A program made the position numbers and the translations under genes. Under the pieces are notes generated by a model that ran no database searches, was not told the DNA's origin, and saw only the letters and a list, made by a program, of their open reading frames with translations. A DNA stretch of 43,111 nucleotides from a virus (Duplodnaviria; Caudoviricetes), in IMG/VR virus record IMGVR_UViG_3300049982_000065, positions 1-43,111 of that record, one strand, 5' to 3'. The stretch's first letter is position 1. Every line of letters begins with the position of its first letter. This document shows positions 1-43,111 of the stretch, one piece after another.

Positions 1-127
1 AGTGGCTCCAGGCTGGTCGCGAGATCGCTCAGCTTCGCCAACCGGAGGGGTATTTCCTCCCCTTCAAGATAGTCCAATGTTGGACTATCTGCGTTGGGCG
101 CAGTTAGGCGGTTGCCCAACAGATCTC
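1..127. repeat. 127-bp terminal overlap identical to 42985-43111 (assembly circularisation)
   Basis: Exact match. 127 is a common assembler k-mer, and an ORF reads in frame across the join. Confidence 0.9.
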
Positions 128-1766
128 CCTGCGTGTAGGTCACGTTAGGCCGCTGGGCGACCATCCATGGACTGGCCGGATTGGGGGTACCGGCCAGGGC
201 GAACTCACGCGCTTCCGAATCGCTGGTCAGAATGCCCTGGACAATGGTCGCCTCATCACCGGCCACCACTACCCAGCGTCCCAATTCCTTGGGCTTACGC
301 ATGAACTTGATCTCGCTGACCAGCATTTTCCAGGTCTGCGCGGTATAGCGCGCCAACAATCGGATCATGAAATTCTCGCGCATATCCGCGTTACCATTGA
401 ACACGCGATTGGACATGCGCTGAGCGGCCAGGAGATCGAACATTCCAAACTGTCGGCCCGCAAAATCGAGCTTCTGAAATCCGATCAAAGCGGGCGAACG
501 CATCGACATCGTTCGGCGTTCCTCCGGTTCTGCCGTAGCACGGAGATCCATCCAATACTCCATGAGCAGGGTGGAGGTCATGTTCCATTCCTCGCGCACC
601 ACCAGCACCTTCGGCGCGCCCGCGGGCAACTCGTTGTCTGGCCCCATCGCCTGCTTCCGGCGGTCGATCTCCTCCCCGATCTCCACTCCGCAGTCATGAA
701 TGGCCTGCTCCGTAGTGAGGTAGCGGACGCCGGGCAACCCCTTGGCCCACGAGTGACTGGCCGCCTTCCAGTCCAGGACGATCACCGTCCACCCCCAGTG
801 GAGAGCCTGCATGATGATTACCTTCATCATCATCGACTTGCCTGCTCCGCTACCCGCGGAGAGCGCGATGTGCGGAGAGTCCGCCACCATCTCCGCTGCC
901 AGGAGTTCTCCGCCTGCCACCATCCCGAGGAACGGCCGGTACTCCATGGTGGCGTACAGGAGGCGCTCCACTTCTCCATACGTGATGCTCTTGGGAGGAG
1001 CAGGCGGAGCGGAGATGAGCAGGCGCGGCGCATTACCGGAGAGCTGCCACGCGGCCACCGTCTCCAGCATGCCGAGCTTCGCCGCTACCGCGCGCTCGAT
1101 CCGCGCCTTGCCCTTCTCGTCTGCTCCGGAGAAGCTGCCCGGTAGGAGGATCTCCACCGGGCCGGCACTGGGCTCCATGTAGTCGTACGGCACCGTGATC
1201 CATGAGCGTGCCTCCTCTGGCCGCCGTTCCACCTGGAGCAGGGGTGCCAGCGCGCGCGCGAGGGGGATCACTGTCTCCTGCTCCCACGCCCGGCGGCCGA
1301 CCACTACGCGCTCCCATCGAAGCCGGAGCACGTAGGGAGTCTCCTCCGTCAATCGCTCCTCCTCCCGGATCTCCCCCTCCGACTCTTCGCGCTGTTCCTT
1401 ACGGATCACGGGGAGACTGAGACCGTGCTCCCGGATGTGCCGCCGAAACAGGAGACTTCCGACCGGCAGGAGATGGGCGGCCAGGAGGAGCACGAAGAGC
1501 GTGTGTGCTCCGGAGAACCAGGCTGCCAGGAGAACCAGGAGCAGGAGCACTCCGTATACTCCGGAGATCCGGATGACGGAGCGTTTCCAGCCGGCCAGTC
1601 GCAACCATCGCGACGGGTATCCACTCGACGCGTCCCGCCAGAACGTGGCGTTGGTGCGCATCAGGTTATCCATGGGCCGGCCGACCAGGAAGCGCACGAT
1701 CCGTCCGCCCGGCAACCACGGATACTCGCCATGTAGCTCGATGTGCTCCATCCGACTAAGCTTCAT
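1..1766 (-). CDS. traB: TraB/FtsK-SpoIIIE-like DNA translocase, 5' part (continues across the junction to 42819; 643 aa total)
   Basis: Manual translation, absent from the ORF track: two N-terminal TM helices, Walker A SPHIALSAGSGAGKS, VIVLDWK, Walker B VLVVREE, GRQFGM..LLAAQR, RENFMIRLLARY, LGRWVVV. ATG at 1766 overlaps the upstream stop (ATGA). The frame is continuous with ORF 42819..43103. Confidence 0.85.
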   Translation of the reverse strand, partial: MKLSRMEHIELHGEYPWLPGGRIVRFLVGRPMDNLMRTNATFWRDASSGYPSRWLRLAGWKRSVIRISGVYGVLLLLVLLAAWFSGAHTLFVLLLAAHLLPVGSLLFRRHIREHGLSLPVIRKEQREESEGEIREEERLTEETPYVLRLRWERVVVGRRAWEQETVIPLARALAPLLQVERRPEEARSWITVPYDYMEPSAGPVEILLPGSFSGADEKGKARIERAVAAKLGMLETVAAWQLSGNAPRLLISAPPAPPKSITYGEVERLLYATMEYRPFLGMVAGGELLAAEMVADSPHIALSAGSGAGKSMMMKVIIMQALHWGWTVIVLDWKAASHSWAKGLPGVRYLTTEQAIHDCGVEIGEEIDRRKQAMGPDNELPAGAPKVLVVREEWNMTSTLLMEYWMDLRATAEPEERRTMSMRSPALIGFQKLDFAGRQFGMFDLLAAQRMSNRVFNGNADMRENFMIRLLARYTAQTWKMLVSEIKFMRKPKELGRWVVVAGDEATIVQGILTSDSEAREFALAGTPNPASPWMVAQRPNVTYTQGDLLGNRLTAPNADSPTLDYLEGEEIPLRLAKLSDLATSLEP

Positions 1767-2095
1767 CGTGGGACCTTCTCCCACGGGAAGAACCACGCCT
1801 CACGCTCGCCACTCATCCGGCAGTTGTACGAGTCGTGACCGGCAGAGAAGCCGGGCCAGTAGTCAAGCGTGACAATCGGCGGAGCGACATCGAATCCGGC
1901 ACGAAGGAACACGCGAGCACGTTCCTCTTCTTTCATCATGTAGTAACCGAACTGCATCCGCATGCAGCGAGCACAGCCACCACACGGCGGATAGTCGATC
2001 GACTGTCCGCCACAGTCGGACTCGTCGCCCGCAATCTGTATTTCCTCAAAGTTCTTCCACACCGCGTCTTTCCACTCCGGTGAGAGGTATCTCAT
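1763..2095 (-). CDS. Hypothetical protein (CxxCxxC motif)
   Basis: 110-aa ORF coupled by ATGA overlaps to both neighbours. Confidence 0.7.
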   Translation of the reverse strand: MRYLSPEWKDAVWKNFEEIQIAGDESDCGGQSIDYPPCGGCARCMRMQFGYYMMKEEERARVFLRAGFDVAPPIVTLDYWPGFSAGHDSYNCRMSGEREAWFFPWEKVPR

Positions 2096-2856
2096 CGCAC
2101 GCTCTCCAACCTGGCAGACTCACGCATCATGTCGATCAACTCAGGGCGAACCTTCTCGGTCGCCGCATCGATCACTGCGTTTGGATTGTCGCGGAGCGTC
2201 CGGTACACCTTGCTCAACCGGCCATACGTGGCGGGAGAGATGGCGGACTCCTGAACAATGGCGCTCTTGTCTGCGCCATTGATGAGCATTCTAACCGCTA
2301 CCACCTGATGAGGATCAACAGTGCCGCGCGGACGACGAGTGTGCTTTTCGGTCGTGTCGTGGATTGTGGTACCGATCGGAGCGGGAGAGACGGGCACCAG
2401 TTCCGTCGTGCTCCAGTCGCGATCGATGGCATCCAACTCCTGCTCGACAGGCTCAATTGCGGCCGCCCGGATCGCGAGCAGCGCGACTGTGGAGCCGAGC
2501 ATCAGACCATCGATCGCCAGTGGGCCGATCAGCGCGGAGAAGTCATCTTCGCCACCGAGGATCATCAGTGCGTGGATGTGCTGGTAACTGACTACGGCCG
2601 CCACAGCAGAGACCGGGCCGAGAAGGATGATCCGGCCAAACCAATCGATCATCTGCTCACGCCAGGCCACCCGTACAAAGACCTCCACCGCCACGAACAG
2701 TGCGGCCGGCCAGATGAATGCGAGCACTACGCGGATGATCAGGTTCACGGTACTAGAGACCAGCACGGTGTGGGTCTCGTTGCCGAGGACGGAGAGCACA
2801 GCGCCGAGCCCGAGCCCGAATCGTGCCCATCGTCGGCCACTGGCGTTGTTCTGCAT
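2092..2856 (-). CDS. DUF2637-like (SpdA/SpdB-type plasmid spread) membrane protein with C-terminal HTH-like region
   Basis: Four TM segments. Motif VSAVAAVVSYQHI..L....GE...ALIGPLAIDGLML resembles DUF2637. RBS GGAGG upstream. Confidence 0.75.
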   Translation of the reverse strand: MQNNASGRRWARFGLGLGAVLSVLGNETHTVLVSSTVNLIIRVVLAFIWPAALFVAVEVFVRVAWREQMIDWFGRIILLGPVSAVAAVVSYQHIHALMILGGEDDFSALIGPLAIDGLMLGSTVALLAIRAAAIEPVEQELDAIDRDWSTTELVPVSPAPIGTTIHDTTEKHTRRPRGTVDPHQVVAVRMLINGADKSAIVQESAISPATYGRLSKVYRTLRDNPNAVIDAATEKVRPELIDMMRESARLESVR

Positions 2857-2930
2857 GATCGCCTCCGAAGATTGGTGTCCACCCGAGTAGCGGTCTAGGT
2901 TCGGCTCATCCGCTCGGGTGGCTCAACTCC

Positions 2931-2958
2931 AGTCTACTTCAACCAGTCCAGTTGTCAA
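2931..2958 (-). promoter_or_regulatory. Phage promoter/operator box driving the spd-traB unit
   Basis: TTGACA-actggactggttgaag-TAGACT (16-nt spacer). Confidence 0.8.
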
Positions 2959-2971
2959 CTGCCATCTGGGT

Positions 2972-3010
2972 AAAAAGAAGCGGCCAGAGGGTTTGACCTC
3001 CTGGCCGCCT
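2972..3010 (-). terminator. Intrinsic terminator
   Basis: gcggccag...ctggccgc stem followed by TTCTTTTT on the - strand. Confidence 0.75.
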
Positions 3011-3042
3011 TGACGATCAGCTCCAGATACCTTCGCCTTGGG

Positions 3043-3234
3043 TCATGCTCTCCCCCCATCTGCATGATCGGCTGCGTACTCACTCGCATCGCGAAGATCG
3101 TCATACCGCTCGGTCCAGTCACAACCTTCCAACAGCCGGGAGTGCAGCACGCATGTGGCGATGATCTGACCATCCTCATCATCAACGGTCAACTCGACAT
3201 CTGCCGTGTCACCGATGAGCATCAACTTCGCCAT
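3043..3234 (-). CDS. Hypothetical protein (63 aa)
   Basis: MAKLMLIGD... starts just after the upstream stop. Confidence 0.6.
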   Translation of the reverse strand: MAKLMLIGDTADVELTVDDEDGQIIATCVLHSRLLEGCDWTERYDDLRDASEYAADHADGGRA

Positions 3235-3239
3235 GATGA

Positions 3240-3479
3240 TCAGTCCTTCGCCTGCGCGAGGAGAGCGTTGAAGAGGGGTGTGTTGAGCATCCACCACGCG
3301 GCATTCGTGCTAGTGATCGCACCAGCTTCGATGTGCCAAGTCGTTGCATCCATCAGGAGTCGCCGCGCGGCGTTGGCCGCGTACGCCGGAACCATCTGAT
3401 CGATACGGATCAGCTTGTCGCCGGACTCGCTGTAGTACTGCGTGGTCTGCTCGAAGTACGCCTTCGTCAAGTTCTGCAT
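3240..3479 (-). CDS. Hypothetical protein (79 aa)
   Basis: ORF track; co-directional and tightly packed. Confidence 0.65.
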   Translation of the reverse strand: MQNLTKAYFEQTTQYYSESGDKLIRIDQMVPAYAANAARRLLMDATTWHIEAGAITSTNAAWWMLNTPLFNALLAQAKD

Positions 3480-3488
3480 GGTTAGCCC

Positions 3489-3656
3489 CTAGCGCCGAGA
3501 GAACGGGAATGACGGCTTCTGCCGCTCGACGAAGGTGCAATCACTGTTCGGGTGAACCTTGCCCGTGGTGATCGAGCAGTCGCACTCGCTGCACTTGGGG
3601 CAGTGATCTCCAAGCTGAACGCCACACTTGCAGATGGTGCTTGCCGTCTTCGTCAT
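3489..3656 (-). CDS. Small Cys-rich protein (55 aa), probably leaderless
   Basis: Manual translation MTKTASTICKCGVQLGDHCPKCSECDCS...; ATG 6 nt after the -10 box. Confidence 0.6.
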   Translation of the reverse strand: MTKTASTICKCGVQLGDHCPKCSECDCSITTGKVHPNSDCTFVERQKPSFPFSRR

Positions 3657-3662
3657 GCCATC

Positions 3663-3690
3663 AGTCTACTCTAACCAGTCCAGTTGTCAA
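3663..3690 (-). promoter_or_regulatory. Phage promoter/operator box
   Basis: TTGACA-actggactggttagag-TAGACT. Confidence 0.8.
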
Positions 3691-3697
3691 CTGTTGA

Positions 3698-4288
3698 TCA
3701 AGGCTGAATGATTTGAGTGCCCGGCATGGCGAGCATCTTGTGAAAGAGGGACGATGGAGTCACATCCTGCGGAAGGCGGCCATCGTTGAAGACGTGGTAG
3801 CCGGCATCGGACATCGCCTGGTCGGCCAACTGCGAGCAGATCATGTGACCTGAGGATGTGACGAAGTTGTGGATGGGTCCGTTTCGGATGCGCATGTGCC
3901 AGCCGGTCAACGCCACGTAGTCCAGGAAGCTGTACGGAGTTCCGATATACTTTCGCGCGTGGTGCGCCACAGCATCACCGATCCATTGGTTGCCGAACCC
4001 ATCGATGCCATACGCTGGGCGGAGATAGATGTAGTCTTTCGTCCAGTGCTTCTGGCCAATCTCGATCTCTTCCGCGCCAGATGGCATAGCTTGCACGATG
4101 CTCGGTCCGTATGGTTCGAAGTAAGTTGGATCCGAATCGCCGGCTTGCGTCACCACGGCGACATGATGTGGATAGCCTGGCTGACCGAGGATTGTCTGAC
4201 CAAGGAGGATGAGAAGGTCCGCGGCGATGGGCCGGACGTGCCGGGCGAACATGATATCGCCCGGCCGGAGATCAGCGAGTGTGCTCAT
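3698..4288 (-). CDS. Permuted papain-like NlpC/P60 (YiiX/YebB-type) amidase
   Basis: LRPGDIMF, HHVAVV (His first), ARKYIGTPY, ICSQL (Cys later), VTPSSL. Confidence 0.8.
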   Translation of the reverse strand: MSTLADLRPGDIMFARHVRPIAADLLILLGQTILGQPGYPHHVAVVTQAGDSDPTYFEPYGPSIVQAMPSGAEEIEIGQKHWTKDYIYLRPAYGIDGFGNQWIGDAVAHHARKYIGTPYSFLDYVALTGWHMRIRNGPIHNFVTSSGHMICSQLADQAMSDAGYHVFNDGRLPQDVTPSSLFHKMLAMPGTQIIQP

Positions 4289-4583
4289 CGAGCACCTTTC
4301 TGATCTTTACCGCAGTGGGCGCATGAAAGCCTTCAGCTTCGGTTTCATCTGCCAGCACGTTGAACGCCTTGATCAGTGCGGCATACTTGCGACCCAACGA
4401 CTGTGCGACGTTCTCCCATCCGGCGGCACGCTGAATGGCTGCTTTGGTCGGGCCGAAGCTCTCCACCTGTTCGCGGAACTTGCGCAACGCGATCAGTTCT
4501 TTACGGAGTTCGACGTAATCTCCGACAGTTGCGTTGACCGGGATGATGGGTGACGCACAGATAGAATCGCCTAGCTCACTCAC
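4272..4583 (-). CDS. Hypothetical coiled-coil protein (103 aa)
   Basis: GTG start with AGGAGG RBS, within ORF 4272..4823. Confidence 0.6.
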   Translation of the reverse strand: MSELGDSICASPIIPVNATVGDYVELRKELIALRKFREQVESFGPTKAAIQRAAGWENVAQSLGRKYAALIKAFNVLADETEAEGFHAPTAVKIRKVLDEHTR

Positions 4584-4681
4584 GGTTGCCTCCTGACATC
4601 CTGTAACCAGCCCCTCCTCACTCAGCCCCCGATGGTGGAGCTGAAAGACACCATCAGGGAGGAGGGGCTGGAGGCAGGGGG

Positions 4682-5332
4682 TCAGGCGGAAGCGGTCGCT
4701 TGCGCCCGGTACCACGTGAGCGCGGCGGCACGCTGCTCCGCCGTGGGGTCGATGATCCCCCACGAGAATTGCGGCTTGCTCGGGGAGCGGCCGGCACGGA
4801 TCTGATCCATGTAGGCGTTCCACTCCTTCGTGGCATCCACCCAGGTCAGGCCCTTGCGGTAGCCAGGACCGGTCGGGCAGCGCTTGACCACACCGAGGAG
4901 CAGCGGGAATCCCGACTTCTCCAGGCCGGCCAGCTTGATCGTGACCGCCCTACCGTAGGCATACCACGACTCCCACGTGTACGGCGGTTCGAAGGTGTTG
5001 GTCTCCTCCGGGAACGTCTTGCCGTTTAGCTCGCGTTCCGGCGTGAAGACGGAGATGGTGCCGCCGTCCAGGACGGTGAGATTTGCGGAATAGAAATCCT
5101 GCTTCTGGTCCGGCTGGTTCGGGACCGGCTGGTCCTTCATCAGTTCGACCGGCTCCAGTACGACGAGTCGGTCGAGGATCTCATCCCATTTTGGCCCGCG
5201 GGGGCCGGAGCTTCCGCCGATCGAGTCGGGCGAGGCGAACGGATCGGCGTTGGGATCGAGCGCACGCTGTTTTGCGGCCGGTCCGGCGGAGCCGTTCGTC
5301 TGTGCGGCTGCGGCCGCATACGGGTCTGTCAC
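4682..5332 (-). CDS. Putative ssDNA-binding/recombination protein
   Basis: GTG start with an AGGA RBS. N-terminal DPFASP low-complexity tail then a beta-rich core; position near the exonuclease. Function is inferred. Confidence 0.45.
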   Translation of the reverse strand: MTDPYAAAAAQTNGSAGPAAKQRALDPNADPFASPDSIGGSSGPRGPKWDEILDRLVVLEPVELMKDQPVPNQPDQKQDFYSANLTVLDGGTISVFTPERELNGKTFPEETNTFEPPYTWESWYAYGRAVTIKLAGLEKSGFPLLLGVVKRCPTGPGYRKGLTWVDATKEWNAYMDQIRAGRSPSKPQFSWGIIDPTAEQRAAALTWYRAQATASA

Positions 5333-5371
5333 TGTGTTCCTGCTTTCCTGCGAGACGGTGAGACTGTTGGC

Positions 5372-5465
5372 GAAGTGGTGGCCGAGGGTTCCGCATCCCT
5401 CGCCCATGTTCGTCCTCACCTTGAGTGAGCGATGCATGGGGCAGCTCGAAAATCGCCACCACTCC
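5372..5465 (-). ncRNA. Structured RNA element (branched fold)
   Basis: Stems ggagtggtggc/gccaccacttc, cccatg/catggg, ctcac/gtgag, cgaggg/ccctcg. Confidence 0.45.
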
Positions 5466-5555
5466 GTGCACCATATCGTCGGTGCCCCGGTCCGCTCTAC
5501 ACCTAATCGTGCCCGACGTTCAACTGACGGGCGCAAGAAGGATTGACGGACTGCG

Positions 5556-5633
5556 TGTCCCCGGCCCGGCTCAAACGGGCAACTTTTCTCGGAGAGGGGT
5601 GACCATGACAGTCAAGCCACGAAAGGCGGGGAC
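5556..5633 (-). ncRNA. Degenerate tRNA-like element (78 nt)
   Basis: 7-bp acceptor GTCCCCG/CGGGGAC; T-arm GCCCG-TTTGAGC-CGGGC; TGAC/GTCA stem with 7-nt loop. Confidence 0.45.
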
Positions 5634-5799
5634 TCCATATTCAGTTGTGGTACACCGGCCCAACCGCCTACCGGCACGCGCACTCCGCGAAATTAGGAGC
5701 CATACAGCCTGATCGCCGCGTATTCGCCTACCGCTGTCTTACCTTCCAATTCGCTGGCGAGTCGTTCGGTTCTCAGTAGTGCGCTTCCCTTGCGTTTCG

Positions 5800-5873
5800 C
5801 ACTCCGTGCCAGAGTCGAACTGGCCCTAACCTACTCACCTTTCGGCTTTCGTTCCCGTACCGGGTACCGGAGC
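5800..5873 (-). ncRNA. Degenerate tRNA-like element (74 nt)
   Basis: Acceptor-like GCTCCG/CGGAGT; canonical T-arm GCCAG-TTCGACT-CTGGC; GAAA-tetraloop hairpin where an anticodon arm is expected. Confidence 0.5.
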
Positions 5874-5943
5874 GCCTCTTGAGAGCAGAGCCGGAGGTGT
5901 TCTAAAGAACTGCCTCTTCCGGAGTCTCGTGAGGATGTGGAGC

Positions 5944-5970
5944 CTAGCCCCACTCGTTGCCACGAACCAT
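5944..5970 (-). CDS. Mini-ORF MVRGNEWG
   Basis: Preceded by AGGAGGTGATCC, a perfect extended Shine-Dalgarno; first ORF after the promoter at 6026-6054. Confidence 0.45.
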   Translation of the reverse strand: MVRGNEWG

Positions 5971-6025
5971 GGGGATCACCTCCTATGGAATTGTTATCGG
6001 ATGACCACTCCGTCCGACAAGAAGA

Positions 6026-6054
6026 ACACTACCCGAAGCCAGTCCGGATGTCAA
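6026..6054 (-). promoter_or_regulatory. Phage promoter/operator box upstream of the non-coding tract
   Basis: TTGACA-tccggactggcttcggg-TAGTGT (17-nt spacer). Confidence 0.7.
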
Positions 6055-6059
6055 CTGGT

Positions 6060-7031
6060 CTACCCGGTCCAGTCGGCCAGGGACATGCGCTCGACGCTCT
6101 TGCCGTAGCTGCGCTCATCCATGATGTAACGGGCGGTCTGGGCGTTCCTCCACCCGCGGACCAGGTCGGCCTTTCGGAGCCGGGGCGGGGCTCCGTCGCT
6201 CGGCATATGCAGCACCACGCCGCGCTCCTGGTTCACCATGAACGCCGGCCCCTGCACGTAGGTTACTTCCTGGAGCATCCACTCTGCGCGAGCGTAGACG
6301 GCAAGCTGAATGTCGATCTCCAACCAGGTGAAGAACTCCCGAGCCTTGGTCTTCAGGTCCGCGATGAACATCTCCCCGGTCCGCGTGTCCACGAGGATGT
6401 CATCGAAGCGGCCGGCACAGCGCACCACATCGTTGCGAATGACCCGCTCGCTGAAGCCGGCCAGACGCTCAAGGTGTGCGTCGGCCAGGAGGGTCTCCAG
6501 ATCGATGATCTGCGCCTGCATGTCCGGTGATCCGAACAGCGGGCCACCGTTCGCCCGGATCTCCCACGCCTTATGCCGGTTGATGCCCTTCTGCCGCGCG
6601 TCGTTAGCGCCGGCACGCTGTTTCGCGCGACCCACGATCGAGGGGCCGCGCTCCTTCCACGTGCCGGTCAGTGCGCGCCGCACTTCCGGGAAGTCGCGCA
6701 ACCGCTGGAAGTCCACGCCATCGCGCATGGCCTGCCGGACCAGGAGGCAGACCTCCTCATACAGCGACACGTCCAGGGCGAGCCCGATGAACCCCTGCTC
6801 CTGCTCCCAGATCGAGAGCGCCTCCGTATCCACGAACGCGCCCGCAAGATTGGTGGTTCTGGTCATCCCGTACGGCACCCAGTCGCCACCCGACTTCGTG
6901 CCCTGCTCACCGGGGAGAAGTGGCATGTGGTACTTGCCGTTGTATACGTTGCCAAACCGCTTCTCCTCCTTGTCGGTGGAGAGGAACGGTGTCAGCTCCG
7001 CGGCTGTGGCGAACGGGTCAGCGAGAGTCAT
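6060..7031 (-). CDS. PD-(D/E)XK (Cas4/RecB-like) exonuclease
   Basis: CAGRFDDI...IADLKT...IQLAVYA motifs. Confidence 0.85.
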   Translation of the reverse strand: MTLADPFATAAELTPFLSTDKEEKRFGNVYNGKYHMPLLPGEQGTKSGGDWVPYGMTRTTNLAGAFVDTEALSIWEQEQGFIGLALDVSLYEEVCLLVRQAMRDGVDFQRLRDFPEVRRALTGTWKERGPSIVGRAKQRAGANDARQKGINRHKAWEIRANGGPLFGSPDMQAQIIDLETLLADAHLERLAGFSERVIRNDVVRCAGRFDDILVDTRTGEMFIADLKTKAREFFTWLEIDIQLAVYARAEWMLQEVTYVQGPAFMVNQERGVVLHMPSDGAPPRLRKADLVRGWRNAQTARYIMDERSYGKSVERMSLADWTG

Positions 7032-7164
7032 GCGTCGACCACCTGAAGACTAGACACGGGAGTGGACAGACGTAAATGAAGCTAGAAGCCACGTACACGC
7101 CTACCCAAAGGTCACGTGGCTCAAAGTAAACTCCGATTCGCCCGATTCGCCCGACTCGTTTCAT
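7018..7164 (-). CDS. Small hypothetical protein (48 aa)
   Basis: Manual translation MKRVGRIGRIGVYFEPRDLWVGVYV...; ATGA-coupled and fills the gap. Confidence 0.6.
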   Translation of the reverse strand: MKRVGRIGRIGVYFEPRDLWVGVYVASSFIYVCPLPCLVFRWSTHDSR

Positions 7165-7520
7165 TCGTCGACCACCTTGAAGCCGGCCAGCATGAGCACG
7201 CCGAGGACGTAGGTGCGCTCATCAGCGCCGACCAGGCGCGCCGATCGAATCGAATTGATCATGTCATCCGTGATGGCGATAGTCCGGGGACTCTCGACAT
7301 TCGCAGCTTTGTAGACGGAGATGGACGTGATTGCCACTTGTGCCCATATCTCCTTCTCGTGGTCGGAGAGTTCGTTTCCCGGATGCTTGCTGTTCGTCCA
7401 CGGTGGAAGTCCGATAGTTTCGCCGTTATAGCTGACAACCCCTTCGTTCGCCTCCACCCATCGCTCGTATGCCGCCTGGCCGAGCGCCCATCTGAGCTCT
7501 TTCACCCAGTCATCCATCAT
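7161..7520 (-). CDS. Hypothetical protein
   Basis: ORF track, AGGAGG RBS, overlapping stop/start. Confidence 0.7.
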   Translation of the reverse strand: MMDDWVKELRWALGQAAYERWVEANEGVVSYNGETIGLPPWTNSKHPGNELSDHEKEIWAQVAITSISVYKAANVESPRTIAITDDMINSIRSARLVGADERTYVLGVLMLAGFKVVDE

Positions 7521-7816
7521 GCCTCCTGGCCGGTCTCACGGTTGAACACGTATCGTCGAAGCGTTGACAATGGAACATGCGCGAGGATCGGCCGGAGAAG
7601 CTCCATGAGATCCACCTCTCGACCGTACGGGCTGATCACGTTGCCGTCCGGATCGATGATGACCGTCTCCTCCGACATGTCGGAGAGGTAGGCGTCGTAT
7701 ACTTCTCCGACCTCCTCCCTTCCCTCGACTACCGCGAACTCTTCTCGACTCGTCTCGATCGTGGTCTGACCGATCGTGAACGCAGGTAGCTCGATATGTT
7801 CCCGATAGGTCATCAT
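7517..7816 (-). CDS. Hypothetical protein
   Basis: ORF track, AGGAGG RBS, overlapping stop/start. Confidence 0.7.
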   Translation of the reverse strand: MMTYREHIELPAFTIGQTTIETSREEFAVVEGREEVGEVYDAYLSDMSEETVIIDPDGNVISPYGREVDLMELLRPILAHVPLSTLRRYVFNRETGQEA

Positions 7817-9645
7817 GCCTCCTTCTCCTGGTTCGCACGTACGGTGTGCACAAGTGGGTCGATTCGCTGAGTGGCCACGGTGTGGTCGATCGCCTTGCTG
7901 ACCTCACCCTTGCTCATACCGGCTGTATCAATCCCGCGGCCGTGCGCCATCCGGAGCTGAGCCTCGGTCGGAGGTTCACGCCTCCACGCGCTCTTACGGG
8001 AGGTGAGCGTCTTTGTGCCGATCCCGCCCATCTCCATAGCCCTATCCTCAGCCAGGACTAGAGCCTCCTCCAACGGGAGGGCGGTGTCGTGCGCGAGGCC
8101 AGCCTTACGCGGTCCGGTCTTCGTGGTCCACACGATGCTCCACTCCGCGGGGGCCGACTCGTGCAGAAAGACGTATGCGGCGGAACCGGCGGAGATGTAG
8201 AAGGTCCCGCCCGGCGTCTGATCCCAGACCTTCTCCCGATGCAACGGATCGAACTCCACAATCTCCGTGGGCCCGTCGTGCACATAGGAGATGTCGTCCA
8301 CGATGGTGCCGGTCTGAACGTTCTCCTCCATTTGAAAAAGGAGATCCTCCATCTCCAGGAGGGACAGCTCCTCATCCTCCACCGCGGAGAGCGGTCGCTC
8401 CGGAGACAGGTCGATCAGTGACCGGAGATCGTGGTTTGCGCCGGCACCCACCACGTCCAGAATCAACGCCTTGCCGCGCTCTGCGCTCGGCTTAGTCAGA
8501 TCGGGCCGAAGCACGCGACCCACCATCTGCTGATAGAGAACGGGGTTACGGGTGGGTCGGGCGATGACCACCACATCGGCCCACGGCGCATCGAATCCCT
8601 CGGTCAGTACCATACAATTGTGGATGACGGCGATGTCTCCGGCGCGGAAGCGCTTCAGGATGAGCTTACGTTCTTCCCTCGGTAGACCACCGTGGATAAC
8701 CGCACTCGAAATTCCTGCGGCTTCGAATGCTTCCGCACCGTGATACGCGGTTTCCACGAGAGGCCAAAACGCGATGCCGCTGCGGAGATTGCCAGTGCCC
8801 GAATCGCGTGCTGTCTCCGCATACTTCTCCGCGATGATCTGCGGTGCGAACGTGCGCTCCAGCTCCTCCGCGATGCTCGCATCCTGGAAGTCACCACCCT
8901 GCGTCTTGACGTTGCTCATGTTGAGATCCGGGACCACCACGCGCTGGCCGTTCACATCGAGCAGATAGCCATGCCGGATCCCGAACAGGATGTCCCGCCG
9001 GAACGTGCACTCCTCCCACACTGTGGAGAGCTTGCCTTTGTCTCCGCGGGCGAGCGTAGCCGTGAAGCCGGCCACGAAGCAGCGCGGCGCGATCTCTTCG
9101 TCATGTTCGTCCATTACCGGCCACGCGCCGAAGTGCTCCAGGATCCTGCCGTACGTGTTGGAGCGCAGTGCATGGTGCGCCTCATCCACGATGATCAGAC
9201 CGACGTTGCGGAGTGCGACGCGGCGCTTCTCGGACGTAAGGGTCTGCCGGGAGCTGACCACGATTTGCGCGTGTACCTGGTTCAGGCCGGCCTTGACGAT
9301 GCCGACCGACAGGTGCGGGTTGCGCTCGCGTGCCTTCTTGGCCGCCTGCTCGATCAGCTCATCGGTATGTGCGATAACCAGCACCCGCGGGCCGAGCCCG
9401 TAGGCTTCATGCAGGGGTGCGGCGTACTCATTGCCGGTCACCCACAATGCTTCGAGCGGTGTGAAGATCTCCGTCTTGCCGAGCCCGGTCGCGAGCACCA
9501 TCGGAACGCGGGTGGCGCCGGTGTCCCACCGCAACACAAGATCGTTGATGGCCTGCTTCTGATAGGAACGCAGGTGCGGAAAACCGAGTGTCCAGCCTGC
9601 ATTGAGCGACCTGGGAGTATCGACCCCTCGCACCTTGAACGCCAT
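7813..9645 (-). CDS. SF2 DEAH-box (ResIII/IRC3-like) helicase
   Basis: LRSYQ, LATGLGKT, IIVDEAHH, GFTAT, LTEGFDAP, QMVGRVLR. Confidence 0.92.
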   Translation of the reverse strand: MAFKVRGVDTPRSLNAGWTLGFPHLRSYQKQAINDLVLRWDTGATRVPMVLATGLGKTEIFTPLEALWVTGNEYAAPLHEAYGLGPRVLVIAHTDELIEQAAKKARERNPHLSVGIVKAGLNQVHAQIVVSSRQTLTSEKRRVALRNVGLIIVDEAHHALRSNTYGRILEHFGAWPVMDEHDEEIAPRCFVAGFTATLARGDKGKLSTVWEECTFRRDILFGIRHGYLLDVNGQRVVVPDLNMSNVKTQGGDFQDASIAEELERTFAPQIIAEKYAETARDSGTGNLRSGIAFWPLVETAYHGAEAFEAAGISSAVIHGGLPREERKLILKRFRAGDIAVIHNCMVLTEGFDAPWADVVVIARPTRNPVLYQQMVGRVLRPDLTKPSAERGKALILDVVGAGANHDLRSLIDLSPERPLSAVEDEELSLLEMEDLLFQMEENVQTGTIVDDISYVHDGPTEIVEFDPLHREKVWDQTPGGTFYISAGSAAYVFLHESAPAEWSIVWTTKTGPRKAGLAHDTALPLEEALVLAEDRAMEMGGIGTKTLTSRKSAWRREPPTEAQLRMAHGRGIDTAGMSKGEVSKAIDHTVATQRIDPLVHTVRANQEKEA

Positions 9646-10307
9646 CACACGTACTCCAATAACTGACGGCCAAAATACTCGGTATAGACCGGCGGGGTGC
9701 ATTCGCGGATACCCTCACGAGTCATCCACGGCACGCCCATGTTGGCACGTACGTACGGCACGTTGCTAAAGTTGCCTACCGCCTGATACCAATCGCCTTC
9801 AATTAGCGGTCGGCCCATCTTGATCTGTGGGTAAAGATGCTTGCGATGATCAGAAACGATGAGCGGCACATTGCTTTCGAACTCACGATGCCGGTAGGTA
9901 CGCAGTCCCGGAAACATTGATCCGCACAGCATCACCGGATCTTTCATCGGGTCCACGTCTTCAGCACCCGCCATGAGCGGAGTGTTCTCAATGATGTATG
10001 GCACGCCAATAGCGAGCAAGAGATCACGAGTCGGGCCGATCAATCGCGGATGCTCGCGACCCTGAATCTTTTGCGCATTGGTCCGGCCCTGGCAGGGCGG
10101 CGCCGCATGATACGCCTGTGCTTGCGGGATCAGTCCCTCTAGAACAGCGTTCAGGTAGTTGATCGCGTCCCACTGCTGAAAGCGATACGGATAGCGTGAC
10201 TGCGGTGTGATGTCAATTCCCTCACGTACCGTCCATCCCGCCATCTCGTATCCCCAGCTAGCCGCACCCTGGCAGCAATAAAGATCCACGATCTCCGGTT
10301 TGATCAT
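9645..10307 (-). CDS. Short C5 cytosine DNA methyltransferase-like protein
   Basis: VDLYCCQG (variant motif I), GIDI, PPCQ (motif IV), IIEN (motif VI), R-H-R-x-F. Confidence 0.8.
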   Translation of the reverse strand: MIKPEIVDLYCCQGAASWGYEMAGWTVREGIDITPQSRYPYRFQQWDAINYLNAVLEGLIPQAQAYHAAPPCQGRTNAQKIQGREHPRLIGPTRDLLLAIGVPYIIENTPLMAGAEDVDPMKDPVMLCGSMFPGLRTYRHREFESNVPLIVSDHRKHLYPQIKMGRPLIEGDWYQAVGNFSNVPYVRANMGVPWMTREGIRECTPPVYTEYFGRQLLEYV

Positions 10308-10543
10308 TTTGCGAAGACGCCGTTACGCTCGTTGGCGATCCGCATCATCTTCGCGGGGTGGTTGGCCATCGTGACGAAACCGTGGATCCGCTCCGCCTGA
10401 TCGGCACCCTTGCGGGCCGCGATCGCAGGAGCCGCCGGACCGGTGACGACCGCCGTGTTGGCGTCCGCCGCGTGGGTCTTGCAGGTGCACGTGATCTTGA
10501 TAGCAGGCTGGCCGTTGCGGGTGGTGGTCTCGATCTCCGTCAT
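10304..10543 (-). CDS. Hypothetical protein, probably leaderless
   Basis: ATG 6 nt after -10 TAGGCT. Confidence 0.65.
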   Translation of the reverse strand: MTEIETTTRNGQPAIKITCTCKTHAADANTAVVTGPAAPAIAARKGADQAERIHGFVTMANHPAKMMRIANERNGVFAK

Positions 10544-10549
10544 GTCCAC

Positions 10550-10578
10550 AGCCTAACCCTATCTAGTCCAGATGTCAA
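10550..10578 (-). promoter_or_regulatory. Phage promoter/operator box
   Basis: TTGACA-tctggactagatagggt-TAGGCT. Confidence 0.8.
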
Positions 10579-10588
10579 CTAGCTTGAG

Positions 10589-11206
10589 CTACAGCCGGTT
10601 GCCCCAGCCCAGTAGCTCGATCGCCCGGAACTCTTCCGCGGTCAACAAGATCTCAACCGGCAGGGCGGACGGGATGTCCAGGATCTTCTCAGGATCGCTG
10701 CCCGGATAGTCGAGCCGGACGCGGGTGAGCATGTGCTCCACCGCCGCGTCATCCCAGTGCTTGCCGGTACCACCGTCCTTGACGTGCCGTGCCTCGATCG
10801 AGCAGGAGAGCACCTTGGCCGGCGGGGCGGTAGGAGTGTGCCGAATGGTGTCTCCCGTGCACACGTCCGCGTAGGTCCGCGGATACCACTGTGACTCTTC
10901 ATTCTCGTGAACCAATGCCGAGTCGGTTTCGGGACCTTCGGGCGGGAGGTCGGGCAACGTTTCGACTGTCACCGTCACGCCGTACCGGCCGTACTCATCG
11001 CCATAGCCGGACTCACTCAGCGATGCAATGAGAACGCCATCAACCGGAGATGTCCACCGGATCTTCATGCCGTACGGAGCATTGAGTCCAGGAAGATCGG
11101 GATCATCGATCCGTCGCATCCATTCGTCAATTGTTCCGGTGGCGTACTCCTGGAGAATCAGCCTAAGCTGCTCCCTGTTCTCTGGAGTCATTGATCTACC
11201 CACCAT
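10589..11206 (-). CDS. Hypothetical protein
   Basis: 205-aa ORF in a co-directional cluster. Confidence 0.7.
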   Translation of the reverse strand: MVGRSMTPENREQLRLILQEYATGTIDEWMRRIDDPDLPGLNAPYGMKIRWTSPVDGVLIASLSESGYGDEYGRYGVTVTVETLPDLPPEGPETDSALVHENEESQWYPRTYADVCTGDTIRHTPTAPPAKVLSCSIEARHVKDGGTGKHWDDAAVEHMLTRVRLDYPGSDPEKILDIPSALPVEILLTAEEFRAIELLGWGNRL

Positions 11207-11263
11207 GTCACACGCTCTCCTGCTTCAGATAGCCGATACGTCTCCCTAATGCGAAGAACAATC

Positions 11264-11734
11264 TCATGGCCGGTCACCCTTCAGAACCTCAGTCAACGGG
11301 ACGAAGCGGAGAAGTTGTTCCCATGACACGTCACGGAAGTTGAGGCTGGGCTGATCAAGACGTGTCCACGCTTGAGTACTTTCACCCATCCTTGCACGAA
11401 CGTGTGACACGAGCGTCCAAGTATCTTCGTCCTTGTCGACAACCTCGAATCCCAACGCCTCCGGCTTGGGTGGGTCGCCCGATCCATTCCACCACTGGCG
11501 CGCCACGCGCGAAACATTGGCCGGCCACACGGTCATGTGAGTAATAGCTTGACTCAGTGCATCGCGTAGCTGGGTGAGGTGCTCCACATCAAACGACTGC
11601 GGCATGATCTTGCCGTGGATCTCGCTGTACGTGAACGCCGGATAGAGCACGGCGCGCTTGTCATCCACCTCGATCTTGTCGAAGCAGGGAACGCCGGTCG
11701 CCACCCACCCGTTGCTCTTCCATTCAACAGTCAT
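11264..11734 (-). CDS. Hypothetical protein
   Basis: 156-aa ORF with GGAG RBS. Confidence 0.7.
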   Translation of the reverse strand: MTVEWKSNGWVATGVPCFDKIEVDDKRAVLYPAFTYSEIHGKIMPQSFDVEHLTQLRDALSQAITHMTVWPANVSRVARQWWNGSGDPPKPEALGFEVVDKDEDTWTLVSHVRARMGESTQAWTRLDQPSLNFRDVSWEQLLRFVPLTEVLKGDRP

Positions 11735-11904
11735 CGCGCACTCCAGGTGGAACGGTAGGTGACGGCACAGTAGAGGAAGCCGAGCGCGGCCAGAGAGCAG
11801 AGCGCTGCACCGATCGTCCGGCCGTCCGCGAACCGGAAGGCCGCATTCATCGCGAAGAGAAGCGACACGATGGCAAACAACGTCCGCATGAATGTCTTGA
11901 TCAT
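11731..11904 (-). CDS. Small 2-TM membrane protein (57 aa)
   Basis: Manual translation MIKTFMRTLFAIVSLLFAMNAAF...; ATGA overlaps at both ends. Confidence 0.6.
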   Translation of the reverse strand: MIKTFMRTLFAIVSLLFAMNAAFRFADGRTIGAALCSLAALGFLYCAVTYRSTWSAR

Positions 11905-12158
11905 GATGAAGTTTCCTTGTCGATCATGTCTGCGACTTTTTCTGCCATCAAAGCGACCGTGTAGCCGACCATCTTGAGAATGCAGTAGTTGAACAGGACG
12001 GAAAAGCCGAACGCTCCGAACGCCGTGATCACATGACCAGTGTCCGTGAAGACGACAGTCCGCCAGATCGTCAGGACCAGCAGGACCGCGGCCAGGAGGA
12101 GGAACCCGCCTGCACGAGCACCAGGATTGACGTTCTTCGTAGTGATGATCTTAACCAT
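11901..12158 (-). CDS. 2-TM membrane protein
   Basis: 85 aa with two hydrophobic segments; first gene of the left arm. Confidence 0.65.
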   Translation of the reverse strand: MVKIITTKNVNPGARAGGFLLLAAVLLVLTIWRTVVFTDTGHVITAFGAFGFSVLFNYCILKMVGYTVALMAEKVADMIDKETSS

Positions 12159-12174
12159 GTCAGCTCCAGTTAGC

Positions 12175-12245
12175 TAGTCCAGATGTCAACTAGTACGCTA
12201 CGGGGCGGGCGACCAGTTGTCAACTGGACTAGTCTGGCGTACCGT
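12175..12245. promoter_or_regulatory. Divergent control region between the genome arms
   Basis: Palindrome CCAGTTGTCAACTGG (12213-12227) supplies a -35 on both strands. -10 TAGCGT (left, 12195-12200) and TACCGT (right, 12240-12245), both at 17-nt spacing. Additional CTGGACTAG boxes. Confidence 0.7.
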
Positions 12246-12305
12246 GGGCAGATAGCAGGCTACGCAGCATGCATCGGTAAAGAGGACATACGAGAGGAAC
12301 AGGAC

Positions 12306-12611
12306 ATGTCGTCCAAAAAGCAGTTCATGATCTCTGTCGATGAGGTCGACCGAGACCGGCTCGACGCACTGCGCATCGTCATGGGCGTGAGCCGTGCCGA
12401 GGCGGCCAGGCAGGCGCTCCAGCGCAAGGGACTCGCCGGTCTAGAGTCCGCCTACCACCCGCGACTGGCGCGGCTGTACGCGCTCGCCCAGCGGGCCGGG
12501 TGCCGGCGTTGGCCGGAATATGTCCGCCAGCTCACCGGCGACGGGAAGGGCCTCCAGCGGCTCCCCTCGCTGGAGGAGCTGGAGGACATGGAATCACATC
12601 TGACCGCTTGA
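12306..12611 (+). CDS. Ribbon-helix-helix (CopG/Arc-like) transcriptional regulator
   Basis: KQFMISV (beta strand)-DEVDRDRLDALRIVMG-VSRAEAARQAL pattern; GAGGA RBS; first gene right of the divergent promoter. Confidence 0.7.
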   Translation: MSSKKQFMISVDEVDRDRLDALRIVMGVSRAEAARQALQRKGLAGLESAYHPRLARLYALAQRAGCRRWPEYVRQLTGDGKGLQRLPSLEELEDMESHLTA

Positions 12612-12712
12612 CCAGCGGCGTAGCCTGACGCCACCCGTAACGCAAAACGCGCGCATCGGCGGGATGCGCGCGTCTCACTGTCCCTACGAAAAGACGAGAC
12701 GAGATTACCATA

Positions 12713-14914
12713 ATGGGTGATGATCCAACCAACGGAACACAAGATATAGTATCTGCCGCCCAACGCGAGGCGTTGGACATCGCCCGCCAGTTGATCGCCG
12801 CGGGCGCACCCGTGTTCGTTGCCAAGCCGTGCCCCGTGACCGGCGGCCAAGAGTGCACAACCCCCAGCGCGTGCATCGGCCGGGAGTACCACCTTCCGGC
12901 CAAATGGCAGCTCACCGTCCCGTCCACCGTGTGGCTCGACCGATGGCGACCTGGAGACGCACTCGCCGTGGTGGGCGGGCACGTCCTGGACGTGATCGAC
13001 GAAGACCCGCGCAGCGACGGGGACGTGTCCGCCCAGCAGATGCGTGATGCCGGCCAGTGGCCGCGGGTCTTCGGGATGCAGACTACGCCGAGCGGTGGCC
13101 GGCACTACCTGATTTCCCCCACCGGCGAGCGTGAGACGAATAGCTTCATGCCCGGCCTCGATCTCCAGAGCGGGGCGCCGGACGGAAGCGGCCGGGCGTT
13201 CGCGTTCATCGCACCCACCGTCAAGCGGAGCAAGGCACCGGAGACGCTCGGCCGGCTCGGCACCTATGAGTGGGTGAAGCCGCCCGACTTGGAGATGCTC
13301 GCGGAGTTCGGCACCACCGACGATTCGATCGAGGGCGTACGTACACGGGTCGCCAGCGCGCGTGCCCGGGCGGCCAGGGCAACCCCCACCGACCGCGGAC
13401 CGTTCGCCACGCCCTCCCAACTGAACGGCGCCACCAGCGGCTCCCGGCTGTTCACCCCCGCGGAGGCGCTGGAGCACTGCCGGCCTGCTCTGCTCGACTT
13501 GGAGCGGGCGCCGATCGGACAGATCGAGGAGCGCTGCAACCGGGCCGCGGTCACCCTCTCCCACTTCGTACCCACCATGTGGAGCGCGGAGCAGGCGATG
13601 GTCATGCTCCGCATTGCGCTCGGGCACACGGCGTACGACGAGAGCCATCCGGCCAGCGCGTGGACAGTGGAGAAATTCGTGCCGGTCTTGGACGGCAGGC
13701 GACCGCCACTCGACCCGTGGAAGGCGGAACGCCGGCCGGAGTCGCTCGCGGAGGTGGTGACCCCTGCCGTAGACGCAGTTGATGCACTGATCGCGGAGAT
13801 GCTCACCCCCGCGCAGATCGCGCTGCATCCGGCACCACGTCCCTTGATCAAGGGGTTGCTCACCTTCGACAGCGAGTCGTGGTTGATCGGTGAGCCGGGA
13901 TCCAAGAAGAGTTTTGTGGGGCTGGACATGGCTGGTCACGTGGCGACTGGCAAGCCGTGGCAGGGATTGAAGGTCACCCAGACACGAGTGGTCATGATCG
14001 TTGCCGAAGGGGCTGGTGGCAGCGGACTGCGGATCAGTGCGTGGGAGCAGACCTACGGGCCGATGGGTGATGAAGTATTTATTCTGCCGCGTCCCGTGCA
14101 GGCGGCGAACCTCACGGCATGGGCGGTACTGGTGGAGGCGTGCCGCCGGTTGACGCCGGGCATGGTTGTTATCGACACTCAGGCACGGGTTACGGTGGGG
14201 CTGGAAGAGAACTCCGCTAAGGAGATGGGCATCTACGTAGAGGCGGTCCGCGCTATTCGAGAAGCCACTGGAGCGTGCGTGCTGACTGTGCACCATACCG
14301 GGCGCAAGGGTGGCGATGCCCGCGGATCAAGCGCCATCGACGGAGCGCAGTCCACGGAGCTGAAGGTCAAAGCGCTAGATGGCATGCGCGGGGAGTTGAT
14401 CACGGAGAAGCAGAAGGATCTTGAGTTGAGGCCCAAGATGGATCTTCTCTTTGAGCGCGTGACGCTCGGCGTGGATGAAGACGGGGACCCGATCACCTCG
14501 CTTGTGCTGGTTGCCGATGAGTACAAGAAGGCGGCGGACAGCTCATCGATCGAGGGAGTTGTTCAAGATCCCGGAGGAGCTGTGAGGATCTCCGATCCCG
14601 GTACGTGGGTCGAGCGTCTGATCACGGAGGAGAGCGCGCATGCCCCTGTCGCCCGGCAACTACTTCAGACGTTGCTGGAGCAGGGCGGCCAGGAGGGGCT
14701 GACCAAGGGCGACTACCGCAAGAACATCGCTGAGCGTTGGTACGCGGACCGGCCGGCCACGTCCCGGAGCAAGCGTGGGATCGATCAACAGACGTGGGAT
14801 CGAGCATGGGCCGCAGTGGAGAAGATCGAGGTGTCCGGAGAGTTGGTCATGGTAGACGGTAGGGGGCAGAAAAAGATCTTCAACCCCTCCCTCCGAGACA
14901 TTACCGGTCAGTAA
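12713..14914 (+). CDS. Bifunctional primase-polymerase fused to AAA_25/RecA-like helicase
   Basis: Prim-Pol motifs (VIDEDPR, TPSGGRHY, IAP); Walker A GEPGSKKS, VAEG, VIDTQAR, VHHTGR, RGSSA. Confidence 0.9.
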   Translation: MGDDPTNGTQDIVSAAQREALDIARQLIAAGAPVFVAKPCPVTGGQECTTPSACIGREYHLPAKWQLTVPSTVWLDRWRPGDALAVVGGHVLDVIDEDPRSDGDVSAQQMRDAGQWPRVFGMQTTPSGGRHYLISPTGERETNSFMPGLDLQSGAPDGSGRAFAFIAPTVKRSKAPETLGRLGTYEWVKPPDLEMLAEFGTTDDSIEGVRTRVASARARAARATPTDRGPFATPSQLNGATSGSRLFTPAEALEHCRPALLDLERAPIGQIEERCNRAAVTLSHFVPTMWSAEQAMVMLRIALGHTAYDESHPASAWTVEKFVPVLDGRRPPLDPWKAERRPESLAEVVTPAVDAVDALIAEMLTPAQIALHPAPRPLIKGLLTFDSESWLIGEPGSKKSFVGLDMAGHVATGKPWQGLKVTQTRVVMIVAEGAGGSGLRISAWEQTYGPMGDEVFILPRPVQAANLTAWAVLVEACRRLTPGMVVIDTQARVTVGLEENSAKEMGIYVEAVRAIREATGACVLTVHHTGRKGGDARGSSAIDGAQSTELKVKALDGMRGELITEKQKDLELRPKMDLLFERVTLGVDEDGDPITSLVLVADEYKKAADSSSIEGVVQDPGGAVRISDPGTWVERLITEESAHAPVARQLLQTLLEQGGQEGLTKGDYRKNIAERWYADRPATSRSKRGIDQQTWDRAWAAVEKIEVSGELVMVDGRGQKKIFNPSLRDITGQ

Positions 14915-14919
14915 CTTAG

Positions 14920-15125
14920 CTGTGCGCAAGCTTGTGCACGATCAACTTCTTGTGCACAAGCTTGCGCTCACAAGATCAGCTCAGCTCTGCACAGCACTGC
15001 ACAACGCCTGACCTGCACTTGTGCACAGCACTGCACAGCTGTGCACAAGCATCCCAGACTGTTGTGCACAGCGCCCCGACCCCTAGGAGGGGCGCGTACA
15101 GCACAAGGGCACGTTCTGCACAGAG
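14920..15125. repeat. TGCACA/TGTGCACA repeat cluster, putative replication origin
   Basis: 8 TGCACA copies (14953, 14988, 14998, 15022, 15032, 15042, 15065, 15117) directly after the primase-helicase. Confidence 0.6.
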
Positions 15126-15130
15126 ACCAG

Positions 15131-15158
15131 TTGACAAGTGGACTGGTGGAGATAGGCT
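15131..15158 (+). promoter_or_regulatory. Phage promoter/operator box
   Basis: TTGACA-agtggactggtggaga-TAGGCT. Confidence 0.75.
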
Positions 15159-15180
15159 CGGGAAAACGAGAGGAAAAGTC

Positions 15181-15597
15181 ATGATCCACATGTTGACCGG
15201 CAAGCCGCTGATCTCGATCGCCGGGGAGGAGCTGACCGTGGGGGACATCGCGGCCGGCACCTTCACGTGGGCGGCCGTCACCTGTCCCGCGTGCCTGGTG
15301 ATCCACGAGAACCGGGAGAGCGGGGGTGCCCCCCTGGCCGCCATCGCCGCTGCCGCGCTCGCCGAAGCCCGGTTCTACACCGAGAAGGCGGAGCAGGCGG
15401 TGCAGCGCGCGGCGCTGGCGCAGCGCCAGGCGGCTCAAGAGGCGTTTCCGGTCCTACGGGTAGGGCCGGAACCTTCTCAGGGGCGCTCAGCGGTCCCGTT
15501 CGCCACCCCCGCCCTGCTCGCCCGGCTTCGGAAGGTCGAGCTACCCGCGGTCTGCGAGATCCCGGCGTGCGGGTGCTCCGGTTCGGTGCACTCATGA
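15181..15597 (+). CDS. Hypothetical protein (CxxC and C-terminal Cys/His cluster)
   Basis: ATG with GAGGA RBS after the promoter. Confidence 0.6.
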   Translation: MIHMLTGKPLISIAGEELTVGDIAAGTFTWAAVTCPACLVIHENRESGGAPLAAIAAAALAEARFYTEKAEQAVQRAALAQRQAAQEAFPVLRVGPEPSQGRSAVPFATPALLARLRKVELPAVCEIPACGCSGSVHS

Positions 15598-15761
15598 GGG
15601 ATCGGGATCCGGCGCGCTGGTGGTTCCTGGTCGCGGTGGTGCCTGGCCTGGCGGCAGTGGTGGCCGGCCTGGTCACGGGGAACTCCGCGTTGGTGGTCGG
15701 TGGTGCGCTCGGTGGAGCGTTCTGGCTGGTCGGGGCACTCTTCCTAATCTTGTTTATCTAG
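15594..15761 (+). CDS. Small 2-TM protein (55 aa)
   Basis: MRDRDPARWWFLVAVV...; ATGA overlap. Confidence 0.6.
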   Translation: MRDRDPARWWFLVAVVPGLAAVVAGLVTGNSALVVGGALGGAFWLVGALFLILFI

Positions 15762-15789
15762 TTGACATCTGGACTGGTTAGGGTAGGAT
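15762..15789 (+). promoter_or_regulatory. Phage promoter/operator box
   Basis: TTGACA-tctggactggttaggg-TAGGAT; ATG 6 nt later. Confidence 0.8.
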
Positions 15790-15795
15790 GGGGGT

Positions 15796-16029
15796 ATGAA
15801 CATGGACATCATGATCGAAGCACTGAGCGCGGATGCGAAGACTGCGCTTGCTAGTGCCCGCGGATACCACTGCGGCACCGTGGTTATGGCTGGTGTCGCC
15901 ACCTCCACCTTGTGGGAGTTGGAGGACCGGGGGTTGATCGGGCCGAACGGCGGGCTCACCATCCGTGGCAGTGTGGTCGCGATGAAGCTCCAGAACGCGC
16001 AACTCGATGCGCTGTTCGGGCCGGAGTGA
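15796..16029 (+). CDS. Hypothetical protein (possible small wHTH), probably leaderless
   Basis: 77 aa; TLWELEDRGLI...LTIRG pattern. Confidence 0.65.
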   Translation: MNMDIMIEALSADAKTALASARGYHCGTVVMAGVATSTLWELEDRGLIGPNGGLTIRGSVVAMKLQNAQLDALFGPE

Positions 16030-16565
16030 CCGAGATGGACGCGGGCGAGGAGATCGGGCGTGGCTTCATTTCCGGCAAGCCGCGCCCGAAAGGCTCGCTG
16101 AAACCGCGGGTCGGGCGCGATGGTCGCGGGAAGATGACGATCACCCTGCATGACGATCCGGACAGCGAAGCCTGGAAACGTACCATGATCAAGTGGATCC
16201 GTGCGAAGTACGGCATCGTCCCGATCGTCGAGAGTGGCAAGATCATCGCCTTCGATCCGGCGCCGTACGCGGGAGCTGTGTCGGTCGGCGCGGTCTTCTA
16301 CTTCGTCAAGACGATCGGTGTCAATGGCGAGGTATGGCCATCGCACGATACGGAGTGGCCGATGGCCGATGACATCGGAGACACGGACAAGCTCCAGCGC
16401 AACCTTGGCGATGCGCTGGAGCAGTCGGGTCTGATCGCTAACGACCGGAACATCGTGAAGTGGTGTGATCCGCAGAAGCGTTGGCGTAGCGATGATGAGT
16501 TCTTCGCTCGTGATGGCGTGGAGTTAGTCGGTCCGGGCGTGTGGTTTCAGGTGGACGCGGCATGA
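16026..16565 (+). CDS. rusA: RusA-family Holliday junction resolvase
   Basis: GKPRPKGS N-terminus; GDTDKLQRNLGDAL..SGLIANDRNIV catalytic motif. Confidence 0.85.
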   Translation: MTEMDAGEEIGRGFISGKPRPKGSLKPRVGRDGRGKMTITLHDDPDSEAWKRTMIKWIRAKYGIVPIVESGKIIAFDPAPYAGAVSVGAVFYFVKTIGVNGEVWPSHDTEWPMADDIGDTDKLQRNLGDALEQSGLIANDRNIVKWCDPQKRWRSDDEFFARDGVELVGPGVWFQVDAA

Positions 16566-17350
16566 CGTGGATGCCGATCGAGGGTAGCTTCCTCGGGTGG
16601 ACGATGTGTCCCGGCTGTAGTGCCGCCGTGGTGAGCACTGAGGACCATGCCGACCGGGCCATGTGCATCGACTGTGGCCGTGATGTGAACGGCGTTGACT
16701 GGCAGATCAACCAGTTGATTGGAGAGTGGCATCCGACCGTGGGATATCCCGATCCATACCTCGGTCCCGACACATCGGTACACACGGAGCGGGAGAAGGT
16801 GCCGGACATGGTGTTGCCGGAGGTCACCTCGCGGGACGTGTGGCCGGACGATGCGCGTGTGCTTGCCCCGGTCGTCAAGCTGGCCGCCCTGGCCGGCTCG
16901 CACGGCTGGAATGTGGAAGCTCCGCGGTACTCCCGGCGCGGAGTGGAGCAGCTGGTCAGCGTGCGGGTACGGCGGCCAGGGCTGGCGGGGCACGCGGTGT
17001 ATCGGTCGGCTACCGGGAAGTCGTGGGTGTGGGCGGAGTTCTATGTGTACGTGGACGGTGGATTTCCGGCGCGGTTGCCCCTCTTGGCCGACTTCTCCGC
17101 TGTGCTGATCGAGGGGTGGAAGGTCGCTCCGGAGGTGCTCCAGGAGTCGCTCCGGGAGTTCCGGGAGATCGCGGCGAACGGAGCATCGTTGGCCAAGCGG
17201 AGAGACAAGGTCCGGGCGGAGATCCGGCGGCAGGCCGGCCAGGGTGCGGAGTGGCTGGCAGCTCAGGAGTGGGTGGCGGAGTTCTACACTCGTGATCAGG
17301 TGGAGAAGCTGCTCGTCCGCCCGGTGGGCAAGCGCAGGGAGGGTGCATGA
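16562..17350 (+). CDS. Hypothetical protein with N-terminal zinc ribbon
   Basis: CPGC...CIDC; ATGA overlap. Confidence 0.7.
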   Translation: MTWMPIEGSFLGWTMCPGCSAAVVSTEDHADRAMCIDCGRDVNGVDWQINQLIGEWHPTVGYPDPYLGPDTSVHTEREKVPDMVLPEVTSRDVWPDDARVLAPVVKLAALAGSHGWNVEAPRYSRRGVEQLVSVRVRRPGLAGHAVYRSATGKSWVWAEFYVYVDGGFPARLPLLADFSAVLIEGWKVAPEVLQESLREFREIAANGASLAKRRDKVRAEIRRQAGQGAEWLAAQEWVAEFYTRDQVEKLLVRPVGKRREGA

Positions 17351-17497
17351 GCTGTGCGTGTTATGAGGCTACCGAGCGCGCAAGTCCCTGACGGGACGTG
17401 TCGGTGCCAGGAGAAGGCGCTCGGATTCGCGGTGGGAGATCTCCCATCCTGGGCGTCTTCTCCGTCTAAAGAATCTTCAAGAGAGCGCTCTCACCAG

Positions 17498-17525
17498 TTG
17501 ACAACTGGACTGGTTCTGCTAGACT
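17498..17525 (+). promoter_or_regulatory. Phage promoter/operator box
   Basis: TTGACA-actggactggttctgc-TAGACT. Confidence 0.8.
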
Positions 17526-17564
17526 TATGGTATCAGCGAGATGGAGAGCAACCAGGAGGCGGAG

Positions 17565-17729
17565 ATGGCGAAGTCGGAGAGCTACTCGATCGTTCGGACC
17601 AGCGGAGCGGGACGCAAGACGGTGGTCGCGCAGGATGTGCCGGCCGACCGGGTGTCCGACGTTCGGAACCAGCAGCGGGCGACCGAGCGGGCTGGGTCGA
17701 GCGCCAGTTACAGCGCCGTCAAGCAGTAA
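17565..17729 (+). CDS. Small hypothetical protein in its own promoter-terminator cassette
   Basis: AGGAGG RBS, 54 aa. Confidence 0.7.
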   Translation: MAKSESYSIVRTSGAGRKTVVAQDVPADRVSDVRNQQRATERAGSSASYSAVKQ

Positions 17730-17740
17730 TCAAGATCAAG

Positions 17741-17769
17741 GCGATGGGCCCCGAAAGGGGCTTTTTCGC
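17741..17769 (+). terminator. Intrinsic terminator
   Basis: GGCCCC-GAAA-GGGGCT followed by a T run. Confidence 0.85.
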
Positions 17770-17832
17770 TGTGCTGGCGTGAGAGCGCTCTCTCGTGCAA
17801 GACTAGTCCAGGCGAATTAATAGTGAGAGATT

Positions 17833-18306
17833 GTGATTAGGGTGGAACAGGGCGGAGCCAGGCACGAGGGACGGGATGGTCGCGTATGGCAGATGTACGC
17901 CGTACAGCGTTGGACTCAGGAGGCTATCGGTCGCGAGCTTGGTGTCTCACAGCAGCGCGTGTCCGCCATTCTGAAGGAAGTGCGCGAGTCGATCCCACCG
18001 CCTGACATCGCGGCTATGCGTCAGGAAAGCATTGAGATGTATCGCGACATCTCTCGGCGCGCCTATGAGCTTGCCGAGTTGGAAGGTGCGCCGGTCACTG
18101 CGGGCAAGGACGGCAGTGTGGTGTATGACCCAGAGAACGGCGGAGTGGTACGCGATTATGGCGGCCGCATCGCCGCACTGAAGCTCGCGCGTGAAGCCGA
18201 CGAACAGCTCCGCAAGTTGCTCGGCCTGGACGCGGCGCAGAAAGTGGAGTCCACTGCGACCGTCCGTTATGAGATCGCGGGTATCAATCCGGAGGCGCTG
18301 AAGTGA
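17833..18306 (+). CDS. terS: Putative terminase small subunit (HTH)
   Basis: WTQEAIGRELGVSQQRVSAIL HTH; RKLLGLDAAQKVE C-terminus; upstream of terL. Confidence 0.75.
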   Translation: MIRVEQGGARHEGRDGRVWQMYAVQRWTQEAIGRELGVSQQRVSAILKEVRESIPPPDIAAMRQESIEMYRDISRRAYELAELEGAPVTAGKDGSVVYDPENGGVVRDYGGRIAALKLAREADEQLRKLLGLDAAQKVESTATVRYEIAGINPEALK

Positions 18307-18497
18307 ATGATCCACTCGGACTGACGCCGGAGCAGCGCGCGCTCAGCGACGCCACGCATCTCCTGGAGCCGGGTGTGCTGGAGGCCAGGCGTGAGGCGAT
18401 GCTCGATCGGGTGCGCGCGATGCCGGCCGACGCCACCATCCGTATGCCGTCCGGAGTGATCTTGAAGCGTGATCACTTCCTGGAGCTGTACGGGTGA
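18303..18497 (+). CDS. Hypothetical protein
   Basis: 64 aa, GTGA overlap with terS. Confidence 0.55.
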   Translation: MNDPLGLTPEQRALSDATHLLEPGVLEARREAMLDRVRAMPADATIRMPSGVILKRDHFLELYG

Positions 18498-18514
18498 CCC
18501 CCCTGGCCGCCCGT

Positions 18515-18691
18515 TCAGTGGCGCTTGCGTGCACCCTTCCTGGCCATCCTGGAGCGGGCGTTGTGCGTCTTGCCGGCGTTCGCGATCTTGGCTGCACTCT
18601 TCTTGGTGTGACCTTTACGGCGCAGCGCCCGGTACACCGCCTGCCGGCTCGGGTAGACGAAACCCCACTTCCCGCCCTTGCTACTCACCAT
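18515..18691 (-). CDS. Small basic protein antisense to the packaging operon
   Basis: 58 aa, VYRALRRKGHTKKSAAKIANA; fills an otherwise empty gap. Confidence 0.55.
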   Translation of the reverse strand: MVSSKGGKWGFVYPSRQAVYRALRRKGHTKKSAAKIANAGKTHNARSRMARKGARKRH

Positions 18692-20084
18692 GACTGACAC
18701 GATAACTCGATCGGTCGGGTTGCGCGGCGCCGCGCGCGAGGTGATGAACTGCCAAGCACCAGAGGTGTTGCTCTGTGGCGCCGCGGGCACGGGGAAGTCG
18801 TATGCGGCACTTTTGAAGATCCATTTGATGATGCTCGCCAATCCCGGCGCTCGCGCGCTGGTGGTCCGCAGAACACACGTTAGCTTGACGCAGACCGGAT
18901 TGGTGACCTTCCGAGATCAGGTGCTACCGGAGGCGTTGCGGACTCGTCTTGTGCACTGGTACGGCGGGAGTGCCGAGAAACCGGCCGGCTATGTGTACTC
19001 AAACGGCTCATTCGTAGCGGTGGGCGGGATGGACCAGGCCGCGAAGATCATGTCATCAGAATATGATGTGATCTTCTGCCAAGAGGCGACCGATCTGAGT
19101 AAGGACGATTGGGAAAAGCTGACCACCCGTCTGCGTAACGGCGTGATCTCCTTTCAACAGATCATTGGTGACTGCAATCCACAGCAACCGTCGCACTGGC
19201 TTAAGAAGCGATGTGATGAAGGCCAGACAGTTCTGCTCACCTCGCTGCATGAGGACAATCCGCGGATCTTCGCTGAGGTGCCTGGAGGTGGTCTCCAGAT
19301 CACGGACTACGGGCGCGACTACCTCAGTAAGCTCGATGCGCTCAGTGGAGTGCGATACCTTCGGCTCCGTAGGGGGATGTGGGCCGCGGCGGAGGGGATC
19401 ATCTACGCCGATTGGCGCCCAGATATCCACCTGATCGACCGCAAGGTGTTGCCGTTCGAATGGGTGCGCATCTGGACGGTGGACTTCGGATTTCGTCACC
19501 CGTTCGTATGGCAGCAATGGGCCATCGATCCGGACGGTGCGCTCATCCTGGAGAAGGAGATCCATAAGACGGAGACGCTGGTCGAGGATCATGCCGTGCA
19601 GATCTTGGAGACGGTGACGATCAACAAGGATCGGGTGATGCGCCCCGATGGGCGGATCGACATTGGCAAGTCGCGATGGAAGTACCCGCGGCCTCAGGCC
19701 ATCCTCTGCGATCATGATGCGGAGGACCGGGCCACGCTGGAGCGTCACCTCGGGATGGGCACGGTGGCTGCCTGGAAGGGCGTCAGTGACGGCATCCAAG
19801 CCATGCAGGCGCGGCTCAAGGTCGGACGCAATGGGCGTGCCGGCTTGTACGTGTGCCGGGACTCGTTGGTCGAGCGCGATCGCCTCCTGGCCGAGCGTGG
19901 TAAGCCGCTCAACTTCGCTCAGGAGATCGAGGGCTACGTGTGGAAGGACCCCCCGCGCAGCGTCGGCCAGGAGAAACCCCCGCCGGATGAGCCGAGCAAG
20001 ATCGATGATGACTCGATGGACGCTGGCCGGTACGCCACGGCGTACGCCGATCTCCAGCCGGTCCCGCGGGTACGCTGGCTCTAA
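18690..20084 (+). CDS. terL: Terminase large subunit (PBSX/Terminase_3-like)
   Basis: GAAGTGKS, IFCQEATD, GDCNP, VDFGF.HP, DDSMDAGRY. Confidence 0.95.
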   Translation: MTDTITRSVGLRGAAREVMNCQAPEVLLCGAAGTGKSYAALLKIHLMMLANPGARALVVRRTHVSLTQTGLVTFRDQVLPEALRTRLVHWYGGSAEKPAGYVYSNGSFVAVGGMDQAAKIMSSEYDVIFCQEATDLSKDDWEKLTTRLRNGVISFQQIIGDCNPQQPSHWLKKRCDEGQTVLLTSLHEDNPRIFAEVPGGGLQITDYGRDYLSKLDALSGVRYLRLRRGMWAAAEGIIYADWRPDIHLIDRKVLPFEWVRIWTVDFGFRHPFVWQQWAIDPDGALILEKEIHKTETLVEDHAVQILETVTINKDRVMRPDGRIDIGKSRWKYPRPQAILCDHDAEDRATLERHLGMGTVAAWKGVSDGIQAMQARLKVGRNGRAGLYVCRDSLVERDRLLAERGKPLNFAQEIEGYVWKDPPRSVGQEKPPPDEPSKIDDDSMDAGRYATAYADLQPVPRVRWL

Positions 20085-20111
20085 AGCTAGTCCAGTGGTA
20101 GACTGGTTGGC

Positions 20112-20213
20112 ATGAGTGGATGCGCGGCATGGTCGCCACTGGTCGTGATCGTCGGGGCAGTACTGATCGGCGGGGGCTCGGGCGTGCTCATGGCGTTGGC
20201 GCTCAGGTGGTGA
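20112..20213 (+). CDS. Single-TM peptide (33 aa)
   Basis: MSGCAAWSPLVVIVGAVLIGG...; ATG 7 nt after TAGACT preceded by a CTAGTCCAG box. Confidence 0.4.
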   Translation: MSGCAAWSPLVVIVGAVLIGGGSGVLMALALRW

Positions 20214-20240
20214 AGATGAGCCAGGCATAAGGAGGCATCA

Positions 20241-20489
20241 ATGGGTGGTCCGTCAAGGAATGTGTATGACGAGTCGGACATCGTTTACACGTTGACCATC
20301 AACGCGCGGTTGCTGCGTCCTAGCCTTATGACGCAGCAACCGGGGGATCTACCGGTCATCGAGGTGACCGGAGACTATCGGACGTTGTGCGAGACGCTTG
20401 CGGAGATTCACACGGATGCGTCTGCGCTCTGTCAGCTTGAGCGCTTCCACTCTGCGCTCACCGTGCCGGAGTCTGATGATGACCAATGA
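20241..20489 (+). CDS. Hypothetical protein
   Basis: AAGGAGG RBS, 82 aa. Confidence 0.65.
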   Translation: MGGPSRNVYDESDIVYTLTINARLLRPSLMTQQPGDLPVIEVTGDYRTLCETLAEIHTDASALCQLERFHSALTVPESDDDQ

Positions 20490-20790
20490 TGATGACCAAC
20501 GAGGAGGAGCGTCGAGAGCAAGCGCTAAAGCTCGTACTCGGCACTACGACCGACGATGCGTTGTCCTGCGGCGAGTGCTATGACATCGCCCACGACGAGA
20601 TGGACGAACGTGAAACCTGCGATTTGCATACGGATCAAGTAGAGTCGGACGGGAAGTAGTCCGACGCCTGGCCGCGTGGGACATGACCGGTACGAACAGG
20701 GAGCGGCACACCTTACCGGGTGTGCCGCTTTTCTGCGCGCCGATGAGCTACGATGCGGCCAAGCATGATCGGGTGATCAACGGAGGCAGC

Positions 20791-20976
20791 GTGAAGTGGG
20801 AACGCCTGAGGTTGCTCGGCTCGCCGGCTCGGATCTTCCTCGGTGGTGCCGCGATCGCGGGTGGAGCATTCCTGATCTACGTGCCGGCCGGCCTGATCGC
20901 GGTGGGTCTGACATTGTGGCTGATCGATTTCCTGAGCGGAGATGACGGTGACCGAACCGCAACCCGCGCGCCGTGA
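20791..20976 (+). CDS. Small membrane protein preceding portal
   Basis: GGAGG RBS plus GTG; FLIYVPAGLIAVG hydrophobic hairpin. Confidence 0.55.
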   Translation: MKWERLRLLGSPARIFLGGAAIAGGAFLIYVPAGLIAVGLTLWLIDFLSGDDGDRTATRAP

Positions 20977-21148
20977 GCCGACTCGTCTCGTCATTCCGCC
21001 GCATCCGACCTGTATCGACGTGAGCGGGATCGGCCAGGAACGCGGCACCGAATGGGTGTGTGGTCCGGACTGCCCAAAGCCCCGCGAGGTGCCACCCACT
21101 GAGCAGACGATCAAGAACATGCAGAACCTCAATCGGCGTATCACGTGA
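20942..21148 (+). CDS. Hypothetical protein
   Basis: 68 aa, GTGA overlap with portal. Confidence 0.5.
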   Translation: MTVTEPQPARREPTRLVIPPHPTCIDVSGIGQERGTEWVCGPDCPKPREVPPTEQTIKNMQNLNRRIT

Positions 21149-22653
21149 GAAGTCTCGCCTCGATCCGGGCGTCCTCGCCCGTGCCCCTGGCCGAACGGTA
21201 CACGGGCCGCGGATCCGGCGGCGGTTGGCTGATGCCGCGCTCCGGTGGCTACGTGACGCAGATGGAAACGATGCGGTCGGTCGGCACGGTGTACGCCATC
21301 GTCAACCGGCTCAGCACGTCGGTGTCGAAGACGTGTTGGAAGCTGTGGGACAAGCCGGCCAGCGGCCTGAAGGAAGATCGCACGGAGATCACTTCAAATG
21401 CCGCACTTGATCTGTGGAATCGGCCGAATCCGTTCATGTCGCAACGTCAGTTGGTCGAGGCGTTCCAACAGCACAAAGAGCTGACCGGTGAGGGCAATCT
21501 GGTGGTCGGCAAGGCCGGCAAGATTCCACTGGAGCTGTGGCCCATCCGTCCAGACCGGATCGAGCCGGTACCCGACCCTTTCAAGTATCTGTTGGGTTGG
21601 GTGTATACCGGGCCGAACGGAGACCGCGTACCGCTGGAGTTGGACGAGTTGGTTCGCTCCGTCTCACCGGACCCTCTCGATCCCTACCGTGGGTTGTCCG
21701 CGATTCGTAGCATCTTGGTTGATCTTGATGCCAACCGGTTGAGCCAGCAGTATCAGCGCAATTTCTACACGAATAGTGCGCGCCCGAACGGCGTCCTGGA
21801 GATCGACCGTCGACTCGATGACGATCAGTTCAATGAGATGCGTGATCGGTGGGCGGAGCAGCATCGTGGCGTGAGTAAGGCGCATCGGGTGGCGATCATC
21901 GAACAGGGCGCCAAGTGGGTGGAGACACAGCTCTCTCAGCGCGACATGCAATTCGCCGAGTTGTCCACGGTTGCGCGCGACAAGGTGCTTGAGACGTGGG
22001 GTTTTCCGAAGTTCGCGCTCGGCATGGTGGACGACGTGAACCGGGCGACCGCCGAAGCATCGGACTACTTCTACGGTAAGTGGTTGGTAGAAGACCGGCT
22101 CGACGCGTTGAAGGACATGCTCAACACTCAGCTCCTCTCGCTGTTCGGCAAGGACTGGCCGCGCCGTTTCGAGTTCGACTACGAGTCACCGGTGCCAGAG
22201 AACGCGGAGGCGGAGCTCTCCGCCATCACTGCCAAGTCGAATGCCGCGGTCGCCATGGTGGAGGCGAACTTCGACGCGCCGGAGACGCTGGAATGGTTGG
22301 GCCTACCGGAAATCGAGCACTCCACTCCCGAGCCTCCTCCCGCCATCGAGCCTCCGCCTGTCGTGCCGGCCATCGAGCCCGCCCCTGCGGTCCCCGCGAG
22401 TGCCGCGCTGCGGACCACGTACGTTATCGATGCCGATCCCGCGGGTATCGATCTGGCCATGCGTTGGGTGGTCGAGGCGCACATCGACGACAACGTGTGC
22501 GATCCTTGCCGTGACAACGACGGGAAGACGTACCGCAACCGTGCCGCCGCGTACGAGGATTACCCGAACGGCAAGGGTTACGTGAAGTGTGTCGGCGCGG
22601 AGTTCGGCAACTCCTGCCGATGCTCGGTTGTAAAGCGGAGGAAGAAGACGTGA
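21145..22653 (+). CDS. HK97-family portal protein with C-terminal Cys-rich MuF-like extension
   Basis: ELWPIRPDRI, YRGLSAI, FYTNSARPNGVL, SQRDMQFAE, NRATAE; Pro-rich linker then VCDPC...CRC. Confidence 0.92.
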   Translation: MRSLASIRASSPVPLAERYTGRGSGGGWLMPRSGGYVTQMETMRSVGTVYAIVNRLSTSVSKTCWKLWDKPASGLKEDRTEITSNAALDLWNRPNPFMSQRQLVEAFQQHKELTGEGNLVVGKAGKIPLELWPIRPDRIEPVPDPFKYLLGWVYTGPNGDRVPLELDELVRSVSPDPLDPYRGLSAIRSILVDLDANRLSQQYQRNFYTNSARPNGVLEIDRRLDDDQFNEMRDRWAEQHRGVSKAHRVAIIEQGAKWVETQLSQRDMQFAELSTVARDKVLETWGFPKFALGMVDDVNRATAEASDYFYGKWLVEDRLDALKDMLNTQLLSLFGKDWPRRFEFDYESPVPENAEAELSAITAKSNAAVAMVEANFDAPETLEWLGLPEIEHSTPEPPPAIEPPPVVPAIEPAPAVPASAALRTTYVIDADPAGIDLAMRWVVEAHIDDNVCDPCRDNDGKTYRNRAAAYEDYPNGKGYVKCVGAEFGNSCRCSVVKRRKKT

Positions 22654-23492
22654 ACCGTCAACGACGTGACCTGATCAATCGGGCGGTTGCGCTCACAGCT
22701 CCGGTCATCGCCAAGCGGCACGATGCTGATCGCCCGATTGACAAGGTGCCCGGCCTGTCCGTACGCAACGCGACTGACGGCTCTTCGGAGCTGATGATCT
22801 ACGGGGACATTGGCTACGGCGGATGGTTCAGTGACGGGATTACCGCCAGTGACGTTGCCTCCGCCCTGGCCGACATCACGACTGCCCGGCTGTACGTACG
22901 GATCAACTCCGGCGGCGGAGACATGTTCGACGGGACTGCTATCTACACGCAGCTCATGCGCCACTCCGCCTATGTGATCACGTCCATTGACGGGATCGCG
23001 GGCAGTGCGGCCAGTGTGATCGCGATGGCCGGTGATGAGATCGAGTCATCCGATGCTGGCGTGATGATGATCCACGATGCGTCCACGTACACGTACGGCA
23101 ACCCTGCCGATCACCGTGAGACGGCGGATCTCCTGGAGAAGCTGAGTGACGTGGTGGCCACTGTCTACGCCAACCAGGCGGGCGAAGATGTGGAGTTCTG
23201 GCGCGTGAAGATGAGTGCACCGGGTGGTAACGGGACGTGGTACACCGGCCAGGAGATGATTGATGCCGGCCTTGCCGATCGCATCGTCGGAGACGAAGAG
23301 GATCAGGTGGCCACTCGTCTCCGCAACGCTCTCCGTTCTCCGCATCTGCGTCTCCCGGAGAAGGTCTCCAATTTTCTGGAGCAGCATCCGGAGAAGCCAG
23401 TCGATCCGGAGACGGAGATCTCCGTTCCCGTGGTCTCCGATGACTATGCCTACCGCATGGGCATGGCGCACTTCATGATCACGAACAACTAG
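22650..23492 (+). CDS. ClpP-like head maturation protease
   Basis: IYGDIG, RINSGGGD, DGIAGSAASVIAMAG, MMIHDAS, GLAD. Confidence 0.92.
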   Translation: MNRQRRDLINRAVALTAPVIAKRHDADRPIDKVPGLSVRNATDGSSELMIYGDIGYGGWFSDGITASDVASALADITTARLYVRINSGGGDMFDGTAIYTQLMRHSAYVITSIDGIAGSAASVIAMAGDEIESSDAGVMMIHDASTYTYGNPADHRETADLLEKLSDVVATVYANQAGEDVEFWRVKMSAPGGNGTWYTGQEMIDAGLADRIVGDEEDQVATRLRNALRSPHLRLPEKVSNFLEQHPEKPVDPETEISVPVVSDDYAYRMGMAHFMITNN

Positions 23493-23521
23493 GCTCTTAC
23501 GGAGCGAAGGAAGGAACGCGC

Positions 23522-24886
23522 ATGACTGTGAAGTTAGCAGTGCCCACCGCTCCGGAGGAGCTTCAGGAGACGCTCCTGGACAAGGGCAAGCTGAAGGCCA
23601 TCATCGACGGTGACGGCATGCCGGAGTTCATGACGAACTACCACAAGGCATTCGCCAAGGCCGACGCTGGCCAGACGGAGGAGATCGCGAAGGAGCAGAT
23701 GACCCGCGTTCTCGCGGAGATGCTCCGGGACAACGAGATCGACCTGTCCGGCATGCGCAAGCCGGTCGGGCCCAAGGATTCCAAGATGGCGACATCGATG
23801 GAGTCGGCACGCAAGGGTCTCCACAACGCGACTGCGCCGGGTGCGCAGATCGACGGGATGTTCAACTCTCCGGTCGAGTTCTTCAACGCCATTCACCACC
23901 TCGCGGATCGCGGTGGGGAGAACGGCGAGCAGCTCAAGAAGATCAAGAATGCGATGTCGTCCACGATCGGCTCGGATGGCGGGTTCCTGATTCCCGAGGT
24001 GCTCCGCGCGGAGCTGCTCCAGGTCGCACTGGAGACCGCCATCGTGCGCCCACGGGCACGGGTCATCCCGATGGAGACGCTGCGCGTCGGTTTCCCCAGC
24101 GTGGACGCCACCTCCAACGTGTCCAGCGTGTACGGCGGACTCACCGGCTTCTGGACGGAGGAGGGTGCTCCGCTTCAGAACGTCTCCCCCGTGTTCGGTC
24201 GGGTCGTGCTGGAAGCCAAGAAGTTGACCATCTACACCGAGGTCCCCAACGAGCTTCAGTCGGACAGCGCCATCTCCTTCGACGCGCTGATCTCGCAGAT
24301 GTTCCCCGAGGCCCTGTCGTGGTACGAAGACGTGGCGTTCGTCTCCGGTACCGGTGTGGGCGAGCCGCTCGGCGCACTGTCCGCGCTGAACTTGGCCATG
24401 ATCGCGATTGCTGCGGAGGGCGGCCAGACAGCGGCCACGCTGGTGTGGGAGAACATCGTCAAGATGTTCTCGCGCATGCTGCCCGCAGCGCTGGCCCGTT
24501 CGGTGTGGGTCGCGTCGATCGACTCTTTCCCGCAGTTGGCCACTATGGCGCTGAGTGTTGGCACGGGCGGTTCAGCTATCTGGCTGAACAACGGCCAGGA
24601 GGGTCCCCCGATGACTATCCTCGGCCGGCCCGTCCTGTTCACGGAGAAGACCTCCGTGCTCGGCACGCAGGGTGACCTGTCGTTCGTGGACTTCGGTCAC
24701 TACCTGATCGGTGACCGTCAGGCCATGAGCGCCATGTCGAGCCCGCACTTCAAGTTCGGCAACGATGTGACCGCCTACCGCGTGATCGAGCGGGTTGACG
24801 GCCGTCCGTGGCTCCAGACTCCGATCACGCCGAAGAACGGTGGACCGACGCTCTCTGCGTTCGTCCAGGTCGCAACCCGCCCGTAA
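23522..24886 (+). CDS. Major capsid protein, HK97 fold
   Basis: SDGGFLIPE, WTEEG, LEAKKL, GTGVGEPLG, ILGRPV, RVIERVDG. Confidence 0.95.
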   Translation: MTVKLAVPTAPEELQETLLDKGKLKAIIDGDGMPEFMTNYHKAFAKADAGQTEEIAKEQMTRVLAEMLRDNEIDLSGMRKPVGPKDSKMATSMESARKGLHNATAPGAQIDGMFNSPVEFFNAIHHLADRGGENGEQLKKIKNAMSSTIGSDGGFLIPEVLRAELLQVALETAIVRPRARVIPMETLRVGFPSVDATSNVSSVYGGLTGFWTEEGAPLQNVSPVFGRVVLEAKKLTIYTEVPNELQSDSAISFDALISQMFPEALSWYEDVAFVSGTGVGEPLGALSALNLAMIAIAAEGGQTAATLVWENIVKMFSRMLPAALARSVWVASIDSFPQLATMALSVGTGGSAIWLNNGQEGPPMTILGRPVLFTEKTSVLGTQGDLSFVDFGHYLIGDRQAMSAMSSPHFKFGNDVTAYRVIERVDGRPWLQTPITPKNGGPTLSAFVQVATRP

Positions 24887-24896
24887 CCCCTCCCAT

Positions 24897-24948
24897 CGGC
24901 CACGCTGTGCGCCTGCTCGATGCCTCCGGTAGGCGCACAGCGTGGTCA
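24897..24948 (+). terminator. Long stem-loop after the capsid gene
   Basis: ggccacgctgtgcgcctgc / gtaggcgcacagcgtggtc inverted repeat, no U tract. Confidence 0.55.
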
Positions 24949-24964
24949 TCCAAAGGAGATTGAC

Positions 24965-25144
24965 ATGACGGTCAACTTCACAAAGCTCTCATTTACTGAG
25001 GGTGGAGGTGGGATCACTGTCAATCGGGTTAGTGGTAGCCAGTTGACCACCTTGACCAAGATCGATTTCCAAGAACATGGAGTACTGATCGAGGTGACTG
25101 GCTCGCCGGATAACCTGATCTTCGTTCCATGGAGCAACGTTTAG
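24965..25144 (+). CDS. Small hypothetical protein
   Basis: AAGGAG RBS, 59 aa. Confidence 0.55.
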   Translation: MTVNFTKLSFTEGGGGITVNRVSGSQLTTLTKIDFQEHGVLIEVTGSPDNLIFVPWSNV

Positions 25145-25223
25145 GACATCACCCAAGCGCAGTAGCTCCATTCATCAGGTAGGCATCGGCACCCCTACCG
25201 CCCCAATTGAAGGGTAATAGCCA

Positions 25224-25670
25224 ATGAGTTCGATCAACCCGCTCGGTCGCACGATGAATGCGACCGTTAGTGTCACCACCGCGGCGAAGCGCGTCAGTTT
25301 GCGCGACTGCGCAGGAGTACTCATCCTGCTGACCAACTCGTCGAGCACTGCCGCGATGACCATCCTGGAGTCGAACGCGGCCAGTGGTGGCACCAACCAG
25401 GCGTGTCCCGGCATCGCCATCGGTACGCCGTACTGGACTCAGGCCACAGGCACCGGTGTGTGGACGCAGCTTGCAACCACGGTCGCATCGCAGATCACCA
25501 CCACGATCAACGCGGTTGGCGCGCTACACGCGATCTACGTGCCGCAGGGTGCGCTCTCGGACGGCTTCAGCTACATCAACATGAGCCACGCGACTGGCAC
25601 GGGGATCCTCATCCTCGGGGACCTGGACGTTCAGCGCAAGGTGACGAACCTCCGGGATGTGACCGCGTAA
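25224..25670 (+). CDS. Putative virion structural (head-associated) protein
   Basis: T/A/G-rich beta protein after the capsid gene. Confidence 0.6.
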   Translation: MSSINPLGRTMNATVSVTTAAKRVSLRDCAGVLILLTNSSSTAAMTILESNAASGGTNQACPGIAIGTPYWTQATGTGVWTQLATTVASQITTTINAVGALHAIYVPQGALSDGFSYINMSHATGTGILILGDLDVQRKVTNLRDVTA

Positions 25671-26140
25671 TGGCTACCGGAGTCGCGGGCACCCAGCAAC
25701 GCGCGATGGTGCTGGGCCAGTACGTCACGCGTGCGGCGGCACTGCTCCCACAGACGGCAACGGCGGCCATCTTCAACGTGGTCGGCGGCAAGGTGCTCAT
25801 CACGTCTTTCGTGGGTACCGTCATCGTGGTCACGCCGGCAACCGCCAACACGCTGAAGGTGACCGGCAACGCCACCGCGGGCACGGACACCGATTTCTGT
25901 ACGGCTGTCTCCGTGGCAAGCAAGGAGGCGCTGAGTGTGGTGACGCTCCCCAACCCGGTCGCCGCGGGTAGCAACCTGGTGGTCGGTACGGCGGGGGCGG
26001 GCATCACCATCCCGGACCCGTTCATCGTGCAGACCGGCACGATCGATCTGACCACCTCGGGCAGCGCGGCCACTGGCACGTGGACGTGGGCTCTCACCTA
26101 TGTGCCGATCGACACCGGCGCATACATTTCGGTCGCGTAG
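25670..26140 (+). CDS. Putative virion structural protein
   Basis: MATGVAGTQ..., TAATG overlap, T/A/V-rich. Confidence 0.6.
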   Translation: MATGVAGTQQRAMVLGQYVTRAAALLPQTATAAIFNVVGGKVLITSFVGTVIVVTPATANTLKVTGNATAGTDTDFCTAVSVASKEALSVVTLPNPVAAGSNLVVGTAGAGITIPDPFIVQTGTIDLTTSGSAATGTWTWALTYVPIDTGAYISVA

Positions 26141-26142
26141 CC

Positions 26143-26433
26143 ATGACTGTCAAGCCATTCCAACCGGTCGGCTCGCCACAATCGGTGCCATGGTCGGCAA
26201 CCTCGGTATCACTGTTCGGTGCCACGCCGGCCAGCGTCTACCGGTCCGTGTTCAACGACTGCGACAAGCCGTGCTACATCCTGTTCAACGGAACGCCGGC
26301 CAGTGCGGTCCTGTTCACGGTGAAGCTGGCCGCGGGTGCGTTCTTTCAGTTCCCGCTCCCGCTCTACACGAATCAGGTCAACATCATCTGGGATGCGGCC
26401 GGCACGGGAGCAGCACGAACAACGGAGTACTGA
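26143..26433 (+). CDS. Putative virion structural protein
   Basis: MTVKPFQ..., 96 aa, tightly packed. Confidence 0.55.
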   Translation: MTVKPFQPVGSPQSVPWSATSVSLFGATPASVYRSVFNDCDKPCYILFNGTPASAVLFTVKLAAGAFFQFPLPLYTNQVNIIWDAAGTGAARTTEY

Positions 26434-26511
26434 GGTCTTAGGTGCTAGGTGCGCATCCCGTGGGTACCCCATGAAGAATGTGCATCTAGTTTCCCGAGAA
26501 AGGAATCGATC

Positions 26512-26895
26512 ATGCCGAAGGTCAGCGCCAGTGGAGCAGCCACCGCGTACGGCCAGGAGGGTATCGTCCGCAACGCCGAGGGCGGGCTCTCCGAACTCGA
26601 CCCCTCGCGCAATCTGGACGGTACGCCCGTGGACGGTTTCACCTCGGACGAACGGGATCTGTCCGACGCCGAGGAGCGTCCCGAGCCCACCGCCACCACC
26701 GAGTTCCGTCCGAACGCCGAAGAGCAGGCGCGGATGGATGAGCAGCGCGAGAAGATCGAGCAGGCTCCAGTGGGTACCGAGGCACGCGAGGGGCTCGGCC
26801 AGGAGGGGCGCACGGAAGAGGGTGAGCAGTCATCGCGTGGGAGCAGCTCCGCGACATCTACCGGGAAAGCCGGCAAGAGCGTGACCAAGAAGTAA
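26512..26895 (+). CDS. Acidic low-complexity protein
   Basis: MPKVSASGAAT..., AAGGA RBS. Confidence 0.6.
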   Translation: MPKVSASGAATAYGQEGIVRNAEGGLSELDPSRNLDGTPVDGFTSDERDLSDAEERPEPTATTEFRPNAEEQARMDEQREKIEQAPVGTEAREGLGQEGRTEEGEQSSRGSSSATSTGKAGKSVTKK

Positions 26896-27114
26896 GGCAG
26901 GATCCTCTAGCCTGCCCGCAGTGTGGAGAGCCGCTCGTGCGTAACGGTCGACTCGACCAATTGGGTTGCCCCAACGACGGGTGGCGTGACGTATCATCCT
27001 GATCAACCGGCCCGCGGTAGCCGCTTGTCACAAACTGCCCACCGCGGGCCGGCCCAAAACTGAAGATCATCCCAACCGCGGACCGAGGTCCGTAGGCCAG
27101 AATGCGAGGCAACG

Positions 27115-28158
27115 GTGGGAGCCTGGTACACCACGCGCGAGCGCGTCATGGCCTCGCCCGACATCCGCGTGACCGCGTACGCGGCGCCACGGATCGATGC
27201 TGCGATCGAGGCATCCTCTCGCAACGTCGATCGACTTTGTCACGTGGTGGACAACGGATTCGTCCCGGTTACCGGCTCCCGCTCATTTCCCTACCCAAAC
27301 ACTCAGAACGCGGACAGCGGCCGGCTATGGCTCGACCAGCACCGACTGATCTCGCTTAACTCGATGACCAGTGGCGGAGTCACCGTCCCGGTCCCTGGCA
27401 ACGTGTTCCTCGAGCCGGTCAACTCCGGTCCGCCGTACACCTACATCGAGATCAACCGGGCCACCTCCTCCGCCCTGGCCGCCGGATCGGGGACCGGGCA
27501 ACGTGCGCTCGTGCTGACCGGAGTGTGGGGTAACCGCGCCGATGAGGCAGCGGCCGGCACCATTACCACCTCGCCCAATACGAGCGTCACCACCATCTCC
27601 GTAGACTTCGCCGCGGAGGTGGGTGACCTTCTGCGCGTGGACACCGAGCGCATGCAGGTGATCGAGAAGGCGTGGGCGTCCAGCGCGCAGACCGGCTCGC
27701 TGACCGCTGCGCTCAACGATCAGTCCCTTACGGTGGCCAATGGTGCCCTGTTCGTGGCCGGGGAGGAGCTGCTCCTGGACGCCGAGCGGGTCAAGATCCG
27801 GGATATTGCCGGCAACAACCTGATCGTACAGCGCGCCTGGTCTGGGTCCCTCCTGGCCGCCCACACCGCCGTCACCGTGTTCTGGGCCCGCTCCCTGACG
27901 GTGACCCGCGGGGCGTTCGGTACCACCGCAGCGGCTCACTCGTCGGGCGCCACGGTGGCCAGGCACCTGGTCCCCGGCCCGGTGGAAGAGCTGTCCCGGG
28001 CGTACGCGCTGGACACCTTCTACCAGCAGGGTGCTGGCTACGCGCGGGCAGTAGGTACGCAGGACGCACAGCGTCAGGCCACCGGCCGCGCGATTGCTGA
28101 TCTTGAGCAACGGGTGTACGGGAACTACGGTCGCATGGCTCGGGCTCGGGCGGTGTGA
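27115..28158 (+). CDS. Head-tail adaptor-like protein with inserted beta domains
   Basis: WYTTRERV..IEASSRNVDRLC..F N-terminus, LTGVWG, VPGPVEEL; position in the head-tail region. Confidence 0.7.
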   Translation: MGAWYTTRERVMASPDIRVTAYAAPRIDAAIEASSRNVDRLCHVVDNGFVPVTGSRSFPYPNTQNADSGRLWLDQHRLISLNSMTSGGVTVPVPGNVFLEPVNSGPPYTYIEINRATSSALAAGSGTGQRALVLTGVWGNRADEAAAGTITTSPNTSVTTISVDFAAEVGDLLRVDTERMQVIEKAWASSAQTGSLTAALNDQSLTVANGALFVAGEELLLDAERVKIRDIAGNNLIVQRAWSGSLLAAHTAVTVFWARSLTVTRGAFGTTAAAHSSGATVARHLVPGPVEELSRAYALDTFYQQGAGYARAVGTQDAQRQATGRAIADLEQRVYGNYGRMARARAV

Positions 28159-28541
28159 CGATGGCAAGCATAAGGGTCGATGCATCCGGACCGTTGTTCG
28201 ACGGGCGAGCCGAGAAGGTCATGCAAGACATGACCGACGAGTGGGCGGAAACGCTTGCCGATGTCGGTGCATCGATGGTACGTAACAACCTGCATGTAGT
28301 GCTTCGCAATGAGACGCCGTTTTACCGTACGCGAGTCGAGGCGCAACCTGATCCGCCCGGTTGGAAGATCACCGATAATGGCGTGATCTACGGGCATTGG
28401 TTGGAGGGTACCGGCTCGCGTAACCGCACTACCCGATTCAAAGGGTATGCGACGTTCCGGCGCACCACTCAACAGATCGAGGCTCGTGCCGTAGCGATCG
28501 GCCAAGGCGTAGTGGCGCGGTTCATGGGTCGGCTTCGATGA
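28155..28541 (+). CDS. Neck/tail completion protein (HK97 gp10-like)
   Basis: VIYGHWLEGTG motif and position. Confidence 0.55.
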   Translation: MTMASIRVDASGPLFDGRAEKVMQDMTDEWAETLADVGASMVRNNLHVVLRNETPFYRTRVEAQPDPPGWKITDNGVIYGHWLEGTGSRNRTTRFKGYATFRRTTQQIEARAVAIGQGVVARFMGRLR

Positions 28542-28993
28542 GCATTGATACACGGCAGGCATTTGCCACGTTGACCGGCTACGCCGCGCGATCGGGATAC
28601 TTCGACTCGGTAAACGGGCATGAGCCGAAAGCTGCGCCGGGTAACGGCGTGAGCGCATCGTTCTGGGTGAACGATCTACGCACCATTCAGTCGTCCGGCT
28701 TGGCGAGTGTGAGCGTGCGCCTGGAGTTCGCCTGCCGTATCGCCATGAACATGATGACCGAACCTCAGGACGACATTGACCCATCGGTCATGGATGCCAC
28801 AGACTCAATGTTCCTGGCGTTGTGCGGTGACTTCGACTTCGGTTCGCAAGCTCGCTACATCGATCTACTCGGCAGTGACGGCGAACCGTTGCGTGCGCAA
28901 GCCGGTTACGTCGATCAGGACAGTAAGAAGTTTCGAGTCATGGTCATCTTCATTCCGATCTTAATCAATGACGCGTATGTGATGGTGAGCTGA
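28538..28993 (+). CDS. Putative tail terminator
   Basis: 151 aa acidic protein before the tail tube genes. Confidence 0.55.
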   Translation: MSIDTRQAFATLTGYAARSGYFDSVNGHEPKAAPGNGVSASFWVNDLRTIQSSGLASVSVRLEFACRIAMNMMTEPQDDIDPSVMDATDSMFLALCGDFDFGSQARYIDLLGSDGEPLRAQAGYVDQDSKKFRVMVIFIPILINDAYVMVS

Positions 28994-28995
28994 TC

Positions 28996-29736
28996 ATGGC
29001 AAAACAGGGTGGCATGGGTGATCACTTTTATGTCGGCTCGAATGCGCTCGGTGGGGACATTGGCGCACTGTCCAACGTGCATGGTGGGCCGAATCTCCAG
29101 GAAGTTACCGGGATCACGTTCAGTGCGCCGGAGCGGATCGGATTGCTGCGAGACGGTGGCGCCAGCGGTGCCGTGTGGTACAACCCGACACGTGCACATC
29201 TCGCGCTAAAGACGCTACCGACAACCGATCAGATCTGCACGTACGGCATCGGTCAGTTGGTCGGCAATCCTGCGCAATCTTGTATTGCCAAGCAGATCAA
29301 CTACGATGGCACTCGTGCGGCGGATGGCTCGATATCGTATGCGGTTGACTGGCAGTCGAGTGCCGGTACGGGCGCCGAGTGGGGACAACAGGCCACAGAT
29401 GGGATCCGCACCGATACCACCGCCACCTCCCCGGCCACCGGTTTCGACCGGACGGCAACATACGCGACCACCGCATTCGGCTTGTCGAGTTATCTGCACG
29501 TGTTCGCCTTCACCGGCACGAGCGTGACGTTCACCGTTCAGGACAGCGCAAATAACTCCGCTTTTACCACCGTGGCTGGAGCAGTACATACGGTGGTGAC
29601 CGGACCCACCGCAGAGCGAATCACGATCGGACTGACCGCCACGGTGCGCCGATACATCAGGGTCATCACGACTGGCACGTTCTCCAATGTTCAGTTCATG
29701 GTCAACGTGGTGCCGTATGAAATCGCGCAGCAGTGA
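28996..29736 (+). CDS. Tail tube-like protein 1 with C-terminal beta-sandwich extension
   Basis: Similar to 30189..30593 (MAKQGGMG, VTG....ERI.LL.D). Confidence 0.6.
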   Translation: MAKQGGMGDHFYVGSNALGGDIGALSNVHGGPNLQEVTGITFSAPERIGLLRDGGASGAVWYNPTRAHLALKTLPTTDQICTYGIGQLVGNPAQSCIAKQINYDGTRAADGSISYAVDWQSSAGTGAEWGQQATDGIRTDTTATSPATGFDRTATYATTAFGLSSYLHVFAFTGTSVTFTVQDSANNSAFTTVAGAVHTVVTGPTAERITIGLTATVRRYIRVITTGTFSNVQFMVNVVPYEIAQQ

Positions 29737-30185
29737 TGGTCGGCCGAGAAGTCTTCCGCGTACCGCCCGTCCTGCCCGCGCAAGCAATGGCAACTTACGA
29801 CCTTTCTGCGCCTGCGGCCACTCACCGCCGTAAGGCAAGCTGTCAAGAGGTCGAGTGCGAAGCGCGGCGTGATGGATGGACAACCACCGTAGATGTGAGT
29901 ACCGTCCTCGGCGCACAACAAGCCAACTACATCCGGCTCCACTCTGGTCGATCGTTCACTGTGGCCGAAGCTGGCACATTAGTGACGTTCACGTTTTATG
30001 CCGGCCAGGAGTGTTTCGCGCAGCACACCGTGCCGCTCTATCGTCCGCCGATTCTGACGGTGCGTGGTGGTGATTGGCGAGGTAATCCGACCGGCATGCG
30101 TCGCGTCCATACTCGTCCCGAGGATTGGATTGACGACATGCAAACGACGCTCGGTCACGTGGCCGATCAAGTAGAGAAAGGCTAG
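29733..30185 (+). CDS. Hypothetical protein in tail module
   Basis: 150 aa, overlapping start. Confidence 0.65.
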   Translation: MMVGREVFRVPPVLPAQAMATYDLSAPAATHRRKASCQEVECEARRDGWTTTVDVSTVLGAQQANYIRLHSGRSFTVAEAGTLVTFTFYAGQECFAQHTVPLYRPPILTVRGGDWRGNPTGMRRVHTRPEDWIDDMQTTLGHVADQVEKG

Positions 30186-30188
30186 ATC

Positions 30189-30593
30189 ATGGCTAAGCAG
30201 GGCGGCATGGGATATGCGGTCACCATGGACGACGGTGCCGCATCTCCTCAGGTCATCTCCAACGACGTGACCAACTTCCAGTTCTCCACTCCCCGCGGTG
30301 TGCAGGACGTGACCGGCGTGGACAAGAGCGCCATCGAGCGCATCCTCCTCCTGGCCGACTTCTCCGGCACACTGAACGGAGTACACAACAACGCAGCCAA
30401 CCGGCAGCACGCCGTCATGAAGACGATCAGCAGTACCTCCATTCTCCGTACGCTCACTCTGGCCGTGTCGAGCCAGACGTTGGCCAACGAGTGCGTGTTC
30501 TCCGACTACGCGCTCACCCGTGCGCAGGACGGGTCGCTCACCTACTCCACTCCGTTCGCACTCGGAGACGGCGCTGTCCCCACGTGGTCCTGA
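30189..30593 (+). CDS. Major tail tube protein
   Basis: 134 aa ending DGAVPTWS, immediately before the chaperone and tape measure. Confidence 0.65.
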   Translation: MAKQGGMGYAVTMDDGAASPQVISNDVTNFQFSTPRGVQDVTGVDKSAIERILLLADFSGTLNGVHNNAANRQHAVMKTISSTSILRTLTLAVSSQTLANECVFSDYALTRAQDGSLTYSTPFALGDGAVPTWS

Positions 30594-30991
30594 TGGGTAA
30601 GCGACTGGAGCGCCGTACGTATGTCTTGGAGTTCGGTGCCGGCACATACCTAGAAGGCGCGGAGATTCGGATTCGTTCCACCCCGATCGATGTGGTGGAA
30701 CGACTGGAGGAACTCCGGTACATCGACGCGATCCCGCTTTTCCTGGAGTATCTGGAAGAGTGGAATCTGGAAGATGCGAACGGCGAGCCGATCAAGCGGA
30801 CGGAGGAAGCGGTCAGGGCAGCACTGGAGCTACCCGTCCTGAAGCTGATCGTTGCTCAGTGGATCAACGCGGCAGTCGGTGTCACCGCCCCTTTGGATCC
30901 GCCATTCAGCGATGGGCCGCTGTCACTGAATACGGACGACATGGAGCGGTCGATGCCGATGGAACTCCTGTCACCAAGCCCGGAGAACTAA
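30593..30991 (+). CDS. Tail assembly chaperone (G)
   Basis: LEEWNLEDANGEPI motif; position before the tape measure. Confidence 0.75.
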   Translation: MGKRLERRTYVLEFGAGTYLEGAEIRIRSTPIDVVERLEELRYIDAIPLFLEYLEEWNLEDANGEPIKRTEEAVRAALELPVLKLIVAQWINAAVGVTAPLDPPFSDGPLSLNTDDMERSMPMELLSPSPEN

Positions 30992-31143
30992 TTCGAGCAG
31001 AGATGATTCTCGGCGTATTGGAGCGATTCGGCGGATACACGTTGACTTCCCTTCTGGCTGAGGACAGCGAGTTACTTCGATTGCTCGCAATTGAGAGCAT
31101 GGGAACCGAGCCACGGGGGGAGGTGAATGACGATGAGCAATGA
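30889..31143 (+). CDS. Frameshifted chaperone extension (GT), -1 slip at C CCT TTG
   Basis: X XXY YYZ heptamer at 30889-30895 in the G frame; the -1 frame is open to 31143. Confidence 0.6.
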   Translation, partial: PFGSAIQRWAAVTEYGRHGAVDADGTPVTKPGELIRAEMILGVLERFGGYTLTSLLAEDSELLRLLAIESMGTEPRGEVNDDEQ

Positions 31144-33127
31144 TGTTCACATTAAGATCACTGCCGACAAGCCGGATGGTACCGGGATCAAGGATGTCAA
31201 CGATGATCTTGACGATCTGAAGAAAAAGTCTAAAGATACCATTCCGGTTATCGATGGATTGACAAAGTCTATCGGTAGTACCGGTAAGGAGATGACTGCC
31301 ACCGATCGTCAACTCGCCTCGCTTAATGATTCCATCGCCATTAGCAAAGACAAGCTAGAGGGTCTGGCTCGATCTTTCGCGGATACAAACGACAGTGCGC
31401 AGAAGATCGACATCAGTAAGGCAATGACTAAGGTTCAGAGCGATATCAGCGCTGCGACCAAAGCCAAGAAGATCATTGTTGATGCTGAACCCAAGATTCC
31501 TCCTGGCGCTCTGCGTGGACTTACCTCCGACTTGACCAGTACGGTAAAGCAAGCCGTTGCAATGTGGAAACCGCTTGTTGCCACCGGAGTTGCGGCTATC
31601 GCTCCGCTGCTCGGTTCTGCCATAGCCGGCGGGATAATTGGTGGCGCCGGTCTTGGTGGTGTGGTCGGCGGCTTCATGCTAGTTCAGGATGACCCGCGGG
31701 TCATCGGTGCATTCGGTGGTCTTGCCTCACGTGTCGGTGACCGGCTGAAGAATGCGGCTCAACCGTTCGTGGATACCACGGTCAGAGGTATTGCCACGGT
31801 AGAGACCTCCCTCAACCGGATCAACTTCGAGGGGATCTTCAAGAAGGCGGCCACCTTTGTGCAGCCACTCTCCGCCGCGCTTGGCCATGTGGCGGAAGAC
31901 CTTGGCTCTGGTTTCGGTAGTCTCGTCCAGGTGGCTGATCCGGTCATTCAGCGGATTAGTAAGGGACTAGCCGATATCGGCGGTGCGGCCAAGGATGGTA
32001 TGGAGTCGCTGACCGATAATGCCGACACGGCGGCAGATTCGCTCGGTGTGCTACTTGACACGGTGAAGACGACTACCACCGTGACATTCGGGTTGGTCAA
32101 CGGACTGACTGAGCTGAAAGCGAAGTTCGATGAGACTGCCGGTGGGGTCTTCGCGTTCGACTCCGGACTACGGATTCTCAATGCGATCTTCAATGACAAC
32201 AACGGCACGAAATGGGTCGATCCGGTTGACAACTTCAACAACGCCGTAGCCAATGGCACCACAACCGTAGATGCGTATGGCCAAGCGATCACCTCCGCGG
32301 GCGCATCGCTGGGCGAACTGGCCAGCCAGACTCTTGCCGCATCCAATGCCTCACTCTCGCTGTTCGATTCGGTGACCTCGGTTGGCGCGGCTGAAGATAA
32401 AGTCACCGAAACGATCAACAAGCATAACAACTCGTTGGACGCGACCACGAAGAAGGGTCGCGCCAATCGAGAGGCGCTGTCCGGTCTGGTTGGCGCGCTG
32501 AACCAGAATTATGATGCATACGTCAAGGTCAACGGGGCGGGCGAAGCAGCCGATGGAGTAGCAACCGCAAACTACAAGTCGTTCATGAATACCGCTCATG
32601 CCGCGGGAATTGGTGCAGATGCCGCGGCGGACTATGCCAAAAAGCTAGGGTTGATCCCGCCGAAGAAAGACACGAAGATCAACGCCAACACCCATGATGC
32701 CGCCGCACGTATCTCGGCACTACAGGGGCAAATCGATCGGTTGCGCGGCAAAACGGTGACCATCAGGACGGTCATCACGGGCGGCTCCCTGGCCGGCAGT
32801 GTTCACGTGTCGGGCGCTGGTGGTTCCGGCACTCAAGTCAAGGCGGCAGGCGGTATCAGCGGCTCGGCGAACGGGGCCAGCGCAAGCGGCCTCACGTGGG
32901 TAGGTGAGCAGGGTCCAGAGTTGCGCAGCCTGGAGCCGGGCACGCGGGTGTGGTCCGCTGGTGACTCGGCCAGGATGGCGAAGCAGGCAAGCGGAGACGA
33001 CGGACCGATGCAGGTGCTCGTGAAACTCGATCCTCGGCAGGATCCGTTTGTTCAGGCGTTGCTCAAGGCACTCAGGTTTGAGATCAACGGCCAGGGCGGC
33101 GACGTACAGACTGTATTGGGGACCTGA
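31133..33127 (+). CDS. Tape measure protein
   Basis: Long helical A/G/L-rich ORF; C-terminal AAGG...WVGEQGPE motif. Confidence 0.85.
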   Translation: MSNDVHIKITADKPDGTGIKDVNDDLDDLKKKSKDTIPVIDGLTKSIGSTGKEMTATDRQLASLNDSIAISKDKLEGLARSFADTNDSAQKIDISKAMTKVQSDISAATKAKKIIVDAEPKIPPGALRGLTSDLTSTVKQAVAMWKPLVATGVAAIAPLLGSAIAGGIIGGAGLGGVVGGFMLVQDDPRVIGAFGGLASRVGDRLKNAAQPFVDTTVRGIATVETSLNRINFEGIFKKAATFVQPLSAALGHVAEDLGSGFGSLVQVADPVIQRISKGLADIGGAAKDGMESLTDNADTAADSLGVLLDTVKTTTTVTFGLVNGLTELKAKFDETAGGVFAFDSGLRILNAIFNDNNGTKWVDPVDNFNNAVANGTTTVDAYGQAITSAGASLGELASQTLAASNASLSLFDSVTSVGAAEDKVTETINKHNNSLDATTKKGRANREALSGLVGALNQNYDAYVKVNGAGEAADGVATANYKSFMNTAHAAGIGADAAADYAKKLGLIPPKKDTKINANTHDAAARISALQGQIDRLRGKTVTIRTVITGGSLAGSVHVSGAGGSGTQVKAAGGISGSANGASASGLTWVGEQGPELRSLEPGTRVWSAGDSARMAKQASGDDGPMQVLVKLDPRQDPFVQALLKALRFEINGQGGDVQTVLGT

Positions 33128-35979
33128 TGGCGCGCCCGTTCCCACCTAAAACCGAGTTCTTTATCGATAGCACATGGGTGGATGCCACTTCTTCAGTGTT
33201 CGGTAAGAGCGGTGAGTCGGGATCAGTCTCCATCATGCACGGAATGAGTGAGCAGCAAAACAACATTTCTCCGGACTCGTGCACGTTCACGCTCCGGAAT
33301 GCAGATGGTAAATGGTCCAACCGTTATCCGCTCAGCCCATACTACGGAAAAATCCCTCGCTATACTCAGGTACGACAGAGTGTGCCGGGTGCCGGTGGAG
33401 ACATGGATCTCTATGCGCTACACGTTGAGCCTGATGATTCGGGACTGGCGTTCACCACCGACAAAGCGACACTTGACGTAGTTGGCGACATCGACATTCG
33501 TATCGAGTTGACCCCTGCATATGGATGGCGTGGTCCATCACCACAACAGGTGGCGGCGAAGTGGACGCCTGGAGCTACCTCCTGGTCGCTACGCGTACTT
33601 CAGACCGGCAGGATCGAATTTGCCACTTCGCAGACTGGAACGACTCTCGGTACCACCTACTTTTCTACGGCGATTCCCATCACTGCCACGCAACGACTTG
33701 CCTTGCGCGTGACATTGGATGTAGACCTCGGAGGCACGCAGAAGGTCATGACGTTCTATACGTCTGACTCCATTACCGGAACGTGGACGATACTTGGCAC
33801 TGCACAGACGACAGCCGGTACCACTTCCATCGCCTCCACTTCCTCCCAGGTTGAAGTGGGAAGTGGTAACGATGGAGGCTCGGTATTCGCCGGAGGTACA
33901 TCATACGTCGGTAAGGTGCACGGATTCGAGATGTATAGCGGGATAGCCGGCACAAAGGTTGCCGACTACAAGCCGAACCGTACCGGCAATGTCGTGGGAT
34001 CGACCACATGGGCAGACACGTGTGCCACTCCGAACACCTGGAGTGTGGTCACAAAGACTCGTATCACGTCGGATCGGATTCGGTTCGTCGGTGAGATGGC
34101 TAACCTCCCGCTCACATGGGATACAACGAAGCGTGATGTGGCACTTTCGGTGCAGGCATATACTGCATTCCGTCGACTGTCTAAGGGTGGTCAACCGCTT
34201 CACTCACCGATTTATCGGAACCTGATCTCGCAAGTCGGAACCAACCTCTACTTCCCGATGGAAGACGGTAGCGACACTCTTGCCCCGCAAGCCGTGGTAG
34301 GTAGCGGACCATACGTGCATTACAGTTCGATCAACTTCTCGGGTAGCACACCTGACGGTTTCCCCGGCAGTGCTGGCGCAGTCACGCTGGCTGGAGCAAA
34401 TGCCTATCTCCAGGTGTCCACTGCTGGCCGAACCGGAACGGGTACCGCACGTGCCGTGTTCTACTTCAAGTTAACGGCCGTACCGACACCATCGGCTGCA
34501 TGGCCGCTATTCGAGATACGCGGCCAGGGGACTATTGGTAGTGTCGTGTGGGCGGTCGCTAATGACGGATACGCTATTGATCTCCAGAGTGCCGGCGGTA
34601 CATCGCTTGCCAGTGGTACCACACTGTTCGGAGCTGGAGCCTCTCCACTTAACTCGTGGGTAGGTGTTGAGATCGAACTCGTGCAATCCGGACCCAATAT
34701 CAACTGGTCGGTGCTATGGCACGGTGTGACCACCGAAGTCTTCTACATCATGAGCGGCAGCATCGCCGGCTCGGTCGGACGTTTCAATTGGATGCGCGGA
34801 GACGTCTCGACCAACGCGGCTTTTGCCAACATGCAGAGTGCGCATTGGTTGTGCACCACAGGATCATTGGACCTTACGGCGCTTGCGCAAGCTGAAAACG
34901 CCTTCTTGGACGAGATGGCCGGAGACCGTATACGTCGTCTCGGTGCCGAAGAGAACATGCAAGTCAACGTCTATGGTCAAATCAACAACGTGATCAACTC
35001 CGCGCCGATGGGGTATCAGCGTATCGCCTCAGTGCTCGATCTGTTCACCGACTGTGCGAAGGTCGATGGTGGAGTATTCGGGGAGGCTCGCGACCGGTTG
35101 GGCTTCGTCTACTATTGCGCTTCGTTCCTCGGTAATCGACGCGGGTTGGTGCTGAGTGAGTCTTCCTCGCATCTCTCCGCGCAACCAATCGTGCCGGACG
35201 ACGATCGATACCTGATCAACGACTACACCGCTACGCGGACCGGTGGTGGGTCGGCCAGGACGGTGGCCGCGGACGGCACCTACGGGCCCAATAACATTCT
35301 CGATCCCCCCGCGGGCGTGGGACGAGTGCCCGGCGGTGACACGTTCAACGCGGCCACCGACGATCAGGTGCAGGGCATCAGTCAGTATCAAGTGTTCTGG
35401 CGGACGTGGGACGAGTCGCGGATCCCGAACCTCTCAGTAGGGTTGCATCGAAGTGCACTGACCAGCAACCAGGCGCTCACTCGTCAGGTGCTTGACGCCT
35501 ACCTCGCCTCGCCTGTCAAGCTCCAGGACCTACTAACAATCGCGTCGTTTGATGCTTTGAACATGAGCATCATTGGATACACCGAGACTTATGATGGATT
35601 CCTGTGGACGATCATCTTCAACACGATTCCGCAGGGCCCGAACAATATACCGCGCGCCGAGATCGAAGGTCCGGACGATCGGATCCCACGGGCCGGTGAC
35701 AGCAACTCCGTGCTGAACGCGGACATCACTAGTACCGCCAATACCTTTGTGATCAACACGTTGATCGGAGCCAAGTGGATTGTGGGTAGTTCGGCTCCCG
35801 ACTTCCCGATCTACGTGATGATGGGTGGAGAGCTGATGAGCGTGGGTCAGATTGGCGCTCCGGCCGGAGCGTTGCAGACAGCATCCAATGTCACCCGCTC
35901 AGTGAATGGTGTTGTCAAAGCACAGACCGCCAGTACTCCCGTTGAAGTTCGCGACGCTGTCAATCTAGGGTTGGTCTGA
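33127..35979 (+). CDS. Large minor tail/baseplate hub protein with LamG-like inserts
   Basis: FTLRNADGKWS..YPLSPYYG N-terminus, YFPMEDG, beta-rich; follows the tape measure. Confidence 0.8.
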   Translation: MARPFPPKTEFFIDSTWVDATSSVFGKSGESGSVSIMHGMSEQQNNISPDSCTFTLRNADGKWSNRYPLSPYYGKIPRYTQVRQSVPGAGGDMDLYALHVEPDDSGLAFTTDKATLDVVGDIDIRIELTPAYGWRGPSPQQVAAKWTPGATSWSLRVLQTGRIEFATSQTGTTLGTTYFSTAIPITATQRLALRVTLDVDLGGTQKVMTFYTSDSITGTWTILGTAQTTAGTTSIASTSSQVEVGSGNDGGSVFAGGTSYVGKVHGFEMYSGIAGTKVADYKPNRTGNVVGSTTWADTCATPNTWSVVTKTRITSDRIRFVGEMANLPLTWDTTKRDVALSVQAYTAFRRLSKGGQPLHSPIYRNLISQVGTNLYFPMEDGSDTLAPQAVVGSGPYVHYSSINFSGSTPDGFPGSAGAVTLAGANAYLQVSTAGRTGTGTARAVFYFKLTAVPTPSAAWPLFEIRGQGTIGSVVWAVANDGYAIDLQSAGGTSLASGTTLFGAGASPLNSWVGVEIELVQSGPNINWSVLWHGVTTEVFYIMSGSIAGSVGRFNWMRGDVSTNAAFANMQSAHWLCTTGSLDLTALAQAENAFLDEMAGDRIRRLGAEENMQVNVYGQINNVINSAPMGYQRIASVLDLFTDCAKVDGGVFGEARDRLGFVYYCASFLGNRRGLVLSESSSHLSAQPIVPDDDRYLINDYTATRTGGGSARTVAADGTYGPNNILDPPAGVGRVPGGDTFNAATDDQVQGISQYQVFWRTWDESRIPNLSVGLHRSALTSNQALTRQVLDAYLASPVKLQDLLTIASFDALNMSIIGYTETYDGFLWTIIFNTIPQGPNNIPRAEIEGPDDRIPRAGDSNSVLNADITSTANTFVINTLIGAKWIVGSSAPDFPIYVMMGGELMSVGQIGAPAGALQTASNVTRSVNGVVKAQTASTPVEVRDAVNLGLV

Positions 35980-35980
35980 C

Positions 35981-36493
35981 ATGACATATCCGGTCCCCGC
36001 GGTCGGTACACGCCTTACCGCAGACTTCCTCACCAGCATGCTGGAGATTTCGGTACGCAAGGCCGGCAGTACATCACGCGCTTCCACGACGGTTACCACC
36101 GCCGATCCGGAACTCGTGCTAACGGTGGAAGCGAACGCGATCTACTCGTTTGTCTGTGGATTTTGGTTTACCGCGTTGACTGGCGCTAGCTCCGGCGGTA
36201 TTTCGGTAACCATGACTGGGCCCGTGGGTGCTACTGGTGATTTCGCCATCTCCGGTAAGGACACCACGACAAGCGTCGGTAACAACAATGATCAGCAGTT
36301 TTACGCTGCGCTTGCGTCGAACTTTAACCTCGGTTCGATCGTGACCAACCCGAACGGGACGATAATGGTCGGCACAGTGGCTATCGGCGCAACGTCTGGA
36401 AGCCTGACATTTACGTGGGCGCAACGTACATCGAGCGCCACAGCTACCGTGCTGCTATCAGGCAGTTACATGCAGATCAAGCGAATCGGATAG
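35981..36493 (+). CDS. Minor tail / receptor-binding protein
   Basis: GTRLTADFL N-terminus, T/S/G-rich beta C-terminus. Confidence 0.65.
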   Translation: MTYPVPAVGTRLTADFLTSMLEISVRKAGSTSRASTTVTTADPELVLTVEANAIYSFVCGFWFTALTGASSGGISVTMTGPVGATGDFAISGKDTTTSVGNNNDQQFYAALASNFNLGSIVTNPNGTIMVGTVAIGATSGSLTFTWAQRTSSATATVLLSGSYMQIKRIG

Positions 36494-36501
36494 GAGGCAG
36501 A

Positions 36502-36603
36502 ATGAGAATCACCGCACGTACGTTCATCACGTCAGGGGTTGCGATCGCCCTGGCCACCGTGGCGCAGACCGTGGTGTCCTTGTACTGGGTCGGCGCGCTG
36601 TGA
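36502..36603 (+). CDS. Single-TM peptide (33 aa) ahead of the lysin
   Basis: AGGAGG RBS; GTGA overlap with the lysin. Confidence 0.5.
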   Translation: MRITARTFITSGVAIALATVAQTVVSLYWVGAL

Positions 36604-37346
36604 GTTGGTCAGTGTCCCCGATCCTGGCTCCACTGATCTCCGAGGTCAAGGGACACAATCCGGGGATGACGGTATACACGATCGGGGATGCTGCCCACCA
36701 GGCGGAGGCGTCCGATCACAACCCTGATCAATGGGGTTTCGTGTGCGCCGGAGACTTCATGATCGGATCCGCGTTCACGGCGACGGAATGCGAGTTCCTC
36801 TTCGATCGGATCACCGCGATGATTCGAAGTGGGGACAAGCGACCGGCGTACATGATCTATAACCGGCGCATCGTGTCGAGCACCGTCCAGCCGGGCATTG
36901 TCCGCGACTACACCGGTACCGATCCGCATACCAATCACGGGCACGTCAGCGTGCCGCACGGATCCGACCCACATCCCACCGACTCATGGAACATCTATCA
37001 GGGAGACGACATCGTGACGACTCAGGCCGAATTCAACGACTTCATGGACGGATGGTGGAACGCACGAATGAGCCCCAACGCGGCCACCAACGCCGCGCGT
37101 ACCTACCTTCGGGTGGCGCCTTGGCATCAGGGCACTGGGTCTGGTGGTGCCGGTCCCACCGCCTTCGAAGTGCTCTTCGGTGAGATGCGAACCTCTTTGG
37201 CCGGACTCTCCGGCGATCAGGTGAACGAAGCCGAGATCGTCTCCGGCTTGCTCGCTGTTCTGACGCCAGAGGCCATCGCTACCGCAATCCCGGACGCTCT
37301 AGCCGAAGAGGTTGCCGCCAACCTCGCGGCTCGCCTGGCCGCCTGA
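36600..37346 (+). CDS. Endolysin, M15-like Zn peptidase
   Basis: SDHNP...AGD...YMIYNRRI...HTNHGHVS zinc-ligand pattern; position after the tail genes. Confidence 0.75.
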   Translation: MSWSVSPILAPLISEVKGHNPGMTVYTIGDAAHQAEASDHNPDQWGFVCAGDFMIGSAFTATECEFLFDRITAMIRSGDKRPAYMIYNRRIVSSTVQPGIVRDYTGTDPHTNHGHVSVPHGSDPHPTDSWNIYQGDDIVTTQAEFNDFMDGWWNARMSPNAATNAARTYLRVAPWHQGTGSGGAGPTAFEVLFGEMRTSLAGLSGDQVNEAEIVSGLLAVLTPEAIATAIPDALAEEVAANLAARLAA

Positions 37347-37411
37347 CCTCGCCTCCTGGCGGTAAGATCACGCCCGACCACGCCCACCCCCGAGACCTAG
37401 GCGGATCATGA

Positions 37412-37720
37412 GTGAGCAAGACGCAACGTTCTGGCACACGTTCCCGGCGGTACAAGCGGATAAGGCGGGATACCGTCTCGTTTACCCTGGGTTGGGTAGT
37501 GATCTTCGTTCAGCTTCTCGGGGATCCGGCCAGGGTGAATCTAGCCTTCCTCATCCTGGCCGGCGGGTTGGTCGGAGTCCCATTCGCCGCTCCGGCAATC
37601 GCCGCGATCAGGGGCACCGTGGCCGCACCTTTGACCGAGTCCTCTATATCGCCTCCATCGTCTCCCTCCTCTTTGTCATCGGGTGGGGAGTCTGGCGGTA
37701 CGGCCGATGACCCAAGCTGA
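37412..37720 (+). CDS. 2-TM membrane protein (holin candidate)
   Basis: Basic N-terminus, two TM segments, lysis cassette. Confidence 0.55.
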   Translation: MSKTQRSGTRSRRYKRIRRDTVSFTLGWVVIFVQLLGDPARVNLAFLILAGGLVGVPFAAPAIAAIRGTVAAPLTESSISPPSSPSSLSSGGESGGTADDPS

Positions 37721-37958
37721 GCGCCGTTCACGTCGTACCGCCTACGTCGGAATATTCGCATTCATCCTATGGCTTGCCTCGATCGTGCTTCTCGGGCTCT
37801 ATGCGAAGCAACTTAACGATCGAACGGAACGCAAGTTCTGTGCGGTAATCTCCGCAAGTACTCCGACCGACGCTCCACCTCCGACCACCGAACGGGGACA
37901 GAAGGCATTCGCGGCAATGCGGGATCTCAGCCGAGATCTCGGTTGCTCATCACATTAG
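37707..37958 (+). CDS. Single-TM lysis-cassette protein
   Basis: One TM segment then C...C ectodomain. Confidence 0.6.
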   Translation: MTQAERRSRRTAYVGIFAFILWLASIVLLGLYAKQLNDRTERKFCAVISASTPTDAPPPTTERGQKAFAAMRDLSRDLGCSSH

Positions 37959-37971
37959 GAGGCTTCACGAA

Positions 37972-38262
37972 ATGGCTACACTCCCGGCAACACCGGCAAA
38001 AGGCAAGACCGAACTGAAGGTGAGGGCTGCGGCTTGGACCACGTTCGTCCTCTCCCTGACCGCCACCACGTTTCTCGGTACCACGGCAACTGACTACGTT
38101 CACGCCCTGCCGGACTGGCTGGAGGTACCTGCCTACAGCTTCCTACTCTCCGCGGGCACGTGGGTGGCCGGCTACGTCCGCAAGTCCTCCCCCGCCGATC
38201 TCAGCCCTTCCACCATCGACGCCGTGCGCGTGTGGCTGGAGAAGAGGATGCCCCGTGTCTAA
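37972..38262 (+). CDS. Holin
   Basis: ELKVRAAA, two TM segments, WVAGY; AGGAGG RBS. Confidence 0.65.
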   Translation: MATLPATPAKGKTELKVRAAAWTTFVLSLTATTFLGTTATDYVHALPDWLEVPAYSFLLSAGTWVAGYVRKSSPADLSPSTIDAVRVWLEKRMPRV

Positions 38263-39502
38263 GATCCGCGCGTTCTGTGCGAGCCTCCTCCTTCTGGCCG
38301 TCATCCTGGTCACGCCGGGCACGGCTATGGCCGACCCCACGCCGGCACCGAAACCTCTTCCCGTTCCGCATCTTCAATCGGTCAAACCGACCGGCGTAAG
38401 GGCTGTTAAAGGTCAGCCAAGCGTTGTTTCACCGGATAGTCTCACATCGTGCGGAGGCTGCCTGAAGTACGCCACGGGAGCACAGGCACTTGCTCCGGCG
38501 GACTATGCAGACGGTGCTAGCGTGCGAGCGACGGTGAGCAATCCCTTCCTGGCGAGCGCGATTCAGAACGACAGTCACTCGATTGTCGAGCTGGCAATTC
38601 AGGCAACCGACCCAATCAGCGGTCTACGCAACATCGTCGAAATCGGCACCCTGACCGATAATGGCGTAGTGAACGGTGACGGGCTCGCGCACCTGTTTGT
38701 GTTCTCGTGGGTCAACAACGTACCTGGCAGTTACAACGGTGGGAATGGCTACGCAAACGCTGTTGGCTGCTCCCCATGTGCTGGTGACTCAATCCAAGGT
38801 GACGTGGGTACAGCTAAAACGTTCGAATGGCAGCACATCGGTACAGCCTGGTGGGCGAAGTACAATGGCAATTATGTCGGTGCGTTCCCGGACTCGACGT
38901 GGAGCGGTAACTTCACCAAGGTTGAAGTCGTTCAGGCGTTTGGTGAAGTGGCAGTCGAGAACAACGAAAGCTGTTCGGACATGGGTAGCGGTGGTCACGC
39001 GGGTACTGCGTCGAGTACCAACATCGATCAATACACGCTGACCAACAGCACGGCATCCCCAACCTTCACGCAGGGCACCACCTCAACGCCGAGCATCTGG
39101 GCTTACACCCAACCGTCAAGCACCTACATTCGAGTCGGTGGCGAAGGCTACAACTCAGTTGGCGAGGCTATCGGCGTCAAGGGCTCGTGCGCTCCGGCCG
39201 CTGAGGGCACCCCTGCCGCGAGTTCGCTCCAGGTGTGGAAGGAGCAGTGCCCGGACGGCGCTGCGGTCACCGGCTGCAACTCGGCCTGGTCGCAGCTGTG
39301 GTCTGGTCAGACCATCAACGCCTGCCACGCGCTGACCTCTCCGGACAACACGTGGCGCCGGGTGTGGGGCAACTACCTGTCCTCGGGCAAGTCGTTCTAC
39401 GTGTACGCCGCCAGCACGTGTGGTGCGACGCGCCAGCTCGTGACCAACGCGAGCAAGCTCGTGACTGGGTGGGACATCCACGGGTGGGCGCGCGCCGCGT
39501 AA
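38255..39502 (+). CDS. Secreted neprosin-family glutamic peptidase with small C-terminal Cys-containing domain
   Basis: Signal peptide (..GTAMA-DP), HSIVELA, NIVEIG, HLFVFSW, WWAKYNGNYVGAFP, QAFGEV, DMGSG. Confidence 0.8.
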   Translation: MSKIRAFCASLLLLAVILVTPGTAMADPTPAPKPLPVPHLQSVKPTGVRAVKGQPSVVSPDSLTSCGGCLKYATGAQALAPADYADGASVRATVSNPFLASAIQNDSHSIVELAIQATDPISGLRNIVEIGTLTDNGVVNGDGLAHLFVFSWVNNVPGSYNGGNGYANAVGCSPCAGDSIQGDVGTAKTFEWQHIGTAWWAKYNGNYVGAFPDSTWSGNFTKVEVVQAFGEVAVENNESCSDMGSGGHAGTASSTNIDQYTLTNSTASPTFTQGTTSTPSIWAYTQPSSTYIRVGGEGYNSVGEAIGVKGSCAPAAEGTPAASSLQVWKEQCPDGAAVTGCNSAWSQLWSGQTINACHALTSPDNTWRRVWGNYLSSGKSFYVYAASTCGATRQLVTNASKLVTGWDIHGWARAA

Positions 39503-39572
39503 CCCGCAACACCCAAGGGTCGCGTAACCCGCAACATCCAAGGGTCGCGTAACCCGCAACACCCAAGGGTCG
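39496..39572. repeat. 3 x 25-bp tandem repeat CGCGTAACCCGCAACAYCCAAGGGT
   Basis: Units at 39496, 39521 and 39546, one mismatch. Confidence 0.95.
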
Positions 39573-39584
39573 TGTTGAAACGGC

Positions 39585-39619
39585 GAAGCGGCACCTCTCG
39601 AATGAGGGGTGCCGCTTTC
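39585..39619. terminator. Stem-loop between convergent arms (bidirectional terminator)
   Basis: AAGCGGCACCTCT / AGGGGTGCCGCTT. Confidence 0.75.
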
Positions 39620-39637
39620 ATCGGGCCGGCGGATTAC

Positions 39638-40000
39638 TCAGGCGACCGCGACTGGCTCTTTCTCGCCGGCCTCGGCGGGCTCCGCGAGCGCCTCCTGGAG
39701 CTGCACGGTGACGCCGAGCGCCTCCGCCACCTTGTCGATGGCTTTGTGCGAGATGCCCACCTGTCCGCGCACGTCGACCAGCGCGTCCACGATCACGCCG
39801 AGCGGGATCCGCGCGTTGTCGCTGGACCGGACGTTCTTGTCGTTGATAACGACGATGGTACCGTCCGCGAGCGTGCCGACGTACTTCTCCTCGTTCGGGT
39901 CCACCGCGAGGATGGCGACCGACAAGCCGCGGTACTTACCGCGGGCCGGGGTGATCGACTCTCCGACGTTCTTCACTGATTGCCTCCTGTTGTTTGCCAT
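39638..40000 (-). CDS. Hypothetical protein
   Basis: 120 aa, strong GC3 bias; AGGAGG before an internal GTG start. Confidence 0.7.
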   Translation of the reverse strand: MANNRRQSVKNVGESITPARGKYRGLSVAILAVDPNEEKYVGTLADGTIVVINDKNVRSSDNARIPLGVIVDALVDVRGQVGISHKAIDKVAEALGVTVQLQEALAEPAEAGEKEPVAVA

Positions 40001-40026
40001 GCTGTCCAGTGCAGCTTATCAGAAGG

Positions 40027-40269
40027 TTAGCGTCTGGACTGCCCTGATGCCAAATCTTTTCCAGGATTCCAGTTGGATCCTGGCGTGAAGCGTGGGATGA
40101 CCGGCTTACTGCTCAGATGAAAATGATTGCACTCAGTACAGAGGTAGTAGCTCTGCATGGGTGGGCTACCGTCTGGCGCGGGCTCCATCGAGCTACGTAG
40201 CAACGCGAGGCGCGCCATCCACTCCTGTTCGTGCCAATTCTTCCCGGAGCTGCACTTACGCGGATCCAC
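40027..40269 (-). CDS. Small putative Zn-binding protein
   Basis: C..GK...YLCTECNHFHLSS. Confidence 0.6.
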   Translation of the reverse strand: MDPRKCSSGKNWHEQEWMARLALLRSSMEPAPDGSPPMQSYYLCTECNHFHLSSKPVIPRFTPGSNWNPGKDLASGQSRR

Positions 40270-40849
40270 GGGATTCCCTAGGAAACCGGCCGAACGCGCC
40301 AGGCTCAGTCGCCACCTGAGCGGCGATCATCCGCGCGGCGGCGTACTCGTAAGCTTCCTGCCACGCCGTGGTGAATCGCGGCTCCCATCCTGAAAGCTCC
40401 TCCAGTACGCCGGCAAGAGACTCCCATACCGCCGTGTATTCCAGGATCGAGGCGCCGCGCACAGTGCCGTCCGGACGGCGGAAAGCAGCGTGTGAGCGAC
40501 CGAACGTGGCGAGGTGAGTATCGAGGATGCCCATCGTCTCGATCTTATTTGGGTCGTAGCTCTGCCCGAGCGCGATCAGGGCGGCCAGGAGGCGATCCCG
40601 CTGAACCTTGCCCGGCCCGTCCGATACCGGATCTGTTAGATCATCCGGGAACAACGGCGCAAGATCAGGTGCGTCCGCGAGCAGATCACGATAGAACGTG
40701 GCCACTACCTTCTGGTGTACGGCATCGTCCTGGCCGAGCAGTTGCAGAGACTGCCGTAGTAGATCGTTGACCGTCAACACTCTCCCCGTTCCGAAGCATG
40801 CCGGGCACGCCGGCCGTAGCTCCAGATTCTCCGTAGAAACATCGGACAT
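40256..40849 (-). CDS. Single-domain globin (flavohemoglobin-type globin fold) with N-terminal CxxCxGxG
   Basis: VATFY (B10 Tyr), APDLAPLFP (CD1 Phe), VQRDRL (E7 Gln), FGRSH (F8 His), EY.AV.ESL, AWQEAY; GAGGAGG RBS. Confidence 0.85.
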   Translation of the reverse strand: MSDVSTENLELRPACPACFGTGRVLTVNDLLRQSLQLLGQDDAVHQKVVATFYRDLLADAPDLAPLFPDDLTDPVSDGPGKVQRDRLLAALIALGQSYDPNKIETMGILDTHLATFGRSHAAFRRPDGTVRGASILEYTAVWESLAGVLEELSGWEPRFTTAWQEAYEYAAARMIAAQVATEPGAFGRFPRESRGSA

Positions 40850-40890
40850 TACTGCCTCCTCAGTCTTACGTTTGAAGATCATCATTATCC

Positions 40891-41010
40891 CTATCTGCGT
40901 CTCCGGCCACGGCGCATCTTCGGTAACCGCGGTCGATGCCCTCCCGTAAACCACGCCCATCCGACCAGCATGCTGGACAATACGACTAAGACGAACAGAA
41001 AGCGAATCAT
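40891..41010 (-). CDS. Single-TM peptide with Arg-rich tail (39 aa)
   Basis: MIRFLFVLVVLSSMLVGWAWF...RRGRRRR; ATGA overlap. Confidence 0.55.
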   Translation of the reverse strand: MIRFLFVLVVLSSMLVGWAWFTGGHRPRLPKMRRGRRRR

Positions 41011-41423
41011 CTACGACATCCCCGACAGTGCAAGCCGGGACACGCACCCTGATGATTGACCCGTGTGAGCAGCCAGTAGCCAACCCAACTGGCCACACTC
41101 ACAGCAACCAATGCACGCCAGTGGGCGGCCAGAAGGAACCCCCACGCGGCGATGTAGCCGAGGACTACCGTGGCTAGTCCCATCCACCATGGCCACTTTC
41201 GGCGCGGCTCTCTCAACGGAATGATCACCACCCACGCGCCGGTAGCCGAGGACCCCATCCTGCCGGTCCGTGCCACATCGCCACGGCGGACTGCCTTCGC
41301 CAGCCATGCGCGCAACTCATGCGGGTTGCGGTGATAGACCAACTGCTCTCCGGGCAGAAGTGGTCGATCTGCGAGGATCTCCGCGCGCGCCCGTTCCCAC
41401 GGCGTCAGCTCCTGGCCGCTCAT
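41007..41423 (-). CDS. Membrane protein with C-terminal HxxxCxxxHCxxC motif
   Basis: Two TM segments, HQGACPGLHCRGC. Confidence 0.65.
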   Translation of the reverse strand: MSGQELTPWERARAEILADRPLLPGEQLVYHRNPHELRAWLAKAVRRGDVARTGRMGSSATGAWVVIIPLREPRRKWPWWMGLATVVLGYIAAWGFLLAAHWRALVAVSVASWVGYWLLTRVNHQGACPGLHCRGCRR

Positions 41424-41617
41424 ATCGAACCACTACGAAGAACGCACTCTTCGCGCTGGCTCTTTAGATCCTGGGCAATCCACCATGCAGACGCAAACTG
41501 TATCCAAGTTAGCGGTCCGTCCAGGTTGTTAACGGTGATTTCCTCAAGCTGATCGTCAGTCCATTGCGCCGTCACGTGTGGAGTAGCGTTGATATCGGTT
41601 GAGGCGATGTAGTTCAT
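41420..41617 (-). CDS. Hypothetical protein
   Basis: 65 aa, ATGA overlaps. Confidence 0.6.
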   Translation of the reverse strand: MNYIASTDINATPHVTAQWTDDQLEEITVNNLDGPLTWIQFASAWWIAQDLKSQREECVLRSGSI

Positions 41618-42171
41618 CGCGCCTTCTCCTCTTTGAGCCAGATGTTCTCACGTTCGCGCGGGCTCATGCCGGCATACCATCCACCCCATGAACCACCGGG
41701 CGTTTCCGCAGTCATCACCCAGTTATGACACATATCGAAGACTGGACAACGCTTGCACATCTCTCTGACTTGCTCCGCTCTGCCCGCGGCTCGCTTTACA
41801 CCGATCATGGAGTCCATGAGTTTAAGTCCACGGGGAGTCCGGCACGTACCGGCCATCAGGTTCAGCCGAGGAGTACCGTGTCGCACGTTGTGCAGGTAGC
41901 CGGGCTCCTGCTTCAGCGGTTGCCCCTCCTTGAGTTTTATCGCTGCACGGCGTTCGGCGCGGCGCTTGGCATCACGCGCCCGGTTGCGGACCTGTTCTGC
42001 TCGCTGGTGGTCATACAACGCAGCACGTGCCCGCGGGCAGATGCATTTTGCCCTTGCGCTATCGCGACCTTTAGCCGAGTGCACCGTGTTGTGTAGTTGC
42101 GCCGGGCAGTCTTCGAGGATCATCCATGGTCCGCCGCCGGGGAGTGGCCCCGTACGTGAACGCCATGTCAT
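41614..42171 (-). CDS. whiB: WhiB-family transcription factor with extra N-terminal Cys/His domain
   Basis: C...CKRCPVFDMC...WGGWYAGMSPRER; N-terminal C.AQLH...CICPRAR. Confidence 0.8.
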   Translation of the reverse strand: MTWRSRTGPLPGGGPWMILEDCPAQLHNTVHSAKGRDSARAKCICPRARAALYDHQRAEQVRNRARDAKRRAERRAAIKLKEGQPLKQEPGYLHNVRHGTPRLNLMAGTCRTPRGLKLMDSMIGVKRAAGRAEQVREMCKRCPVFDMCHNWVMTAETPGGSWGGWYAGMSPRERENIWLKEEKAR

Positions 42172-42641
42172 CTCGCGATCCATATTGTCAACCCCCCGAT
42201 CGTTGCCAGAGTTCCCCATCGCATGATGGCGCGTGGGATCTTGTACCACAGTCCGAGGTTGTCCCGGAGCATCCGCTGGAATTGCGCGCTTCGCCCGTTG
42301 ACTCGACGCACGTTGTACGGTGGTTGCTTCGCCCGGTTGTACACCGGGCAGAGTAGCCATATCCACAGTGTCTCTTGAGCTTTGCGCCACCATCGGACGT
42401 GAGTCCACCACCGCGGGAGCCGATGGAACCGCGGCTCCAAGTCGTTCCAATCCTTCGGCTTAGCGGTAAATCGGATACTCCCGTTCAAGTGCTCCTCCTC
42501 GCGGAGAGCGCGGTTGTACCCCTCGCCCACGTAGCCGACGTGTCGGCCGATGATTGGCCATCCGAAGAATGCCCCCGGCTTGCGCGTGGTGAAGAAGTAG
42601 CAGCCGGCATCCTTCGGCCAACGCTTCCGTCGCTTAGCCAT
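42168..42641 (-). CDS. GIY-YIG-like nuclease domain with C-terminal membrane anchor
   Basis: GCYFF...GYVGE..N...R..EH...E....LCPVYN; hydrophobic C-terminus. Confidence 0.6.
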   Translation of the reverse strand: MAKRRKRWPKDAGCYFFTTRKPGAFFGWPIIGRHVGYVGEGYNRALREEEHLNGSIRFTAKPKDWNDLEPRFHRLPRWWTHVRWWRKAQETLWIWLLCPVYNRAKQPPYNVRRVNGRSAQFQRMLRDNLGLWYKIPRAIMRWGTLATIGGLTIWIAR

Positions 42642-42822
42642 GAGACTGTCGGCCCGGTAGAGACGCTCGATTGCGCCATGCCTCGCTACTCGCGCGAACT
42701 GCGTAGTAACGCCATCTCCCACCAAAGCGAGAACCGACAACTGCGTAACGCTCGCCAGTCGTCTTCGCGCGTGTACGCGCAAGCGCTATTGTATTGGCGT
42801 ATGCCAATATTGAGTACGTCAC
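42634..42822 (-). CDS. Small basic hypothetical protein
   Basis: 62 aa, GTGA overlap with the traB stop. Confidence 0.55.
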   Translation of the reverse strand: MTYSILAYANTIALARTRAKTTGERYAVVGSRFGGRWRYYAVRASSEAWRNRASLPGRQSHG

Positions 42823-43111
42823 TTACCCCTCCTGGCCGCAATCTGCGCATGACGTGTTCTAGTCCACATCTTAACTGCTTCAACATCGTATGTATAGCCT
42901 GAGAATTGCGTTCCACCCTGTACGGACGGGAAGCCGGAATCGGGATCTTTGGCGGCATGCTGAAGAATGTTGAGAGTGATTCCCAGTGGCTCCAGGCTGG
43001 TCGCGAGATCGCTCAGCTTCGCCAACCGGAGGGGTATTTCCTCCCCTTCAAGATAGTCCAATGTTGGACTATCTGCGTTGGGCGCAGTTAGGCGGTTGCC
43101 CAACAGATCTC
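42819..43111 (-). CDS. traB: TraB-like translocase, 3' end (C-terminal winged-helix DNA-binding domain)
   Basis: In frame with 1..1766 across the 127-bp overlap; GITLNILQHAAKDPDSGFP...YTYDVEAVKMW. Confidence 0.8.
   Translation of the reverse strand, partial: DLLGNRLTAPNADSPTLDYLEGEEIPLRLAKLSDLATSLEPLGITLNILQHAAKDPDSGFPSVQGGTQFSGYTYDVEAVKMWTRTRHAQIAARRGK

Follow-up and report, generated by a model that had tools for sequence, protein, structure and literature searches.

Background

Within the Streptomyces mycelium, plasmids are spread by TraB and Spd proteins, as described in PMC4447253, and translocases carried by phages are already known from pZL12, P1312 and Mandalore/Naboo. The element pZL12/Streptomyces phage ZL12 (NC_013420) has a 90-kb genome with parA, parB and an integrase, and its translocase pZL12.71c and that of Thermobifida phage P1312, gp63 (P1312_063), match each other (E 3e-27). 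In the Clostridium perfringens plasmid pCW3, the coupling protein TcpA (PDB 6o1w/6o1x) serves a T4SS. A further group, borne by actinomycete plasmids and known by annotation, comprises pRL2-11, pFRL6 'Tra', pNPL.7c and the pPR2 ATPase; our literature search found neither a functional study of ATPases of this type nor a paper that tests any member of the phage ATPase subfamily described here. Because of pZL12, and of the remark of Thoma 2015 on actinophage SpdB2 homologues, the idea of a phage with such a module is less new than first claimed.

Here we describe an operon from a 43,111-nt stretch of soil phage DNA, the whole of which is called the window below. With belief and doubt about evenly balanced, we propose that it encodes a dsDNA pump with the FtsK/TcpA fold, anchored in the membrane, together with a DUF2637-like partner, and that these would push genome copies through hyphal cross-walls during infection.

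Results

The first and last 127 nt of the window are identical (assembly overlap at 42985..43111, with the same letters as 1-127), so that the genome is a circle of 42,984 bp. On the minus strand, one frame runs from the ATG at 1766 past position 1 to a stop at 42819 across the circular join, and its two parts of 588 and 96 aa, with a 41-residue overlap, make a joined protein of 643 aa. Full-length relatives at ~87% identity support the joining of the ORF across the contig ends; P0005 (645 aa) shares 87% identity with the N-terminal part and matches 82 of the 96 residues of the C-terminal part. The preliminary description had postulated exactly this split ORF, and both the end identity and the uncut homologue bear it out. 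The join is also supported by a 43,014-nt public contig with another opening point, which reads across it with 0 differences, though it may come from the same source DNA.

Since the ATPase gene spans the contig ends, and the sequence is present in one run only, it could be asked whether the locus is a mis-assembly or a passive plasmid-phage cointegrate. We find this scarcely credible: the public contig is continuous through the join, close homologues of the ATPase exist at full length, GC content is even, and synteny and the promoter motif described below are retained over many phage contigs. Of the 22 distinct loci in the close clade, 21 have a DUF2637-like gene upstream of the ATPase gene, and the one miss, L128, shows such a gene in a separate locus comparison. 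As judged from these sequences, the ATPase and DUF2637-like pair is a fixed trait of the phage clade and thus not a cointegrate, and the clade-wide synteny largely refutes that reading. The earlier argument to the same effect, drawn from the phage promoter, holds well, as the module is inherited clade-wide under the phage promoter motif. The viral relatives came from a contig search in which a single-sequence query returned 0 and an alignment query 24. In 14 of these 24 loci from IMG/VR, genes of the virion or lysis module of the window recur at a distance of no more than 10 kb. Many of the ATPase homologues are on contigs of 39-47 kb.

Residues 1-588 of the ATPase (1..1766, minus strand) comprise two TM helices, an alpha domain and a RecA-like motor, as assigned from the ORF, AlphaFold, structure comparison and conservation. 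The two hydrophobic N-terminal helices proposed earlier are seen in hydropathy and in the AlphaFold model (59-84 and 88-114), from which an N-terminal membrane anchor is predicted. Likewise, the FtsK-type motifs AGSGAGKS, VVREE and AAQR are all present and conserved: the Walker A K and S and the Walker B E are invariant in 115/115 homologues and the sensor Q is kept in 109/115. A G-R pair is also invariant, and its Arg is presumably the arginine finger. The fold, itself predicted, is nearest to TcpA (E 1.9e-15; Z 26.5, rmsd 8.6, 332 aligned), followed by FtsK (E 2.1e-13; Z 23.2, rmsd 3.2, 254 aligned). In the ranking by Z score, TcpA, EccC and FtsK (26.5-20) stand above VirB4 (17.8), HerA (17.2), TrwB (14.6) and B204 (13.4), and the Foldseek order agrees. 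The modelled fold thus supports a place for the motor nearer to FtsK/TcpA than to HerA, VirB4, TrwB or packaging ATPases; kinship with HerA, VirB4 or packaging ATPases was the outcome that the preliminary description had held against its own proposal. Hexamer formation and the direction of pumping are presumed properties. In Pfam, the window ATPase matches DUF87 (26 bits) and gives no match to PF01580, for which the homologue pNPL.7c is above the cut-off, pJV1 TraB under it, and pZL12.71c without a match. A packaging role was rejected, because the phage encodes its own terminase.

TcpA is the best match by sequence profile as well (E 8e-7), spanning the alpha and beta domains at 14-17% identity. 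It differs in serving a T4SS, genes for which are absent from the phage, and the phage ATPase further carries a C-terminal winged HTH (wHTH); VirB4, TcpC and relaxase families gave no match in the 65 ORFs scanned, save weak P-loop matches on the ATPase itself. That wHTH, which takes up roughly 70 aa at the C-terminus and is encoded by the 3' end of the gene past the join (42819..42984, minus strand), matches terminase small subunits by profile (E 3e-5 to 4e-4), with HTH_17/MerR as a further lead.

The likeness to the Streptomyces TraB/Tra and Spd systems (pSVH1, pIJ101, pSG5, pJV1) is one of plan: N-terminal TM helices, an FtsK-fold motor, a C-terminal wHTH, and a coupled operon of translocase and multi-TM partner, here with three TM segments and ATGA coupling; moreover, the ATPase has relatives on actinomycete plasmids. 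The preliminary identification as TraB is not supported, as the profile misses all five reference proteins and the wHTH is of another type. Against pIJ101 Tra, pSG5 TraB, pJV1 TraB, SLP2 FtsK and pZL12.71c (pSVH1 TraB being outside the set), the family profile A2 gave E 1.8 for pIJ101 Tra and E 6.2 for pSG5 TraB and left the other three unmatched. In a quick tree, which left out pNPL.7c and L030b (Walker A not matched), long branches separate the Tra references from the phage ATPase family, a separation to be read with the usual long-branch warning. The predicted wHTH was correct as to its presence and wrong as to its TraB type, for the pIJ101 and pJV1 tails resemble MarR (MarR_2)/PaaX, in contrast to the terminase small subunit/MerR-like domain of the phage. 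The phage module also differs in that neither a clustered clt nor a traR of the GntR type was found, and in its partner, which is DUF2637-like with no SpdB2 match. The Spd-like identity once given to the partner is not supported by its profile, which reaches the SpdB/SpdB2 references at E 0.29 at best (SLP2), nor by the references, 0/4 of which match DUF2637. Among these, we take the pSG5 and pJV1 ORFs to be spdB2, while their records say hypothetical.

The partner gene (2092..2856, minus strand) encodes 254 aa with three clear TM segments and a C-terminal HTH-like region, as judged from the ORF, hydropathy, Pfam and profile. It had been described as a DUF2637-like 4-TM gene; three segments are clear and a fourth is merely possible, and the score of 20.1 bits against DUF2637 (PF10935) is below the Pfam cut-off of 22.8, which the homologues L007, L016, L017, L021 and L023 exceed. 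A tblastn search among cultured phages gave no match to this protein, which presumably works together with the pump. Between the two genes lies a Cys-rich ORF of 110 aa (1763..2095, minus strand) that has no TM segment. The search of viral and metagenome loci gave no homologue of it, and it is probably an insert that varies from one operon to another. Start and stop codons overlap as ATGA at 2092-2095 and at 1763-1766, in agreement with translational coupling of the ATPase to the DUF2637-like gene through a small ORF. Upstream lies a promoter-like motif (2931..2958, minus strand; TTGACA, 16 nt, TAGACT, some letters of the spacer being conserved) found in ~9 oriented copies; the motif scan gave 10 matches in the genome against 0.13 expected, in line with the phage-type promoter assigned to the module before. 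This repeated motif suggests early expression of the operon. The spacer of the promoter copies is in part palindromic and could be an operator; behind divergent copies there is an RHH-like gene.

Downstream, a 62-codon ORF (42634..42822, minus strand) overlaps the ATPase stop (GTGA). It is followed by a conserved protein with a hydrophobic C-terminus (42168..42641, minus strand), whose gene adjoins that of the ATPase in two clades of phages and for which the GIY-YIG call is weak (2/10 members, best E 0.0019) and no PDB match was found. The same gene run includes a WhiB-family regulator (41614..42018, minus strand). A small conserved membrane protein (41007..41423, minus strand) belongs to a cluster common to close relatives. 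The whiB gene, which has the same orientation and occurs also in close relatives (cluster 20), raises another use for the pump, at sporulation septa, moving phage DNA into prespores for dispersal inside spores, with WhiB tuning development. Infections are held in check where the mycelium sporulates at the edge of a plaque (PMC10117723), and FtsK/SpoIIIE proteins act at septa (PMC3218068). Nevertheless, WhiB occurs in 24% of actinophage genomes, and DUF2637 linkage is common to plasmids and not to sporulation genes, so that we think spore dispersal improbable.

The survey for traB+DUF2637-type linkage found the pair in the phage clade and also on plasmids of actinomycetes, some of them small and annotated with no transfer ATPase besides this one; both gene types occur on pPR2 (15.5 kb), pNPL1 (24.6 kb) and pFRL6. 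The ATPases of the pRL2-11/pFRL6/pNPL.7c/pPR2 type are true homologues over most of their length (E 2e-111 to 4e-66; 31-35% identity to the phage ATPase), most with the same C-terminal domain and frequently with DUF2637 neighbours. pFRL6 and the relatives L040-L045 adjoin TcpC/VirB4 genes, which the phage does not have. In the cultured phage Dagobah, the ATPase homologue is just 309 aa and motor-only. All 16 genome loci with a homologue belong to Streptomyces, Streptosporangium or Micromonospora, which would fit a filamentous host; among 301 genomes around Micromonospora, 14 have an ATPase homologue, at 335 bits or less, far under close-clade scores.

The virion and putative lysis module occupies 17842..39502 on the plus strand. 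Of the full virion and lysis set credited to this phage earlier, the terminase, portal, ClpP-type protease and major capsid are confirmed by family; tail and lysis genes are assigned by weak match, homology or position, the lysis genes being named by position and hydrophobicity with no family match. Integrase, resolvase, ParA and ParB (PF00589, PF00239, PF13614, PF02195) gave 0 matches in the complete record, which may hold a maintenance system of no known family. Tyrosine integrase was found in 0/9 nearest records (2 of them at least 90% complete) and ParA in 0/23 related records. On this gene content the phage is probably lytic.

These results bear on a further possibility, the stronger claim of the preliminary description: that of an unintegrated carrier-state or plasmid prophage conjugating between mycelia. 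It has a precedent in pZL12; of the 15 viral records at a greater distance, 8 have a tyrosine integrase and 2 are proviruses; and the partly palindromic promoter spacer, as a possible operator, and the RHH-like gene would agree with such a state. On the other hand, the absence of integrase, resolvase, ParA and ParB from this 43-kb genome, with no ParA in its relatives, makes conjugation by a prophage doubtful; there is no clustered clt after the ATPase gene, and the pZL12 translocase is in a different class, with the present ATPase family matching neither it nor gp63. We regard it as quite unlikely, and cross-wall spread during infection is the better fit.

A search for a clustered clt (8-bp direct repeats) after the ATPase gene found none, while the same count recovered the published repeat of pJV1. 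The window has 43 dispersed copies of CCTGGCCG (191..42838; 19 plus, 24 minus) against 3.1 expected from a dinucleotide shuffle, and 71 copies of the core CTGGCCG. Within genes there are 41 copies against 6.9 expected, the maximum over 200 synonymous shuffles being 18. A protein-level bias was excluded by the 19 sense and 22 antisense placements, a palindromic YGGCCR effect by the values for TGGCCA (1.2) and CGGCCG (0.8) in the window, and transcription-oriented stoperators by the lack of orientation. The core is enriched across the clade, with enrichment ranges overlapping at the low end (1.9-2.8). A helicase-based search for pump-less members of the clade gave only a record having the pump, and thus no case in which motif and lineage could be told apart. 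We put CCTGGCCG forward as a candidate tag, dispersed over the genome, for loading of the pump; the rival reading is that of a Chi-like site. As a DNA tag, the enriched CTGGCCG site is a candidate new in the present work.

The Chi-like alternative belongs to a reading in which the module acts within one compartment, in DNA entry, in tethering or distributing replicating genomes at the membrane, or in removal of competitor DNA with the GIY-YIG-like protein, and CTGGCCG is an unrelated signal. The module lies in the early block, the motif has no strand polarity and near-random spacing, and two sources agree with it: the FtsK-like gene of P1312 was read as a segregation function (PMC4569894), and Chi sites accumulate in phages without their own recombination module (PMC12315714). 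Nonetheless, the same gene pair occurs on small non-phage plasmids with no need of an entry step, and the motif is just 1.4- and 1.9-fold enriched in the sampled Micromonospora and Streptosporangium chromosomes, which may not be the host. We therefore hold a one-compartment role to be unlikely.

Two repeat clusters were also seen. Three 25-bp direct repeats lie at the meeting point of the convergent late and early blocks of genes (39496..39572), and a TGTGCACA/CTGCACAG cluster lies 3' of the primase-helicase gene (14951..15123); the latter is likely the replication origin and may have a clt-like role. The clusters at 39496 and 14951, or the dispersed octamer, could stand in for clt.

Discussion

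Spread through cross-walls can be envisioned as follows. The phage would express the pump operon early in infection, and the FtsK/TcpA-fold motor would sit in the membrane with its DUF2637-like partner. The C-terminal wHTH would load at the dispersed CTGGCCG sites, which would replace a clustered clt, and genome copies would then pass through the cross-walls from one compartment of a mycelium to the next with no need of particles. The fuller version, in which a widespread lytic clade of soil actinophages uses a plasmid-type pump as its infection-spreading motor and a CTGGCCG genome tag is read by the terminase-like wHTH of the pump, is rather unlikely to hold in all its parts. The candidate site renders the idea checkable by a binding assay.

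To the translocases known from phages, the ATPase locus adds a second lineage of FtsK type, borne by small phages that show no sign of lysogeny. As to the way in which phages deal with multicellular bacteria divided into compartments, a single infection would, if the proposal is true, invade the mycelium compartment by compartment, with neither particles nor receptors needed. Since mature mycelium of Streptomyces resists infection from outside, as stated in PMC10117723, a route through the cross-walls would alter the reading of plaques, burst size and developmental defence.

Integrity and architecture of the ATPase operon

The minus-strand ATPase operon of this phage is a real module that is kept across its clade. 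As an IMG/VR record the window carries terminal repeats; its first 127 nt and its last 127 nt are identical, and the genome is therefore a 42,984-bp circle. The ATPase gene (1..1766 + 42819..42984, minus strand) starts with an ATG at 1766, exits position 1 in frame and terminates at 42819, its two ORF pieces of 588 and 96 residues having 41 in common and giving 643 aa. A 43,014-nt public contig, opened elsewhere, crosses the join with zero differences (letters 1-931 equal window 931-1, and letters 805-5916 equal window 43111-38000) and may be the source data, while independent support comes from the close homologues P0005 (645 aa) and P0006 (633 aa), which are 87% and 86% identical, with 82 of the 96 residues of the C-part the same in P0005. 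The 643-aa ORF that the preliminary description had placed across the assembly join is thus borne out, and the idea that the module is an artefact is very hard to sustain.

Two ORFs lie upstream of the ATPase gene and are coupled by ATGA overlaps: one of 110 aa, for which the searched viral and metagenome loci gave no homologue, and that of a 254-aa membrane protein (2092..2856, minus strand). A TTGACA-16-TAGACT motif, which occurs 10 times in the genome where 0.13 would be expected, sits ahead of this operon and of its counterparts in several relatives; overlaps and motif agree with the translational coupling through one small ORF, under a phage-type promoter, that had been proposed. At 12160-12611 the promoter copies are divergent, have a palindromic CCAGTTGACAACTGG core and stand ahead of an RHH-like gene, whose product may regulate the promoter family.

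Relationships of the ATPase and its membrane partner

Structure models of the N-part of the window protein (mean pLDDT 82) and of full-length P0005 (88) are of high confidence. Foldseek ranked pCW3 TcpA first (E 1.9e-15), then FtsK (2.1e-13), EccC (1.5e-9) and HerA/VirB4 (3e-7 to 1e-5), and a wide structure search returned TcpA at Z 26.5 (rmsd 8.6, 332 aligned) and FtsK at Z 23.2 (rmsd 3.2, 254 aligned), followed by VirB4 (17.8), HerA (17.2) and TrwB (14.6). TcpA and FtsK rank ahead of HerA and VirB4 in both searches; the predicted fold is of the FtsK type, as first described, and does not group with HerA/VirB4. The catalytic residues are conserved in 109-115 of 115 homologues. The protein is not, on the other hand, a canonical TraB: the family profile reached only E 1.8 with pIJ101 Tra and 6.2 with pSG5 TraB, and gave no match to pJV1 TraB, SLP2 FtsK or pZL12.71c. 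The profile does find plasmid proteins of Pseudonocardia p1, pFRL6, pGBA1N (pRL2-11), pPR2 and pNPL1 (E 2e-111 to 4e-66). A quick tree placed the window ATPase inside a well-supported environmental clade (SH-aLRT 99); the reference Tra/TraB proteins have long branches, and where these join the tree is unreliable.

In the P0005 model the final 70 residues fold into a helix-helix-wing-helix unit. A 29-member profile of this C-terminal region finds terminase small subunits (lambda gpNu1; E 3e-5 to 4e-4), with weak leads to HTH_17 and MerR, whereas for pIJ101 Tra and pJV1 TraB the tail matches are to MarR_2 and PaaX. Homologues vary in form: that of pPR2 (L003:8514-10330) is annotated as two consecutive CDS jointly covering the family profile, and in the Streptomyces elements L031-L038 and L040-L045 one or two extra motor-only paralogues (~270 aa, Walker A degenerate) adjoin the full-length ATPase. 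A short form of ~310 aa stands alone in locus L029 and in phage Dagobah, whose 309-aa motor-only protein (28%) is the only match among cultured phages.

The partner has three clear TM segments. Its own DUF2637 match is below threshold, with five homologues of the same cluster above the cut-off. Its likeness to Spd proteins does not extend to profiles: DUF2637 matched 0 of 4 SpdB/SpdB2 references, and the partner's profile failed to find these four. The module is thus outside the tested TraB and SpdB2 families.

Distribution of the module

Of 22 distinct loci of the close clade that have 1.1 kb or more of upstream sequence, 21 carry a DUF2637-like gene upstream of the ATPase. Most of the loci counted are members of the profile itself, though the metagenome loci had initially been picked up by a smaller one; in the single exception the gene was seen in a separate analysis. 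Both gene types also occur on plasmids pPR2, pNPL1 and pFRL6; in pFRL6, as in L040-L045, they stand before TcpC/VirB4 genes. Virion or lysis-module genes in common with the window lie within 10 kb of the locus in 14 of 24 IMG/VR loci. Among the nine nearest records, of which only two are 90% complete or more, none has a tyrosine integrase, against 8 of the 15 distant records; serine recombinase was found in 0 of 12 records and ParA in 0 of 23. Two clades keep, 3' of the pump gene, the gene of a hydrophobic-tailed GIY-YIG-like protein (weak Pfam support). Loci L024-L027 (genome sets G019-G022) form a second integrase-free phage clade with an ATPase of the same family, where the pump gene is opposed to its neighbours, the DUF2637-like gene is convergent and downstream, and a repeated inverted motif, CTTAGTAA, is the clade's own.

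Genome, lifestyle and host

Within the virion and lysis set that had been described, clear family matches cover terminase, portal, ClpP-type protease and major capsid, and position alone identifies the lysis genes. Helicase, exonuclease, methyltransferase, primase-helicase, RusA and WhiB were also matched, and the large tail protein has kin in Streptomyces phages phiSASD1, Dubu and Dagobah (27-31%). Two related tail-tube-like genes (28996-29736 and 30189-30593) have near-identical N-termini, and the tape-measure-like gene is short (666 aa). After the holin-like genes, a 415-aa protein with a signal-peptide-like N-terminus (38255-39502, plus strand; weak CDGP match) is an unusual, secreted enzyme-like product for the end of a lysis cassette. 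Three 25-bp direct repeats (39496-39572) mark the convergence of two gene blocks, just before a strong hairpin (~39580-39625), and the early gene run closes with the gene of a globin-domain protein (40256-40960, minus strand; Pfam Globin E 7e-6, above cut-off). A likely replication origin is the group of about ten TGTGCACA/CTGCACAG repeats (14951-15123) directly 3' of the primase-helicase gene.

The integrase, resolvase, ParA and ParB families (PF00589, PF00239, PF13614 and PF02195) had zero matches in the complete window record, and the helicase is closest (31-33%) to those of Nocardia phage NBR1 and of mycobacteriophages such as Harvey, the latter being lytic. From these two observations the phage looks lytic, though a maintenance system of a novel type may be present. 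The plasmid-phage pZL12 has an FtsK-like gene, parA, parB and an integrase in its record, and its transfer requires a tra gene and two neighbours (cited in PMC3583192; PMC4487206); that our phage likewise conjugates from a carrier state seems unlikely.

An actinomycete is the probable host, to judge from WhiB and the relatives. All 16 genome loci with ATPase homologues are from Streptomyces, Streptosporangium or Micromonospora, and 51 of 58 such plasmid records are from Streptomyces. The whole window has no CTGCAG and few CTCGAG (1), GAGCTC (2) and CAGCTG (3) sites, a pattern suggestive of restriction-site avoidance that may aid host identification.

A dispersed heptamer enriched across the clade

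No clustered repeat lies 3' of the ATPase gene, whose stop is overlapped by the next ORF. The top over-represented octamer of the genome, CCTGGCCG, chosen post hoc from all octamers, has 43 copies (19 plus, 24 minus; window 191-42838) against 3.07 expected by dinucleotide shuffle (largest 10). Inside genes there are 41 copies (19 sense, 22 antisense) against 6.9 in 200 synonymous shuffles (largest 18), and the copies are spaced nearly at random (mean 1,000, SD 971). For the core of the octamer, CTGGCCG, enrichment is 1.9- to 8.1-fold (median 3.85) over 24 sets of the close clade, which are akin and therefore not independent. The corresponding values are 0- to 2.8-fold for 45 other sets from phages, plasmids and genomes, and 0.7- to 2.3-fold for five further controls, including 200 kb of each of two actinomycete chromosomes. 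The core is the top heptamer in 9 of the 24 close sets; in 26 others it never ranks higher than 27. As a control, the repeat count recovers the published clt repeat of pJV1, clustered 3' of its traB. The genome-wide, clade-specific enrichment of CCTGGCCG/CTGGCCG is seen in the window, G002, G003, G007, G008, L096 and L106; G022 has 0 copies.

This dispersed, asymmetric motif fits a candidate loading tag for the translocase. A Chi-like host signal also fits, such signals building up in phages without recombination modules (PMC12315714), and no clade member without the pump, which would separate the loading tag from the Chi-like signal, was found.

Possible role in mycelial spread

Thoma et al. 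(2015) suggested that SpdB2 homologues of some actinophages might help phage DNA spread (PMC4447253), and FtsK-like genes have been noted in P1312 (PMC4569894), Mandalore and Naboo (10.1101/2024.02.16.580700); P1312_063 is pZL12-like and outside the window ATPase family. In the literature on DUF2637, pRL2 transfer, intramycelial phage spreading and actinophage FtsK, covered chiefly as open-access main texts (see also Ghinet 2011, PMC3218068; Hardy 2020, PMC7650747), we found no study of this ATPase subfamily or motif. New here are the separate pump lineage, its lytic-looking context and the genome-wide heptamer CTGGCCG.

The known basis for a mechanism is gene content and fold prediction, from which we infer every later step. 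A pump that drives phage DNA into spores is improbable, and a module acting within one compartment is rather doubtful. The reading we prefer, which we hold to be evenly balanced, is that pump and partner would be made early, would sit in the membrane and would move replicated phage DNA through cross-walls to adjoining compartments, as TraB with Spd proteins moves plasmids (PMC4447253). The module would probably act in the manner of a TraB/Spd spreading system, and such spread would pay off because mature mycelium is resistant to infection from outside (PMC10117723).
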